From the IMG/VR virus record IMGVR_UViG_3300033067_002221, positions 1 to 59,975 of that record: a stretch of DNA of 59,975 nt; one strand, given 5' to 3'. The stretch is from a virus. Its lineage: Duplodnaviria > Caudoviricetes. The notes under the pieces were generated by a model, which saw only the letters and a list, made by a program, of their open reading frames with translations, was not told where the DNA came from and made no database searches. Shown one piece after another: positions 1 to 59,975 of the stretch. Position numbers and translations under genes: made by a program. Numbering within the stretch: the first letter of the stretch is position 1; every line of letters starts with the position of its first letter.

Positions 1-10
1 CCTGCTCTGC

Positions 11-805
11 ATGCTCACCGACAGCGAGAAGGTCCACATCGGCGACTCGCTCGTCTCGAAGATGAAGGAGATCGACATCGTCGAGGGCGACAAGCGCGCC
101 GCGGTGGCCGAGCACAACGCGAAGCTCAAGGAGCTGCGCAAGGAGAAGGATCGGCTCTTCAAGGCCTACGACGTCGGCGCCGAGGAGCGCGAGGTCGCGT
201 GCCGCGAGGAGCCGGGCGAGAACGGAACGATCCGCGTCTACCGTATCGACACGGGCGAGTGGCTTCAGGACCCGCGCGCGGGCGCCGAGAAGCAGCTCGA
301 GATCCCGCTCGCGCGCCCCGGGAAGGCCTGCCAAGGCTGCGGCAACGTCGACGGCACGCACCACCCGTCGTGCGCTGCCTCCGAAGTGGTCGAGCCGGCG
401 GCCGAGGTCGCGCCCTCCACGCCCGCGCCGAAGGTTGCGAAGCCCGACGAGCCGCGCGACCACGTCGGCGTCGGCCTCGACAAGTCCGAGTACCCGATCA
501 CCGCGAGCGAGCACCGCAAGGTGCAGAAGGGCAAGACGCTCGTGCTCGACGCCGAGCGATGCGGCACCGAGAGCGGCGTCGAGATCGTGCTCTCGCGCGC
601 GCCGGCATCGGAGGAGCACCCCGCGACGGTCGAGGACGAGATCGGCCCTGACGAGGAGGCGCTCGCCGCGCTCGCCGACGAGCAGCTCGCGAACGGTGAT
701 GCGCCCGAGCTCGAGGTCGACGCAGCGCTCGCCGAGGGCAAGCCGCTCCCGAAGCCGAAGCGCGGGCGCCCCACGCGCAAGGCCGCTGCAGCCGAGGCGG
801 AGTGA
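11..805 (+). CDS. hypothetical phage protein (coiled-coil N-terminus, CxxC); probably 5'-truncated by the window edge
   Basis: Frame is open to the window edge; GC3-rich codons; stop overlaps the next start (GTGA). Confidence 0.75.
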   Translation: MLTDSEKVHIGDSLVSKMKEIDIVEGDKRAAVAEHNAKLKELRKEKDRLFKAYDVGAEEREVACREEPGENGTIRVYRIDTGEWLQDPRAGAEKQLEIPLARPGKACQGCGNVDGTHHPSCAASEVVEPAAEVAPSTPAPKVAKPDEPRDHVGVGLDKSEYPITASEHRKVQKGKTLVLDAERCGTESGVEIVLSRAPASEEHPATVEDEIGPDEEALAALADEQLANGDAPELEVDAALAEGKPLPKPKRGRPTRKAAAAEAE

Positions 806-1152
806 TCGTGGCCGCCCCGAACACGGCCCGCACTGGAGAGGGCGCCGTCTGCCGCGACTGCGGCGGAGCGCTGGAGCCTCATGACCCGCCCGACGTGCAC
901 TCGGGCGCGATGACGTGCATCCGCGTGCTGCGGCAGGAAGTCGCCCGGCTCGGGCTCGTCGTCGACGCGGCGCGCGGCAAGGGCGCGCACGCCGAGACGA
1001 TCGCGATCGAGGCGGAGACGGTCAGCGAACGGATCCGCACCGCGACCATGGGCAAAGGCGACTGGGACGGCGCAGAGTCGGAACTGCGGGGGCTCGACGC
1101 TGCGCTCGAGGCCTACCGCATCGACCACCCGAAGCCGGAGGGAGGCGAGTGA
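802..1152 (+). CDS. hypothetical protein (CxxC)
   Basis: Coupled GTGA overlaps on both sides. Confidence 0.65.
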   Translation: MIVAAPNTARTGEGAVCRDCGGALEPHDPPDVHSGAMTCIRVLRQEVARLGLVVDAARGKGAHAETIAIEAETVSERIRTATMGKGDWDGAESELRGLDAALEAYRIDHPKPEGGE

Positions 1153-1784
1153 CCGCTGCCCAGCGCGCGCTGCTTCCGCGGCACGACCTCGTCCCCGCGA
1201 GCCGCATCCTCGGGCTCGTCGGGGACGTCACCGAGGCGCCGGATGGAGACCCGCAGGCGTGGCTCTGGCGGAGCGACCAGCGCGCGCCGGCGCCGCGCGT
1301 GATCTCCGTCGACGTAGGCGCGGACGCTGCGATCGCCGTGATCGACGACGGCGGCGCGCACGTCCTCGGCTTTCGCTTCCCTCGCCTCGACGCCGACACG
1401 ATGTACGGCTTCCGGGACGTCTGGAAGTGGCTGAACGCGCTGCCGGGCCCGACGCCCGCGCGCTCGCTCGTTGTCGTCGAGGACTCCTTTGCGGGTATGA
1501 CCGGCCGCGCGAATCCGAAGGTGAAGGCGTCGCTCGACCGGCGGATCGGCGCGTTCGTGTGGACGCTCGCGGGGCTCGGGCCCGTGTGCCGCGTGCTCGC
1601 GGTGCAGTGGCAGTCCGACATGATCGGGCGCGCCACGCGCGATGCCGGGAAGCAGCGCTCGCTCGACGTGGCGCGCGCGCGCTTCCCCGGACTGGGCGTC
1701 GAGACGGACCACGAAGCAGACGCCGTCCTGCTCGGGCTTTGGGCTCGAGGCGGGCGGATGCCGAAGTCACACGCGACGAAATGA
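1149..1784 (+). CDS. RuvC-like Holliday junction resolvase
   Basis: VISVDVG, VVVED, QWQ and HEADAVLLG give the RuvC acidic-residue pattern; GTG start after GGAGG. Confidence 0.7.
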   Translation: MTAAQRALLPRHDLVPASRILGLVGDVTEAPDGDPQAWLWRSDQRAPAPRVISVDVGADAAIAVIDDGGAHVLGFRFPRLDADTMYGFRDVWKWLNALPGPTPARSLVVVEDSFAGMTGRANPKVKASLDRRIGAFVWTLAGLGPVCRVLAVQWQSDMIGRATRDAGKQRSLDVARARFPGLGVETDHEADAVLLGLWARGGRMPKSHATK

Positions 1785-3415
1785 GTAGGAGCAAGACCAT
1801 GCAGATCACGAGCTCAATCGACGTGACGCCGCGCTCGAAGCAGACGCCGAAGCACGACCCGCAGTACGCGGAGTTCATCGAGCGCATCGGTCGCCGATTC
1901 GCCCAAGCGCACGACATCAGCCCGATCTTCACGACGGACGCCGAGGGGTTGTGGGACGCCTACCTCGCTGCGTCCCCCGAGCACGACCGGCAGCACCGCA
2001 ACTGCCACGCCTGCAGGCACTTCGTCGAGCGCTTCGGCGGCCTCGCCATCATCGGCGCCGAGGGGGCCATCGTCTCCGCGCTGTGGGCGCCTGGCGCTCC
2101 GGACGAGTACAGCGCCGCGTCCGACGAGCTCGCGCGAATCGTGGCGCGGGCGAACGTGACCGGCGTTTTCATCTCGAGCGACAAGACGCTCGGCACGCCG
2201 ACGACGGGCCCGTGGTCGCACCTCTCGACGCCGAACCCGGCGCCGTACAAGGCGCGCGGGCTGCTGAACGCGTCGCAGGCTGCTGCGGCGAAGCTCGAGG
2301 AGCTCGGGATGCTCTCGCGCGGCCTCGCCGAGTTCCAGGTCGACGTCGTGCGCATGGCGCACTCGCACCTGACGAACGGCTCGCTCTTCCGGTCCGAGAA
2401 ACACGTTGCGGCGGCGAAGTGGCTGCTCGACCTGCACGAGCGGCGTGCGTCGACGAAGAACGAGAAGGCGCGCGAGGCGATGACGTGGGTCGCCGTTGCC
2501 GACGCGCCGCCCGGCTGGTGCCACGTCCGCAGCGGCATGCTCGGCACGCTGCTCGAGGACATCGGCTCGGGCATGCCGTTCGAGACGTTGAAGCGCCGCT
2601 TCGACGAGAAGATGGACCCGCTCGCATACATGCGGCCGACCGCCGCTCCCGCCGCGGGGGCGATCGCCCAGGCCGAGAAGCTCGTCGACGCGCTCGGCAT
2701 CACGCGCTCGCTGGAGCGTCGGTTCGCGCGCCTCGACGACGTGCAGAAACTCTGGACGCCGGCGCCACCGAAGACGCCCACCGCGCGCGCCGGCGGCGTC
2801 TTCGCGCACCTGAGCACGAAGACGCTCGGAGGCCCGCTGCTCTCGACGGCCGCGCCGGTTGTGATGACGTGGGAAAAGTTCGCGCGCACCGTGCTCCCGA
2901 CCGCCGAGACGATCGAGTTCGTCGTGCCGATCGGGAGCGCCAACTTCTGCGCGTTCCTCACGGCGACGCACGCGAACGCGCCGCCGATCCTGCAATGGGA
3001 TCGCCCCGAGAAGCGCAACCCGGTCAGCTGGTACGTCTACCACGGCGGATCGCCGGCCTCGCGCTGGGGGCTGCACAGCGGGTCGACGGTCACGGTGACG
3101 GCGATCGTGGCGCAGCCGACGGCATGGGACTCCGAGCGGCCGATCACGCACCACGGCGAGTCGGTGATGCTCGTGCTCGAGGGGGCCCAGGACTCGCAGC
3201 CGTTCGGGCTCGCGCTCTTCCCCGAGGTGTGCCGCTCCGAGCTGCACGAGGTCCGCTCCGTCATCGAGGCGCACAACCGGTCGACGAAGCCGACGGGCGC
3301 CGAAGCTGCGGAGGTCTGCGGGCTGAGGCTGCAGAAGGGCTCGGTCTTCAACGCCGTCGTGTACGTCGTCTCGGCCGGCGTGCGCGTCGCCTACAAGCTG
3401 GATCGGTGGGACTGA
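1781..3415 (+). CDS. large hypothetical phage protein with RQHRNCHACRHF motif
   Basis: 544-aa ORF, ATGA overlap, globular composition. Confidence 0.8.
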   Translation: MSRSKTMQITSSIDVTPRSKQTPKHDPQYAEFIERIGRRFAQAHDISPIFTTDAEGLWDAYLAASPEHDRQHRNCHACRHFVERFGGLAIIGAEGAIVSALWAPGAPDEYSAASDELARIVARANVTGVFISSDKTLGTPTTGPWSHLSTPNPAPYKARGLLNASQAAAAKLEELGMLSRGLAEFQVDVVRMAHSHLTNGSLFRSEKHVAAAKWLLDLHERRASTKNEKAREAMTWVAVADAPPGWCHVRSGMLGTLLEDIGSGMPFETLKRRFDEKMDPLAYMRPTAAPAAGAIAQAEKLVDALGITRSLERRFARLDDVQKLWTPAPPKTPTARAGGVFAHLSTKTLGGPLLSTAAPVVMTWEKFARTVLPTAETIEFVVPIGSANFCAFLTATHANAPPILQWDRPEKRNPVSWYVYHGGSPASRWGLHSGSTVTVTAIVAQPTAWDSERPITHHGESVMLVLEGAQDSQPFGLALFPEVCRSELHEVRSVIEAHNRSTKPTGAEAAEVCGLRLQKGSVFNAVVYVVSAGVRVAYKLDRWD

Positions 3416-3852
3416 TGCACCGCATCCGCATCCGCTGCCGCCCGAAGCCGCCGTTCAAGGGACCTACCGGCATCACGGTCACGCGCATCGCCGGATGGCG
3501 TGACGTCGAGGTGGTCGCCGTCGCCGAGGACGGGACCGAGATGCCGCTGACGAACGTGCAGAGCGTCTCGTTCACGCTCGATGCGAGCGAGCAGCCTGCG
3601 CGCGCAGTCGTGACATTCCTACAGCCCGAGATCGACGTCGAGGCGGTCGTCGCCGACAACGCGCCGGCTCCGGACTCGGACGCCGCGCGAGCGCTCAAGG
3701 ACGTACAGGACGCTCGCCTGCTGCAAGAGGACTGCGGCGTCGAACTGAGCGCCGCGGACGTCCAACGCGTGCGCGACATGCCGCACGTCGAGCGCGTGAG
3801 CCGCGTCGGCGCCGCGCTCGCGAAGCGGCGCCAGATGTTCGGTGAGCCGTGA
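3415..3852 (+). CDS. hypothetical protein
   Basis: TGATG overlap; MHRIRIRCRP start. Confidence 0.65.
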   Translation: MHRIRIRCRPKPPFKGPTGITVTRIAGWRDVEVVAVAEDGTEMPLTNVQSVSFTLDASEQPARAVVTFLQPEIDVEAVVADNAPAPDSDAARALKDVQDARLLQEDCGVELSAADVQRVRDMPHVERVSRVGAALAKRRQMFGEP

Positions 3853-4199
3853 CGACAGCCGTCGCGCGCTGCCGCGTGTGCCTGCGCCCGTTGACCTCGC
3901 GCGCGTCCGTCGCCGAGGGCATGGGCCCGGTCTGCGCGGTGCGCGCGGCGCAGGTGCCGCTCGACCTCGACGCGGCGAGCGAGGTGGTCGAACCCGCCGC
4001 GCCCGCCGCCCCGGCCACCGACTACGCCGCGACGCCGTTCCACGATTGGCCGTGGGTCCGCGAGCACCGCGCCGCGCGCGCGGGCGACCCGCGACACGTC
4101 GACAGCTGCGATGGCTGCCACGACTACGGCGTGTGCGCGTGGCATGCCGGCCGCGCGAGCGCTCGATCCGCAGAGAAAACAAGGGAGAACGCAGCATGA
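3849..4199 (+). CDS. DUF6011-like zinc-binding protein
   Basis: CRVCLRPLTSRASVAEGMGPVC matches the CxxC-RPLT-S-G-GPxC pattern. Confidence 0.6.
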   Translation: MTTAVARCRVCLRPLTSRASVAEGMGPVCAVRAAQVPLDLDAASEVVEPAAPAAPATDYAATPFHDWPWVREHRAARAGDPRHVDSCDGCHDYGVCAWHAGRASARSAEKTRENAA

Positions 4200-5143
4200 G
4201 CCGCCGAGCCACGCTCGAGATCGTCGAAGCCCATGACGTGCCCGCCTCCCCGCTCGCGGAGTGGATCGCCGCCGAGGACGAGCGCCTCGACTCGCGCGAT
4301 GACGAGCGGCGGGAGGCGACCGCGCTCTTCGAGCAGGTTGGGGCCGCCGCTGAAGACGTCGACGCGTTCCTCGTCGAGGGGGTGCTCAAGCCGCTCGCCG
4401 CGTTCGGCAAGGGGCTCCTGAAGCCGCGACCGAAGCGCGACCCCGACGTGCGCTGGCCGAACGAGATCGCCGCGCTGCGGGCCTACGTGAACCAGGCCGA
4501 CGCCCGCGCCCGGCGCTCGCCGACGGCACGGCTCGCGGTGCACTGCGAGACCGGCGGCACGTTCACCGCGGCCCTGCGCCCCGCCGAGCCGCGGATGGAC
4601 GACGGGCTTCGGCACGTCGGTCGCGCGCTCGCGCAGATCGACGAGGCGACGTTCGACTGGCTCGTGCGCGCGTACGACGAGCTGCACCCGCCGCGCATCC
4701 GCACCGAAGGGGGCGAGAGCCGGAACACGAGAGGCAACGGCTTCGGGGGCGTGGCCGTGGGGAGCGCGCAGGCGATTGCCGCGTCCATGCGCGAGGCCGG
4801 CGACACCGCCGCGACGTGGCAGCGGCTCGTCGCCGAGGAATGCGACCTGCCGGCCGACGAGGCGACGCTCGAGCGCATCGACGCCGCCGTGAAGGGGGCG
4901 AAGCGCGCGCTGCGTGCCGCGCTCCGGGCCGTGGAGCTCGACACCCGGCCGCGGTGGCTCATCCCGCCGGCGACGAGGCGCGAGATCGAGCGGGACGTCG
5001 CGCCCGAGGTCGTGACGACCTGCCTCGGCGCGCCCGTGCTCGACGGCGTGCGTGGGCCATGCGGCGAGGGCGAGGCGCTCGCGTCCGACGTCGCGGCGTC
5101 GCCGCGGTGCGAGCGGTGCGGCAAGCCTTGGGGGCGAGCGTGA
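4196..5143 (+). CDS. hypothetical protein (C-terminal CxxC); possible late regulator by position
   Basis: RBS GGGAGA, ATGA overlap; function not assignable. Confidence 0.65.
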   Translation: MSRRATLEIVEAHDVPASPLAEWIAAEDERLDSRDDERREATALFEQVGAAAEDVDAFLVEGVLKPLAAFGKGLLKPRPKRDPDVRWPNEIAALRAYVNQADARARRSPTARLAVHCETGGTFTAALRPAEPRMDDGLRHVGRALAQIDEATFDWLVRAYDELHPPRIRTEGGESRNTRGNGFGGVAVGSAQAIAASMREAGDTAATWQRLVAEECDLPADEATLERIDAAVKGAKRALRAALRAVELDTRPRWLIPPATRREIERDVAPEVVTTCLGAPVLDGVRGPCGEGEALASDVAASPRCERCGKPWGRA

Positions 5144-5304
5144 GCGCCGACCGCCTGCGCTGGATCGCGACCGCTGCCGAAACGCTCTGGCGCGAGCGCC
5201 ACCCGGAGGTGCTCCCGCGAGTGCTGGATCGGTACGCCTCGGTCAGCGTGTTCATGAACGGCAAGGAGCTGCGCGAGGTGCGCAGCGTGGAGTTCCGGCG
5301 ATGA
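5140..5304 (+). CDS. small hypothetical protein
   Basis: GTGA and ATGA coupling. Confidence 0.5.
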   Translation: MSADRLRWIATAAETLWRERHPEVLPRVLDRYASVSVFMNGKELREVRSVEFRR

Positions 5305-5729
5305 GCGGCACGAAGTCGGCGCCGCCGACGTTCCCCTCCGACGTCTACCTGGTGCACCTCGACGCCGCGCAGCTCGAGGCGATCGAACGCGATGCGTCCC
5401 GCGGCACTTACGCCGACCCGGACCATGTGCCCGCGCCGGCGACGTTCGAGGAGATTCGCGCGAACGTCGAGAAGCTCGGCAAGCCGCCGCCGATCCCGAA
5501 GGAGCTGCTCGAGGCGCTTCATCGCGAGATCCAGCGGCGGATCTACGAGGGCAGCGTCTACCCGGAGTTGAAGTTCACGAAGCCGCTCGTCGACACCGCG
5601 CCGCTCGGGCCGACGGGCGTGATGCCTCCGACCTTCCGCCCTCGCCTGCCGCCCGCCGAGTACGCGACCTTCGGCGTGCCCTTCACGCTCAGAGATCTCG
5701 GCTGGCGCATGCCGGAGAAGAAGAAGTGA
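5301..5729 (+). CDS. hypothetical protein
   Basis: Coupled ORF, GC3-rich. Confidence 0.65.
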   Translation: MSGTKSAPPTFPSDVYLVHLDAAQLEAIERDASRGTYADPDHVPAPATFEEIRANVEKLGKPPPIPKELLEALHREIQRRIYEGSVYPELKFTKPLVDTAPLGPTGVMPPTFRPRLPPAEYATFGVPFTLRDLGWRMPEKKK

Positions 5730-5992
5730 CCGCCGGGCTCTTTGGCCACGTCGCGTTCGTCTACTTCGGCGGCGAGTTGGAGCAGGTGCAGTCGCTCCGC
5801 ACGGCGAGCGGGCGTGGCTTCTGGCCAGAAGTTTGGGAGAGGGCGATCCTGCTCCCGGACTTCCGCGCCGAGCGAATCTTGCTCCGCGGCCACACCTTCG
5901 ACGCGCCTGGTCAGCGCGTGATCATCTACGCCGAGAGCGAAGCGATCGCGCGGGCGTGCTGGGCAACGCGCTCCGGCGGCAGCGCGATCTAG
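5726..5992 (+). CDS. hypothetical protein
   Basis: GTGA overlap. Confidence 0.55.
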   Translation: MTAGLFGHVAFVYFGGELEQVQSLRTASGRGFWPEVWERAILLPDFRAERILLRGHTFDAPGQRVIIYAESEAIARACWATRSGGSAI

Positions 5993-6237
5993 CCCGTCGC
6001 GCCGAGCGGTAGCTCGAGCTGCTGGCGCTCGACGCGCGTCGGCCTGCGCCGCATCGCCCATTCGTCGAGCTCCGCGCGGTATGCGACGACGAGCTTCGGC
6101 CCGTAGGTGAAGACGGGCATCCCGCGATCCGCCCACCGGCGCGCCGTCGCAGGGTCGACGCCGAGCGCGTCCGCGATCGCCTTCCAGCCGAGGAGATCGG
6201 GGCGCTCGCGTCGCTGCACCTTCTGCTCGCCGACCAT
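5989..6237 (-). CDS. MerR/excisionase-like helix-turn-helix protein
   Basis: LLGWKAIADALGVDPATARRWADRGMPV...AYRAELDEW; GGAGG RBS upstream. Confidence 0.75.
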   Translation of the reverse strand: MVGEQKVQRRERPDLLGWKAIADALGVDPATARRWADRGMPVFTYGPKLVVAYRAELDEWAMRRRPTRVERQQLELPLGATG

Positions 6238-6393
6238 CCCCGCCTCCTTCGCGCCGATACCAGCCCGGCACGCCCTCGGAAGGTGCCACGCCTGCCGCGG
6301 TCTGCGCAACCTCGCCGCGTTGCGCGCGACGAGGCCGTCACGTGCGCCGATGCGCGCGGGGACAATCGCCTCGGCGAGTGCGAAGTTCTCGTC

Positions 6394-6618
6394 ATGCTCG
6401 GAGACGGGTCGGGGGACGCGATCGAGTTGACGCCGTGGCTCTCGAGGAGCGACTCGATGCAGGTGCCGACCGGGTTCGACGTGGCCTGGGACGAAGACGC
6501 CCCCGAGCACGTGGTGCTCCTCGACGGGCACGGCAAGGGCATCGAGCTCGAGCTGGCGCCAGAGGCGTCGACCCGGCTTCGGTGGGCCGTGATGGCCGAC
6601 CAGAGCGGCGAGGCCTGA
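6394..6618 (+). CDS. small acidic hypothetical protein
   Basis: 74-aa ORF with coding-like codon use. Confidence 0.45.
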   Translation: MLGDGSGDAIELTPWLSRSDSMQVPTGFDVAWDEDAPEHVVLLDGHGKGIELELAPEASTRLRWAVMADQSGEA

Positions 6619-6627
6619 CGAATTCGG

Positions 6628-6778
6628 GTCGCTCGGTTCGACCCTGTGTGCGAGTCGTCCGACGTACACCCGCGATGGTGACTTCGTCGGTGTAGCGACG
6701 CTCCCGGCACAGCTGCTCCATCGCGCGGCAAACCGGCCCAAGTCGCCGCTCGCACAGAGGGCCGAACCCCAGAGCGAC
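6628..6778. ncRNA. candidate structured RNA (Y-shaped three-way junction)
   Basis: 6628-6654 pairs with 6749-6778 (about 27 bp, 2 mismatches, one bulge) and encloses two internal hairpins; intergenic. Confidence 0.45.
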
Positions 6779-6821
6779 GTGAAGCCGCCATCGAGCGGCC
6801 TGGTAGGAGAGGAGTGGCCCG

Positions 6822-7136
6822 ATGGTCGACGCCGCGTTCCTCACGGCCGCACAGGCCGCCTTCGAGTCGGAGGTCGCCCGAATCCTCGGCCGGTCGCCGT
6901 TCCCCGCGCACACGCGCGCTGGGACGCGCTGGACGGGTCGCGAGCAGGTCACCATCGACGGCCCCGTCTGCGCCGGGGAGCTCGCCGCCCGCGACCTCGC
7001 CGCCTTCCTGCACAACCGCCGCATCGTCGCCCTCGCCGGAGCGCCCGTCATCGTCGCCTGCGCCACCAGCAGCGGCGTCATCGGGTTCGCCTGGCGGATG
7101 GACGCGACGGTCGAACGGTCGGCAGGGCCGGCGTGA
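6822..7136 (+). CDS. hypothetical protein
   Basis: Strong RBS AGGAGAGGAG. Confidence 0.6.
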   Translation: MVDAAFLTAAQAAFESEVARILGRSPFPAHTRAGTRWTGREQVTIDGPVCAGELAARDLAAFLHNRRIVALAGAPVIVACATSSGVIGFAWRMDATVERSAGPA

Positions 7137-7243
7137 AGGCCAGGTCTCCGTGTCCGGAATGACACGCGAGAACGAAGACGACGCGGAACGCACGCACGTC
7201 GCGACTCGCGCACGCGCGCGCACGCGCGACCCCGAGTAGCCAT

Positions 7244-7702
7244 GTGGGACACCCTGCGTTCCGGACCGTAAAGCAGCGGACGGCCTACATCGCCGGCCTC
7301 ATGGAGCGTGGCGAGTGGGTGCCCTACCGCACCGCGCGCGAGCTCGCGGCCGACTGGTCGCTCGCCCTGTCGACGGTGCGGGACTACTCGGCGAACGCGT
7401 CGCACGGGCTGACGCTCGGGATGGACGCCGCGGACCTTGAGGCGGCGCGCGCTCGGAACTGGTTGCGGCTCGACGAGGTGTACGAGCTCGCGACGAAGGG
7501 CGACGTGAACGGCCGGCTGGCCCTGCGGTCGGCCGTCGCCGCGATCGAGCTGCAGTCGAAGATGGCCGGGCTGCTCGAGCCCGTCGGCGAGCAGGGCGCG
7601 CGGGCCCCCACCGAGATCGTCGTCCACTACGGCGACGTCGCCCCGCTCGAGGACGACAGCAGCGCGCCCACGCCCGAGGTGGAGCCCGAGGTCAAGCCGT
7701 GA
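7244..7702 (+). CDS. terminase small subunit (putative)
   Basis: N-terminal HTH-like segment (ARELAADWSLALSTVRDY); directly upstream of and overlapping terL; start uncertain. Confidence 0.65.
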   Translation: MGHPAFRTVKQRTAYIAGLMERGEWVPYRTARELAADWSLALSTVRDYSANASHGLTLGMDAADLEAARARNWLRLDEVYELATKGDVNGRLALRSAVAAIELQSKMAGLLEPVGEQGARAPTEIVVHYGDVAPLEDDSSAPTPEVEPEVKP

Positions 7703-9048
7703 CGCAGGCGCTCACGGTCGACTTCTCGGCGCGCCCGCAGGCGCTCGCGCACCGCGCGTTTCGGCCGAAGCAGACGGTGTGCATCCCCTGGGGCCGAGGC
7801 GGCGGGAAGAGCACCGTCCTCCGGCTCCTCTGCTACCTGCTCATCGCCTGGTGGGACTCGCGCAAGAGGCCCGGCTCCGACGAGACCGGCGTCCGGATCG
7901 CGATCATCCTGCCGACGCTGGTGCAGGCGCGGAAGATCCACCTGCGCAAGATGGTGGCCGAGCTCGCCGGGCGGTGGGCCTGGCTCGGCGCGAAGCCGAA
8001 CCTCAGCGAGTTCCGCTTCGACTTCCCCGGCGGCAGCTGGATCCAGTTCGTGAGCGCCGAGGCCCTCGAGGGCGCGCGCGGCTTGCGCCTCGACGTCGCG
8101 ATCGTCGACGAGGCGGACGACGTCGACATCGAGCCGTTCGACGCGATCCTGATCCCCTGGTTCACCGAGCCGCACTCGCTGTGCATGACGCTCGTGAGCG
8201 GCACCCCGAAGCGGGGGCGCTACGGCCTGCTCTACCGCACGCATGCGCGCGGCATCGGCAAGCTCCTCGACGACGACGGGCGGCGCTTCACCGACCACCG
8301 CTCGTTTCACGCGAGCTGCTACGACTTCCCGCGGTACGTCAGCGCCGCCGCGATCGCGAAGGCGAAGCGCGAGACCGCCCCAGCCATCTTCGCCCGCGAG
8401 TGGCTCTGCGACTTCGACAGCGCGGAGGGCCTCGTCTATCCGATGTTCTCGGAGGCGTTCCACGTCCTCGAGCCGCATCACGAGACGGTCTGGAGCGAGG
8501 TGCTTGTCGGCGCCGATTGGGGCTGGGAGGACCCGGCCTGCTTCCTCGTGATCGGCGTGACGGGAGCCGGGCAAGACGCGCGCGCGCACGTCATCCACGA
8601 GGTCTACCGCTCGCACATGACGGACGACCAGCTCGTCGCCGAGGCGGCGCAGATCGTCGGCTGGTATCCCTCGGCGAAGTGGTTCCCGGACCCCTCGAGG
8701 CCCGACCGCATCGCGCTGCTCAAGTCGAAGGCCGGCGTCCGCTTCGGCGACGTCGACAACGCGATCGAGGCCGGCGTCGACTGCGTGAGCAACCTGCTCG
8801 CGGTCCGACCGCGCGAGAACGCGCAGCCCGAGGCCCGGCTCTACGTCTCCTCGCGGTGCCCGAACACCATCCGCGAGATGGGGGTCTACCGCCGCAAGCG
8901 GGACCCGAAGAACAAGGAACGCGTCCTCGACGACATCGAGGACAAGAACAACCACGCGATGGACGCCCTCCGCTACCCGCTGCTCGCTCGCTTCCGAGTT
9001 CGCGAGAAGGGCGGCCGGAACGATCGCGGCGCGGAGCAGAGGCAATGA
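7699..9048 (+). CDS. terL: terminase large subunit (PBSX-like)
   Basis: Walker A GRGGGKS, Walker B AIVDEAD, SGTP coupling motif, nuclease motifs GADWG and NNHAMDALRY. Confidence 0.95.
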   Translation: MTQALTVDFSARPQALAHRAFRPKQTVCIPWGRGGGKSTVLRLLCYLLIAWWDSRKRPGSDETGVRIAIILPTLVQARKIHLRKMVAELAGRWAWLGAKPNLSEFRFDFPGGSWIQFVSAEALEGARGLRLDVAIVDEADDVDIEPFDAILIPWFTEPHSLCMTLVSGTPKRGRYGLLYRTHARGIGKLLDDDGRRFTDHRSFHASCYDFPRYVSAAAIAKAKRETAPAIFAREWLCDFDSAEGLVYPMFSEAFHVLEPHHETVWSEVLVGADWGWEDPACFLVIGVTGAGQDARAHVIHEVYRSHMTDDQLVAEAAQIVGWYPSAKWFPDPSRPDRIALLKSKAGVRFGDVDNAIEAGVDCVSNLLAVRPRENAQPEARLYVSSRCPNTIREMGVYRRKRDPKNKERVLDDIEDKNNHAMDALRYPLLARFRVREKGGRNDRGAEQRQ

Positions 9049-9488
9049 AGATCGAGATCGACGGCTGGCGCGGCTACGTGAGCGCGCCCGAAGTGCGCTG
9101 GTCCGGGTTCGGCGCGCTGCACGTGTTGGCGCACCCGCGCGACCGCTTCGTGTGTGACCCGCCGCCGCCGTTCCTGCCCCTCTCGACGCCGGGCTTCGAA
9201 GACGCGGCGGCCGCGTTCGTCGCTGCCGTCGCCGACAAGGGCGTCGAGGCGGCCACCGCCGCCGCGCGCGCCGATGGCTTCGAGCCGAGCGACGCCGACA
9301 TCGCTGCGGCGGTCGCGACCCCTGCGCCGGCCCCCGCCGCCGACGCCCCGAAGCGCGCGCGCCGTGCGCCCGCGGCGACCCCGCCGCCGGCGGATGCACC
9401 TGCCGCCGATCCGGCTGCCACTGCGGAGCCCGCGCCCGCCACCTCCACCGCCGCCGACGCCCCGACGGACAAGTCGAGCCAGCCGTGA
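9045..9488 (+). CDS. hypothetical protein with Ala/Pro-rich tail
   Basis: ATGA overlap with terL. Confidence 0.6.
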   Translation: MKIEIDGWRGYVSAPEVRWSGFGALHVLAHPRDRFVCDPPPPFLPLSTPGFEDAAAAFVAAVADKGVEAATAAARADGFEPSDADIAAAVATPAPAPAADAPKRARRAPAATPPPADAPAADPAATAEPAPATSTAADAPTDKSSQP

Positions 9489-9913
9489 GCGCGACCACCA
9501 CCCGCAAGACCTTCGCCCAGGTGTCACCCGCGGCGCAGTCGGCCGTCGTCCTCGGCGCGCTCACGAACATCGCGCGCTGCGACAACGTCTCGGTCATCTG
9601 GACCAGCCTCGGAGCGACCGGCGGCCCGCTCGACCTGTACGTGCAGGCCAAGGACGGCGGCGGCAACTGGTACGACGTCGCGCACTTCCCGCAGGTCGCC
9701 GCGGCGGCCGGCGCCTCCACGCGCCAGCTCTCGATCTCGCGCGTGAACACGAAGGCGACGAGCACCGTCACGGGCGACAAGGCGCTCGCCGCCGACACCG
9801 TCGTGCACGGCGACTTCGGCGACCAGCTGCAGTTCGTGCTCGTCGCGGGCGCCAGCACCTCCGCGGGCGCCGCGCAGACCGTGTCCGCTCTCGCGTCGCG
9901 CACCGCCGCCTGA
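9485..9913 (+). CDS. putative virion structural (decoration-like) protein
   Basis: Beta-rich A/T/V/G composition; LYVQAKDGGGNWYDV. Confidence 0.55.
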   Translation: MSATTTRKTFAQVSPAAQSAVVLGALTNIARCDNVSVIWTSLGATGGPLDLYVQAKDGGGNWYDVAHFPQVAAAAGASTRQLSISRVNTKATSTVTGDKALAADTVVHGDFGDQLQFVLVAGASTSAGAAQTVSALASRTAA

Positions 9914-9919
9914 TCCCCC

Positions 9920-11680
9920 ATGACGCTCGCGATCGCGCCCGAGTTCAATGCCCGCACGGCGCGCTACCGGCGGCTCGCGCGCTTCATCGCGTACACCGAA
10001 AGCACGCAGTACGCCGGCCGCCCCGACTGGTGGACTGGCGGCCGTGACCGCGCGCCGCTCCGCGAGCGCGCGCCGTGCATCATCTACCCCCTGCCGAAGA
10101 ACGCGGCGCTCGAGGCGACGCGCTTCACGTTCGGCGAGGGGCGCTTCCCGAAGGTCGTCGTTCGCGCCGAGGAGGCCGACACGGCCGTCGGCGGCTTCGG
10201 CCTGAGCGACGACGAGGCCGAGGCGCTGCAGCGCGGCGTCGCCGACCTCGTCGAGCAGGCGCAGCTCAAGACCGGGATGCGCACGCTGCTGCTCGGCGGC
10301 CTCACGGCCTGCACGGCGGTGGCGCTGCTCTCGGTCCGCGACGGCAAGTTCTGCGTCGACTACGCCCGTGCGCTCGACTGCATCCCGACCTTCAAGCGCG
10401 CCGGCGATCCGACGTCGCCGGTCGTCGCGCTCACGTGGACGTACCAGTACGCATCCGAGGAGCCCGACGCGCGCACTGGAGAGCCGAAGCAGGTCCAGCG
10501 CTACTTCCGGCGCGACATCACCGAGCTCGAGGTCATCGACTACGAGCCCGAGGAGGTCGTGCAGGGCAAGCGCCCGCGCTGGACCGAGTCGGCGCGCGAG
10601 GCGCACGGCTTCTCGTTCTGCCCGGTCGTCTGGATCCGCAACCTCCCGAGCGAGCACCGAGGCGACATCGACGGCACCTCGCTGCTCGACAGCCTGTTCG
10701 ACGAGTTCGACTCGCTCAACCTCGCGCTGTCGCAGCGGCACCGCGGGATCATGTTCTTCGGCGTCCCCCAGCCGTGGGAGACCGGCGTCGACGAGGACGA
10801 CGGCCCCGGCGCCACTGGGCGCACGTCGTCTCCCGCCGGCTACTCGGCGGCGCCTGCGGGCGCGCTCGCTCCGGTCGGCGCAGTCGCGCGCGGCGGCGTC
10901 TGCGCCCCCTCGACCACGGTGGGCGCTCGCAAGATCGCGCCGGACTCGATCTGGTCCTACCAGGGCGAGAACGTGAAGGTCGGCCTGGTCGAGACGACCG
11001 GCAAGGCGTTCGAGGTCGCGACCGCCCACGTCGACGACATCAGCGCGCGCCTGAAGCAGTCGATGGGCGTCGTGCTCGCGAACGCGGCCGACGTGCTCGG
11101 CAAGGGCGACATGAGCGCGAAGTTCCTCGCGCTCGTCTACGCCCCGCTGCTCGCCCTGGTCGACGACCTGCGCGAGTGCTGGTGGGGCGCGGGGCTGCAG
11201 CCGATCCTGCAGATGCTCCTGCGGATGGTCGCCGAGCTCGACGGCAAGACGCTGCTCCTCCGCAACGCGCGCGGGCTCGCGGCGATCCTCAAGGGCCGCA
11301 CGATGGCCGTCGAGGGCGGCTCGATGTGGCTGCCGCCGCCGATGCACCCCGTCTGGGGGCCGTACTTCTCCGCGTCCGACGACGAGGTCGGCAAAGCCGT
11401 CGACGCCGCGCAGAAGGCCAAGGACGCGAAGCTCGTCTCCGACAAGACCGCGGTCACGTACGTGGCGAACCACTTCGGCGTCGAGGACGTCGAGGAGGAG
11501 CGCGAGGCCATCGAGGAGGATGCGGAGACCGCCGCCACCTCGCACGCCGACAGCTTCGGCGCGGCGGTGCAGCGGCTCGCGACGCCCACGGCGGACGGCA
11601 AGCCCAACGGCGCGCCCGAGGCCGACGACACCGAAGACGACGACGAGCCCGCGCCCGCGAGCGAGCGCGCCGAGGCGTAG
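9920..11680 (+). CDS. portal protein
   Basis: 586 aa after terminase; FSFCPVVWIRN, LVSDKTAV and acidic tail are typical of SPP1-like portals. Confidence 0.85.
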   Translation: MTLAIAPEFNARTARYRRLARFIAYTESTQYAGRPDWWTGGRDRAPLRERAPCIIYPLPKNAALEATRFTFGEGRFPKVVVRAEEADTAVGGFGLSDDEAEALQRGVADLVEQAQLKTGMRTLLLGGLTACTAVALLSVRDGKFCVDYARALDCIPTFKRAGDPTSPVVALTWTYQYASEEPDARTGEPKQVQRYFRRDITELEVIDYEPEEVVQGKRPRWTESAREAHGFSFCPVVWIRNLPSEHRGDIDGTSLLDSLFDEFDSLNLALSQRHRGIMFFGVPQPWETGVDEDDGPGATGRTSSPAGYSAAPAGALAPVGAVARGGVCAPSTTVGARKIAPDSIWSYQGENVKVGLVETTGKAFEVATAHVDDISARLKQSMGVVLANAADVLGKGDMSAKFLALVYAPLLALVDDLRECWWGAGLQPILQMLLRMVAELDGKTLLLRNARGLAAILKGRTMAVEGGSMWLPPPMHPVWGPYFSASDDEVGKAVDAAQKAKDAKLVSDKTAVTYVANHFGVEDVEEEREAIEEDAETAATSHADSFGAAVQRLATPTADGKPNGAPEADDTEDDDEPAPASERAEA

Positions 11681-11683
11681 CCC

Positions 11684-12427
11684 GTGGCCGCTGGCACTCG
11701 ACGCACGGCCACCGCGCTCCTGACGACCGAGGCCGCGCTGCTCGCTCGCATGCGCGCCGCGGTCGAGACCATCGCGGCGCAGCACTTCACGACCGACGCG
11801 CGCACCGAGGCGATCTACGCGCGGATCAACCAGGCCGCCGCGGCGATGCAGCGGCACCTGCCGGCCGTCGTCGCCGCCGGGCGCACCGACGCGCGCAACG
11901 CGGGGCTCCGGGCGCTCCACGCGGACGCCGACCGCCTGCGCAAGGCGCTCGTCGCGAACGGCGAGCCAGACACCCTCCCCGAGCTCCCGCCCCTCTCCGA
12001 CTCCCTCGCGGCCGACGCCGAGCGTGGCAAGTCCACGGCGATGGCGCTTGCCGGCGCGTGGCACACGGCGGCGACCGGCGCGATCGTCACCGCCACCGCC
12101 GGCACGACGATGCGCGCGGTGACCAAGGCCGCGAACGCCGCGGTCACGCACAACATCGAGCGGATCGCGGCGAACGAGAACGCGCACGCTTTCAACGACG
12201 AGCGCACTCGAGCGGCGCACGCCATCGCGCAGGCTGCGGGGCTGCACCTGCGGCGTGAGTGGAACGCCATCCTCGACGACCGCACGTGCGACGTCTGCGG
12301 CGCGCTCGACGGCGTCGTGCGCTGGGATCACGAGCCTTTCGGCTCCGTCGGTTCGAGCCCGCCGGCCCACGTGCACTGCCGCTGTTTCGTGACCGAGTCC
12401 TGGCACGCGCGCACGAACGACACCTGA
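11684..12427 (+). CDS. head morphogenesis protein (SPP1 gp7/MuF-like)
   Basis: REWNAILDDRTCDVCGALDG...PPAHVHCRC signature. Confidence 0.9.
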   Translation: MAAGTRRTATALLTTEAALLARMRAAVETIAAQHFTTDARTEAIYARINQAAAAMQRHLPAVVAAGRTDARNAGLRALHADADRLRKALVANGEPDTLPELPPLSDSLAADAERGKSTAMALAGAWHTAATGAIVTATAGTTMRAVTKAANAAVTHNIERIAANENAHAFNDERTRAAHAIAQAAGLHLRREWNAILDDRTCDVCGALDGVVRWDHEPFGSVGSSPPAHVHCRCFVTESWHARTNDT

Positions 12428-12522
12428 CCGCCATTTGGGCGAGTCGGCACATCCGCCGCGCGTGACCGCGCGTGGCTTCGCCCGGCCACGGCCGGACCAC
12501 CACCACCGAGAGGCACTGAGTC

Positions 12523-12924
12523 ATGGCCGTTACCAACGGGACCGCGATCTCCGTCGACACCGTCGTCGCCAACTACATGGGCGACGCGAAGGGTCTGCAG
12601 ATCGCCCGCATCCTCTTCACGCACGACTCGACGACCAACTACGACACCGCCGCGCACGGCAAGCTGCTCGGCGTCGCCGCGCTGATCTCCGCGAGCCGCC
12701 GCAACGGCCGCACCATCACGCTCGCCGGTGGCTGCATGCTCGCGCAGCACGCGACGAAGGCGAGCGACCAGAGCGTGCTCGGCCTCGCGTCGGTGGCCGT
12801 GTCGACCGCGGACATCGCGTACAACGTCACGACCTCGGACTACTCGACCGAGATCACGAACGGCGTTCCGTGCGCGGCGCAGGACCAGCCCTTCGGCATC
12901 CTGGTCGGGTTCTACGAGACCTGA
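12523..12924 (+). CDS. putative virion structural protein
   Basis: RBS GAGAGG; beta-rich composition; head module. Confidence 0.55.
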   Translation: MAVTNGTAISVDTVVANYMGDAKGLQIARILFTHDSTTNYDTAAHGKLLGVAALISASRRNGRTITLAGGCMLAQHATKASDQSVLGLASVAVSTADIAYNVTTSDYSTEITNGVPCAAQDQPFGILVGFYET

Positions 12925-13025
12925 TCGCCGCGTCGTGACTGGCTGACATGCCAGCGGCCTGCGGCGCGCCGGAAGCGCCGCACCCCCATCGCTCTCGGCA
13001 GCGACATGCCGAGTAGGGAGTTCAC

Positions 13026-13724
13026 GTGACCGACCTCGCTGGCGCCCCCGCGGCGCCGGGTGGGCAGAGCCTCGCCCAGCCCATCCCCGCCATCATCCAG
13101 CCGCAGGCGACGCCCGCCGCGGCGCCTGCCGCTGTCCCCGCGTTCGAGCCCGCCAAGGCGCCGATCGGCATCACCTCCGATCAGCTGGCTCAGCGCCTCG
13201 AGGAGACGCGTCGAACGGCCGAAGCCGCGACGCTCAAGGGGCTCGGCTTCGAGACCCGAGAGCAGGCCGACGCGTACCTCAAGTCCGCGAAGGCGCTGCA
13301 GCAGGCGCAGATGAGCGAGCAGGAGAAGCTCGCCGCTCGCGTGAAGGAGCTCGAGCCGCTCGCGCAGCAGGCCGAGACCTACCGCGCCCACTTCGCCGCG
13401 GTGGTCGAGACGCAGTTCGCTGCGCTCCCCGACGCCGCGAAGACCGCGATCGACGCCAGCGCGAAGGGCGACCCCGCCAAGCGCGCCGAGCTCATGAACG
13501 TGATGCGCGCGGCCGGCCTGCTGAATGGCAGTCCCGCGGCGCCTCCACCCGCTCCTGCCCCCGCGAACGCGGGCGCGGGACAGGGCGCTCCGCCGAAGCC
13601 GACCAACGCGCAGACCCCGTACGACCAGTGGAATGCACTCGTCGCTGCGGGCAAGCAGACGCACGCCGACATCTTCTACCAGGCCAACGCGCCCGCCATC
13701 AACGCGAGCCGTCCGGCCACCTGA
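13026..13724 (+). CDS. capsid scaffolding protein
   Basis: Coiled coil (QMSEQEKLAARVKELE) with Pro/Ala linkers, immediately upstream of the major capsid gene. Confidence 0.75.
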   Translation: MTDLAGAPAAPGGQSLAQPIPAIIQPQATPAAAPAAVPAFEPAKAPIGITSDQLAQRLEETRRTAEAATLKGLGFETREQADAYLKSAKALQQAQMSEQEKLAARVKELEPLAQQAETYRAHFAAVVETQFAALPDAAKTAIDASAKGDPAKRAELMNVMRAAGLLNGSPAAPPPAPAPANAGAGQGAPPKPTNAQTPYDQWNALVAAGKQTHADIFYQANAPAINASRPAT

Positions 13725-13768
13725 CCGCCCTTCGCTGACGAGGGCATTGACCCGAAAGGCATCCATCG

Positions 13769-14905
13769 ATGTCCTCGATCAACCGATCGACTCTCCCGCA
13801 GAACTTCCTCGACAGCGTGTCGAGCGGCATCCGGCTCCCGACCCCCGAGCCGCAGTACTTCTTCGCGAAGATGGCGATGGCCGCGCGCCTGAGCCTCGCC
13901 GCGATCGACGCCGGTCTGCCGACCGCGCAGCAGTTCGTGTCGATGGCCGGCGGCGGCGCCGTGCTGCCGCCCGACCTCGCCGAGATGGCGCGCGCGGCCG
14001 ACGCCTACCCGGGCGCGCTCTTCGCGATCGACGACTTCGGCAAGGGCATGGGGGACACGATCAAGTTCCGCCGTGACCAGTACAACGGCGGCGGCTTCGA
14101 CGAGGCGAGCCGCATCCTCGCGACCAACTCGGCGATCTCGACGACCGGCCAGGCGATCTCGATGGAAGAGGTCCCGGTCGTGCTGAAGCAGTTCTACGGC
14201 CCCATGGCCGCGGGCGCGACGGCTCCGGCGCCGTACCAGATCCCCGAGTTCGACGCGAAGTACCGCGCGAACCGCGAGGCCCTCTCGAGCGTCGCCACGC
14301 GCTACCTGCGTCGCGACTACACGAAGTGGATCGACGCGGTCCTCCGCGATAAGTTCCGCGCGTCGACGAACATCACCTACGCCGACCCGGCGGTGGTGGC
14401 GAACGTCCTTGGCTTCACCGCCGGCGCGGGCCACCTGCTCTCGCTCGAGACCATCCTGGCGGCCCGCAAGGCCATCAGCGACCGCGAGTGGCAGCGCTTC
14501 CCGAACGGGCGCTACATGCTGCTCGTCCCGACGAAGTTCAACACCGACATCGCGCAGGACATCGACTACCGCGAGCTGTCGTGCGTCCACGAGGACGGGC
14601 GCAACCTGCTTTACGGCTACGTCGCGAGCATCCAGGACATCGATATCTTCGAGGTCACGACGCTCAAGGCCTACGCCGCGGGCGACACGGTCCCGGGCGA
14701 CGGCAACGCGGTCCCCGCGAGCTCGTCGGTCCAGGAGTCGCTGCTCATCGGCCCCGGCGCCGTCGGCTTCGGCACCGGCCTCGCGCCCGAGGCGCGCTGG
14801 GCGGACGACACCAACTACGGGACGATCGCGAAATGCATCTGGTACGCGCTCCACGCGTTCGAGCTGCTCGACACGCGCGGCGTCCAGCGGATCCTCTCGC
14901 AGTAA
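13769..14905 (+). CDS. major capsid protein
   Basis: 378 aa; GKGMGDTIKFRR, GRYMLLVP and DDTNYG...IWYA resemble N4-gp56/P22-like coat proteins; synteny. Confidence 0.85.
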   Translation: MSSINRSTLPQNFLDSVSSGIRLPTPEPQYFFAKMAMAARLSLAAIDAGLPTAQQFVSMAGGGAVLPPDLAEMARAADAYPGALFAIDDFGKGMGDTIKFRRDQYNGGGFDEASRILATNSAISTTGQAISMEEVPVVLKQFYGPMAAGATAPAPYQIPEFDAKYRANREALSSVATRYLRRDYTKWIDAVLRDKFRASTNITYADPAVVANVLGFTAGAGHLLSLETILAARKAISDREWQRFPNGRYMLLVPTKFNTDIAQDIDYRELSCVHEDGRNLLYGYVASIQDIDIFEVTTLKAYAAGDTVPGDGNAVPASSSVQESLLIGPGAVGFGTGLAPEARWADDTNYGTIAKCIWYALHAFELLDTRGVQRILSQ

Positions 14906-14931
14906 TCGCGAGCTGAGAAGGGACGACCCAG

Positions 14932-15309
14932 ATGGCTTCGAGCTTCGCGAACCGCACGCAGAACCTGCGAGCGGCGGCAATCCTCACGAACGGCGAGGTG
15001 TTCTCCTCGTCGTTCGACCTCAACCAGACCGACGGCGCTGCGGCCACGCTGCGCATCCGGTTCACCAAGGGGTCCCTCACCAACGGGATCTTCAAGTTCT
15101 ACGTCAGCGGCGACGGCTCGACGTGGAGCACGCTCGAGGACGGCGCGGGCAACGTCTCGCGCACGCTGACGGCGGACACCGACGAGTGCCTCGTGCTGTG
15201 GGCGCCGGGGAAGAAGTTCCTCCGCATCGGCGTCACCGGCACCGGCACCGTCACCGGCTCGACGTCGACCATCGACGCCTGGTGGCTCCGCAAGGGCTCG
15301 CAGCGCTGA
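14932..15309 (+). CDS. putative capsid decoration protein
   Basis: Follows the capsid gene; FYVSGDGSTW and KKFLRIGVT suggest a beta-sandwich. Confidence 0.55.
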   Translation: MASSFANRTQNLRAAAILTNGEVFSSSFDLNQTDGAAATLRIRFTKGSLTNGIFKFYVSGDGSTWSTLEDGAGNVSRTLTADTDECLVLWAPGKKFLRIGVTGTGTVTGSTSTIDAWWLRKGSQR

Positions 15310-15332
15310 TCCGGAAGTAGGGAGCACGCACC

Positions 15333-15947
15333 ATGGGCACGTCTGCCGTATCCACTGCGGAGATCGAGGCGACTCGATTCCACCTCGGCTACGGCAACGT
15401 GCTCGTGTCCGCGTACCCCTACACTCCTGATGGCTTCTTGGAGGTCTTTCGGCAGGTCATCCAGCCGAACCTGCAGGCCGGCGCCGAGACGTCCGCCACG
15501 ACCGCCATCGCGGCGGGCGCATCGGTCGCCGTGACCCCGCTCGACATGACGGGGATCGCACCGTACGTGCGCCTCGTCGTCGACGTCGGACCTGCGCAGG
15601 AGATCGTCACGGTCGCCGTCGTGACGCTCGCGACGTTCACCGCGACGTTCGTGAACGCGCACGCGGCGGCGGGCTACCCGATCGCCGTCGAGAGCGGCGT
15701 GACGCGCCTGCGCACGCTGCTCGCGTCGCTGACGACGTGCTGGGCGCGCATCCAGTCGCCGAGCATCGCGAACCGCGCGGGCATCGCGAAGGTCGACGAG
15801 ATCGAGTTCCAGACCTTCAACGGCAAGAACCTCGCTCTGCGCGGCGCGCGCGAGCAATACCGCCAGCTCCAGGCCGACCTCTCCTCGCTCGTTCGCGTCC
15901 CCGTCCGGCAGGAGTCGGGCGGCCGCGGGCAGCTCGAGGTCTACTAG
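15333..15947 (+). CDS. head-tail adaptor (putative)
   Basis: Synteny; EIEATRFHLGY and IAKVDEIEF. Confidence 0.6.
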   Translation: MGTSAVSTAEIEATRFHLGYGNVLVSAYPYTPDGFLEVFRQVIQPNLQAGAETSATTAIAAGASVAVTPLDMTGIAPYVRLVVDVGPAQEIVTVAVVTLATFTATFVNAHAAAGYPIAVESGVTRLRTLLASLTTCWARIQSPSIANRAGIAKVDEIEFQTFNGKNLALRGAREQYRQLQADLSSLVRVPVRQESGGRGQLEVY

Positions 15948-15949
15948 CC

Positions 15950-16423
15950 GTGTCGCTCCGCGACGACCTGCTCTCGGACGTCGACGACATCCGCGGCATC
16001 CCCGGCGAGCTCGGCGTGCGACTCTTCTCCGTCTCAGTGCTCGTGCGCACGTGGACCGGCGCGCGCCCCAACGCGCCCGGCTCGACGAAGACGGACGTCG
16101 TCACGCCGATCAAGACAGGGCTGGGCGCGCAGGACGTGAAGGTGCGCAACCTCACGAGCCGCGACGTCATCGCCTCGGGCGGCGCGTACAACGATCAGGA
16201 CCTCGAGATCGGGCCCATCACGCCCCCCTTCCCGGGCGTCGACGAAGGCAACGCGATCAGCGAGTGGGAGACGTCCACGACGACCACCGCGCGCGAGGTC
16301 TTCTACCTCGTCGAGGGCCCCGGCACGCGCGTCGGCGGCGACCTCTACTACAAGATCAACACGAAGACCGACCGCGCGTTCCGCTACGTGCTGACGCTGC
16401 GGCGGGTCGGCGCTACTCAATGA
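15950..16423 (+). CDS. head closure/neck protein (putative)
   Basis: Synteny; beta-rich 157 aa. Confidence 0.55.
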   Translation: MSLRDDLLSDVDDIRGIPGELGVRLFSVSVLVRTWTGARPNAPGSTKTDVVTPIKTGLGAQDVKVRNLTSRDVIASGGAYNDQDLEIGPITPPFPGVDEGNAISEWETSTTTTAREVFYLVEGPGTRVGGDLYYKINTKTDRAFRYVLTLRRVGATQ

Positions 16424-16902
16424 CCATCGACGCGGCCGCCTACCTCCGCGACATGGCAGCCGCGCGCGTCGAGTTCCCCCGCGCCGCGCGCGAGGTGGTC
16501 GCTCGACTCGCGGACGCAGGCGCGCAGCAGGCGACGTCCTCGACGCTGTTCAAGGATCGCTCTGGCGACCTGAGGCGCCGCATCTACTCGCGCGAGGAAG
16601 GCGGCGGCTTCGCGGTCGTCGCCGACACGCCCTACGCGTTCTGGGTCCAGAACGGGCGCGGCCCGGTCACCGCAGGCTCGCGCGGCGTGCTCGTCTCGCA
16701 CCGCGGCAAGTCGGCCGTGCATCGCGTCGGCACCGGCATGCGCATGCTGCGCTTCGTGGTGAACGGGCAGGTCTTCTTCCGCCGCTCGGTGCGCGCCGCC
16801 GCGCCGCGGCCCTTCATGCCCGATGGCAACACGAACGACGGCGACCTCGACCTCGAGCTCGACGCCATCGCCGACGAAGTGCTCTCGCCGCTCTGGAGCT
16901 GA
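16420..16902 (+). CDS. HK97 gp10-like tail completion protein
   Basis: DRSGDLRRRI, TPYAFWVQNG, APRPFM motifs. Confidence 0.75.
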   Translation: MTIDAAAYLRDMAAARVEFPRAAREVVARLADAGAQQATSSTLFKDRSGDLRRRIYSREEGGGFAVVADTPYAFWVQNGRGPVTAGSRGVLVSHRGKSAVHRVGTGMRMLRFVVNGQVFFRRSVRAAAPRPFMPDGNTNDGDLDLELDAIADEVLSPLWS

Positions 16903-16905
16903 CCC

Positions 16906-17712
16906 GTGACCGCACCGCTCGCACCCGGCGCTGGCGCATCCCCCGCCGGCACGTCGCCGGCCGGGCTCGGCGCGCCCGCGGACTACCCCGAGTGGGCGAC
17001 GTTCGGCGTCGGATCGGTCACCTACCCGCTCACCGCCGACACGACGAACGGCACGCTCGCTGACGCCGACCCGACGATCGGCGCGACGCTCGACTACCTC
17101 GAGTGGGCGCTCGGCTTCTACATGGGCGCGCGCTGGACGGCGGAGTGCAACGCGCTCGGCATGGCGCCCGAGATCGGCGCCGCGCCCGTCGCGTACAAGG
17201 TCCCGTACGACCCGAGCGACTACCTCGTCGAGCAGCAGGTGAAGCTCCCGCTGCTCGCGGTGTTCCGCACGCGGCAGACCAACCTCGACTGGACGATCAA
17301 CTACATCGCCGAGCGTGGCGAGTGGTCGATCGCGTGGGTGATGCCGCCGCTGACGAGCGGGCAGCTCGAGCGACTGTGGCCGTTCACGCGCGCCGCCGCG
17401 GCGATCATCTCGCACGCGCTCTCGGTGCTCGAGGACCCCAACTGGCAGTCGGGCGCACAGGCGCTCGCCGCCGTCGGCGCGATGAACGTCGAGGTCATCG
17501 ACTCGGTCTACGGCAAGGCGCAGGTGATGGGCGCGAACACCAACCTCGTGATGCCCGGGATCCAGATGCGGATCGCGGTGACCGAGATGGGCGCGCCGGT
17601 GCCGGACGCGTTCGCACCGATCGACTCCTCCGACACGAACATGAACCTGACCACCGTCGACGGGACTTCGACCGTCATCGACGTCGCGCAGGTCCGCTCC
17701 ACCAACCCCTGA
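16906..17712 (+). CDS. tail terminator/completion protein (putative)
   Basis: Synteny before sheath; LPLLAVFR. Confidence 0.5.
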   Translation: MTAPLAPGAGASPAGTSPAGLGAPADYPEWATFGVGSVTYPLTADTTNGTLADADPTIGATLDYLEWALGFYMGARWTAECNALGMAPEIGAAPVAYKVPYDPSDYLVEQQVKLPLLAVFRTRQTNLDWTINYIAERGEWSIAWVMPPLTSGQLERLWPFTRAAAAIISHALSVLEDPNWQSGAQALAAVGAMNVEVIDSVYGKAQVMGANTNLVMPGIQMRIAVTEMGAPVPDAFAPIDSSDTNMNLTTVDGTSTVIDVAQVRSTNP

Positions 17713-17722
17713 GGTTGTCCCC

Positions 17723-18139
17723 ATGCCCACGCTGAAGGTTCGCGCTCGAGTGAGCGCGTCGAAGGGGCGCTACGCCCTCGTCCCGCGCTACGAGGTCGTC
17801 GACGCGGTGTTCTCGGGCTTGCGCAAGTTCCCCGACTACGTCGGCATGTCGCTCTTCTTCGACGAGAAGGAGCGCGCGGGCTTCAAGCCGAGCGGCGTCG
17901 TCGAGATCGAGGACACGCACTTGCACCGGCAGCACGTCGTCGAGGGCGACCTCTGGGCCGCCGACGAAGCGACCGCGAAGGCGTGCGGCGTGAAGTTCGA
18001 TCCGGCCTTCGGGAACGACGAGTTCGTCGCGAAGGAGATCGCGGAGAACGCCGCGCAGCCTGCGCCTTCGGCCGTCGCTCCGACCGAGCCTGCGCCGGCC
18101 ACCGAGCCCGCCGAGCCGACGCCCCCCGCCGCGGCCTGA
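17723..18139 (+). CDS. hypothetical tail-associated protein
   Basis: RBS GAGG; directly before sheath. Confidence 0.6.
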   Translation: MPTLKVRARVSASKGRYALVPRYEVVDAVFSGLRKFPDYVGMSLFFDEKERAGFKPSGVVEIEDTHLHRQHVVEGDLWAADEATAKACGVKFDPAFGNDEFVAKEIAENAAQPAPSAVAPTEPAPATEPAEPTPPAAA

Positions 18140-18200
18140 GTCGCGCACCCCGCCAACCTGACAGACCCGCAGCCGAGCGCCGCGGGGTGGAGACACGCAC

Positions 18201-19760
18201 GTGACCATTCCCGTCATCGGCATCCCGGCGAGCGACATCGTCCCGGGCGCGCCCTTCCAGTCGAACTTCGCCGCAGGCGTCGCGGGCCAGGGCTCTGCGC
18301 CGCTCAAGGTGCTGCTCATCGGCAACATGCTGACCGGCGGGACCGGCGTCGCGGGCACCGTCTACGGCCCCGACACCGCCGTCCCCATGAACAGCGAGGA
18401 CGACGCGGCCGCGCTCTTCGGCGCGCGCTCCGAGGCGCGGCGCATGGTGCGGTGGTTCAAGCGCGTCGCGCCGAACCTGGCGCTCTACGTCTGCCCCGCG
18501 GCGGAGTCGGCGGGCGCGCAGGCGACCACGACGATCACGTACACCGGCACGACGGCGAGCGCGGCGGGCTACGTCCGCGTGCGCATCAACCGCGCCGAGT
18601 ACGTCGACGTGCCGTTCGCGAAGGGCGACGCGATCGCCACCATCGCCACGGCCACCGACACGTACATGAAGTCGCAGGCGCACTGGCCGGTCACGAGCTC
18701 GCCGGCCGCGGGCGTCGTGACGGTCACCGCCGCGCAGAAGGGCCTCCGCGGCAACCGGATCAAGATCAGCGCGCAGGTCTTCCCCGCCGACGGGTCGACC
18801 GGCATCACGGTCTCGCCGACCACGATGACCGCGCTCGCGAGCGGCACGACGTCCGACCTTTGGACGACCGTGCTCGCGTCGATCATCGGCCGCCGCTTCT
18901 ACTGGATCGCCTCGGCCGACGACGGCGCCGGCAGCGGCCTGCTCGCGCTGCAGACGCAGCTCGACTCGGACGCGCTCCCCGCGCAGGGCAACCGCCAGTG
19001 CGTGATCGCCGCGTCGACCGACACGCTCGCGAACGGCATCACGCAGAGCACCGCGCTGAACGACCCGCGCATCGACATCGTCTCGCAGGTCGGCGGCGAC
19101 ATCGAACCGTGCTGCCTCGCGGCGGCGGCCACCGCGGCCTTCGCGCTCGGCGAGACGTCGCTCGATCCGATGCTCTGCAACTTCGACGGGTGGGGGAACG
19201 TCAACATCCCCGGCATCGGCGACACGCAGGCGCTCTGGCCGATCCCCGCGCCGATGGTCGACACGCGGCTCACGCGCACGCAGCTCAACTCGGGGCTCAC
19301 GAGCGGCCTGACGATGCTGCAGGTCGGCGACGCCGGCCGCTCGTTCATCGTCAAGCGCGTCACGACGAAGTTCCTCACGTCGTCGCAGTACGACTACCGG
19401 ATCCGCGACTCGCACAAGCGCTCGATCATGGACCGCTTCGGCGACGACACGCAGGCCGCGATGTCGTCCGCGATGGCCGGCAAGGTCATCGGCGACGCGG
19501 TCCCGGTCAACCAGCGACAGCCGAACGCGCTGGTCTTCACGACCGACGACGCGACCGCGATCGTGAAGAACGTCGTCCTCAAGTACCAGGCGAAGACCCT
19601 GCTGCAGCAGGTCGACAGCGTGACCCTCGCGCCCGGCGGCATCATCGCGCAGCGCGACTCGGGCGCGCCGACGCGCATCGCGACGCAGGTCAACCTCGTC
19701 CCCGTCGACGTGCTCGACCAGGCGCCGATCGTCGCCAACCAGCAGTCGGCCTCGCTCTGA
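18201..19760 (+). CDS. contractile tail sheath protein (Mu gpL-like)
   Basis: KVLLIG, AAALFGARSEARRM, VTVTAAQKGLRGN, GLTMLQV, IVKRVTT motifs. Confidence 0.9.
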   Translation: MTIPVIGIPASDIVPGAPFQSNFAAGVAGQGSAPLKVLLIGNMLTGGTGVAGTVYGPDTAVPMNSEDDAAALFGARSEARRMVRWFKRVAPNLALYVCPAAESAGAQATTTITYTGTTASAAGYVRVRINRAEYVDVPFAKGDAIATIATATDTYMKSQAHWPVTSSPAAGVVTVTAAQKGLRGNRIKISAQVFPADGSTGITVSPTTMTALASGTTSDLWTTVLASIIGRRFYWIASADDGAGSGLLALQTQLDSDALPAQGNRQCVIAASTDTLANGITQSTALNDPRIDIVSQVGGDIEPCCLAAAATAAFALGETSLDPMLCNFDGWGNVNIPGIGDTQALWPIPAPMVDTRLTRTQLNSGLTSGLTMLQVGDAGRSFIVKRVTTKFLTSSQYDYRIRDSHKRSIMDRFGDDTQAAMSSAMAGKVIGDAVPVNQRQPNALVFTTDDATAIVKNVVLKYQAKTLLQQVDSVTLAPGGIIAQRDSGAPTRIATQVNLVPVDVLDQAPIVANQQSASL

Positions 19761-19842
19761 GCCGCTGACGCACAACACCTGACGGCACCCGGGCGGCGAG
19801 CGCGAACAGCGTCTCGCCGTTTCGGCGTGCTCGGAGCCCGCC

Positions 19843-20241
19843 ATGTCGCAGACGACCATGCAGACGTACGCCGTCCACAAGGTGTACGTGAACGATCGGC
19901 TGAGCGTTCAGCACACGAACCTCACGATCAAGCGCACGAGCAACATCCAGAAGCAGCACACCGTGAACCTCGGCCTCTCGGGCGGCTCGCCGGGCGCGGC
20001 CGAGATGGAGATCTCGATCGACTTCGCCGAGCCCGCGGTCGGCATGGAGTTCGACTTCGGCACGTACATCGCCAACGTCGTCGACTCGAGCGGCCGCTTC
20101 GTGAAGCTCACGATCGTCGGCAACGGGAACAAGACGCTGACGGGCGATTTCATGGTGATGGACGACGACATCGCCCAGGGCGTCGACACCAACGCGAAGC
20201 AGACCGTGAACTTCGCCGGCCCGATGCAGCAGTGGGTGTGA
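19843..20241 (+). CDS. tail tube protein
   Basis: 132-aa beta-rich ORF right after sheath. Confidence 0.75.
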   Translation: MSQTTMQTYAVHKVYVNDRLSVQHTNLTIKRTSNIQKQHTVNLGLSGGSPGAAEMEISIDFAEPAVGMEFDFGTYIANVVDSSGRFVKLTIVGNGNKTLTGDFMVMDDDIAQGVDTNAKQTVNFAGPMQQWV

Positions 20242-20242
20242 C

Positions 20243-20965
20243 GTGCTGAGCGTCGACCGCATGTTCGCGCCCCCGCCGGACGTCCCGCACGCCGAGCTCT
20301 TCGCGAAGCTCTGCGCGATGCCGCGCGCGGGCGAGACGGTGCCGTTCCCGCGCGTCGACTTCACGAAGTGCCCGCTGCACGCGGCGTCGTACCCGTCGGC
20401 GGAGGAGCGCGAGGCGCCCGGCTGCCAGTGCGCGCCGATCGGCTCGGTGCACCTGCGCGTGCTGACGCAGGACGAACAGGAAGAGGCGAAGGCCGACGCG
20501 CTCACGCACGCCAAGACGCGCATGGGCAAGCACGTCCCGTCGAAGGACGAGACGACCGACAGCTTCGACGACCTGTTCACGATGTATTTGAACGTCGAGC
20601 TGCTGTTCCGCGCGTGTCGCAACGCGCAGGACCGGCGCGCGCCGTTCTTCCGCACGCCGCAGGACGTCGAGAAGCTGCTCTACGTCGACGAGATCGGCGT
20701 GCTCGTGAACGCGTACATCCGCGTCCAGAACACGTACGGGCCGTTCGTCGCGACGATGGAGCAGGACGCGCTCGACGCGATCCTCGACCGGCTCGAGGAG
20801 GGCGGCCGCAGCCACCCTTTAGATTTCGCTTCCTTGGGGCTGCTGAAAGCGCTCTTGACGCGTTCGGTGCGCCGGTCGTCGAGCTTACGGACGGGCACCT
20901 CCTCGCCTGGTACGCAGCCCGTCGAGCCCACGCCCGAGACGTCACCGGAGAGCCCAAGCCCGTAG
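20243..20965 (+). CDS. tail assembly chaperone (gpG-like)
   Basis: Between tube and tape measure; contains a slippery site. Confidence 0.75.
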   Translation: MLSVDRMFAPPPDVPHAELFAKLCAMPRAGETVPFPRVDFTKCPLHAASYPSAEEREAPGCQCAPIGSVHLRVLTQDEQEEAKADALTHAKTRMGKHVPSKDETTDSFDDLFTMYLNVELLFRACRNAQDRRAPFFRTPQDVEKLLYVDEIGVLVNAYIRVQNTYGPFVATMEQDALDAILDRLEEGGRSHPLDFASLGLLKALLTRSVRRSSSLRTGTSSPGTQPVEPTPETSPESPSP

Positions 20966-21084
20966 CGGCTGACGAGAACGAGTGGCCGCTGCCGCGGTAC
21001 GTGAGCAAGGCGCTCGCGGACGAGTGGCCGTTCCTGCGCGGCGCCCCGAAGAGCGAAGAAGAGCGGCAGCAGCCGCGAAGGTGA
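20815..21084 (+). other. programmed -1 frameshift site C CCT TTA and gpGT-like extension
   Basis: In-frame X XXY YYZ heptamer at 20815-20821; the -1 frame is open to 21084, 3 nt before the tape measure ATG. Confidence 0.7.
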
Positions 21085-21087
21085 CGC

Positions 21088-23229
21088 ATGCCCGCTCCGG
21101 TCACGACTCGCTTCGCCCACGAAGGGTCGGAGAGCGTCGTCGCGGCGTTCCGCTCGATCGAGCAGGCCGCGCTCCGCGCCGCGAACGCGGAGGGGCGCGC
21201 CGCGCGCGTGCGCACGTCGAGCGCTCGGCAGGCGACGCAGAGCGCGCAGCAGAGCGCGACGGCGAGTGAGGCGAGCGCGAAGAAGACCGCCTCCGCCGAG
21301 GAGTCGCTCGCGAAGAAGCAGGCCGCGAACCGCGCGAGCTTCATGCGCGCGATCGAGGCAGACGCGAAGAAGAAGAAGAAGATCGACGACGAGATCGCGG
21401 CGAGCGCGAAGAAGACGGCGAAGACGCTCGCCGACCTGAAGAAGCAGCAGACGCGCCGCGCGACGAGCTCGCGCCTCGGTGGCCACCAGAACAGTAACTC
21501 GACCGGCATCGAGGGCCTCTCCAAGAAGGAGGCTGTCTCGATGCTCTTCGGCTCGTCGAGCGCCGGCATGGCCAGCCTCGGCGGCATCGGTCTCGCCATC
21601 GGCGGACTGCTTGCGTTCAAGGGCGCCCTATCGCTCGGCGCGGACGCGATGCATCAGTTCGCGGGCTTCGTGCTCACCGACGTCATCCGCCCCGCGATGG
21701 CGGCTCGGAAGCAGGCCGGGCAGCTGCACAACACCGGCTACGGCAGCAGTGCCGCCGCGGCCTTCGGCGACATGGGCGCGTTCGCTGCTGCCCACGGCGT
21801 CACGCGCGCAGCGGCCGGCAGCGCGCTCGCTGCGGCGTACGACACCACGCGCGACACTGGCCGCGCGAAGAACGTCGCGGGCGTCGCGCTCGGGATGTCG
21901 CGCGCGTACGGCGTCGAGGACGTCGAGGGGCTCGTCAACTCGCTCGCGAAGATGCGCGCGCAGCTCGGCGACCTCACCGACAACGAATTCGCGACGTTCG
22001 CCGACATGCTCGCGAAGCAGTCGAAGACGGGCGGCCTGAGCGTGCAGACGCAGGTGCGCCTGAACGACTCGATCCTCGAGACCGCGCAGCGCTTCACCAA
22101 GTCGAACGGCGGGCACTCGGCCGCGAACATCGGCGCGATCTCCGGGCTCGTCGGCCTATCCGCGCTCTCGACGGGCGACGCCACGCACTCGATGGCGGGC
22201 TTCGCGAGCGTCGTCGAAGCGGCGCGCACGCACCGCGTAGGCACGGACGTGAACGGCAACGTCGCCGACGTGCGCGCGCTCGTGCCGGCGATGCTTGCGA
22301 AGTTCGGCACCACCGAGCGGCAGCAGAAGGCGGGCGGTCTCGACCAGGCCGCGATCGACTTCCTCAAGCCGTTCGCCGAGAAGATGGCGAGCGGCGGGAA
22401 GGACGGCCTCGTCGCGCAGATCGCGGGCGCGACCACGCCCGTTGCCGGCCGCAACCTCATCGGCGGCGACGAGGGGAAGATCGCGCAGACGACGTCCGAG
22501 CGATTCGCCGCGGCGGTCGAGCGGCTCAAGGAAAAGTTCCTCGTCCTCGAGCCGACCGTCGAGCACTTCATGAACGCGCTCATCGCGAACGAGCCGACGA
22601 TCGACGAGCTGATCGACAGCCTCGTCCCGCTCGGCGTGGCGATGGGCGACCTCGCGGCCTTCCTGATCGGCAACGTAAACCCGGGGATCGAGATCCTCAG
22701 CGGCCTGTTCGACTTGCTCGCGAGCGCGGTGCGCGTCGCGCTGCTGCCGTTCACGATCATTCCGGCCGTGCTCGCCGGGTTCGTGGGCGGCGTGCTCAAG
22801 CTCGTCTCCAAGATCCCCGGCATGGGCGGCGGCGACGTCGAGAAGACCGCCGACTTCCTCCTGAGCGCGGGCAAGGCCGGCAGCTACGGCGCACTCGAGC
22901 AGGCGTTCACCGGCATGGACAAGGTCGCCAAGGGGATGGCGAACCTCAAGACGGACACGGGCGCGCGCGCGACGCTTGGCGCCTACGCGCCCGGCGAGCG
23001 CCGCAGCGGCCCCGTCGCGGCCGTCGCGCCCCTCGGCGGCTCGCTCGGGTGGGCGTACGGCGGCAGCGTGCCGACCGCGACCGGCGGCGGCCCGCACGCC
23101 GCTGCGCCTGCGACGCCGGGCCTCGACGCCCTCGACAAGAAGCTCGGCATGCTCGCGAAGGCGCTCCCGAGTGACCCCAAGCGGTTCGTTCCGCTGGGCG
23201 CGTCCGACCGGATGGTGGGGGCGTTCTGA
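21088..23229 (+). CDS. tape measure protein
   Basis: 713-aa helical Ala/Gly-rich ORF with hydrophobic stretches; synteny. Confidence 0.85.
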   Translation: MPAPVTTRFAHEGSESVVAAFRSIEQAALRAANAEGRAARVRTSSARQATQSAQQSATASEASAKKTASAEESLAKKQAANRASFMRAIEADAKKKKKIDDEIAASAKKTAKTLADLKKQQTRRATSSRLGGHQNSNSTGIEGLSKKEAVSMLFGSSSAGMASLGGIGLAIGGLLAFKGALSLGADAMHQFAGFVLTDVIRPAMAARKQAGQLHNTGYGSSAAAAFGDMGAFAAAHGVTRAAAGSALAAAYDTTRDTGRAKNVAGVALGMSRAYGVEDVEGLVNSLAKMRAQLGDLTDNEFATFADMLAKQSKTGGLSVQTQVRLNDSILETAQRFTKSNGGHSAANIGAISGLVGLSALSTGDATHSMAGFASVVEAARTHRVGTDVNGNVADVRALVPAMLAKFGTTERQQKAGGLDQAAIDFLKPFAEKMASGGKDGLVAQIAGATTPVAGRNLIGGDEGKIAQTTSERFAAAVERLKEKFLVLEPTVEHFMNALIANEPTIDELIDSLVPLGVAMGDLAAFLIGNVNPGIEILSGLFDLLASAVRVALLPFTIIPAVLAGFVGGVLKLVSKIPGMGGGDVEKTADFLLSAGKAGSYGALEQAFTGMDKVAKGMANLKTDTGARATLGAYAPGERRSGPVAAVAPLGGSLGWAYGGSVPTATGGGPHAAAPATPGLDALDKKLGMLAKALPSDPKRFVPLGASDRMVGAF

Positions 23230-24134
23230 TGGCTGACGCGCTCTCGCTGCTCACGCCGCTGTCGTGGCGCGGGATCCGTCTGCCCTACGACGACCTGAAG
23301 ACGGGCGGCGCGCACGATCATCACGATCACGAGTACGACCTCGTCGACGGCGCGCGCGTCGAGATGAAGGGCCGCAAGGCGCGCGTCTTCTCGTGCAACG
23401 TGATCATGGGGAACACGGCGACGGGGTTCCTGCCGTTCCGGTACGACCGCCCGTGGTTCCCCGACGTGTGCCGCGAGTTCATCGCCGCGATGACGGACCG
23501 ATCGGCCGGCACGCTCGTGCACCCGCTCGAGGGCGAGCTGCTCTGCGTGCCGACCACGGACGAGTACACGCTCCGCAGCGGCATGCGCGACGGAACGATC
23601 CTCGCCGTGTCGTGGAAGGAGACGCTCGACGAGGTCACGCTCGCGGACGCGCCGAACCTCGACGTCATCTCGCTCGTCACATCGTCGGCCGGCGACCTCG
23701 ACTTGTCGATCCTCGCGCTCGACCCGCCGCTCACGTCCGCCGCCACGCCCTCGGCATCCTTCGGGGACCTGGTCAACTCGATCGTCGCGTTCGCCGACAC
23801 CGCGTCGCTCGTCACGCAGCAGGCGGCCGGGCATGTCACGACCGTCATCGCGCAGGCGAACATGGTGCAGCAGGCGCTCGAGCGGGATTCGAGCTCGGCG
23901 GCCGCGGCGGTGCGCATCAACGCCGAGCGGATGAAGAGCGCGCTGAACGACCTCGCCAGCAAGGCGCGCTCTACGCGCGGCAATACCAGCACCTACGCCG
24001 TCGGCAAGGCGATGACGCTCGGCCGCGTCGCCGGCATCGTCGGGCGCAGCGTCGACGAGCTGCTGCAGCTGAACCCCACGCTCGCGCAGGCCACGCTCGT
24101 GCCCGCCGGCACCGGCGTCCGGTACTACTCGTGA
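23229..24134 (+). CDS. Mu gpN-like DNA circularization/tail initiator protein with C-terminal LysM-like motif
   Basis: LSWRGI, HEY...G...E.KGRK, GTLVHPLEG, ELLQLNP. Confidence 0.85.
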   Translation: MADALSLLTPLSWRGIRLPYDDLKTGGAHDHHDHEYDLVDGARVEMKGRKARVFSCNVIMGNTATGFLPFRYDRPWFPDVCREFIAAMTDRSAGTLVHPLEGELLCVPTTDEYTLRSGMRDGTILAVSWKETLDEVTLADAPNLDVISLVTSSAGDLDLSILALDPPLTSAATPSASFGDLVNSIVAFADTASLVTQQAAGHVTTVIAQANMVQQALERDSSSAAAAVRINAERMKSALNDLASKARSTRGNTSTYAVGKAMTLGRVAGIVGRSVDELLQLNPTLAQATLVPAGTGVRYYS

Positions 24135-25462
24135 CCGACGTCGTTTCGCTCGTCATCGCGAAGACCGGCGAGAAGATCGCGGAGTTCACGCAGTTCTCGC
24201 TCCACCAGGACTTCCTGACGCCGTGCGCCGCGTGGAGCCTCGAGACCGGCGACTGGGCGACGATCGCGCGCATCCGCCGCACGCTCAAGCCGGGCACGTT
24301 CGTGCAGTTCCTCGTGAACGGCGCGCCGCACTGCACGGGGCCCGCGGGGAAGTTCTCGATCAAGGGGACCACCGCGTTGTCGGTCGGCGGCCGCGACGCG
24401 CTCGGCGTCGCTGTCGACGCGTGCCTCGACCCCACGCTCGTCTTCACGCCCGGCACGACGATGGGCGACGTGTTCCAGGCGATCTTCACGCCGCTCGGGT
24501 TCGACCGCCTCAGCACGTCGGACATCTTCAACCGCCGCGCGATGAGCGGCGTGAACCCGGCGAAGGCCGGGCAGAAGGTCATCCAGGCCGCGCAGTCGAT
24601 CCCGAACGAGGTGATCGACACGATGACCGGGCAGGCAGTGCCCACGGGCACGTTCTCGACGGTGCCGGCGGTGACGGAGCTATACGACCCGACCGCGCCG
24701 AAGTCGATCAAGGCGCTGCCCATCGACCAGTTCAAGCCGCAGCCCGGCGAGGGGACGTTCGAGTTCTGGGCGCGCCTGATCAAGCGGTTCGCGATGTGGA
24801 CGTGGTGCAGCGGCGACGGCAAGACGCTGATCGTCGACGCGCCTGACTTCGACCAGGCGCCGAGCTACTCGATCGTGCGGCGCATCGACGGCGTGGGGAA
24901 CAACGTCGAGCGCGACTCCGGCGACGTCGAGCTCGACGGCGAGGAGCAGCCGAGCGTCATCATCGCGACGGGCTGGGGCGGCGGCGGCTACCGCGACCGC
25001 GCCACGCTCAAGGTCGCGATGGTGAACGAGCTGACCGGGTGCGACTCGAGCGGCGCGATCCTCCCCGCGGTGCAGGCGACGATCAACCGCTTCCCAGGCA
25101 TCCACGTGCTGCCGGTGCGGCCGAAGCTGCTGCCCCTCGCTGCGGGCTTCGACTACGAGCACAGCCGGCCGCGCTTCCTGCACGACGACGAGTCGCGCAA
25201 CCAGGGGCAGCTCGAGGCGTTCGTGCAGCGCGCGATGGCCGAGCACCAGAAGCGCGCGGTCTCGCTCAAGTACACGTTGACCGGCCTCTCGCAGAACGGC
25301 ACGGCCTTCGTCTGCAACACGATCGCCCATGTGCAGGACGAGGTGGCCGGCGTCGAGGGGCGGTTCTGGGTCATGTCGCGCGAGCTCGCGGGCGGCCGCC
25401 CCGGCGGCGCGCACACGACGCTGACGCTCATCCCGCCGTGGTGTTTGGACCTCGTCGCTTGA
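24131..25462 (+). CDS. baseplate hub protein (Mu gpP/gp44-like)
   Basis: VGGRDALGVAVD, PQPGEGTFEF; synteny. Confidence 0.8.
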   Translation: MTDVVSLVIAKTGEKIAEFTQFSLHQDFLTPCAAWSLETGDWATIARIRRTLKPGTFVQFLVNGAPHCTGPAGKFSIKGTTALSVGGRDALGVAVDACLDPTLVFTPGTTMGDVFQAIFTPLGFDRLSTSDIFNRRAMSGVNPAKAGQKVIQAAQSIPNEVIDTMTGQAVPTGTFSTVPAVTELYDPTAPKSIKALPIDQFKPQPGEGTFEFWARLIKRFAMWTWCSGDGKTLIVDAPDFDQAPSYSIVRRIDGVGNNVERDSGDVELDGEEQPSVIIATGWGGGGYRDRATLKVAMVNELTGCDSSGAILPAVQATINRFPGIHVLPVRPKLLPLAAGFDYEHSRPRFLHDDESRNQGQLEAFVQRAMAEHQKRAVSLKYTLTGLSQNGTAFVCNTIAHVQDEVAGVEGRFWVMSRELAGGRPGGAHTTLTLIPPWCLDLVA

Positions 25463-25470
25463 GGTAGCCG

Positions 25471-26196
25471 ATGCCCCCTCCCGGATCGCTCGCGTCGCTG
25501 TTCATCGTCGGCGCCGACATCCTCGCGAGCGCGCGCGATGCGGTGACGGGGCTGATCACGCTGCAGCTCGGCGACGCCGTGCGGCGCTCGGTCTCGTCGC
25601 AGAACGCGGAGCTTTGGTTTCCGTTCGGCTGGGCATCGCGCCCCGCGAAGGCAACGCCGGGCAAGCCGAGCGCGCAGGCGTTCGGCGTCTGCACGGGCGG
25701 CCGGGACGCGATCATTGGCGGCCGCGACGCGCGCTCAAACGCCATCTACGGCGGGCTCGCCGAGGGCGAGTCGTGCGCGTACGCGCCGGCCGGCCAGGCG
25801 CGCGCGCTCTTCAAGGCGGACGGCTCGGTCACGCTGTTCACGACCGACGACAACACCGCGACGGGCAAGAGCTGCTCGTTCGAGTTCCGCTCGACCGGGC
25901 TCAAGGCCGTGTTCCCGTGGGGCTCGCTCGTGTTCACCGAAGCCGACGGCTTGGTCGTGAACCATCCCGCGAGCGGCACGTCGATGGCGATGGGCCCCGT
26001 CGACGGCATGCCAGCGCCGCTCGACGTCATCAAGGGGGCGTTCTCCGTCTCCGCGCCGATGGTCGAAGCCAAGGGCCTCGTGAAGCTCGGCAAGGGCCCG
26101 TTCCTCAACGCCGTCGCGATGCCGACTCCGACGCCGCTGGTCGGCACCACCGGCGCCGGCACCGGCTCCGGCGGAGTCCTGATCGGCACAGGGTGA
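25471..26196 (+). CDS. baseplate spike protein (Mu gp45-like)
   Basis: PFGWASRP and GLAEGESCAY match the Mu gp45 pattern. Confidence 0.75.
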   Translation: MPPPGSLASLFIVGADILASARDAVTGLITLQLGDAVRRSVSSQNAELWFPFGWASRPAKATPGKPSAQAFGVCTGGRDAIIGGRDARSNAIYGGLAEGESCAYAPAGQARALFKADGSVTLFTTDDNTATGKSCSFEFRSTGLKAVFPWGSLVFTEADGLVVNHPASGTSMAMGPVDGMPAPLDVIKGAFSVSAPMVEAKGLVKLGKGPFLNAVAMPTPTPLVGTTGAGTGSGGVLIGTG

Positions 26197-26200
26197 CGCG

Positions 26201-26371
26201 ATGCCTCTTCCCGTCTCTCGCTGCAACTTCCCCGCGATTCCGGCCCCGCCCGCGCTTCCGACGCTGCCGCCGATCCCGGCCGCCGTGATGGCGCCGATCC
26301 TGGCCGCGCTTGAGGCGATCACCGAGGCGAAGCGGCTGCTGAACCCGTCGCCGACCTGCCCTCTCGACTGA
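26201..26371 (+). CDS. small Pro-rich hypothetical protein
   Basis: 56-codon ORF MPLPVSRCNF...TCPLD filling the gap. Confidence 0.5.
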   Translation: MPLPVSRCNFPAIPAPPALPTLPPIPAAVMAPILAALEAITEAKRLLNPSPTCPLD

Positions 26372-26381
26372 GGCCCCGCCC

Positions 26382-26819
26382 ATGTCCTCCCCCGTCCTCG
26401 GCGCCGGCCTCGCGCCGGCGGGCACGTCGTTCGCTGGCTTCGGCGCGCCGGCGACGGCGGACGCGCTCGTGCGCCAGACGCTCCCGCAGGGCGACGGCAC
26501 GACGGGCACCGGCCGCCTGATCGACACGCGCGGCGACTACGTGATCGACGCGAACGGCAACGTGATGGGCATGGGCTCCGCGGCGCAGCTCGTCGTGCTC
26601 GCGCTCGCGCCGCTCAAGCCGACGGGCGTCATCTCCGAGGCGGCGATCGCGACGATGAAGGGCGACATCACCGACGCGCTCAAGCCGCTCGTCGCACGCG
26701 GCCTGATCGCCGTGAAGTCGATCGCCGTCACACGCGTCGCCGGCGCGCCGACGCGTGTGCAGCGCGCCGTCACGTGGGTCGATACGCAGACCAGCTACGA
26801 GCAGACGACGATCGTCTGA
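26382..26819 (+). CDS. baseplate wedge protein (Mu gp46/gp25-like)
   Basis: ITDALKPLVARGLIAVKSIAV; synteny. Confidence 0.65.
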   Translation: MSSPVLGAGLAPAGTSFAGFGAPATADALVRQTLPQGDGTTGTGRLIDTRGDYVIDANGNVMGMGSAAQLVVLALAPLKPTGVISEAAIATMKGDITDALKPLVARGLIAVKSIAVTRVAGAPTRVQRAVTWVDTQTSYEQTTIV

Positions 26820-26829
26820 GGACCGCCGA

Positions 26830-28305
26830 ATGAGCCTCCCGATCAAGTCCGCGGCGACCATCCGCGATGACGGTCTGCGGACCACGAAGAACGGCCTCGT
26901 CGCGCGCGGCGTGACTTCGCCGAACGTCGGGCCGTCGTCGGACTACTACGGCCTCTGGACGGGCATCGGAAACGAGTGCGCGGCCGCGCAGGCGTATGCC
27001 GCCGCGGAGCTCGAGACCCTCATGCCGGACGTGCCGGCGGCCGCGCCACGATGGCTCACTGCGCTGACCGGCGCGGGCCTCAACGGGCCGTCGCCGTCGA
27101 CGGGGCGCGCCATCTTCGCGACCTCGGCGGCCACGATCGTCGCGACGGGCGCGCAGCTGCTCGACCCGCTCGGCAACCGCTGCCAGGTCGTCGCGGGCGG
27201 CGTCTTCGCGGACGGCGACGGCATCCAGGTGCAGAGCCTCGCCACCGGCCTCTCGACGAGCCTGCCGAGCGGCACGGTGCTGACGTGGGTCTCGCCCCCT
27301 CCATTCGCCGGCTCGACGGTCACGCTCGACGCCAACGGAATGACGGGCGGCCGCGACGCAGAGACGCTCGACGACGGCATGCAGCGCGTCCTCGCGCGCT
27401 TCCGCAACCCGGCCGGCGGCGGCAACCCGGCGGCGCTCGCGGCGGCTGCGGAGAGCGTCGGAGCGTTCATCCAGGCGGCCTTCGTCCATCCGGCCTGCAA
27501 CGGCCCCGGCACGGTGCACCTCACCGTCTGCGGAGCGGCCACGAGCTCGAACCGCTCGAGGGCCGTCGCCGCAGCGAACGTCGCGATCGCGCTCTCGGCC
27601 GTCGTCGGCGAGACGAGCGGGGACGTCGAGGTGGTGCTCACGAGCTCCGTCGACGTCGCCGCGGATGTGGCATTCCTGCTCTCGATCCCGGCCGCCGTCG
27701 GCGCCGGCTCGTCGGGTGGCGGGTGGGTCGACGCCGCGCCGTGGCCGACGCCGTACACGCCCGGCACGCCGCCGGCCGTGACGCTCGTCACCTCGACCAC
27801 TGACATCACGATCGGCGGGCTCGCGGCGCTGCCGGCCGTCGGCCAGTCGATCGCCTTCGTCGCCGAGACCGGCACCCGCGCGCTCTACACGGCCAAGGTG
27901 CTCTCGGTGCCGTCGACGAGCGGCGCAGGACCCTACGCCGCGCGCGTCACGCTCGACGCGCCCCTCGTCGGCGTCGCGGTCGGCTCCTACGTGTTCCCCG
28001 CGGCGGCCCGCAGCTCGGCCTACGTGAGCGCGGTGCTCGACGCCTTCGCCGCGCTCGGCCCCGGCGAGAAGACGAACGCCGCTGGCCTGCTGCCGTTCGC
28101 CTACCGCCGGCCGCTGCGCGTCGAGGCGTGGGACTACTCGATCGGTGCGAAGTTCCTCCGCGCGCTCACGAGCGCCGGCAGCGAAGTCCTCGACGCCGCC
28201 TGGTGCTACCAGAACGGCGGCACCACCACGCCACCGCTGCCCGCGTCCATCGCGCTGGGCGCCGGCGTGTTCGTCCCTCGCCGCGTGGCGTTCTACCCCG
28301 CCTGA
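26830..28305 (+). CDS. baseplate J-like protein (Mu gp47)
   Basis: TGGRDAETLD, RNPAGGGN, GPGTVHL motifs. Confidence 0.9.
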   Translation: MSLPIKSAATIRDDGLRTTKNGLVARGVTSPNVGPSSDYYGLWTGIGNECAAAQAYAAAELETLMPDVPAAAPRWLTALTGAGLNGPSPSTGRAIFATSAATIVATGAQLLDPLGNRCQVVAGGVFADGDGIQVQSLATGLSTSLPSGTVLTWVSPPPFAGSTVTLDANGMTGGRDAETLDDGMQRVLARFRNPAGGGNPAALAAAAESVGAFIQAAFVHPACNGPGTVHLTVCGAATSSNRSRAVAAANVAIALSAVVGETSGDVEVVLTSSVDVAADVAFLLSIPAAVGAGSSGGGWVDAAPWPTPYTPGTPPAVTLVTSTTDITIGGLAALPAVGQSIAFVAETGTRALYTAKVLSVPSTSGAGPYAARVTLDAPLVGVAVGSYVFPAAARSSAYVSAVLDAFAALGPGEKTNAAGLLPFAYRRPLRVEAWDYSIGAKFLRALTSAGSEVLDAAWCYQNGGTTTPPLPASIALGAGVFVPRRVAFYPA

Positions 28306-28315
28306 TCGGAGTCCC

Positions 28316-28801
28316 ATGAGCGCACCGAACGCGAGCAGCATCGGCGACTACGGCATGCCGGTGAGCGACTACGTCGTCGGCGTCACCAACGCCGCGACCG
28401 ACCAGCCGGCGAGCGGCGGCGATCAGCAGGCGAACGACACCGCGATGATGACCCGCACCGCCTGCAAGGCGCTGGTGCAGTTCCTCACCGCAGGCGCCTC
28501 CGCGCCTACGCTCGTCGCGCACGAGGCGCAGTGGGGCGTCGGCGTCGCACCGGTGCTCGCTCGCACCGGCGTCGGCGTCTACACCGTCACGTGGCCGGCG
28601 AGCGTGACCGACCAGCTCGGCGTCGCCCAGGCGCCCAACCTGCGCTTCGCGTTCCCGAGCACGTCGGGAGCGACCGCTGGCACCATCATCGTCGGCGCGT
28701 ACATGAGTGCGCCCAACGTCGCGACCGTCACGCTCCGCGACTCGACGACGGGCACCGCGGGCGACTCGAGCGGCTTCGTGATCAGCGTGATGGCGTTCTG
28801 A
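28316..28801 (+). CDS. baseplate/tail-associated protein
   Basis: RTGVGVYTVTW fibre-type motif; RBS GGAG. Confidence 0.6.
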   Translation: MSAPNASSIGDYGMPVSDYVVGVTNAATDQPASGGDQQANDTAMMTRTACKALVQFLTAGASAPTLVAHEAQWGVGVAPVLARTGVGVYTVTWPASVTDQLGVAQAPNLRFAFPSTSGATAGTIIVGAYMSAPNVATVTLRDSTTGTAGDSSGFVISVMAF

Positions 28802-28802
28802 C

Positions 28803-29513
28803 ATGCCCCACGGCGGCCTCGCTCCCTACCCGAAGCGCTTCGGCTCCGCGCAAGGCGGGCTGCTCGAGGCGCTGACGCAGTCGCTCATCGCGGCGCGCGG
28901 GCCCATCTTCAACCCCGAGGACACGACGACGATCGCGTGGGCCGAGTCGCACGCGATCGCGCGCGCGATTTGGGAGACGTATGAAACCGCGGATCGGGCA
29001 CGAAATCAGTTCGACCCCCTCCGCATGTCGGACTTCGTGCCGCGGTGGGAAGCCATCTTCGGCATCTCTCCGCTGCCGGGCGCGAACCTGAACGAACGGC
29101 GCAAGGCCATCGCGCTGCGCTTCGCGCGACTGCTCGGCGGCGTGCACCTCGGCCCGCTGTACGCGCTGCTCGCGTTCTACGCGGACATCGGCGCGACGCT
29201 CAAGGTCTGGCGGACGACGGACGCGGGCGTGATGTCGCACGTGTACCAGAGCGTCACGGTGCCCGGCGGCGTCACCATCGCCGCCGACGGCATGTGGGGC
29301 TCGTCGATCCACCAGCTGACGATCATCTGCACGCAGCCGTCGACGATGGCGTGGGCCGCATTCGTCGCGCGCATGGGCGCGCTCGAGGCCGACCTGTTCG
29401 ACGCGGTCCCGGCGTGGTGCACGTACTACGTCGCGATCAAGAGCAGCGACACCACGCTCGACTTCATCCTCGACGAGCCGAACCTCGATCTCGAAGCGCT
29501 CTCCGCTTCCTGA
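28803..29513 (+). CDS. baseplate I-like protein (DUF2313/Mu gp48-like)
   Basis: FVPRWEAIFGI...LNERRKAI, VPAWC. Confidence 0.75.
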   Translation: MPHGGLAPYPKRFGSAQGGLLEALTQSLIAARGPIFNPEDTTTIAWAESHAIARAIWETYETADRARNQFDPLRMSDFVPRWEAIFGISPLPGANLNERRKAIALRFARLLGGVHLGPLYALLAFYADIGATLKVWRTTDAGVMSHVYQSVTVPGGVTIAADGMWGSSIHQLTIICTQPSTMAWAAFVARMGALEADLFDAVPAWCTYYVAIKSSDTTLDFILDEPNLDLEALSAS

Positions 29514-29519
29514 GGCACC

Positions 29520-30404
29520 ATGACGATCACGAAGGTGAACCCGCCCGGCTGGCCTGCGGGAGGCAAGCTCACGAGCGCGCAGGCGAACGCCTTCGACACG
29601 AAGCTCATCACAGCGCTCGACAAGACCGGCGACACGGTGTCGAGCGGGACGATCACGTGGGGCACCGGCGCGACGCTCGTCATCGCCGATGCGGCGACGC
29701 TCACGATCTCGACGCTCTCAGCCTCGCTGACCGGCAAGATCAACATTCCGGCGCCTGGCTACATCAACGTCGCGACGGGCGGGCTCATCCAATTCGCCGC
29801 GGGCGGCCTGATGACGATGGGCGGCACGCAGACCGTCACCGGCGCCGGGCTGGTGCAGACCTCGGCGGGCGGCCGCATCAAGCTCGGCGACTCCGACTGG
29901 CTGCAACTCAACACGCGCACCTACTCGCGGTACTTCCCGTTCGCGAATGTCGTGGTGCCGAGCGGAACCGCGAACTGGTCGGCCAACATCGACGGTCTCA
30001 AGTCGGCCGCCGCCGGCGCGCAGATTCGCTTCTCGCTGCCGACATGGCTGCAGGACGGGGCGACGCTTGCCAGCGTCGACTTGCTCGTCTTCCCCGCGCC
30101 GGGCGCGCACGGGTCCTCGGTCGCGCACTCGGTCACCATCTACAAGCGAACCGTCGCGGCGGGGTCCGGCATTCCCTCATGGACGTCGATCGGTAGCGAG
30201 AGCATCTCCGCCGCCGGATGGGGCGACGGCAACGTGAAGACCGTTTCGATCACGGTCGGCTCGGTCATCTCCGCTGGCGACCAGATCGCGATCGACATCT
30301 TCGACGAGACCGCAGGGGCCGGAACGTATCCGGTCGGCGGCGTCTACAACGTCTACCTCGGAGCCTCGCTGAACTTCTCGATCGCGGAGCTTCGGCCCGC
30401 CTAG
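29520..30404 (+). CDS. tail fibre protein
   Basis: WPAGGKLTSAQAN and ALDKTGDT fibre motifs; G/T/S-rich. Confidence 0.75.
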   Translation: MTITKVNPPGWPAGGKLTSAQANAFDTKLITALDKTGDTVSSGTITWGTGATLVIADAATLTISTLSASLTGKINIPAPGYINVATGGLIQFAAGGLMTMGGTQTVTGAGLVQTSAGGRIKLGDSDWLQLNTRTYSRYFPFANVVVPSGTANWSANIDGLKSAAAGAQIRFSLPTWLQDGATLASVDLLVFPAPGAHGSSVAHSVTIYKRTVAAGSGIPSWTSIGSESISAAGWGDGNVKTVSITVGSVISAGDQIAIDIFDETAGAGTYPVGGVYNVYLGASLNFSIAELRPA

Positions 30405-30820
30405 CAGGATGCCGCGCACCATCCGCGCGCGTGGCCGCCGCAGCACATCGAAGCGGTCGACGGGCAGTCCGACGGACTTCCGCAAGCGATCGATCCGCCG
30501 CCGTCCGTGAACACGGCAGCACAGGTCGTCGTGCTCGTCATGCACACGGACCCGTCGACGACTCCGGACGATATGTGAGCGCAGCACACGCCGGCAGTGC
30601 ACTCGGATGTGCGTAGGCACTCGAACTGCGGCGCGCGCGTGTCGCTCGGCTCCTCGGCGGCGTCAGCGTCTCGGACCGCCACCGCGTCTCCTCCGCCTCC
30701 GTCGCTCGAGTCGCTGACGTCGGACGTTGCGTCGCTCTCCGGCGCCGCGCTGTAGCTCGCCGAGCTCGACGAGCACCCCGCCACCACCACGACCACCGCC
30801 AGCGCCGCGATCTTCCTCAT
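30401..30820 (-). CDS. Cys-rich lipoprotein (moron-like)
   Basis: MRKIAALAVVVVVAG-C lipobox, acidic linker, Cys-rich C-terminal domain; antisense to tail genes. Confidence 0.75.
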   Translation of the reverse strand: MRKIAALAVVVVVAGCSSSSASYSAAPESDATSDVSDSSDGGGGDAVAVRDADAAEEPSDTRAPQFECLRTSECTAGVCCAHISSGVVDGSVCMTSTTTCAAVFTDGGGSIACGSPSDCPSTASMCCGGHARGWCAASC

Positions 30821-30902
30821 GCAGGAAGCCTAGCCACGGCCGACGGCGCTCGCACAGCACCACCCGAAAGCCGCGGCAATCCGCGCGCTTGGAGCCCACC
30901 TC

Positions 30903-33620
30903 ATGGCGCCGTCCCCCCTGTGTTCGGTAAACGGGTCCGCTACCGCCGGCGGGTTCAACGCATCGGCGGGCGCCGCGCTCACGATCCAGCTACTCGATCT
31001 GAGCGCTCGCTCGTGGTCGATCGTGGTCGCGGGCGTCGACGACTCGCAGTCGATGCCTGGGCCTGCGCTGTCGGTGAACAACACGACGCGCACCGCCACG
31101 TGCACCGCGCCGGGCGTCGGCACGGCGACGCTGTTCCGCTCGACCGTCGTCGACGCGCAGGGCGTGAGCTACTCGACGACGTTCTGCGTCTACGTGCTCG
31201 CCGGCAGTAAGCGTGTGATCGCGACCGGCGAGACGACCGAGGGAGACTCGGTGCACGGTCACGTGGCGCAGACGAACGCCGCGATCCGCGCGACCGCCGC
31301 GCCCGTCGCCGTCGTCACCCCCACCGGCGTCGCGGCGACCGATGACGCGTCCGTGCAAGCTGCGGTCACCGCGTCGGCTGGCGGCGCGCTGGTGGCGAAG
31401 CTGGCGCCTGGCGCGTTCGAGATCTCGGCGGGCAAGCGTGTTCGCTCCGGCACTACGCTGACCGCATCGCGCGGCGCGGTCGTCACGAGCACGATCGCGA
31501 CCGGCGACGGGCACACCGATTCGGTTCTGTACGCGGACAACCAGGAGGGCGGCAGCGCGACGTCGCTCCCCGAGCTCGCCACGCTCGCCGCGGCGGCTGC
31601 GGAGGGCGCGACCGTCGTGGCCGTGTCGACGTCGTCGGGCATCGTCGGGCACCGCGTGTTCCTGTACGAACTCGGCAACCACGCGCAGCAGTACGACGTG
31701 ATCGGACGCGGCGTGATCGGCACCACCGACGTCACCGCGGCGGGCCTGTACGGCGGCGGCGGGACGCTGAACGGACTGACGCTGATCCTGAACGTCGACG
31801 GCGGTGGGCTGCAAACGCTGACGCTCTCGGGCGTCGGCAACGCGGCGTCCGCGGACACGCTCCAGACGGCGATCGGGAACAAGTGGCCGACGCTCACCGC
31901 GCTGCGAGTCGGCGGCCCCGATCCGATCGGCGGTACGAAGCTCGTCCTGTGCGCCGCTTCCTCCGTCGTCGTCGGCGCCGGCACCGCGAACGCCGCGCTC
32001 GGCCTCTCCGCTCCGCTCGCCGCGATCCAGGTCGACCGGCCGATCTGCTACGCGTTCTCTTCGGGCTCCACGCAGGTGCTCGACGTGCCTACGCCGCTCG
32101 ACGGCGTCACGATCGATCTCGGCGGAGCGACGTGGCAAGGCGTCGGCGGGCGTGCGTGGTGGATCTGGGGTCCTCGCGACTTCAATATCACCGACGCGCA
32201 CGTCAAGTCGTCGTTCACCGCGTTCGGTCCTGACGTCGACCTCGGATCGCTTCGCGCTCGCATGGAGCGAATCACCTCCGAGTACGTGGCCAACACCTCG
32301 TACAACTTCGCGATCGAGGCTGGCCAGTATGGTTGCCTGACCGACTGCGCGTCGCTCGGCCGCTTCTCGACCGCGTACCTGATGGGCGGGCAGTCGCACC
32401 AGATCACTCGGTGTTTCTCGGACGGGGCGTACTCGATCGGCCTGTCGCTCTCCGCGCTGGGCACGACTGACCTGATGGCGTCGCGCTTCGCGTACGTGAG
32501 CGGCGGCGCGTACAACGGGTCGCTGTCCGGACACGGCGTCGTCGTGGCGGACAACTCGTACGGAAACACGCTCTCAGGCGTCACCTGCGAGTACAACTTT
32601 TCGAGCGGATTCAAGGTCTATCGCGGGACGCTCACGAGCGCGACGACGGGGCCGAGCTCTACGCGGTTCGTTGCGTGCACGGCGCACAAGAATCGCGACG
32701 CGGGCTGGTACATCTCCGACGCGACGACGTCGCCGACCGACGGCACGACGCTCACCGGGTGCCTCGCGTCGTCCAACGGCAACCACGGCTTCTACGTCGC
32801 CGACACTGCGACGAATACGCTCCTTCAGGGCTGCTCGGCGATCGGCAACGGCGGCAACGGCCTGCGCGTCGTCGCCGCGAGCGGGACCGTCATCCAAGGG
32901 TTTCTCAGCAAGGGGAACAACGGCTTCGCCGTCGACATGGAGGGCGGCGCGCCGGACGCGATCATCGACGGGGTGACGAGCCTCGGCGACGTCAGCGGCG
33001 GCGTGCAGATTTTCACGGGCAACTCTGCCCTGATTACCAATCTCACGGCCAAGACCACGGCAGCGATCGCTGGCACGTGGTACGGCGCGATCGTGTGGGC
33101 CACGGCCCGCATCGACGGCGCGAAGATCGACGGGACGCTCGGCACCGGCAACCACTACGGCATTCGCGTGTGGGGCGGGCACGGGTGGGTCTCGAACGTC
33201 ATCGCTACCGGATGCACGTACGGCCTCCAGGTCGAGAACGCGTCGGACTGCCATATCGGCACGGGCTGCGACTTTTCTGGATGTACGAACCCGCTAGTGA
33301 TCGTGCGCGGCGCGACGGTCACGATGACGCCGCCGGGCGGCATCGGCACGATCGCGATGGCCGACGCCAACCAGGTCGCGACCTGGGCGCAATACTACAA
33401 GTCGATCCTCAAGTGCACCGGCGCGATGACGGCGGCGCGCACGCTGCGACTGCCCGCCATCACCGGAATGGTGTGGCCGCTCATCAACGCGACGACGGGC
33501 GGCTTCGGGATCGTCGTGCAGTTCGTCGACGGCACCGGTGACATCGGCACCACCGTCACCGTCGCAGCGGCGGCTACGTCGAGCGTGGTCTTCGACGGGG
33601 CGAACGCGGCGAAGTTCTAA
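30903..33620 (+). CDS. tailspike / right-handed beta-helix (pectin lyase-like) receptor-binding protein
   Basis: Repeated NxxxGF/GC turns (GCLASSNGNHGFYV, GCSAIGNGGNGLRV); 905 aa. Confidence 0.8.
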   Translation: MAPSPLCSVNGSATAGGFNASAGAALTIQLLDLSARSWSIVVAGVDDSQSMPGPALSVNNTTRTATCTAPGVGTATLFRSTVVDAQGVSYSTTFCVYVLAGSKRVIATGETTEGDSVHGHVAQTNAAIRATAAPVAVVTPTGVAATDDASVQAAVTASAGGALVAKLAPGAFEISAGKRVRSGTTLTASRGAVVTSTIATGDGHTDSVLYADNQEGGSATSLPELATLAAAAAEGATVVAVSTSSGIVGHRVFLYELGNHAQQYDVIGRGVIGTTDVTAAGLYGGGGTLNGLTLILNVDGGGLQTLTLSGVGNAASADTLQTAIGNKWPTLTALRVGGPDPIGGTKLVLCAASSVVVGAGTANAALGLSAPLAAIQVDRPICYAFSSGSTQVLDVPTPLDGVTIDLGGATWQGVGGRAWWIWGPRDFNITDAHVKSSFTAFGPDVDLGSLRARMERITSEYVANTSYNFAIEAGQYGCLTDCASLGRFSTAYLMGGQSHQITRCFSDGAYSIGLSLSALGTTDLMASRFAYVSGGAYNGSLSGHGVVVADNSYGNTLSGVTCEYNFSSGFKVYRGTLTSATTGPSSTRFVACTAHKNRDAGWYISDATTSPTDGTTLTGCLASSNGNHGFYVADTATNTLLQGCSAIGNGGNGLRVVAASGTVIQGFLSKGNNGFAVDMEGGAPDAIIDGVTSLGDVSGGVQIFTGNSALITNLTAKTTAAIAGTWYGAIVWATARIDGAKIDGTLGTGNHYGIRVWGGHGWVSNVIATGCTYGLQVENASDCHIGTGCDFSGCTNPLVIVRGATVTMTPPGGIGTIAMADANQVATWAQYYKSILKCTGAMTAARTLRLPAITGMVWPLINATTGGFGIVVQFVDGTGDIGTTVTVAAAATSSVVFDGANAAKF

Positions 33621-33684
33621 CCCACACCGCCCGGCCCGCGGCGGGTGGGGTGAGCGACCGATTCGAGACTAGGAGTCACTGACC

Positions 33685-34281
33685 ATGCAGAGCTTCCTCG
33701 ACACCGCGCGCGCCTGGTGCGCGTCGCACCCGCTCGTCGTCGGCTACGCGCTCACCGCGCTCGTGACCATCGCGCTCCGCATCGCCGGGTCGGCCTGGTG
33801 GGAGTCGTTCAAGGCGTCGCACCCGCGCGTCGCTGCGCTGGCGAACCTTGCGCGCGCGCTCGGCTTCGACGCGCCGAAGCTCCTCGCCGCGCTCCGCGTG
33901 CTGCTCGGCCTGCCGCCTGCGCCGCCGTCCGGCGACGACAAGCCGAAGTCCCCGCCGACCGTCGTCGTGGGCGCGCTCTCCGCGCTTGCTTTGCTCGGTG
34001 CGCTGGGCGGCTCCGTCGTCAGCTGTGCCGGCGCGATCCCCGCCGTCGTGACGGTCGTCTCCGACGGCCTCTGCGTGCTCACGCACTTCGACGAACTCGC
34101 GGCCGCCGAGCGCGCGGGGGCTTCGACGTTCGTCGTCGTCGCCGCTCGCGTCGCTGGCCAGTGCGGGATCACCGTCGAGGCTGTCGTGCGGGCCTTCGGC
34201 GCGGAGAAGGCGTCGAGGGCCGCGCGCGCCGCGAAGGCGGAGACTGCGCCGCCCGCGTGCTCCGCGTCGGTGCGGCCGTGA
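33685..34281 (+). CDS. membrane protein, holin-like
   Basis: RBS AGGAG; several hydrophobic helices; first gene of the lysis cassette. Confidence 0.5.
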   Translation: MQSFLDTARAWCASHPLVVGYALTALVTIALRIAGSAWWESFKASHPRVAALANLARALGFDAPKLLAALRVLLGLPPAPPSGDDKPKSPPTVVVGALSALALLGALGGSVVSCAGAIPAVVTVVSDGLCVLTHFDELAAAERAGASTFVVVAARVAGQCGITVEAVVRAFGAEKASRAARAAKAETAPPACSASVRP

Positions 34282-35111
34282 CGCTCCGCGCGCTCGGCCA
34301 CCGCCGCACGGCGTTCGCGTTCACCGACGCGCATCCGCACGTGTCGGAGCACCCGAGGCTCAAGGCGGCTCCGAGCGCCGCGCCTCCGCCCGCCTGCTCG
34401 CTCGTCGGCGTCGCGCCTGCGGTGATGGACCAAGGCGGATCCGGCTCCTGCGAAGGGCACGGGTGGGCCTGCGGTATCACCACGCACTGCACGGCCATCG
34501 GCGAGCCGCTCGACTTCGTCGTCTCGCCGGCGAGCATCTACACGCCCGCTCGGTGCGTGGAGCGCGCGGCGTTCCCCGAGGGTCCAGCGGAGCCGCTCGG
34601 CGACGACGGCACCGACTCGCACGCGGTGATCCGCGGCCTCGGCGACTACGGCGTGCGGCCGATGCGCGCGCCGACGCCCGACGGCCGCTACTCGGACTGC
34701 GACGTGCCGACGATCAACGCCGAGCCGTCGCTCACCGATCTCCTCGAGGCCGACAAGACTCGCGTCTTCGGTGCGTACGAGATCACCGGCGACCAGGCGA
34801 CGCGCGCGGAGGCGATCCGGTCGTGCATCGCGGCCGGCATCCCGGTCGTGATCGAGACCTTCGTCGACACGGCGTACATGCGCCTCGGCCGCGGCGTCGT
34901 CGTCGACAGCTGCGACCGCACCGACCCGCACGGCGGCGGCCACTGCCAGGTGATCCTGGCGTACCGCACGCGGCTCAACGGCGAGTGCGAGTTCCTGATC
35001 CGGAACTCGTGGGGCGTCGACTGGGCCGAGGACGGCTCGGCCTGGTGCACGGAGCGATTCATCGCGGCGGCGTGGGGCCTCTACGCCGTCGACGTCCGGA
35101 GGGCAGCGTGA
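34278..35111 (+). CDS. papain-family (C1) cysteine peptidase
   Basis: DQGGSGSC (Gln, Cys), GGHC (His), IRNSWGVDW (Asn). Confidence 0.9.
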   Translation: MTLRALGHRRTAFAFTDAHPHVSEHPRLKAAPSAAPPPACSLVGVAPAVMDQGGSGSCEGHGWACGITTHCTAIGEPLDFVVSPASIYTPARCVERAAFPEGPAEPLGDDGTDSHAVIRGLGDYGVRPMRAPTPDGRYSDCDVPTINAEPSLTDLLEADKTRVFGAYEITGDQATRAEAIRSCIAAGIPVVIETFVDTAYMRLGRGVVVDSCDRTDPHGGGHCQVILAYRTRLNGECEFLIRNSWGVDWAEDGSAWCTERFIAAAWGLYAVDVRRAA

Positions 35112-35434
35112 AGCGCTCGATCATCATCGCCACGTTCGCGCTGCTCGGCGTCGCGTTCCTCGCCGCGCCGTGCGCGCTGACTGCGTGTTCGCCGACGCCC
35201 GCGCCGAAGCCTCCCGCGAGTGACGCGGGGCCCGAGCCGGCGGCCGACGACGTCTGCACGCACCTGCTCTCGCTCTCGTGCGCCGAGGGGATCGACCCCG
35301 CGTGCGCGCGCAAGATCGGGCAGGTGCAGGCCGATCGGCTCACGATCTGGCCGCTGCGCTGCTGGGCCGCGGCGCCCGATCGCTCCGCCGTGCGCGCGTG
35401 CGGCGCGATCGTGTGCCCGGAGCCGGAGCCGTGA
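35108..35434 (+). CDS. Cys-rich lipoprotein (possible o-spanin-like)
   Basis: Signal peptide with LTA-C lipobox, Pro-rich linker. Confidence 0.6.
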   Translation: MKRSIIIATFALLGVAFLAAPCALTACSPTPAPKPPASDAGPEPAADDVCTHLLSLSCAEGIDPACARKIGQVQADRLTIWPLRCWAAAPDRSAVRACGAIVCPEPEP

Positions 35435-35628
35435 TCCCCTGGTGCGCCAGGTGCGGATCGCCCGCCGAGCACTCGCAGCTCTCGCGCTACGAGCTCGGGG
35501 GCGTCGTGCTGGTGCGCTCCTGGTGCCACGGCGAGACCGCGACGGCGCGGGTGCGGATCGCGGAGATCGAAGAGGCGCACCGCGCCGTGATGTTCGAGGC
35601 GCCGGTGGCGCCCGTGAGGCCCGCATGA
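35431..35628 (+). CDS. small hypothetical protein (CxxC...CHG)
   Basis: Coupled overlaps. Confidence 0.5.
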   Translation: MIPWCARCGSPAEHSQLSRYELGGVVLVRSWCHGETATARVRIAEIEEAHRAVMFEAPVAPVRPA

Positions 35629-36368
35629 CCCTCGACGACGAAAAGATGCTCGAGCGCCGCCTGCGCCCCGAATGGCTGCGCGGCTTCGACGTCTCGAAGT
35701 TCCAGCTCGAGATCGACTTCCCCGCGGCCAGGGCGGGCGGCATCCGGTTCGGCTGGATCCGCGAGGGCGAGTCGACGTGGACGACGCCCGACGACCGCTG
35801 GCTCCGGAACTGGCCGGCCTGCCACGCGGCCGGCATCCCCTGCGGGCCGTACCACCCGGTGCACGGCGACGCGCCCGGCGCGGTGCAGGCGCGGATCCTC
35901 CGCGACCGCTGCCGCGACTGGGAGCACGGCCGCGACCTGCGCCCGGCGATCGACCTCGAGACGCGCGGCGGAGCGCCGCTGCACGAGGCCGAGGCGATGG
36001 CCGAGGAGATCGAGAAGCTCTTCGGCGTGGCGCCGATCATCTACACGGGGAAGTGGTTCGCGCGGGAGATCGGGCTGACGCGCTCGAGCCCGCTCGCCCG
36101 CTGCCCGCTCTGGCTCGCCGCGTACACCGACGCGCCCGAGCTGCCGGACGCGTGGGACCGCTGGCACGTCTGGCAGTACAGCGGCAACGGGCGCGCGCCG
36201 GGCGTGTCGACGGCCTGCGACCTCGACGTGATCCGCTCGCAGGCTGACCTCGACGAGCTCCTCGACGTCTCCGGCCGCGGGCCGACTGAGGTGCCGAGGG
36301 CGTCGAGCGATACCGCCCCACTCACCGAGGCCGAGCGCGCGGCTGCGGACTGGCGGGAGGTCCCGTGA
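35625..36368 (+). CDS. GH25 muramidase (endolysin)
   Basis: GFDVSKFQ, GPYH, PAIDLE, PIIYTG, LWLAAY, WQYS, DLD. Confidence 0.92.
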   Translation: MTLDDEKMLERRLRPEWLRGFDVSKFQLEIDFPAARAGGIRFGWIREGESTWTTPDDRWLRNWPACHAAGIPCGPYHPVHGDAPGAVQARILRDRCRDWEHGRDLRPAIDLETRGGAPLHEAEAMAEEIEKLFGVAPIIYTGKWFAREIGLTRSSPLARCPLWLAAYTDAPELPDAWDRWHVWQYSGNGRAPGVSTACDLDVIRSQADLDELLDVSGRGPTEVPRASSDTAPLTEAERAAADWREVP

Positions 36369-36496
36369 CCGAGCTGCTCGAGCTCGCCGCGGTGGTCGCA
36401 TTGGTCGGCCTCGGCTCGCTCTCCCTGTGGGCTACGCACGTGGCGGACGACACACGGCAGTCGGTGCGTGAGATGCGCAGGAGCCTCCGGCGATGA
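36365..36496 (+). CDS. small membrane protein
   Basis: One hydrophobic helix; coupled overlaps. Confidence 0.5.
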   Translation: MTELLELAAVVALVGLGSLSLWATHVADDTRQSVREMRRSLRR

Positions 36497-36765
36497 CGAT
36501 CGAGATTAGCGTGGGCCTGGTCGGCCTCCTCGCAGGTGTGGCGACCACCGTCGTCGGATCAGCGGTGACCGTAGCCCTGGCTGCGCGCGACACGCGTCGC
36601 CTGGTCGACGACGTTCGCGCGGTGCTCGACCGGCTCGCGCGCGCGGAGGTCCGCGTCGAGGGGCACGCGGCGGAGATCGTTCGGCTGCGTGACGACCACG
36701 GCGAGGCGCTGGAGAGGCTCGCCCACGTCGAGGGCCGATGCCGGAGCGAACACGGCGGGGAGTAG
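36493..36765 (+). CDS. membrane-anchored coiled-coil protein (holin/XhlA/i-spanin-like)
   Basis: N-terminal TM helix plus coiled coil ending RLAHVEGR. Confidence 0.55.
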   Translation: MTIEISVGLVGLLAGVATTVVGSAVTVALAARDTRRLVDDVRAVLDRLARAEVRVEGHAAEIVRLRDDHGEALERLAHVEGRCRSEHGGE

Positions 36766-36783
36766 CGGGCGGGCGCGGCAGAG

Positions 36784-36839
36784 CGCAGAGACGACAGCGG
36801 CCGGGGTCCCTCGCGGGGCTCCGGCCGTCGCTGCGTTTT
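36784..36839 (+). terminator. intrinsic terminator ending the late operon
   Basis: Stem CGGCCGGGGTCCC/GGGGCTCCGGCCG (with G-U pairs), outer CGCAG/CTGCG, then TTTT, at the convergence of the two operons. Confidence 0.65.
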
Positions 36840-36844
36840 GTCGG

Positions 36845-37060
36845 TCAACCCTTCGGAGATTCCGAACCGTTCGCGCGCCCCACCAACCGCACGACGCGCC
36901 CCGGTCCGTCGGCGACGATGCTGCGCGCCTCGGCGAGCGTGTAGCGGGCTGCGCTGCTCTGCGCCGACGTCCACGCGCGATCGCCGTAGAGGTAGTGCGC
37001 CGCGCCGCCCCAGCACCGCACGCGGTCGCACCGCACCACGTAGCGGCGGGGCGCGGTCAT
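36845..37060 (-). CDS. hypothetical protein
   Basis: GGAGG RBS; MTAPRRYVVR. Confidence 0.55.
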   Translation of the reverse strand: MTAPRRYVVRCDRVRCWGGAAHYLYGDRAWTSAQSSAARYTLAEARSIVADGPGRVVRLVGRANGSESPKG

Positions 37061-37169
37061 GCGTGCCTCCACGCATGGGTCACGACGAGCGCGAGCGCGC
37101 AGCCGCCGCACACCGGATGGCCGAGCGCGAACAGCCACAGCGCCGAGATGAGCAGCGCGCCGTCATCGG

Positions 37170-37493
37170 TCACGGCGACACCGGATGGTCCGCGGCGTCC
37201 CAGGCGGCGAGCGCCACGATGGCGTCCCTGCGCGCGATGTCCGGGCGCCCGTCGCCCTCGACCGCCGCATCCCATCTCCGCACCGCCTCCGCGAGCCTCC
37301 GCGCGGCTGCTCGTGTCGCGGCGTGGGCGGCGCGTTCGGTGTCCAGACTGGCCTGCAACGCCGCCACCTCCGCAGTGTGCCGAGCATTATGCACCGCGGG
37401 GTCGCACTCGCTGCCGTCGATGCACGGCTGACCAAAGCGCGCGCCGCAGTACCAGCACGGGCCGTCAAAAATGTCGCGTCCGCTGTCAGCCAT
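37170..37493 (-). CDS. zinc-finger hypothetical protein
   Basis: CWYCGARFGQPC...VHNAR motif. Confidence 0.6.
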   Translation of the reverse strand: MADSGRDIFDGPCWYCGARFGQPCIDGSECDPAVHNARHTAEVAALQASLDTERAAHAATRAAARRLAEAVRRWDAAVEGDGRPDIARRDAIVALAAWDAADHPVSP

Positions 37494-37866
37494 TCGTCGC
37501 CCCCTTCGCCGCGAGCGCGCGGATGCTGCGCGCGCAGTCCGCAATCGCGTCGGCCGTGCCATCGTACGCGGCGACCTCGTCCGGGTCCGCAGCTAGTGCA
37601 CGCTGGCGGTACAGGTCGCACGCATCGTCGCACACCTTCGCCGCCTCCTCCCGCGCCTGGCGGGCGGCGGCGAGACGAGCGGACGCGATGGCCTGGGCAA
37701 CGTCAGCGAACAGCGCCGCCCGTGCGCCATCGATGACGTGTGCCGCGTCGCCGTCGTCGATCCATCGCGCGAACCCGCGGACGCTCGTTGCGGCATCGGC
37801 CACCACTGCGCGCACCGCCGCCTCGCGGTCCGCTCTGGTCATCGTCTCGTCCAGCAACTCACCCAT
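37486..37866 (-). CDS. hypothetical protein
   Basis: AREEAAKVCD...ADCARSIRAL. Confidence 0.6.
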   Translation of the reverse strand: MGELLDETMTRADREAAVRAVVADAATSVRGFARWIDDGDAAHVIDGARAALFADVAQAIASARLAAARQAREEAAKVCDDACDLYRQRALAADPDEVAAYDGTADAIADCARSIRALAAKGATNG

Positions 37867-37867
37867 C

Positions 37868-38122
37868 TCACCCTCCCCCCGCGCCGGAGCCCGACAGGAC
37901 GAACACGAGCGTCAGCCACGGCCGCTCCGCCTGCCCGATGCGCGCGAGCTTGGCGCGCAGCGCGGTGGCCACCTCATCGTCAAGCTTCACGAGGTCGCCT
38001 TTGCAGCCCTTCGCCTGCTGCGTGCAGACGGCGCCCGTGATGGCCGCACTACGCGGGATGAACACCGCCGTAGCGCACTGGTCGCACGCCCACGGGTCGC
38101 ACTTCGGATACGCGTCGCCCAT
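37868..38122 (-). CDS. hypothetical protein
   Basis: RBS GGAGG; Cys motifs. Confidence 0.5.
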   Translation of the reverse strand: MGDAYPKCDPWACDQCATAVFIPRSAAITGAVCTQQAKGCKGDLVKLDDEVATALRAKLARIGQAERPWLTLVFVLSGSGAGGG

Positions 38123-38123
38123 C

Positions 38124-38636
38124 TCACCCTCCCTCTGCGCCCGACGGGGCGCGGCCTGCGCAGTGGTGTCCTGGGCCGGGACCGTGATAGCCGCACAGCC
38201 CGCACGTGCCGATCGAGTTGACCGGGTGGTTGTTCCATGCGGCGCGCTTCATCTCGGCGTAGCGCGCATGCACCTCGGCTGCCGCAGCCTTTCCCTGCGA
38301 GGCCAGCTCGGAGGCGATCTCGGGCGTCATCGGAGGCACCGCGGCTAGCGCCTTGATGGTCGACTCTGGCGGTCGCTCCCCACCCCCGACGCCCTGCCCG
38401 GCGGCGAGCGAGGAGGCGAGGGAGTCGCTGTAGATGCGGTCGGCGATGAGCATGACGCCCGCCTCGGCGTTCTCGGCGTTGGCCTTGGCAACGTCCCAGG
38501 CGTGGGCCTGACGGTCCGCGGTGCCCGGCGCCTTCCAGTACGCGGCCTCGGCATCGCGCATGATGCGCCTCGCGCGGCCCCACGCGTTCAGCGCCTCCCG
38601 CATGGCGGCGTCGGTGGGGCGGGTGGGGTCAGCCAC
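38124..38636 (-). CDS. hypothetical protein
   Basis: Tightly packed in the operon. Confidence 0.55.
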   Translation of the reverse strand: MADPTRPTDAAMREALNAWGRARRIMRDAEAAYWKAPGTADRQAHAWDVAKANAENAEAGVMLIADRIYSDSLASSLAAGQGVGGGERPPESTIKALAAVPPMTPEIASELASQGKAAAAEVHARYAEMKRAAWNNHPVNSIGTCGLCGYHGPGPGHHCAGRAPSGAEGG

Positions 38637-39624
38637 GGGGCGGCTCCTGGGTGACGCGACGGGCGTACTCCGCGCGGTACTCCGCGGCGGCGTCTTCGTT
38701 CAACACGATCACGCGCGAGTAGTCGACCATCCACGACTTGACGGCCTGCTTCGTGTGCCACGCGTCAATCGCGGCCTGAAGTTCGTCGATGGCCACGATG
38801 CTGTCGAACGCCTCCTCGTGCATGTCGTTCTCGCAGAGGTCCGACACGATGCGCTCGGCCGACAGGTGCGGCAGCCCGTGCACGTCGCAGGCGTAGACGT
38901 AGAACGCGCGCTCCATGCCATCGTCCTCGTCTTCGATGTGCTCGATCGCCTCTTCCAGCGAAGACGCGTACTCATCTCGGCTCTCGTCGAACACGGGGCC
39001 GTCGTAGGTCGCGGCGTCGATGACGGTGGCCTTCGCGAACCGCGCGGCCTCGCGCATCCACGCGGCGTCCATCTCGCAGTCGCGGCACATGATGCGGTGC
39101 CGCTTCTCCGTCGGCTTGCCGCACTTGCTGCACACGCTCGGCGCGCAGCAGTCGACCGCGAGCCTGCGGGCTTTCGCGTCGCCGTCGCGATGAACGCCGC
39201 CGACCACGTTGCCGCACGCACCGCACGCGTAGGCGATGACGTCGGGTGTGCCGGCGCGAGTGAGCGCAATCGGTTCGCGCTTCGTGTTGGCCATCTCGCT
39301 CACTTGCTTCCCCTTCCGCTGTCCGCGTACGCCGACGGCGAACACCTCGGGCTCGCACGTCGCCGCGTCGTAGTCCACAACGCGGATCAGCGCGTCCACC
39401 AGCGCCTCGTCGCTCTTCCCCGCGTCCGCCGCGATGGGGGGAGGGGCGGAGCGCCTCTCGACCTCCGCGATCGCCTCCCGCCACAACGCGTACTCGTCGC
39501 CCGTCTCGTCGCGCGGCATCCCCAGCGCCTCGCGCAGCTCGTAGCCGCAGCGCCCGACGGCGCAGCGATCGGCCACGGCACGCCGCTCGATGGCGGCCAC
39601 GTCGGCGGCGGTGATGGTGCTCAC
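38629..39624 (-). CDS. hypothetical protein with multiple CxxC motifs (alternative start 39294)
   Basis: GTGA overlap; CGAC, CSKC, CRDC. Confidence 0.6.
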   Translation of the reverse strand: MSTITAADVAAIERRAVADRCAVGRCGYELREALGMPRDETGDEYALWREAIAEVERRSAPPPIAADAGKSDEALVDALIRVVDYDAATCEPEVFAVGVRGQRKGKQVSEMANTKREPIALTRAGTPDVIAYACGACGNVVGGVHRDGDAKARRLAVDCCAPSVCSKCGKPTEKRHRIMCRDCEMDAAWMREAARFAKATVIDAATYDGPVFDESRDEYASSLEEAIEHIEDEDDGMERAFYVYACDVHGLPHLSAERIVSDLCENDMHEEAFDSIVAIDELQAAIDAWHTKQAVKSWMVDYSRVIVLNEDAAAEYRAEYARRVTQEPPRG

Positions 39625-40562
39625 GACGGCCACCCGATGACGAACCGGCCGCCCACCGGCCCAATCGGCCAGCCGCCCATCGCGAAGATCGCCAGCAGCG
39701 GCGCCCACGGATCGGCCTTGTCGGGCAGGCCGACGATGTGCGCGGCGGACCTGGCGGCGGACCTGGCGGCGGACCTGGCGGCGGACCTGGCGGCGGACTC
39801 GGCGGCGGACCTGGCGGCGGACCAGGCGGCGGACTCGGCGGCGGACCTGGCGGCGGACCAGGCGGCGGACCAGGCGGCGGACCTGGCGGCGGACCTGGCG
39901 GCGGACCTGGCGGCGGACCAGGCGGCGGACTCGGCGGCGGACTCGGCGGCGGACTCGGCGGCGGACCAGGCGGCGGACTCGGCGGCGGACCAGGCGGCGG
40001 ACAGCCGCATGATCTCGATCTCCGTCGGCACATTCTTCGCGCTGAACTGCGCGAGCGCGGCGACGTGCTCTGCGACGAGCGCGCGCAGCTTGTCGAGATC
40101 GGGTGGACCCGACGGCTTGAACCACGGGTACTTCGGCAACTCGCGCAGCAGCGAGACGACGCGCCAGCCCTGCGGCCCGAACGCCTCATCGATCGGCACC
40201 TCGCGCACGACGCGGAGCCGACGCACGCGCATTTTGGGCTCGTCGCTCTGGCGCCACAGCACGTTCGACTCGCGCACGGCGACCTCGAAATACGCGCGGT
40301 CGAGCGGGTTGCCCGGCTCGTCGCCGCGGTTGCCGCCGAACTGGTTGTGGCGGAGGCACGCGTCGAGCGTCTGCATCACGTGCAGCCCCGCGGCGCACTG
40401 GCCCTCCGAGGCCGGCGCGAACTGGCCCGGAGCGAGTCGCACCACCTCGCCGACGGCGTAGCGCGTGGTGCCCGTGCGGCAGTCGGTGCCGTCGCGGCGG
40501 GTGGTCTTGTACGCGGTGATCAGTCTGCTCGGCATCTTCGTCCCCTTGCTGCTCTCGCTCAC
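39621..40562 (-). CDS. hypothetical protein with SAA[W/E/R] tetrapeptide repeats
   Basis: N-terminal AYK...YAVGE...CAAGLH domain followed by 22 repeats. Confidence 0.75.
   Translation of the reverse strand: MSESSKGTKMPSRLITAYKTTRRDGTDCRTGTTRYAVGEVVRLAPGQFAPASEGQCAAGLHVMQTLDACLRHNQFGGNRGDEPGNPLDRAYFEVAVRESNVLWRQSDEPKMRVRRLRVVREVPIDEAFGPQGWRVVSLLRELPKYPWFKPSGPPDLDKLRALVAEHVAALAQFSAKNVPTEIEIMRLSAAWSAAESAAWSAAESAAESAAESAAWSAARSAARSAARSAAWSAAWSAARSAAESAAWSAARSAAESAARSAARSAARSAARSAAHIVGLPDKADPWAPLLAIFAMGGWPIGPVGGRFVIGWPS
39739..40002 (-). repeat. 12-bp tandem repeat x22 (TCCGCCGCC + AGG/TGG/GAG)
   Basis: Read directly from the sequence. Confidence 0.95.
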
Positions 40563-41131
40563 GCTGCCCTCCATGCCGCCGAAGCGGACTCGATCGCCCT
40601 CTGCTTCGCGCGTCGCTCGCGCATCTGCTCCCGGCTCGCGCAGGCCGCGCACCAGCCCTTGAGCCGGTGCGGCCGGTCGGCCCTCCCGCACGCTCGGCAC
40701 GCGGCCGGCTTGCCGCCGGTGCCCCACAGTCGCGCGTCTGTGCGCGCGCCCCCGAGCGCGTAGAGCCGCTCGCCGTCCGGCCACGCAGCGAGGAACGCAA
40801 GCAACTCGTCGAGTCGCTCCTCGGGCACGTAGCGGCGATGCCCAGGCTTGCGGCCGCCGACGGTGCCGGGGCCAGCGATCGCGCGCCGAAACTCGATACC
40901 GAGGCGCTCGCACGCCTTGGCGACACGAATGCGGCAGAACCCGAACTCGCGCTCGATGCTGTATGGCGTGAGCCTGCCGCGGTTCGGCGCGCCGAGGTGG
41001 CGCTTGCTGGCCAGCGACTCGACGGCGCGGCGGGTGCGCCCGAGTTCGCGCGCGATCGATGTCGATCCGCGAACGCCCCACGCGCGCTCGACGACGCGGA
41101 CCTCGGCAGCGGTCCAGGCGCGGCCGCGCAT
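40559..41131 (-). CDS. HTH DNA-binding protein with C-terminal Zn finger
   Basis: WTAAE...IARELGRTRRAVESLA; CRAC...H...GWCAAC. Confidence 0.65.
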   Translation of the reverse strand: MRGRAWTAAEVRVVERAWGVRGSTSIARELGRTRRAVESLASKRHLGAPNRGRLTPYSIEREFGFCRIRVAKACERLGIEFRRAIAGPGTVGGRKPGHRRYVPEERLDELLAFLAAWPDGERLYALGGARTDARLWGTGGKPAACRACGRADRPHRLKGWCAACASREQMRERRAKQRAIESASAAWRAA

Positions 41132-41331
41132 CACGGCACCGCCCGCATCTCGCCGAAGCACGCGCAGCACGGCAGCGCCTCGCCGCACGTCGGGCACACG
41201 AAGCGTGCGACGCCGCGGCGGCAGAACGAGCACGGCGCGCCGTACGTGTTGAGCCGCCGCCCCTCGCAGACGCGGCACTTCGGCCGCGGGCGACGCGCGT
41301 GCGGCATCGCGAGCTGGATCGGGGCGGTCAC
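41131..41331 (-). CDS. small Cys-rich Zn-finger protein, copy 1
   Basis: CRVC, CSFC, CPTC, CCAC. Confidence 0.6.
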   Translation of the reverse strand: MTAPIQLAMPHARRPRPKCRVCEGRRLNTYGAPCSFCRRGVARFVCPTCGEALPCCACFGEMRAVP

Positions 41332-41433
41332 GACTGCAGCTCCGCGTGTCCCGGCTCGATGGCGTCCGGCGCGTCGACCCACACGCGATCCGACGACATC
41401 GAGAACGCGCCCATCTCGCTGCCGAGCAGCGTC
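41164..41433. repeat. 270-bp direct repeat, copy 1
   Basis: Identical by eye to 42588-42857 (offset 1424). Confidence 0.95.
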
Positions 41434-42335
41434 CGCGGCTCCGGGAACTCGCGCACGCGCAGGCTCTTCGGCCACTCCAGCGGATCTCCGCCCTTCGGAT
41501 GCTTCTGCGGGTGCGTCTCTCCGTCGTCTTCGGGGTACGGGCCCATCTGCTTCATGAAGACGGGCGTCTTCGCGCGTCGGCACTGCTCGATGAGCGACTC
41601 CGCCCACGCAACGTCGAGCGCGCGCGCTTTCGGGCCCGACTCCCCGCCGACGATCACCCAGTTCACGACGTCGGGATGCGGCGGCTCGGTGAACCCCGAG
41701 TACAGGAAGATCGAGAGGTCGACGGGTCCGAGGAGCGGCTCCGCGCTCACGAACTTCACGGCCGCCGGCGTCTCGACGAGGTGCGGGAGGCGCTCGTTCG
41801 CGCGCGCCTGGTCCTCGACGCTGACGCCGACCCAGATCCACGGCGCCGGCGTCGTCGCTGGGTTCGAGATGCCGACGCCCATGAGCGCCGGCCGCTTCGC
41901 TCGAATCGCGTCAGCTTCGCGCAGCACGCGCTCGTAGAGCCTCGGATCGCTCAAGTACTTCCGCGCGCGCACCGCCCGCTTCGTGAGCACCTGGAAGGTG
42001 TGCCGAGGCGCGAGCAGCATCACCGCCCACACGCGATCGATCACCTCGTCCGGCACGCCCTCGTAGAAGAGGTCGCCCATGTCGGCGACGAAGATCCGCG
42101 ACGGATCGCGCAGCCGGAGCGGCATCTCGAGCTCGGCCTCCCACAGCCGCGAGAGGCCCGTCCAGCGTGGCCCGCCCTTCGAGAACGTCGCGAGGCCTTC
42201 GTACTTCGGCGTGTGCCGCAGGCGCGTCGCCGCGAGCCGCTCGGCGTAGCACCCCTCGCATCCCGGCGAGGCGCGCCGGCAGCCGTTCACGATCGGCCAC
42301 GAGACGTCCGTCCACTCGATGCTCGTCTTACCCAC
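41328..42335 (-). CDS. DUF5131 / phage Gp37Gp68 family protein
   Basis: TSIEWTD, GC...SPGCEGCYAE, IFVADMGDLF, HTFQVLTKR, SAEPLLGP, WVIVGGESG, FMKQMG. Confidence 0.92.
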   Translation of the reverse strand: MGKTSIEWTDVSWPIVNGCRRASPGCEGCYAERLAATRLRHTPKYEGLATFSKGGPRWTGLSRLWEAELEMPLRLRDPSRIFVADMGDLFYEGVPDEVIDRVWAVMLLAPRHTFQVLTKRAVRARKYLSDPRLYERVLREADAIRAKRPALMGVGISNPATTPAPWIWVGVSVEDQARANERLPHLVETPAAVKFVSAEPLLGPVDLSIFLYSGFTEPPHPDVVNWVIVGGESGPKARALDVAWAESLIEQCRRAKTPVFMKQMGPYPEDDGETHPQKHPKGGDPLEWPKSLRVREFPEPRTLLGSEMGAFSMSSDRVWVDAPDAIEPGHAELQS

Positions 42336-42549
42336 GTTGCACCTCCCGCCGCGCCCCACGCTTCACCGCGCGCCGCTCCGCCGTGATCGCGAGGCGAATC
42401 GCTCTCTCGATCGAATCCTCGTGATCGCGCCGCTTCTCGTTCTCGGTCCTCGCGCCGCGCATGCGCACGCGCTCCGGATCTTCTGCGTACGCGTCGAGGT
42501 CACGAATCTCACGCAGGCATGCCCGCGCCCGCTGCTCGATGGTCTTCAT
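42328..42549 (-). CDS. hypothetical protein
   Basis: MKTIEQRARACL; coupled. Confidence 0.55.
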   Translation of the reverse strand: MKTIEQRARACLREIRDLDAYAEDPERVRMRGARTENEKRRDHEDSIERAIRLAITAERRAVKRGARREVQRG

Positions 42550-42755
42550 GTCGCATCCGCCTTTCCCCTGAACTCCCCGAAACAGCTGCAGCACGGCAGC
42601 GCCTCGCCGCACGTCGGGCACACGAAGCGTGCGACGCCGCGGCGGCAGAACGAGCACGGCGCGCCGTACGTGTTGAGCCGCCGCCCCTCGCAGACGCGGC
42701 ACTTCGGCCGCGGGCGACGCGCGTGCGGCATCGCGAGCTGGATCGGGGCGGTCAC
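42546..42755 (-). CDS. small Cys-rich Zn-finger protein, copy 2
   Basis: Same as 41131-41331 except the last residues. Confidence 0.6.
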   Translation of the reverse strand: MTAPIQLAMPHARRPRPKCRVCEGRRLNTYGAPCSFCRRGVARFVCPTCGEALPCCSCFGEFRGKADAT

Positions 42756-42857
42756 GACTGCAGCTCCGCGTGTCCCGGCTCGATGGCGTCCGGCGCGTCG
42801 ACCCACACGCGATCCGACGACATCGAGAACGCGCCCATCTCGCTGCCGAGCAGCGTC
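42588..42857. repeat. 270-bp direct repeat, copy 2
   Basis: Identical by eye to 41164-41433. Confidence 0.95.
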
Positions 42858-44227
42858 ACGAGCATCTTCTCGGCGATGGCCTTCGCGGCGCCGACTGGAA
42901 CGGCGTTCCCGATGCGCGATCTCATGTCGCTCGTGCGGTGGCCCGCGAGCGCGAGCGGCGCGCCGTTCAGCGTTGCCGGCAGCCCCTGCAGCGCCGCGAG
43001 GTCGAGCAGCGTGAGCGGCCGGTGCCAGGTCGCGTCGCGCGCGACGAGCACCGGCGGGCGGTCGAGCGGGCGCGCGGCGCTCCAGTCGATCGCCTCGTGC
43101 ACGCGCGGATCGGCAACGGCCGCGGGCGCGTTGTCGATCTTGTGGTGCCCCGTGATCGTCTTCGCCGGCTCGTCCCACGCGAGCACCCCGTAGGCCCCCG
43201 CGCGCGGCTCGCACGTCAGCCGCGGATCCGCGACGGCGTACGCCCCCTGCCCGACGGCGCTCCCACCGGCGACCGTCGGCGAGGCCTGGTCCCAGCGGAG
43301 CACGCCGTAGCCGCGGTCGTAGGCGGTCTTCACGCGCGGGTCCGCGACGCCGAAGACGCCGTTGGTGCCCGAGCCCGCGATCGTCGCGACCGGCTCGTCC
43401 CACGCGTTGATCTTGTACCTGCCGAACACCTCGCGGCGCGCCTGGCCGTCAGCGAGCACGCCCTCAAGGTCTCGCCAGTCGCCGCCTGCGGGGATGAGCG
43501 CGAGCCGGAGCCAGTTCGTCGGCGTGAGCTTCGGCAGCCGGTGTAGCGGTCCGCCCTCCGCGGCCTCCGGCAGCGGCAGGCCGCCGAGGACCTCGCCGCA
43601 GCCGCGGACGCGCTTCTTCGGGGGCTGGTAGAGCAGGTGCGGCAGCGCCCGCGCGCGCCTCGCGACGAGCAGGAAGCGGCTCCGGCGCTGCGCCAGACCG
43701 CCGATCTCGCCGCAGTCGTGCGTGCTCTCGTGCAGCACGTAGCCCGCGCCGCGCAGGAGCTTCCGCACGCGCGCGAGGAGCGCGGCCCCGCGGTGCGCGA
43801 TCCCCTCGACGTTCTCGAGCAGCAGCAGCCGCGGCGGGTCGTCGGGCCACGTCGCGAGCACGAGCTCGAGCCACACGACGACGAGCTCGTTCAGCGCCTG
43901 GTACTTCGGCGACCGCGAGACGCGCGCAGGGAGCAGCCGGCTGTAGCCCTGGCACGGCGGGCTGCCGAAGATGACGTCGGGCGCGCGCTCGCCCATCAGC
44001 TCGCGGAGCATCCCCGGCGTCACCTCGCGGACGTCGGCGCAGAGCGCGGGCGACCGGGTGAGCGTCTCGAAGTCGGCGCACGAGAGCGGATCGAGGTCGA
44101 TCCCGCCGACGCTCTCGAAGCGCGCGCCCCGGCCGAGGAGCGAGATCGCGGCGTCGAGGAACCCGAGCGCGCCGGCGCCGAGGCCGCAGAAGAAAAAGCC
44201 GGCGCGGTAGGTGGTCGAGGGGTTCAC
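42752..44227 (-). CDS. C5 cytosine DNA methyltransferase
   Basis: FFCGLGAG (I), GSPPCQGYS (IV), LENV (VI), QRRSR (VIII), IGNAVP (X). Confidence 0.93.
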   Translation of the reverse strand: MNPSTTYRAGFFFCGLGAGALGFLDAAISLLGRGARFESVGGIDLDPLSCADFETLTRSPALCADVREVTPGMLRELMGERAPDVIFGSPPCQGYSRLLPARVSRSPKYQALNELVVVWLELVLATWPDDPPRLLLLENVEGIAHRGAALLARVRKLLRGAGYVLHESTHDCGEIGGLAQRRSRFLLVARRARALPHLLYQPPKKRVRGCGEVLGGLPLPEAAEGGPLHRLPKLTPTNWLRLALIPAGGDWRDLEGVLADGQARREVFGRYKINAWDEPVATIAGSGTNGVFGVADPRVKTAYDRGYGVLRWDQASPTVAGGSAVGQGAYAVADPRLTCEPRAGAYGVLAWDEPAKTITGHHKIDNAPAAVADPRVHEAIDWSAARPLDRPPVLVARDATWHRPLTLLDLAALQGLPATLNGAPLALAGHRTSDMRSRIGNAVPVGAAKAIAEKMLVTLLGSEMGAFSMSSDRVWVDAPDAIEPGHAELQS

Positions 44228-44454
44228 GCCCGCCTCGTGTAGGGGCACGACTCCTGGCCGCAGATCGGGCACAGGAAGAGCCGCCCGCTCGAGGTCTCGG
44301 TCGCCTCGCGCTGCATCTCCTCGATGCCCTCGTGCGCGGCCGCGCGCAGGCGTGCCGCGAAGTCACTGAAGTCGGGCACGGTGACGGTGTCGAAGCGGAG
44401 CGCGCCGCCCGTGCCGTCGTTGGGGCCGCCGCCCTGTCGCTGTCGCTGGCTCAT
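44224..44454 (-). CDS. hypothetical protein
   Basis: RBS GGAGG; C-terminal CPICG. Confidence 0.5.
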   Translation of the reverse strand: MSQRQRQGGGPNDGTGGALRFDTVTVPDFSDFAARLRAAAHEGIEEMQREATETSSGRLFLCPICGQESCPYTRRA

Positions 44455-44455
44455 C

Positions 44456-46084
44456 TCAGGCCTCCGTCCGTTCCACGCGCTCGACGAAGAGCGCGCCGTG
44501 CTTGTGCGACTCGACGAACTCGCGCACCGCCTCGCGGTGGTCGACGCTCTCCTGCTCCGCGAGCGTTGCGAGCACCGCGCCGGAGAGGTCGTCGCGCGTG
44601 ATCCCGAACTCGTCGCTCGGCTCGTGGACGTCACGCAGCATCGCGGCGGTCGCCGCGCGCTCGACGATGCCGGCGATCATCGCGCCGTTCGTCATGTGGC
44701 CGAGCGTGATCGGGTGCTTCTCCGTCTTCGTGACGACGCGGAACATCGCGGCCGCGTCGCCGAAGAGCTCGCGCGCCGCGTGCCCGGCGAGCGCCGGAAT
44801 CGGCTCGCGCGTCGGGCGCCCACGCAGCGCGAGAGCGAAGATCCGCACGGCGTCGGCCTTCCCGGGCCGTCCGATCCGCACCTTGCGATCGATGCGCCCG
44901 TCTCGGACGACGGCCGGATCAAGCGCGTCGGGGCGGTTCGTCGCGAGCAGAACGAGCGCGCCGGACTCCTCGAGGCCGTCCATTTCGGCGAGGAACTGCG
45001 GGACGATCGTGCGCTCCATCCCCGATCCGATCGAGGAGCCGCGCGCGCCGAGGATCGCCTCGGCCTCGTCGATGAACACGACGGCGGGGTGGCCGTGCTG
45101 CTTCGCGTACGCGCGCGTCGACGCGAAGATCTCGCGAATCTTCCCCTCGGCCGCGCCGACCCACTGGCTCAGGATCTCGGGGCCCTTGATGTAGAGGAAG
45201 CCGGCGGAGGCGGTCTGCCCGTGGACGCGCGCGAGCGCCGTCGCCGTCGCCTTTGCGATCAGCGTCTTGCCGCAGCCCGGGGGGCCGTAGAGGAGCACGC
45301 CGCGGACCGGCCGCTTGCCGTAGCGGGTGAACACGTCGCGGTGCTTGTGCGGGAGCTCGATCGCCTCGACCAGCGCGGCCTTCGCCTCGTCGAGGCCGCC
45401 GATGTCCTCCCACTGGACCGGCGCCGTGCGCGCGAACGCGAACTCGCTCTGCGCGCGCGGAAGCACCCGAAGCACGACGGACGCCGATGCGTCGACGACG
45501 ACGCGATCGCCGCCCTCGACCTCGGCCTCGCCGCGCGCGATCGCGCGCACCGAGGCGTTGTGATCTATCTCGACAACGTCGCCCGCGACGCGGCGCACGA
45601 CGCAGACCTCGCCGACGGAAGCCGGGTTGCGATCGACCTCGGCGATCTGCCCCGTCTTCGCGAGCTTGACCTGCATCCCCGGCTTGAGGCCGCCGATGTC
45701 GTTGACCTCGATCGGCACGCCGCCGACGAGGACCGTCGCCTTCCCGCCGCCCACGCGCAGCACGAGGGCGAGCTGCTTCGGCGCGTCGGTGATCGACTTC
45801 AGCTGCGCCTGCAGCGTGTTGATGATCTGCTCGGCCTCCGCGAGCATCCGGCGCGCATCGCCGGAAGGCTGCGGATAGCCCGGCGGGTAGCCCAGCATCT
45901 CGCGATCACGGTCGCGACTGCGGCTGATGACGACGTCGTCGAGCCGGAGCATCACCGGGCCGAAAGGAACGTTGAAAGGGTTTCTCGACATCGGCTGCAC
46001 CTTCCTCGCTCGTTGCTTCGATTTCGGTTCGGTTTTCTGATTTCGTTCGCGCCAACGGGCGTCGAAGCGCTCTCGGGACTTCAC
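44456..46084 (-). CDS. ARC/Mpa-like (proteasome-type) AAA+ ATPase; alternative start 45991
   Basis: Coiled coil, two OB-like segments, WEDIGGL, GVLLYGPPGCGKTLIAKA, IKGPEILSQWVG, VFIDEAE, TIVPQFLAEMDG, TNRPDALDPAVVRDGRID. Confidence 0.88.
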   Translation of the reverse strand: MKSRERFDARWRERNQKTEPKSKQRARKVQPMSRNPFNVPFGPVMLRLDDVVISRSRDRDREMLGYPPGYPQPSGDARRMLAEAEQIINTLQAQLKSITDAPKQLALVLRVGGGKATVLVGGVPIEVNDIGGLKPGMQVKLAKTGQIAEVDRNPASVGEVCVVRRVAGDVVEIDHNASVRAIARGEAEVEGGDRVVVDASASVVLRVLPRAQSEFAFARTAPVQWEDIGGLDEAKAALVEAIELPHKHRDVFTRYGKRPVRGVLLYGPPGCGKTLIAKATATALARVHGQTASAGFLYIKGPEILSQWVGAAEGKIREIFASTRAYAKQHGHPAVVFIDEAEAILGARGSSIGSGMERTIVPQFLAEMDGLEESGALVLLATNRPDALDPAVVRDGRIDRKVRIGRPGKADAVRIFALALRGRPTREPIPALAGHAARELFGDAAAMFRVVTKTEKHPITLGHMTNGAMIAGIVERAATAAMLRDVHEPSDEFGITRDDLSGAVLATLAEQESVDHREAVREFVESHKHGALFVERVERTEA

Positions 46085-46845
46085 TCGTCGTCTCCCGCGG
46101 CGCGCGCGCGCATGTCCTCGGCCGGCGCCTCGGCGGCGCGCCGCGCCTGCAGCACCTCGAAGCGCCGCATGAACTCGTCGCGAGCGCGCTCGGCGCACCA
46201 TGCCTCGATCCGCCTCGTGAGCGGCTTCGCCCCCGGCAGCCCGTCCGCGTGCGCGCGCAGGTCGCGCTTCTCGGTCGCGAGCAGACGCGCGTCGGCGAGG
46301 CGGACGCTCGGCGGCATCGCCAGCGGCAGGCCGAACCGCTCCGCGATGACGCGCTCGAGCTGCCGCTCGGCGGCGCGGTAGCTCGCGAGCGCGGGCGCGC
46401 GCTTCACCGGCGACGGCACGTCGACGAGGTACGCCTCCGTCGCGTCGTGGAGCAGGCCCCAGAGCGCGTCGTCGGGGTGGCAGGCGTGGGAGACGAGCAC
46501 CGAGTGCTGCGCGACCGAGTAGTGCGCGCAGGCCACGTGCCCCGCGAAGCGGCAGAGGCGCGCGAGCGCGTGCGCGATGTCCTCGATCCGCACCTCCTCG
46601 GCGCGGGGGTCGAGCGGCCAGAAGCGGACGCCCGAGTGCGTGAGGATCCAGCCCGCCGGATCGCGCGCGGGGGCGCCGTCGATGCGCTCCTCGTCGAGCG
46701 CGCCGCGCGCCTGCAGCTCGCCCTCGTAGGCGGTGAGGACCTCGCCGACGAGGTGGCCGGGGACGAGCCCCGCGGGGAAGCCCGACGGCGCGGTCGCGCG
46801 CGCGCGGATCTCGGCGCGGCGCCAGGCGGGGATCGTGGGCTTCAC
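46081..46845 (-). CDS. HD-domain phosphohydrolase (YfbR/YfdR-like)
   Basis: IEDIAHALARLCRFAGH, YSVAQHS, LLHDATEAY. Confidence 0.9.
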   Translation of the reverse strand: MKPTIPAWRRAEIRARATAPSGFPAGLVPGHLVGEVLTAYEGELQARGALDEERIDGAPARDPAGWILTHSGVRFWPLDPRAEEVRIEDIAHALARLCRFAGHVACAHYSVAQHSVLVSHACHPDDALWGLLHDATEAYLVDVPSPVKRAPALASYRAAERQLERVIAERFGLPLAMPPSVRLADARLLATEKRDLRAHADGLPGAKPLTRRIEAWCAERARDEFMRRFEVLQARRAAEAPAEDMRARAAGDDE

Positions 46846-47399
46846 GACGCGCCCCTCGCCGCCTTCGCGGCCTCGCGCGCGACCCGGATCCACTCCTCGG
46901 CGCTCGTCTGCCCGCCGATCGCGAGCTGCGCCGCGAGGATCCCGATCACGGCCGATCGCTCGTCGCGGGTGCTCGTCTCGATCGCGGCGCGGGCCAGGTT
47001 CAGCTTCACAATCGCCGCCGTCGAGATCGCGCCGGGCGCCGCGTCGTACACGCCGACGTTGCGGCCGATCGCGTCGAGCGCGCGCCCGCGCTCGTCGGCG
47101 ATCTTCTGCACGTCGCGCAGATCGGCGACGAGCCCATCGACGCGGAGACGCAGCTCGTTCGCGAGCTTCGCCTCGTCGTCGCGGTCGCGCGTGATCTTGG
47201 CGGCCTCCGCCGCACGCGCGGCGTCGTACTCGGTGAGCCAGCGAATGCGCGAGGCAAGGTACTCGCCCGCGCGCGTGCACAGCTCGCGTGGCACGCCGGT
47301 CGCGTCGAGCGCGGCGTGCGCATTCGCGATCTCGTCGATGTTCTCCTCCCGCGCTCGCTCGGCGCGGGAGGCGCGGGGCTTCTTCTGGTTCGTGGGCAT
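46842..47399 (-). CDS. hypothetical coiled-coil protein
   Basis: RBS GAGGAG. Confidence 0.65.
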   Translation of the reverse strand: MPTNQKKPRASRAERAREENIDEIANAHAALDATGVPRELCTRAGEYLASRIRWLTEYDAARAAEAAKITRDRDDEAKLANELRLRVDGLVADLRDVQKIADERGRALDAIGRNVGVYDAAPGAISTAAIVKLNLARAAIETSTRDERSAVIGILAAQLAIGGQTSAEEWIRVAREAAKAARGAS

Positions 47400-47418
47400 C
47401 GCGATCTCCTCGTGTCGT

Positions 47419-47504
47419 TGGTGAGCGGTGCGGGAGTCGAACCCGCGCGCGCCGGCCGTCGTTCGGGATCCTTCCGTTCCCCAGCTGCGCGCTCCGGTCC
47501 GCCC
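47419..47504 (-). ncRNA. tRNA-like RNA (T-arm, acceptor stem, CCA; no D-arm or canonical anticodon arm)
   Basis: GGGCGG...GCGGG-TTCGACT-CCCGC-ACCGCTC-A-CCA, intergenic. Confidence 0.55.
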
Positions 47505-47527
47505 GTGCGCCCCTCGCGGGGCGGTCG

Positions 47528-47782
47528 TCAGAACGGCAGCTCCTCGCGCTCATCGAGAGCGATCGTCTCGACGTCGAGCGGCGACTTCGCGAACGCGATC
47601 GCCTTCACGACGAAGAAGCGCCGGCCGCGGTGCTGCCGTGCGAGGCGCTGCGCCTCTTCGAGCGCCAGCTCGCGCGTGACGTGCTGCTTGTTCGGCGTGA
47701 AGTCGCCCCACGCCGCCCCGTTGCGCGCGCCCGGCTCGCACCAGACGAGGAAGAAGCAGTCGCCTTCGCGGATCGGGGCCAT
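47528..47782 (-). CDS. hypothetical protein
   Basis: FFLVW...H.TRELALEEAQRLARQHRGRRFFV; ends EELPF. Confidence 0.7.
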   Translation of the reverse strand: MAPIREGDCFFLVWCEPGARNGAAWGDFTPNKQHVTRELALEEAQRLARQHRGRRFFVVKAIAFAKSPLDVETIALDEREELPF

Positions 47783-49077
47783 CAGGCGGCCTCGCCTTCG
47801 CGCTTCGACGGAAGCTGCGGCGCGACCGGCTCGCCCTTGCGGTGCGCCTTGAAGGTCTCGCTCGTGACCTTCTCGATCGCGCCCGCCTCGTGCAGCTTCG
47901 CGAGCACGCGGCGCATCGCGGCGGACTTCTGCCGCCGGATCCCCTGCTCCTCGTGCAGCGCGCCGATCGCGTCCTCGATCGCGCTCTTGCTGATCTTCGC
48001 CGCCGCCTGCGTGCGCTCGGGCCCGAGCTCGTCGCGGAGCACCTCGTACGCGGCGCCGTAGCTGATCTCGTCCTTCTGCTCGAGGACGGGGCCCCACTCG
48101 TTCCCGTTGCCGAGGTCGATCGGGCCGGTCGCCTTCACGTGCGCTTGCAGCGCCGCGCGCATCCGCCGGCCGAGCGCGTCGATCATCGGCAGCATCACCG
48201 CTGCCTTCTGCGCGAGCTCGGGCGCGAGCGGGCCGACTTCGAACGGCGCAGATCCCTCGGCGAGCAGCGCGCGCAGGCGCGACGTCTTCGCGGGGCAGGT
48301 CGCCTCGGAGGGGCAGTAGGTGCAGTGCGGGCCCTCGACGAGCTCGAGCGCCTCGCCCGCGGCGAGCGCGGCGCGCTGGGCCTCGACGCGGGCGGCGCGC
48401 GCTCGGATCCGCGCTTCGATGCGGTCGAGCGCCGCGGCCCGGAGCAGGCTCGTCACGTCCCAGGTGCCGTTGCCCGGGCCCGGGAACACCGCCGCGACGC
48501 GCACCGCCTCGGCGCCCGTGAAGCGCGCCCAGAGGAGCGCGAGCGAGAGCAGCTGCTCGTTCCGGTCGGCCCCGGTGACGTTCGCCGCGTCGCCGCTCTT
48601 GTAGTCGACGACGACGAGCACCGAGCCCACCGGGCAACGCGGCTGCGCGGGCTCGGAGAGGTCGAGCGGCTCGGGCTCCGACCAGATCACGTCGGCCTGG
48701 CCGGGGAGCAGCGCGCCCGCGGGGAGCTCGGGGTAGTCGCCGCGGCCGCCGCGCGTGCGCACGACGCTCCCGTCGACGAGGAGGCAGAGCCCGACCTCGA
48801 CAAGCGCGCCCTCGGGCGGGCACCACGTGAAGGAGCGCAGGCGCGCGCCCACGATCGCGGTCGCCCGCTCGTCGAGGCCCCACCGCTGCGCGATGTCGGG
48901 CCACTGCACGAGCGACGCCTCGAGGCTGTCGGTCCCGCGCAGCGCGAGGGCCTCGTGCAGCGCGCTTCCCTCGTCGGCGGCCTCGTTCTCCGACTCGATG
49001 GTCGGGAGCACCGCGGAGCCCGTGCACTTCGAGAGGAGCGGCTGCCGCGAGGCCGAGCCCAGGATCGCGGCGCTCAC
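47782..49077 (-). CDS. PD-(D/E)XK exonuclease (RecB/Cas4-like, RecE analogue)
   Basis: EGSALHE, GQADVI, VVDYKSG, NEQL, GPHCTYCP...CP; next to recT. Confidence 0.85.
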   Translation of the reverse strand: MSAAILGSASRQPLLSKCTGSAVLPTIESENEAADEGSALHEALALRGTDSLEASLVQWPDIAQRWGLDERATAIVGARLRSFTWCPPEGALVEVGLCLLVDGSVVRTRGGRGDYPELPAGALLPGQADVIWSEPEPLDLSEPAQPRCPVGSVLVVVDYKSGDAANVTGADRNEQLLSLALLWARFTGAEAVRVAAVFPGPGNGTWDVTSLLRAAALDRIEARIRARAARVEAQRAALAAGEALELVEGPHCTYCPSEATCPAKTSRLRALLAEGSAPFEVGPLAPELAQKAAVMLPMIDALGRRMRAALQAHVKATGPIDLGNGNEWGPVLEQKDEISYGAAYEVLRDELGPERTQAAAKISKSAIEDAIGALHEEQGIRRQKSAAMRRVLAKLHEAGAIEKVTSETFKAHRKGEPVAPQLPSKREGEAA

Positions 49078-50069
49078 AGCTTCGTCTCCTGCGCGCCCGC
49101 GGCGGCGATCAGCTCGTCGGCGCGCGCCTTGATCGCGTCGCGCGCGGCCTGGTACTCGGCGTCGGAAAGCGCCTTCACGCGCCCGCCGGCGCTCGCATCG
49201 CTTTCGTCCTCCCAGACGAGCAGCCCGTCGACCGTCGGGCACGCCTTGATCTCGGCGATGATCGCCGACGCCTCGGCGCCGAGCGCGCGCTCGGGCACCG
49301 GCACGTGCGCCGAGACGACGTCCACGTCGACGATCGCGCGGCCGAGGCGATCGAGATCGGCGGGCTTGTCGTCGTCGAGCTCGAGCGTCTTCGCCATCTC
49401 GGTCGACTGCGGCAGCCACTTCCACCCGCGGCGGAAAACGGTCTTGCGCGCCATCTCGTCGTAGTGGTCCTTCCACGGACCCGAGCGCCCGGCCTTCGAG
49501 CCGTTGCGGACGGCGTCGATCTCGTGCCGGTACATCACCTCGCGCTGGACGCTGCCGTCCTTCAGGTGCGCGATCATGTACGCGGCGATCAGCGGGCCCG
49601 GGTCGGTCGGTCCGACCGCCTTCCCCTGCTCGTCGAACTTCGGCACGAACGGCTCGTGATGGATCCGGGGGTTGTCGCCGCGCGCGTAGGTGAAGACGTC
49701 GCGCGCGTGCACGACGGCGACGTCGACGGACGCGATCTCGCCGCTGCGGCGCGCGAGCGCGAGCAGCCCCTTGAACCCGATCACGAGCTGGCAGTCGGTG
49801 CCATAGGGGATCAGGTAGGCGTGACCGAGCGGGCTGTTCGGCTCGAGCCCGAGCTCCGAGCACGCGGCGAGCGCCATGATCAGCGTCTCGGGCTTGCAGT
49901 CCGCGAGCTTCGGCGTGCGCGTGAGCGACGCGAGCGCGATCTTGAGGAAGCGGTCGACCGTCAGGTGCTTCGGGAGCACCGCCTCGAAGCTGTTCTTGCG
50001 CGCCAGGATCATGTCGGCGACCGACCGCGCGCCACCACGCTGCACCATCTGTCCGTTCCCGTTGGCCAT
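49074..50069 (-). CDS. recT: RecT single-strand annealing protein
   Basis: LPKHLTVDRF, LGLEPNSPLGHAYLIPY, IGFKGLLALARRSG, PWKDHYDEMARKTV. Confidence 0.95.
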   Translation of the reverse strand: MANGNGQMVQRGGARSVADMILARKNSFEAVLPKHLTVDRFLKIALASLTRTPKLADCKPETLIMALAACSELGLEPNSPLGHAYLIPYGTDCQLVIGFKGLLALARRSGEIASVDVAVVHARDVFTYARGDNPRIHHEPFVPKFDEQGKAVGPTDPGPLIAAYMIAHLKDGSVQREVMYRHEIDAVRNGSKAGRSGPWKDHYDEMARKTVFRRGWKWLPQSTEMAKTLELDDDKPADLDRLGRAIVDVDVVSAHVPVPERALGAEASAIIAEIKACPTVDGLLVWEDESDASAGGRVKALSDAEYQAARDAIKARADELIAAAGAQETKL

Positions 50070-50124
50070 GCGTCCTCCTCGCGCCGTCGATGCGGCGCTC
50101 ACGTGTGCGTTGGGGGCCGCGCGC

Positions 50125-51675
50125 TCACTGAGCCGCGGCCGCCTCCTCCTCGAACTCGAGCCCCTCGATCGCGAGCGCGCCGTCGTCGACGACCGTCGCG
50201 AAGACCTGCCAGCCGCCCGCGCACGCCTCGCGCAGGAAGTCGTCACGCCGGCTCGGCGCGAGGTGCTCGAGGTGGTCGACGATGAGGATCGGCGCCTTGT
50301 TCAGGCGCTTCGCGATCGAGACCGCGAGGCGCAGCTGCTGCCCCGACGAGAGCGAGTCGATCGCGATCCCGTCCACGCGGATCGCCTCGCCCTCGATCTC
50401 GAGGCCCTCGATCCCGCCGATCTCGGCCATGAGCGCGCGCGGCGCTTCCGTCGCGAGCGCCTTCACGATCGCGTCGAGCCGATCGGCCTCGGCGTTCGCG
50501 GCCTTCGTCTTCTCGGCCGCCGCGACGCGCGCGGCGTTCGCGGCCCGCGCGGCCTCGGCGCGCTCGGCGGCGGCGAGCAGCTCGCGCGCGCGGTCGATCT
50601 CGGCGTCCGCCCGTGCGATCTCGTCCGTCGTGGGCGCGGTCGGGGCGGCGGCGGCGAGCGTCGCCTCGAGCTCGTCGGCCTGGTGCCGGAGAGCGGAAGC
50701 CTCCTTCCGCGCCTCCTCGATCTTGGCGAGCTGCTGCGAGGCCGCGAAGAGGCGCTGCTCGCCGCGCGTGACGGCCGCGCGCGCTTCCTCGACCAGCTGC
50801 AGCAGCTCCGCGAGCTTCGCCCGCGCCCGCGCGACTTCGGACCGCTCCGAGTCGACGGCGACGCCCGCGGCGGTCCACTCGTTCTCGCTGCGCGCGTTGA
50901 GCGCGGCGTCCGCGCGGAGCTTCGCGATCCGATCGCGCGTCCCCGCCGTGCGAGCCTCGTGCGCCTTCGCGGCATCGATCGCCGCGCGCAGGGTCGACGC
51001 GTGACGCTCTGCGATCTGCTGCTGCTCGAAGGCTTCGGCGGGCGAGATCGTATCGGCGGAGACGCCGACGGCCGCGGACGTCGCCTCGCGCGAGAGGCGC
51101 TCGAGCTCCGCGTTCGCGGTCTTCGCAGCCGCGTTCGCCGCGGTCCGGCGCTCGTACGCGACCTTGTGCAGGCGCTTCACGACCTCGAGGCCGTGGCCGG
51201 AGCAGTCGAAGCTCTCGAGCGACGGGACCCACTGGCGCAGGCGCTCGAGCGTCACGGTGCAGGGCACCGCCTCCTGCAGCATCCGCACGCGGTCGGCCGG
51301 CTTCGCGCCGATGAACGAGATCACGTCGAACGCCGACAGCCCGAGGCGCTCCTGCAGCCACGTCTGCGGCTTCATGATCTTCGCGTCGCCGTTGACGACG
51401 GTGGGCTGGCCCACGCCCTTCGCGGTGATCGAGCGCTTCACCGTCGTTCCGTCGTCGAAGCCGACGAGCAGCGTCGTCTTCTCCGCGCCGCGGCGGATGA
51501 CTTCGACGCCGAGGTCGGTGCCGCGCAGCGCGGCGGTGATCGCGTCGAGGTGCGAGGTCTTGCCCGCGCCCTCGTCGCCCGAGAGCTTCAGGCCGTTGCG
51601 GGGCACGTCGATCCGCGACTCGGTGATGCCCCTGAAATTCTCGATCTCGATGCGGCAGATGCGACGGATGGGCAT
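50125..51675 (-). CDS. SMC/Rad50-like ABC ATPase
   Basis: IEIENFRGI, Walker A GDEGAGKT, long coiled coil, LSSGQ signature, ILIVDHLEHL. Confidence 0.88.
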   Translation of the reverse strand: MPIRRICRIEIENFRGITESRIDVPRNGLKLSGDEGAGKTSHLDAITAALRGTDLGVEVIRRGAEKTTLLVGFDDGTTVKRSITAKGVGQPTVVNGDAKIMKPQTWLQERLGLSAFDVISFIGAKPADRVRMLQEAVPCTVTLERLRQWVPSLESFDCSGHGLEVVKRLHKVAYERRTAANAAAKTANAELERLSREATSAAVGVSADTISPAEAFEQQQIAERHASTLRAAIDAAKAHEARTAGTRDRIAKLRADAALNARSENEWTAAGVAVDSERSEVARARAKLAELLQLVEEARAAVTRGEQRLFAASQQLAKIEEARKEASALRHQADELEATLAAAAPTAPTTDEIARADAEIDRARELLAAAERAEAARAANAARVAAAEKTKAANAEADRLDAIVKALATEAPRALMAEIGGIEGLEIEGEAIRVDGIAIDSLSSGQQLRLAVSIAKRLNKAPILIVDHLEHLAPSRRDDFLREACAGGWQVFATVVDDGALAIEGLEFEEEAAAAQ

Positions 51676-51697
51676 GGAATCCTCCTCGGACTGGTCG

Positions 51698-51853
51698 TCA
51701 CGCGGCGCGGCGCGCGGCCGCGAACAGCTGGGAAAAGGCGCGCTCGGGCGTCCGGCCGACGCCCGCGAAGCACGCGCGCGAGGTCTTGCTGGCGCGCGCG
51801 ATCCGCCAGACGCCAGCGATGCGGATCGCGATCACGAAGGCGTCCGGCGTCAT
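51698..51853 (-). CDS. small hypothetical protein
   Basis: ATGA overlap. Confidence 0.4.
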   Translation of the reverse strand: MTPDAFVIAIRIAGVWRIARASKTSRACFAGVGRTPERAFSQLFAAARRAA

Positions 51854-52110
51854 CGGACGGCCTCGCAGGCGGCGACGATGGCCGTCAGCACCACGATCGT
51901 CGGCGTCGTGCCGTTGAACTCCGCGCGCCACGGCTGGCCGTCACGCGTCAGGCGCACGCCGCCGTCGTCGTAGAGCCAGACGCGGACGTCGCCGCGCACG
52001 TAGCCGCCGAAGGCGTTGGCCGGCGCGAAGCCGATCGCCGCGAGCTCGTCGCCGTTCATCTCGGCGGCGGTGCCGAGCGGCGCGGCCGCGATGCGCTCGG
52101 CGGCGGTCAC
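51850..52110 (-). CDS. hypothetical protein
   Basis: Coupled ORF, RBS GAGG. Confidence 0.55.
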   Translation of the reverse strand: MTAAERIAAAPLGTAAEMNGDELAAIGFAPANAFGGYVRGDVRVWLYDDGGVRLTRDGQPWRAEFNGTTPTIVVLTAIVAACEAVR

Positions 52111-52322
52111 GGCTGCACCTCGGCGAGCCAGCGGTCGAAGGCCGGGTGATCGTAGACGGGGTCACACCAGTGGCAGCGCTGGCCCGTCGCGGCGCGCCAG
52201 GCGGCGATCTGCTCGCCGATCCAGGCGATGAACGCGGCCATGGTGCTCGGCCCGCGCGCGTCGAGCGGGCGCCCCGTCGCGCGGCAGAACGCCACGAAGC
52301 GCGGGTTGATGCCGGCGCTCAC
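52107..52322 (-). CDS. hypothetical protein
   Basis: NPRFVAFCRATG...FIAWI...FDRWL. Confidence 0.6.
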   Translation of the reverse strand: MSAGINPRFVAFCRATGRPLDARGPSTMAAFIAWIGEQIAAWRAATGQRCHWCDPVYDHPAFDRWLAEVQP

Positions 52323-52636
52323 GACTCGCCCCCGTAGACGCTCGCGAGCGCCGTCTCGTGGTCGCCGTCCATCGCCTCGGCGTCGCGCTCGGCCGCGCAC
52401 TCCGCGTCCTCGGCCGCGCACTCCTCGCAGAGCGACGCGTGATCGAAGTCCACGACGCCGTGCTTGCGCTCGCCGCAGCCCTCGCAGGCGCGCTCGTCGG
52501 GGCACACCCACTCGCCGCGGTGCTGGTGCATCTCGCAGTCGCACTCGGGGCACTCGGGGCCGCCGGCGTCGGGCTCCATCGCGTCGTAGCGGGCCTGGGC
52601 GGCGTTCAGCTGGCGGCGGGCGGCGGCGTGGTCCAT
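52319..52636 (-). CDS. acidic Cys-rich hypothetical protein, first gene of the left operon
   Basis: RBS AGGAG. Confidence 0.65.
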   Translation of the reverse strand: MDHAAARRQLNAAQARYDAMEPDAGGPECPECDCEMHQHRGEWVCPDERACEGCGERKHGVVDFDHASLCEECAAEDAECAAERDAEAMDGDHETALASVYGGES

Positions 52637-52681
52637 GGCGGGGCTCCTGGTCGCGCTCCGGAGCAGTTTGCCCCGTCGCGT

Positions 52682-52727
52682 GACTAGATATGCGCCTAGT
52701 CGTGCAGCCTGTCAACGACGACTAGTC
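52682..52727 (-). promoter_or_regulatory. PL-like promoter with operator boxes
   Basis: TTGACA on the - strand (52710-52715) flanked by GACTAG-N8-CTAGTC (52682-52701) and GACTAGTC (52720-52727). Confidence 0.7.
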
Positions 52728-52806
52728 ACAAATCGGCCGAGCCCCGGAAATTCAATGTCCGCCGCGGGTGACAGGACGCCCGGCTCGGCGCGAACCTGGA
52801 TCGCAG

Positions 52807-53451
52807 ATGCCCTTCGACCTCGCCGACGCCGAAGCGCTCGCGCAACGCGAGCTGCGCCTCGCTTGCCTCGACGGCCACGACGCGCCCCCGTGGCGCACGC
52901 TCCTCAGCCGCCGCGGCGTGCGCGTCGCGCGCTACGACTCGCGTTCGCCCATCTACCGCGCGAGCGGCGTCGGAGCGCCCGGGCTCGTGAACGGAACACG
53001 CACCGCGTACGTGTGGGACGGCCTGAACGAGCGCGACACCGCGTACACCGCCTGCCACGAATGGTGCCACCTGATCGTCAGCGGCGACGGCCTCGAGCTC
53101 GCGTGCCCGCTCGAGGCGTTCTGCAACCGGTTCGCAGCGGCGGTGCTCACGCCCGCCGACTCTGCGCGCCGCGCATGGAAGGCGGCGCCGCGCGACCTGC
53201 TCGCGATGCACGCGCTCCGGCCGCAAACGTCCGCGTCGGTACTCACGATGCGCGTCGGCGAGCTCGGGCTCGCGCCCATCGCGCTCTACGACCGCAAGGC
53301 GCCGCGCTACTTCGTTGGCGTGCAGCGCTCGCGCGCACTCGACCGGCTTGTGGCGGAGGCGCGGCGCGAAGGATACGCGGCGAACGACTGCGGGCGCGCG
53401 TGGCGCCTGCCGGACAATGAGGCGCGCGTGGGCGTGCTGGTGGCGGCGTAG
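52807..53451 (+). CDS. ImmA/IrrE-family metallopeptidase
   Basis: YTACHEWCH (HExxH) and EAFCNRFAAAVLTP. Confidence 0.85.
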   Translation: MPFDLADAEALAQRELRLACLDGHDAPPWRTLLSRRGVRVARYDSRSPIYRASGVGAPGLVNGTRTAYVWDGLNERDTAYTACHEWCHLIVSGDGLELACPLEAFCNRFAAAVLTPADSARRAWKAAPRDLLAMHALRPQTSASVLTMRVGELGLAPIALYDRKAPRYFVGVQRSRALDRLVAEARREGYAANDCGRAWRLPDNEARVGVLVAA

Positions 53452-53453
53452 CG

Positions 53454-54029
53454 ATGAACGCGCAACGCACAATCGGCCTGGTCTCGGGCGCGGGCTCCCT
53501 CGCGTTCGGTGTGCAGGTCATGAACGGCGACCGCTTCGTGAGCATGTTCGTGGACCCCGGCGGCCGACAGCGGGGCGAGCTGCTCACGTTCGATCGCGAC
53601 GGCGCGCCGCAGCTGGCGGCGGTGTTCGCGGCGGTGCTTGCGCAGGCCGACGCCGTCACCGCGGCTCAGGGCAGCGTCGACGAGTGGTCCGTCGAGATCG
53701 GGGGCGCCGTGTCGTCGACGTCGGAGGCGCGCGCGACGATCTCGATCGGGGGAAGCCGAGAAGACGCGCGGCTGGTCGTCAGCGCGCTCGATGCGACGTC
53801 CCGCCGCGCGCTTTCGGTCGTGGCGCTGGCCGTCGAAGACGCGAACGCGTGCAAGGTCCACATCGAGGCAGCGATCCGCGATGCGGCTGCGGCGGGCGGC
53901 CTCTGCGTCGGGCCGCGAGCGAAGGCGACGGCGCGTGAGCGCGGGCGACAGAATCGGACCGCGATCATGCTCGGGATCTTGGCCGCGCTGATCGCGCTGC
54001 TGTTCGCGTGGTGCCGATCGAACTTCTGA
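53454..54029 (+). CDS. hypothetical protein with C-terminal TM helix
   Basis: AIMLGILAALIALLFAW. Confidence 0.6.
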   Translation: MNAQRTIGLVSGAGSLAFGVQVMNGDRFVSMFVDPGGRQRGELLTFDRDGAPQLAAVFAAVLAQADAVTAAQGSVDEWSVEIGGAVSSTSEARATISIGGSREDARLVVSALDATSRRALSVVALAVEDANACKVHIEAAIRDAAAAGGLCVGPRAKATARERGRQNRTAIMLGILAALIALLFAWCRSNF

Positions 54030-54033
54030 GGCG

Positions 54034-54558
54034 TCAGCGCTTCTGCGGCGCGTCGGGATCGTCGGGCTCCGGCTCGAACACCGCGCCGCCCATCGGCTCC
54101 GTCGGGATCGGCGGGAGTAGGCCATCGCGCGCCGTGCGACGGATCTCCGCGAGCCGCACCATGTAGATTTCGACGGAGAGATCCTTCGCCTTCGCGCTCG
54201 ACGTGCGGCGGTCGGTCTCGGGGTCGTGGTCGAACCAGTAGCGCACAAGGTCGGACGCGTCGCGGTAGGCGTCGGTCCGGCGCACCTGCTCCTTGGCGTC
54301 GAGCGGCGGCCCGGCGTCTTCGGTGGGCTCGACGACGCGAAGGGCAGTGCGGCCCGCCAGTCGCTCGGCGGTCGTGCCGTATGTCCTCGCGAGCACGGTC
54401 ATCGCTTCGTCAGGCACCGGCGCGCCGCGCTCCCATCGGCTCACTGTGATGGCGTCCCGGCCAACGATCACCGCGATCTCCTTCTGCGTCTTGCCGATGG
54501 CCTCGCGCGCCGCCTTGAGCCTCGCGCCTCTGGGCTTGTCGAGCTTGATCGTCGCCAT
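54034..54558 (-). CDS. XRE-family repressor (cI/ImmR-like)
   Basis: RLKAAREAIGKTQKEIA...TVSRWERG HTH; divergent from cro; start may be 54576. Confidence 0.85.
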   Translation of the reverse strand: MATIKLDKPRGARLKAAREAIGKTQKEIAVIVGRDAITVSRWERGAPVPDEAMTVLARTYGTTAERLAGRTALRVVEPTEDAGPPLDAKEQVRRTDAYRDASDLVRYWFDHDPETDRRTSSAKAKDLSVEIYMVRLAEIRRTARDGLLPPIPTEPMGGAVFEPEPDDPDAPQKR

Positions 54559-54566
54559 GGCGCCGA

Positions 54567-54661
54567 GACTAGGCATGCGAATCCCCCGAGAAAATGAGGC
54601 GGAGCGCGAGAAGTCTTGACTAGGCGCCATCGCAAGCGCAACTTACTAGGCATGGCTAGTC
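54567..54661. promoter_or_regulatory. OR-like operator and PR-like promoter region
   Basis: GACTAGGC at 54567 and 54618, near-palindrome ACTAGGCATGGCTAGT at 54645-54660, TTGACT at 54616. Confidence 0.7.
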
Positions 54662-54894
54662 GAAAAGGACGCCGGGCTAACCGAAAGGCGGCCCCGCCGC
54701 GCTGGAACGAACTCGAGAAGGCGCGTGTGGCGGCGGGCATGACGCAGAAGGCGCTGGGCGAACTGCTTGGCGTGGACGCGCTCACGGTCTCTCGCTGGGA
54801 GCGAGGCACCACTCTGCCGAACAAGTTCGTGCGCCCGAAGCTCGACGCCTGCTTTCCGGGCCTCGTGTCGCCGCGCGAGAGCAAGGCGGCCTAG
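54652..54894 (+). CDS. Cro-like XRE regulator
   Basis: LEKARVAAGMTQKALGELLGVDALTVSRWERG. Confidence 0.85.
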   Translation: MASRKGRRANRKAAPPRWNELEKARVAAGMTQKALGELLGVDALTVSRWERGTTLPNKFVRPKLDACFPGLVSPRESKAA

Positions 54895-54898
54895 TCCG

Positions 54899-55129
54899 AT
54901 GCTCCCCGGCCGCGTCCCCGCGCGCCTGCCGCGCTGGCTCGACCGCGCCCTCTGCTTCGCCTTCGGCGTCGCGGGTGTTGCAAACGACGTCGTCGGCGCC
55001 GTCGTCGACTCGCTCCGCACCGCGCTCGGGCGCCCACCGCAGTGGGTGGCCGATGCCCAGCGCCGCACCCCGCCGTGCTCTCGCGACTGCCTCTGCGACC
55101 GCTGCGTCCACCTTGGGAGGTACACGTGA
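54899..55129 (+). CDS. hypothetical protein
   Basis: ATG after cro; Cys cluster. Confidence 0.45.
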   Translation: MLPGRVPARLPRWLDRALCFAFGVAGVANDVVGAVVDSLRTALGRPPQWVADAQRRTPPCSRDCLCDRCVHLGRYT

Positions 55130-55764
55130 CCCGCTCGTCTAGCATCATCCTCCGCATCTACCGCCGTGACCTGCTCGCCGCCGCGGCGTGCGCCAACGGT
55201 CTCGCTGTCTACGACGCGATCGCCGCGATGGCGCTGGCCCGCGGCGACGAGCGCGCGACGAAGCGCCTCCGCCTGCGCTGGACGCCGCTGCACGCGTTGT
55301 GGCTCGCGAGCGCGTACCCGAGCGACGCGCGGTGGCTCGTCGAGGAAGGGATCGTGCCCGCCGTGGCGATGTACGGCGCGCCCCTCGACGGCGCGTCCCT
55401 CGACGGCGCGTCCCTCGACGGCGCGTCCCTCCGCAACGCGTCCCTCGACGGCGCGTCCCTCCGCAACGCGTCCCTCCGCAACGCGTTCCTCGACGGCGCG
55501 TCCCTCCGCAACGCGTCCCTCGACGGCGCGTCCCTCCGCAACGCGTCCCTCGACGGCGCGTCCCTCGACGGCGCGTCCCTCCGCAACGCGTCCCTCGTCG
55601 GCGCGTCCCTCGTCGACGCGTCCCTCCGCAACGCGTTCCTCGACGGCGCGTATTGGAGCAAGTCGCGCCCCGCTCCCGACGGGTGGACCCACGACCCGCC
55701 GCGCGCAGATCGCGATTGGGTCGTCCTGCGTCGCGCCGAGCCGGCCGCGAAGGCGGCGGAGTAG
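55126..55764 (+). CDS. pentapeptide repeat protein
   Basis: About 18 x (G/N)ASL(D/R); GGGAGG RBS. Confidence 0.85.
   Translation: MTRSSSIILRIYRRDLLAAAACANGLAVYDAIAAMALARGDERATKRLRLRWTPLHALWLASAYPSDARWLVEEGIVPAVAMYGAPLDGASLDGASLDGASLRNASLDGASLRNASLRNAFLDGASLRNASLDGASLRNASLDGASLDGASLRNASLVGASLVDASLRNAFLDGAYWSKSRPAPDGWTHDPPRADRDWVVLRRAEPAAKAAE
55375..55650 (+). repeat. 15-bp tandem repeat (about 18 units)
   Basis: TCCCTCGACGGCGCG and TCCCTCCGCAACGCG units. Confidence 0.95.
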
Positions 55765-55768
55765 AACC

Positions 55769-56014
55769 ATGCCGAGGCATTCGACCGCGCGTGTTCCCGC
55801 TCTCCGTCGGCCGATCACGCTGGCGCAGCTGCCTGCCGCGCCCTCGCGTCCGTTGCGCGTCGAAGATGACGTGGTCGCGACGTACGAGCCGACGCGGGTC
55901 GGTCGCATCAGGAAGCTCCGTACGCCGCTCGACGCCGAGATCGTCTGGGCGGATGGACTCGTCGGCGAGGTGCCGGTCACGTACCTGCGGCTCGCGGGTG
56001 AGGCGTCGTCGTGA
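55769..56014 (+). CDS. hypothetical protein (SH3-like beta fold possible)
   Basis: Coupled ORF. Confidence 0.5.
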   Translation: MPRHSTARVPALRRPITLAQLPAAPSRPLRVEDDVVATYEPTRVGRIRKLRTPLDAEIVWADGLVGEVPVTYLRLAGEASS

Positions 56015-56334
56015 GCGGCCATGCACAGAAGCCTGCGCACTTCCCGTGGCTCGCGCCGTCGCTCCTCGGATGGGGCGCGGCCGTTCAGGGTGCGGCCAGC
56101 GCCGAGGACCTGGATTCGCTCGCCCTGCGCGCCGCTCTCAACTACCGACGCGGCGGCGACAAGCGGATCGTTCTCGCCCTGCGCTTCGGCATGAACGAGG
56201 CGGACGTCGGCAAGGCACTGAACGGCCACGACCGCACGCCTCGCCGCATCCTCGAGCGCCTCACCGTGCTCGAGCGCGCGACCTTCGACCGCGTGCGTGC
56301 TGAGGCCGAGCAGGCTGCGCGGAGAGCGGCGTGA
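56011..56334 (+). CDS. hypothetical protein, possible HTH (cII-like position)
   Basis: LALRFGMNEADVGKALNG. Confidence 0.5.
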   Translation: MSGHAQKPAHFPWLAPSLLGWGAAVQGAASAEDLDSLALRAALNYRRGGDKRIVLALRFGMNEADVGKALNGHDRTPRRILERLTVLERATFDRVRAEAEQAARRAA

Positions 56335-56672
56335 ACTCCGACGACATGCTCCGCGCGTTCGCGCGCTTGGTCGCGGCCGAGGTGGTTGCCATTCTGCAGC
56401 CTGCCGAGGCGAAGCCGTACACCTCCGATCCGCGCGCGCTGCACCTGCCGCCCGGGTACTCGAAGCGCCAGTGGGACGACGCCGGCCGACGCGCCGAGAG
56501 CGACCCGAAGCGCCCGCCGCTGCGCAAGGACCCGCGCGGCTACTCGTGCCCAGTCGCCACGTTCGACGCGTGGGCCGCGGCGCATGGCCGCTCGAAGGCG
56601 ACCACGGCCGAGACGGATGTGCAGCGGCGCGCGCGGCAGCTCGCAAGCGTCGGTTTGCGGAGGGCTGGCTGA
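56331..56672 (+). CDS. hypothetical protein, possible excisionase-like
   Basis: Directly upstream of the integrase fragment with TGATG overlap. Confidence 0.5.
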   Translation: MNSDDMLRAFARLVAAEVVAILQPAEAKPYTSDPRALHLPPGYSKRQWDDAGRRAESDPKRPPLRKDPRGYSCPVATFDAWAAAHGRSKATTAETDVQRRARQLASVGLRRAG

Positions 56673-57406
56673 TGCCCCCGAAGTCGACTGGGGCTGTTCG
56701 CTACTACGGCGGCCGCTGGTGCGCGCGCGTGATGCTCCCCGGTGAGCCCGAAAAGCTCGTTCCGATGGACCAGTTCCGTAGCAAGTCCCAGCGCGCTGCC
56801 GCGAAGGCGGAGGCGAAGATCATCGCCGCCGAAGCGCTCGCGATCTGGGAGTCGCAGCACGAGGTACGCGTCGAGACGGTCGCCGACTGGTCGGATCGAT
56901 GGATCGAGACGAAGCGCGAGAAGAAGCAGACGTCGTGGAAAGCCGCGCGCTCTCACCTCGACGCGCACATCCTCGACGTCATCGGCCAGAAGCGCATGGC
57001 CGACGTCACCGCGCACGACTGCGAGCGCATCGTCGAGCGGCTCGATGGGCTCGTCGACGCCGAGGAGCTCAAGTGGAAGTCCGCCTCGAACATCTGGGGG
57101 ACCGTCACCAAGATGTTCGACGACGCGTGCCGAGGTAAGACGCTCGACCTGCGCGCGCGTCCGCGTGAGAGCAACCCGACGCGCGACGTGCGCGGCCCCG
57201 AGCGCGGCAAGCGGACGCAGAAGGTCCACCTCTACCCGTCGGAGCTGCTCGCGCTCGTGCAGTACCTCGAGGCCGCGCTCGCGCTGGTCGCGAAGACGGG
57301 CGCGCACCTCCCCGTGACGTCTGACGCTGCCTGCGGTGGCGCGTCGCGGATCGCTGAACACCTGACGCAGGGCGCGGCTGCGCGCCTCGGGAGCGAAGGC
57401 TCATGA
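56672..57406 (+). pseudogene. tyrosine integrase N-terminal (arm- and core-binding) fragment lacking the catalytic domain
   Basis: TGAVR...RWCARV, TVADWSDRW, HILDVIGQKRMADVT, SNPTRDVRGP, LYPSE; ORF ends with no R...HxxR...H...Y. Confidence 0.7.
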
Positions 57407-58494
57407 GCTGGGCTCGGTTCGACGACGAAGCGGGAGATCACCCGAAGGTCGCGATGGTCTCCGACGAGGCCGGATGGCTCTGGTTCCGGGCGATCCTCTG
57501 GTCGCGGAAGCACAAGACGAGCGGGTTCGTCCCCAGCGGCGCCCTGCGCGGCCTGACCAAGGCTCGGCGCCCCAACGTGCTCGCGAAGGAGCTCGTCAAC
57601 GCGATCCCTCCGGGGTTCAAAGTTGGGCTCTTCGAACCGCACGAGCACGGGTTCGTCATTCACGACTTTGAGGAGTTCGGCCCGCCTGCTCGTGAGGACC
57701 CGGAAGGCACCGTCACCGCGCCGTCATCCCGGAGCGCGGCAGCGAAAAAGGCCGCAGAAGCACGCTGGTCGACCAAGCGCGACGCATCGCCGACGCATGC
57801 CGAATCGCATCCGAACGCATCGGCTGACGCATCGACATCGCATCCGCCGACGCATGCCGACGCATCGCCGACGCATGCCGAATCGCATCCACAAAATGCG
57901 ATTCCCTCGCGTGCGCGCGCAGACACGCCCGCGTCTGCGCCTGCGTCTCCCGATCCCGATCCCGTAGAAGACACACTCTCCGCGCCGCATGAATCGCATC
58001 GCGCCAAGACCGCAGGCCCGAGCGCGGATCGCATCGCCGTCGTCCTCGACGAGCTCGAGGTCGGGCTCGACCTGTGGCCGCCGAGGAACGTCGCCGCCGA
58101 TGCCCTGAGCGCGTGCGCCACGCGCATCGCCCGCGTGCTCGATCGCGAGCAGGTCGAGGACGAGGTCTCGGTGCGCGACGCGGTCAGCTACGCACGCTCG
58201 TACCTCGGTCGCTTCCCGAGCGCGTCGCCGGCGCAGCTGCTTGCGGAGACCGAACGCAAGGTCGGCTACATCCTGAAAGACGACCGGCCCGCGCGGCGCG
58301 TAGAACGCGACCGACGGCGCGCCGACGCCGTCCGGCCGGCCGACGACGGCAGGACGCTCGAGGAACGCGAAGCCGCTCGTGCTGCCGAAGCCGAACGCCG
58401 TCGCAAGGCCGACAAGCGCACGCCCGAGCAGCGCCGCGCCGAGCAGGACGCCTACGAAGAGCAGCAGCGTCGCGAAGCGCAGGGGGCCGCGTGA
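57403..58494 (+). CDS. replication initiator protein (lambda O-like position)
   Basis: MSWARFDD...DHPKV...LW...W...TSGFVP...FVIHDF N-terminus; internal repeats; upstream of dnaB. Confidence 0.7.
   Translation: MSWARFDDEAGDHPKVAMVSDEAGWLWFRAILWSRKHKTSGFVPSGALRGLTKARRPNVLAKELVNAIPPGFKVGLFEPHEHGFVIHDFEEFGPPAREDPEGTVTAPSSRSAAAKKAAEARWSTKRDASPTHAESHPNASADASTSHPPTHADASPTHAESHPQNAIPSRARADTPASAPASPDPDPVEDTLSAPHESHRAKTAGPSADRIAVVLDELEVGLDLWPPRNVAADALSACATRIARVLDREQVEDEVSVRDAVSYARSYLGRFPSASPAQLLAETERKVGYILKDDRPARRVERDRRRADAVRPADDGRTLEEREAARAAEAERRRKADKRTPEQRRAEQDAYEEQQRREAQGAA
57781..57904 (+). repeat. iteron-like repeats, candidate replication origin
   Basis: 32-bp direct repeat 57781-57812 and 57859-57890, many CGCAT units, inverted ATGCGATTC at 57896. 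Confidence 0.65.
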
Positions 58495-59918
58495 ACGCGC
58501 TGGCCAAGCAGCAGCCCGGCGGCCAGAAGTGGAAGCAGATCGTGCAGGTCATCGACCTCGGCGGCCGCGTGCCCCCGCACGACCTCGGCGCCGAGGCCGC
58601 CGTGCTCGCGAGCATGCTTGCGGACGGTCGCAAGGTCGACCTCGTCGCCGACGCGCTCAAGCCCGAGCACTTCTACTCGGACGCGAATCGTCGCGTGTAC
58701 GAGGCCGCGCTCGCCGTGCGCGCTCGCCGCGCGCCGGTCGACCTGAACACGGTCGCCGCGTGGCTCAAGGATCGCGAGTGGCTAGAGGCCATCGGCGGCG
58801 TGAGCTACCTCGCGAAGCTGATCGACTCGACGCCGGCCGTCGCCCACGTCGAGGAGTACGCGCGAATCATCGTCTCGAAGGCGCAGGTCCGGACGCTCAT
58901 CGAGACGTGCCAGCTCGCCGCCGCTGAGGGCTTCGGCGACATCGGCGACCCTGACGAGTGGCTCTCGAGCGTCGAGTCGCGCGTGCACACGGCGACGCGC
59001 GTCGTGCGCGACGAGGACGCCGTCGAGATGCGCGACCTGGTCGCCGCCGAGGAGCGCCGGCTGGATGCCATCGAGCGCGGGGAGCTCAAGCCGGAGGGCG
59101 TCCCGTTCGGCTTCGCCGAGCTCGATCGCGTGACGGGCGGCATGCGGCCGAAGGAGGTCACCGTCATCGCAGGTCGCCCCGGCATGGGCAAGACGAGCCT
59201 CGCGACGGACATCGCCCGGCGCGTCGCCGCGACCCCGATCGACGGCGTGCAGCAGGGCGTCCTGTTCATCAGCATCGAGATGCCGCGCGAGTCGCTGACG
59301 CGGAAGATGGCCGCGCAGCGCGCGCTCGTGAACGTGAAGAAGATCATCAAGGGCGAGCTGAGCGACCACGAGCGCGACCTCGTGCGCGCCGCTCACCTGC
59401 ACCTGCAGGCCCTTCCGATCATCGTCGACGACAACCCGGTCGTCTCGCCGATGCGCCTGCGCGCGCGCATCCGTCGCCTGCAGTCGAAGTTCGATCGGCC
59501 GGGCGTGCGCAAGCTCGTGCTCGTCGTCGTCGACTACATCCAGCGGGTCCGGCCCGACGAGAAGTGCCAGACGCGCGAGCAGGAAGTCGCGCGCGTAGCG
59601 ACCGGCTTCGCGGAGATCGCGAAGGATACCGGCGTGCACATGATCGAGCTCGCGCAGCTCAATCGCCTCGTCGAGCAGCGTGCGGCGAAGGATGCGCTGC
59701 CGAAGCTCTCCGACCTGCGCGAGTCCGGCCAGATCGAGCAGGACGCGCACAACATCATCTTCGTGCACCGCGCCGAGTACTACCTGCCGAAGGACGCCAT
59801 CCCCGCCGACGTGCGCGGCAAGGCGACCCTGCTGCTCGCGAAGCAGCGCGAAGGCGAAGCCGGATGCGAGGTCACCCTCGGCTTCCGCGGCTTCTGCACG
59901 GGCTTTCACGACGTCTGA
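58491..59918 (+). CDS. dnaB: replicative DNA helicase
   Basis: PPHDLGAEAAVL, AGRPGMGKT, SIEM, VVDYIQ, AQLNR, LSDLRESGQIEQDA, KQREG. Confidence 0.97.
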   Translation: MNALAKQQPGGQKWKQIVQVIDLGGRVPPHDLGAEAAVLASMLADGRKVDLVADALKPEHFYSDANRRVYEAALAVRARRAPVDLNTVAAWLKDREWLEAIGGVSYLAKLIDSTPAVAHVEEYARIIVSKAQVRTLIETCQLAAAEGFGDIGDPDEWLSSVESRVHTATRVVRDEDAVEMRDLVAAEERRLDAIERGELKPEGVPFGFAELDRVTGGMRPKEVTVIAGRPGMGKTSLATDIARRVAATPIDGVQQGVLFISIEMPRESLTRKMAAQRALVNVKKIIKGELSDHERDLVRAAHLHLQALPIIVDDNPVVSPMRLRARIRRLQSKFDRPGVRKLVLVVVDYIQRVRPDEKCQTREQEVARVATGFAEIAKDTGVHMIELAQLNRLVEQRAAKDALPKLSDLRESGQIEQDAHNIIFVHRAEYYLPKDAIPADVRGKATLLLAKQREGEAGCEVTLGFRGFCTGFHDV

Positions 59919-59975
59919 ACCACCGACCCGCCACGCCCTACCACCAGGAGAACCGATCCATGCGCAACGTCACCC

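Follow-up and report, generated by a model that had tools for sequence, protein, structure and literature searches.

Mpa and Pup together constitute the main known bacterial counterpart of ubiquitin–proteasome targeting and are treated as an actinobacterial speciality. PMC8755798 describes Mpa as docking on the 20S particle through its GQYL motif and touching it with its C-terminal domain, and Pup as a disordered N-terminal threader followed by a helix (residues 21–51) that lies antiparallel on the Mpa coiled coil. Here, we describe a phage operon in which the gene for an Mpa-like ATPase is followed by the gene for a 76-residue protein with a cysteine-containing tail, a pair that may constitute a protein-unfolding module of a kind not yet reported; no description of such a module was found in the literature searched, which took in few subscription journals and no supplements.

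The operon and its ATPase gene

The window, by which we mean the whole 59,975-bp stretch of DNA analysed, is a phage record that CheckV scores as 100% complete. Its GC content of 72% fits actinobacterial hosts, among others. Searches with its DNA, portal, TerL and sheath returned no close isolated phage (the best TerL match, at 40.7% identity, is to an uncultured virus), and no tRNA genes are present in the window. In the recombination and replication arm of this tailed phage, which possesses a tail sheath, the genes for an HD-type phosphatase, the ATPase, the 76-residue protein and a C5 methyltransferase overlap or abut one another and form an operon (Table 1); the methyltransferase is assigned to it because its GTG start overlaps the stop codon of the mini-gene. 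Just beyond the methyltransferase lies a DUF5131 protein matching the PADLOC candidates PDC-M41B and PDC-M30B. Apart from the mini-gene, the window's neighbouring genes fall in none of the 30 largest neighbour clusters of 51 viral loci, and the context beyond the mini-gene is therefore uninformative.

The open frame of the ATPase extends from its stop codon (44456–44458) up to 46201 on the minus strand. Initiation at GTG 46084 gives a protein of 542 residues (P0001) and initiation at ATG 45991, the start in the source gene call, where the ribosome-binding site GAGGAAGG stands in front, gives one of 511 residues (P0002). The GTG is probably the true start, because the motif RWRE[KR]N in the resulting extension lines up with the N-termini of the homologues P0003 and P0047 and because the GTG shares 4 nt with the stop of the upstream HD gene; the coordinates proposed in the initial annotation, 44456–46084, are thus probably right. 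Residue numbers given here refer to the 511-residue form, in which all of the strings quoted in that annotation were located: GVLLYGPPGCGKTLIAKA at 231–248, FLYIKGPEIL at 265–274, ERTIVPQFLAEMDG at 326–339, NGAMIAGIVERA at 435–446 and VERTEA at 506–511. The GC3 of the frame (0.89), together with matches to Pfam AAA (E 6.8e-34) and TIGR03689 (E 3.6e-88), shows that the reading frame has not arisen by chance.

Table 1. Coordinates and supporting evidence for genes of the operon and for parts of the ATPase (A1, alignment with 43 relatives; AF2, AlphaFold2).
Feature	Position	Strand	Evidence
HD-type dNMP phosphatase gene	46081..46845	minus	phrog_318, E 1e-61; stop overlaps ATPase GTG
Mpa-like AAA+ ATPase gene	44456..46084	minus	ORF and translation; TIGR03689, 296.5 bits; Mpa fold match
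Basic N-terminal extension, 31 aa, motif RWRERNQ	45992..46084	minus	Aligns with N-termini of P0003 and P0047
Coiled-coil helix, residues 44–69, then conserved Pro (DAPKQ)	45785..45862	minus	AF2 model; A1
First OB barrel, residues 73–119, five strands	45635..45775	minus	AF2 model; Mpa structural alignment
Second OB barrel, residues 128–177, five strands	45461..45610	minus	AF2 model; 5kwa sequence match, E 0.13
AAA module	44612..45424	minus	Pfam AAA, E 6.8e-34; invariant columns in A1
Walker A GPPGCGKT, residues 236–243	45263–45286	minus	Motif position; A1
Pore loop W-V-G (277–279), within residues 276–279	45155–45166	minus	Motif position; A1
Walker B VVFIDEAE, residues 304–311	45059–45082	minus	Motif position; A1
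Sensor-1 N352; Arg fingers R363 and R366	in AAA module	minus	Motif positions; A1
C-terminal domain ending VERTEA	44459..44611	minus	AF2 model; aligned up to Mpa residue 597
76-aa Cys-tailed mini-protein gene (P0396)	44224..44454	minus	GC3; context; orthologues; profile links
C5 cytosine DNA methyltransferase	42752..44227	minus	Pfam DNA_methylase and PHROG matches

The Mpa/ARC body plan and the sister clade of Mpa

The AlphaFold2 model of the ATPase (mean pLDDT 87.6) displays the whole Mpa/ARC body plan: a coiled-coil helix and a proline, followed by two OB domains, a single AAA module and a C-terminal domain resembling that of Mpa. The coiled coil ending in a Pro hinge and the two OB-like segments that had been read from the sequence are borne out by the model, in which the helix runs into DAPKQ and the tandem OB domains are predicted as two five-stranded units (pLDDT about 90). 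All catalytic residues and the aromatic–hydrophobic–Gly pore loop are present, and the alignment with 43 relatives shows no variation in Walker A, Walker B, sensor-1, either Arg finger or the pore-loop Gly. At the C-terminal end, where Mpa has a beta-grasp domain ahead of its tail, the structural alignment, taken for the region as a whole, reaches model residue 509, which corresponds to Mpa residue 597. The protein then ends in VERTEA with no GQYL, no HbYX and no penultimate Tyr, confirming that the proteasome-docking tail is missing.

The best NCBIfam model for the ATPase is that for Mpa/ARC (TIGR03689), which covers profile positions 22–485 of 512 and scores 296.5 bits against a cut-off of 504.75; in the same test, the true Mpa proteins of L065 and L064 score 704 and 711 bits. 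The models for PAN (158–170 bits, cut-offs 500), CDC48 (199 bits, cut-off 802) and FtsH (144.5 bits, cut-off 600) match the AAA part only. Comparisons of the predicted fold gave the same order: the top Foldseek ranks are all Mpa (E 4.5e-37, TM 0.71/0.76), and the best VIA-align match is Mycobacterium tuberculosis Mpa 5kwa_A (Z 29.5, rmsd 3.9 over 415 residues, model 70–509 against Mpa 97–597), whereas PAN aligns through its AAA module alone (Z 25.8 over 257 residues). Matches that extend from the OB domains through the AAA module into the C-terminal domain were obtained with Mpa chains alone. In structure-based alignments, identity to M. tuberculosis Mpa is 27–32%, and searches of PDB sequences returned only a weak Mpa match for the N-terminal 207 residues (5kwa, E 0.13) and nothing meaningful for the C-terminal 114 residues. 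The placement nearer to Mpa/ARC than to PAN, FtsH or Cdc48 in the initial annotation therefore holds; its description of a phage ARC/Mpa ATPase does not if taken to mean an Mpa equivalog, since a score below the curated cut-off and a separate clade (see below) indicate that the protein is not an orthologue of Mpa.

The resemblance to Mpa/ARC (TIGR03689; PDB 5kwa and 7pxd) thus comprises the coiled-coil helix, Pro hinge, tandem OB domains, single classic-clade AAA module, pore loop and alignable C-terminal domain. The phage system differs in lacking the GQYL tail, in having a Cys-tailed mini-protein rather than Pup as the product of the partner gene, and in the absence of pafA, dop and prcAB both nearby and elsewhere in the phage; as had been noted from the initial reading, no such genes are visible, and neither PF00227 (proteasome) nor PF03136 (Pup ligase) has a match across the 59,975-bp record. 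PAN and Rpt1-6 share the order of coiled coil, OB and AAA, the pore-loop translocase and an AAA superposition with Z of about 25. Each of them, however, contains a single OB domain and ends in an HbYX motif, in contrast to the two OB barrels of the phage ATPase and its tail without HbYX or a penultimate Tyr. Two further families were considered and set aside: Cdc48/p97/VAT proteins carry an N domain and two tandem AAA modules, whereas Pfam finds one AAA stretch here and the CDC48 model matches one module, and FtsH carries a membrane anchor and a C-terminal M41 zinc peptidase, whereas Pfam finds no peptidase or other non-AAA domain in the ATPase.

A FastTree phylogeny with local supports (136 rows, with four CDC48/CdvC-like proteins as the outgroup; for PAN and FtsH the comparison was made with HMMs and folds) places the window ATPase in a clade of 99 rows with a local support of 98. 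A separate clade of 33 rows (support 95) consists of 20 archaeal rows, with ThiF neighbours in 11 cases, and 13 further rows, of which 12 have Pup-ligase neighbours (true Mpa type). The phage ATPase falls in a clade that is large, uncharacterised and sister to true Mpa. Its members come from CPR bacteria, Bacteroidales and many viral contigs, and the closest relative of the phage ATPase is P0003. Absence of the docking tail is the rule in this clade and not a peculiarity of the phage: only 3 of 170 relatives carry Tyr or Phe as the penultimate residue, and one of these three (L064) is a true Mpa.

Much of the sister clade belongs to CPR bacteria and Bacteroidales or, in the case of one phage relative, to a phage of the alphaproteobacterium Brevundimonas, and none of these lineages is known to possess a Pup–proteasome system. 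The Brevundimonas phages vB_BpoS-Strzyga and vB_BpoS-Polewnik encode a protein named 'Proteasome-associated ATPase' that is 37.5% identical to the window ATPase over residues 221–523. The match is confined to the AAA and C-terminal parts, the N-terminal ~150 residues being unlike, and no coiled coil or OB barrels were recognized on reading that sequence by itself; downstream, these phages encode a 117-residue protein without a Cys tail.

The downstream Cys-tailed mini-protein

Immediately behind the ATPase, the 76-residue protein (annotated as a gene in the source) has an N-terminus rich in glycine, a single helix and a tail of the CxxCx4C type, LCPICGQESCPYTRRA. The mini-gene is real and translationally coupled to the ATPase: it has a GC3 of 0.94, a GGAGG ribosome-binding site upstream and an ATG 2 nt past the ATPase stop, and orthologues of 76 residues occur at 79% and 68% identity (the latter being P0401). 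The longest contig listed for P0401 and that listed for P0003, the nearest ATPase relative, are both 17,514 bp long, and the two genes may therefore lie on one contig. The ESM Atlas provided no usable lead, with all feature scores shown at or below 0.83, and the mini-protein is read as disordered because its Atlas model has a pLDDT of 0.48.

To survey its distribution, 124 loci were screened by pattern for a Cys-tailed ORF of 35–135 residues directly behind the ATPase. Such an ORF was present at 51 loci, namely the window itself together with 25 of 50 viral, 17 of 47 genome and 8 of 26 metagenome loci, and was not found by the pattern at the other 73. Within the window's own 24-row subclade, 18 rows carry no Cys-tail label, but two of these (L090 and L121) have the window-type tail on inspection. 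The loci without a Cys-tailed ORF and the unlabelled rows of the subclade suggest that the partner is dispensable or replaceable. The window tail type, CxxCx4C[PG][YGW], was also found in L090, L121, L005 and L014, all within this subclade, and tail type tracks the ATPase subclade. At E ≤ 1e-3, the mini-protein family comprises 256 representative clusters.

Relationships between the mini-proteins and Pup were examined by profile comparison. Window-type mini-proteins match those with a CxC tail with a probability of 84.8% (E 6.6e-6, score 30.1; reversed control 11.2). In turn, 150 family representatives match four genuine Pup sequences with a probability of 93.6% (E 2.2e-7, score 37.7) over the DELLDEID helix of Pup, with controls scoring 16.4 (reversed) and 11.9 (the best of 50 column shuffles); the similarity spans ~26 columns of an acidic amphipathic helix, and sequences of this type may come to resemble one another by convergence. 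The four window-type sequences alone gave no significant match to Pup (score 10.5, E 0.22). At the profile level, then, the window's mini-protein appears tied to Pup only through the CxC-tail family. Of 41 family members, the Pfam Pup model (PF05639) picks up two (best E 0.058); it does not match the 76-residue protein, and searched against the phage genome it gives nothing at E ≤ 10. The remark in the initial annotation that no pup is visible therefore stands as regards a Pfam-recognizable Pup in the phage, although it overlooked the Pup-like mini-gene at 44224–44454.

Likenesses to Pup include the small size of the family members (56–89 residues among the top 150), the basic, Gly-rich N-terminus, the single acidic amphipathic helix, which for the family profile as a whole aligns with the Mpa-binding DELLDEIDxVL of Pup, and a gene adjoining that for an Mpa-like ATPase. 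The C-terminus, however, is of the CxC, CC or CxxCx4C type in place of the GGQ or GGE of Pup (found in none of the 150 top family representatives), and neither a ligase nor a deamidase gene accompanies the mini-protein. The window contains no DUF1360-like membrane protein of the kind that accompanies the CxC-tail proteins (best E 1.1 for an HMM of 22 viral members against its six frames).

Prediction of a complex between two copies of ATPase residues 36–190 and the mini-protein gave a weak pass (ipSAE 0.41 against 0.02 for the best control, partner pLDDT at least 57 and at least 66% contact agreement between runs), which may come from likeness to solved Mpa–Pup complexes. In calibration, 58 of 80 solved complexes attained the mark used, as did 2 of 110 mismatched pairs; scores at or below 0.60 included only 7 of the 80 solved complexes, along with both of the passing mismatches.

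Proposed mechanism and competing readings

We infer that the phage ATPase assembles into a hexamer and unfolds proteins independently of any proteolytic chamber. That it does so under the guidance of the 76-residue protein, as an adaptor-guided and protease-free machine, is the most likely reading of the pair and one that we judge about evenly balanced between right and wrong. By analogy, the 76-residue protein would be used as the ATPase's adaptor in the way that Mpa uses Pup, a role to which we give roughly the same weight as to its contrary. The mini-protein helix would lie on the ATPase coiled coil, the disordered Gly-rich N-terminus would enter the pore and, as pure conjecture, the C-terminal CxxCx4C knuckle could grip cargo by way of a disulfide or a shared metal. 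In such an arrangement the Cys knuckle would take the place of the isopeptide bond formed by PafA in the case of Pup, so that a ligase would be superfluous. The likely role of the pair would be to remodel or remove a host or phage protein after infection. On this reading the description of the ATPase as a 'stand-alone' unfoldase is probably wrong, given the conserved, coupled Cys-tailed mini-protein with a Pup-like helix that sits behind it.

The results point to a far wider family of Mpa-like motors, sister to Mpa itself and spread over phages, CPR bacteria and Bacteroidales, that lacks the proteasome tail; many of these motors travel with a Pup-like mini-protein ending in cysteines. Should the proposed mechanism hold, the pair would represent a Pup-type degron operating without ligase or protease; it would then also be a new class of phage tool for host remodelling or anti-defence and bear on the origin of the Pup system. 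A more general model, which we put forward tentatively and judge less likely than not, is that a counterpart of Pup–Mpa dispensing with both ligase and proteasome exists in phages and CPR bacteria; in it, a disordered Pup-like mini-protein would be recognized by the Mpa-like unfoldase through its helix and coupled to cargo by its C-terminal cysteines via metal or disulfide. In the commoner, three-gene form the cargo or anchor would be the DUF1360-like protein, a small membrane protein bearing a CPYC motif like that of glutaredoxin, and the window's phage would represent a two-gene form with a self-contained CxxCx4C knuckle.

Alternatively, the ATPase may be a general unfoldase or disaggregase that acts by itself or solely with host factors, in which case the 76-residue protein would be a zinc-knuckle protein unrelated to it (for example a small regulator) that simply shares the operon. 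CPxCG is a common zinc-ribbon knuckle, and the weak complex prediction, the insignificant match of the window-type sequences alone to Pup and the 73 loci at which no Cys-tailed ORF was found are all consistent with this explanation. We nevertheless consider it somewhat doubtful: the Cys-tailed mini-ORF recurs behind the ATPase in viral contigs and bacterial genomes, its tail type follows the ATPase subclade, its start lies 2 nt past the ATPase stop in the window, and the profile links to the CxC-tail family and to the Mpa-binding helix of Pup score far above their controls.

Two other readings retain a connection with host proteolysis. The ATPase could feed a host peptidase chamber (actinobacterial 20S, ClpP or HslV) by a non-canonical contact and so redirect host proteolysis, for which the GC content is compatible with actinobacterial hosts, among others. 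Its proteasomal-ATPase body plan includes the C-terminal domain that touches 20S in Mpa, as described in PMC8755798. The tail, however, ends in TEA with neither GQYL nor a penultimate aromatic, the rare relatives with a penultimate Tyr or Phe include a true Mpa, and no peptidase gene is conserved beside the ATPase in 78 cellular or 51 viral loci; with much of the clade in groups that are not known to have proteasomes (CPR and Bacteroidales), this reading is distinctly unlikely. An Mpa architecture without the docking tail would equally suit a dominant-negative mimic that poisons the host Mpa ring or soaks up pupylated proteins, as the initial annotation had suggested. This is highly improbable, as a passive decoy would not need the intact, conserved ATPase and pore-loop residues, and the 27–32% identity to M. 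tuberculosis Mpa and the separate clade also argue against it; moreover, it would require an actinobacterial host with Mpa, and relatives occur in lineages not known to have Pup.

As regards biological role, the cassette could be a phage-borne defence or superinfection-exclusion module and not a host-takeover tool. A kin phage (60,042 bp, CheckV 100%) whose TerL is 70% identical contains no match to the ATPase; it keeps the HD gene (80% nucleotide identity) and continues with different genes, indicating that the cassette is accessory. Its accessory status, together with the methyltransferase directly behind the cassette and the DUF5131 protein that follows, is in keeping with a defence function, whereas PADLOC assigns the ATPase only generic AAA-domain matches to IetA and TRIP13 (at most 71 bits) and the mini-protein none, and we regard this role as unlikely. 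It would be compatible with the adaptor-guided unfoldase mechanism.

The ATPase gene and its Mpa-type body plan

The window, a whole IMG/VR virus record made up of a single linear contig of 59,975 bp (72% GC, CheckV completeness 100%), is a tailed phage and carries the ATPase gene in its minus-strand replication and recombination arm. The open reading frame and every motif quoted for it in the initial annotation were found in the window. Two start codons are available: ATG 45991 (511 aa), which has the ribosome-binding site GAGGAAGG and is the source's gene call, and GTG 46084 (542 aa), the start adopted initially. We favor GTG 46084 as the probable true start, because it overlaps the stop codon of the HD gene by 4 nt and because the basic motif RWRE[KR]N in the 31 added residues lines up with the N-terminal ends of the homologues P0003 (64% identical) and P0047 (42%). 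Residue numbers refer to the 511-aa form.

Features of the phage record and of the ATPase protein
Feature	Position	Strand	Basis or placement
Large terminase	7699-9048		PHROG match
Portal	9920-11680		PHROG match
Major head protein	13769-14905		PHROG match
Tail sheath	18201-19760		PHROG match
DnaB-like helicase	58074-59918		PHROG match
SbcC-like ATPase	50125-51675		First in order in the arm of the ATPase gene
RecT	49074-50069		After SbcC-like ATPase
PD-(D/E)XK exonuclease	47782-49077		After RecT
Two small genes without assignment			Between exonuclease and HD gene
HD-type dNMP phosphatase	46081-46845		Next before ATPase gene
ATPase gene	44456-46084	minus	
76-aa mini-gene	44224-44454	minus	Directly after ATPase stop
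C5 DNA methyltransferase			Past ATPase and mini-gene
DUF5131 protein (Gp37/Gp68-type)	41328-42359		Past methyltransferase
Disordered stretch	ATPase residues 1-35		AlphaFold2 model
Helix, ends before conserved Pro	ATPase residues 44-69		AlphaFold2 model
First five-stranded barrel	ATPase residues 73-119		AlphaFold2 model
Second five-stranded barrel	ATPase residues 128-177		AlphaFold2 model
AAA module, then C-terminal domain			AlphaFold2 model
Walker A	ATPase residues 236-243		Motif and alignment of 43 relatives
Pore loop W-V-G	ATPase residues 277-279		Motif and alignment of 43 relatives
Walker B	ATPase residues 304-311		Motif and alignment of 43 relatives
Sensor-1; Arg fingers	ATPase N352; R363, R366		Motif and alignment of 43 relatives

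Pfam detects a generic AAA domain alone in the ATPase (E 6.8e-34). Among NCBIfam models the Mpa/ARC equivalog TIGR03689 scores best (296.5 bits, E 3.6e-88, profile positions 22-485 of 512), followed by CDC48 (199 bits), PAN (170) and FtsH (144.5), which match the AAA part only. With an AlphaFold2 model built from 43 relatives (mean pLDDT 87.6), Foldseek returned Mycobacterium tuberculosis Mpa at ranks 1-10 and at the listed ranks 16, 17 and 22 (E 4.5e-37, TM 0.71/0.76), with Rpt subunits next. VIA-align superimposed model residues 70-509 on residues 97-597 of Mpa (5kwa_A; Z 29.5, rmsd 3.9, 415 residues), whereas PAN and p97 matched the AAA module only (Z ~25, ~245-260 residues). The catalytic residues are invariant across the 43 relatives, the pore-loop W and V excepted, and to judge from motifs and model the protein looks like a working translocase. 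The family, fold and motif results bear out the likeness to Mpa put forward initially, and we assign the ATPase to the Mpa type with high confidence.

A non-proteasomal sister clade

Likeness to Mpa does not extend to orthology. The TIGR03689 score of 296.5 lies far below the curated cut-off of 504.75; true Mpa proteins score 704-711 bits, clade-2 members 280-337 and one DPANN member 401. In a FastTree phylogeny of 136 non-redundant ATPases (488 columns, local supports, four CDC48/CdvC-like proteins as outgroup), clade 1 (support 95, 33 rows) holds 13 true-Mpa-type rows, 12 of them with Pup-ligase neighbors, and 20 archaeal rows, 11 with a ThiF/E1-like neighbor. The window falls in clade 2 (support 98, 99 rows) together with all CPR, Bacteroidales and viral members. 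An Mpa equivalog is ruled out by the sub-cut-off score and the separate clade, and the phage ATPase is placed, on its sequence, in a non-proteasomal sister clade. The initial observation is confirmed, and its interpretation is supported in part, including the Mpa body plan and the missing docking tail.

The ATPase belongs to a large family found mostly outside the actinobacteria. Its relatives at 40-50% identity come from CPR/Patescibacteria (e.g., Saccharibacteria, Parcubacteria), Bacteroidales MAGs, a few proteobacterial MAGs and 58 IMG/VR contigs, with DPANN archaea more distant (~29-39%); many carry the JGI label 'proteasome-associated ATPase'. The GQYL docking tail of Mpa is absent from the window's protein, and its absence is the rule in the family: a penultimate Tyr/Phe occurs in only three of the 170 non-redundant relatives, and one of these three, L064 (C-terminus GHYL), is a true Mpa. 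Pfam models for Pup, Pup ligase and the proteasome found no match in the whole 59,975-bp record, in agreement with the reported lack of prcA/B, pafA and dop. The claim that no pup was visible holds in so far as the Pfam Pup model has no match, but it overlooked a Pup-like 76-aa ORF directly behind the ATPase.

A Pup-like, Cys-tailed mini-protein

Several features are evidence that this mini-gene, which the source annotation also calls (P0396), is a real gene. Its ATG lies 2 nt past the ATPase stop, with a GGAGG site within the last codons of the ATPase; its GC by codon position (0.66, 0.58, 0.94) matches that of coding sequence in this genome; and its stop codon shares bases with a GTG start of the methyltransferase. 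From these overlapping and abutting starts and stops, the HD, ATPase, mini-protein and methyltransferase genes read as one translationally coupled operon. MSQRQRQGGGP, the central helix and the tail LCPIC..ESCP[YF]TRRA recur in two orthologues, both of 76 aa (79% and 68% identical); the 68% orthologue and the closest ATPase relative, P0003, presumably share a contig, as both list 17,514 bp as the longest. The Atlas model (pLDDT 0.48) leads us to read the mini-protein as disordered.

The ATPase and mini-protein pair is conserved. The ORF behind the ATPase in viral loci, ~60-100 aa long, starts with a basic, Gly-rich segment, carries a motif resembling E-V-P-E-V-D-D-x-L-x-x-I-D-x-A-L and ends in a CGC, CC or CxC tail. 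In second-clade loci that extend at least 300 nt beyond the ATPase, a pattern search found a Cys-tailed ORF of 35-135 aa behind the ATPase in 51 of 124 (25/50 viral, 17/47 genome and 8/26 metagenome loci, plus the window), a few of which may be chance. A profile of 41 mini-proteins, searched among 1.84 billion proteins, gave 256 representative clusters at E ≤ 1e-3; the best 150 of these are all 56-89 aa long and end in CxC (128), CC (14), another Cys pattern (6) or none (2), with a GGQ/GGE C-terminus in none of the 150. In the window the tail takes a variant form, CxxCx4C[PG][YGW], also present in L090, L121, L005 and L014, all within its 24-row subclade (support 95).

For comparison with Pup we used four genuine Pups from actinobacterial loci, each encoded between two Pup-ligase-family genes. 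The 41 mini-proteins matched them over 25 columns of Pup's DELLDEIDxVL helix (probability 87.8%, E 3.3e-6), and the 150 representatives matched with a score of 37.7 (probability 93.6%, E 2.2e-7), against 16.4 for reversed Pup and 11.9 for the best of 50 column shuffles. The four window-type mini-proteins alone gave no link to the Pups (score 10.5, E 0.22); they connect to the CxC-tail family (probability 84.8%, E 6.6e-6, score 30.1; reversed control 11.2). The Pfam Pup model matches 2 of the 41 family members (best E 0.058). The mini-protein is thus Pup-like in layout and helix but falls outside the Pup family, and the likeness may reflect convergence of a short acidic helix. A complex predicted from the mini-protein and two copies of the ATPase segment 36-190 gave an ipSAE of 0.41 (best control 0.02), with partner pLDDT of at least 57 and at least 66% of contacts agreeing between runs. 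In calibration, 58 of 80 solved complexes cleared the mark, as did 2 of 110 mismatched pairs; only 7 of the 80, along with both passing mismatches, accounted for scores up to 0.60. The prediction hints at binding, and it may have passed because the predictor had learned solved Mpa-Pup complexes.

According to PMC8755798, the Pup helix (residues 21-51) lies antiparallel on the Mpa coiled coil, Pup's disordered N-terminus threads into the pore, where Ar-Hb-Gly loops pull, and GQYL docks the ring on 20S. By analogy, the phage ATPase would form a hexamer whose coiled coil binds the mini-protein, with the Gly-rich N-terminus offered to the pore for threading. The Cys knuckle at the other end might hold cargo by a disulfide or by a metal that both share, standing in for PafA's isopeptide bond, so that neither ligase nor protease would be needed; the likely target would be a host or phage protein. 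We consider this adaptor mechanism evenly balanced between right and wrong. What the window encodes is a pair: an Mpa-type unfoldase from a non-proteasomal sister clade, and a Pup-like mini-protein tipped with cysteines. A literature search, with subscription journals mostly outside its reach, turned up no account of Mpa-like ATPases accompanied by Cys-tailed mini-proteins in phages or CPR bacteria.

Associated genes and variant loci

Of the 51 viral loci, 22 have a third gene, of ~125 aa, behind the mini-ORF. Its product matches Pfam DUF1360 (E 2.6e-6, one member) and, from its hydrophobic stretches, is read as a putative membrane protein. It has a conserved CPYCxSHW motif; CPYC is the glutaredoxin active-site motif. 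Of 170 non-redundant loci, 52 have such a gene in the vicinity of the ATPase, and 42 of these also have a Cys-tailed ORF; the window lacks a DUF1360-like gene (best E 1.1). The three-gene module occurs in viral loci L085-L136 and in CPR genomes (L004-L019, L048, L069).

The window's two-gene module is accessory: the kin phage G001 (locus L255; 60,042 bp, CheckV 100%, TerL 70% identical) has retained the HD gene (80% identical at the nucleotide level), followed by proteins of 210 and 381 aa, and has no match to the window's ATPase. PADLOC gave only generic AAA-domain matches for the ATPase. The DUF5131 protein matches the PADLOC candidate defense families PDC-M41B (E 2.2e-56) and PDC-M30B, and in L185 a DUF5131-like gene, recognized by eye, lies directly 3' of an Mpa-like ATPase. 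A 292-nt direct repeat (41142-41433 and 42566-42857, 97% identical, spacing 1424 nt) flanks the DUF5131 gene and looks like a duplication or cassette-insertion scar; the methyltransferase and DUF5131 ORFs share their last 33 residues because both 3' ends lie inside it. A 12-nt tandem repeat of ~30 units (39682-40050), reading AADL/AADS/AADQ in one frame, sits inside long ORFs that overlap one another on the two strands and match no family.

Among the relatives, ATPase ORFs of 785-829 aa (L132, L077, L079, L219, L220; ~500 aa elsewhere) and matches spanning ~2.3 kb (L113, L132) may contain inteins or large insertions. The 'proteasome-associated ATPase' of Brevundimonas phage vB_BpoS-Strzyga (L256, ON529867) has only the AAA and C-terminal parts in common with the window's protein, its N-terminal ~150 residues differing and containing a CGDPNCMEC motif. 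A ThiF/E1-like protein (Pfam ThiF, E 2.5e-76) is encoded near an Mpa-like ATPase in DPANN archaea (L050, L051, L053, L057, L058, L060) and in L017, L046, L076 and L077; the DPANN loci also encode conserved proteins of ~143, 632 and 380 aa without known family. The arrangement may represent a ubiquitin-like conjugation cassette. In L021-L047 (Bacteroidales, some CPR), the Mpa-like ATPase lies directly 3' of genes for an ABC transporter ATPase and permease, TelA-family and OmpA-domain proteins, in conserved order.
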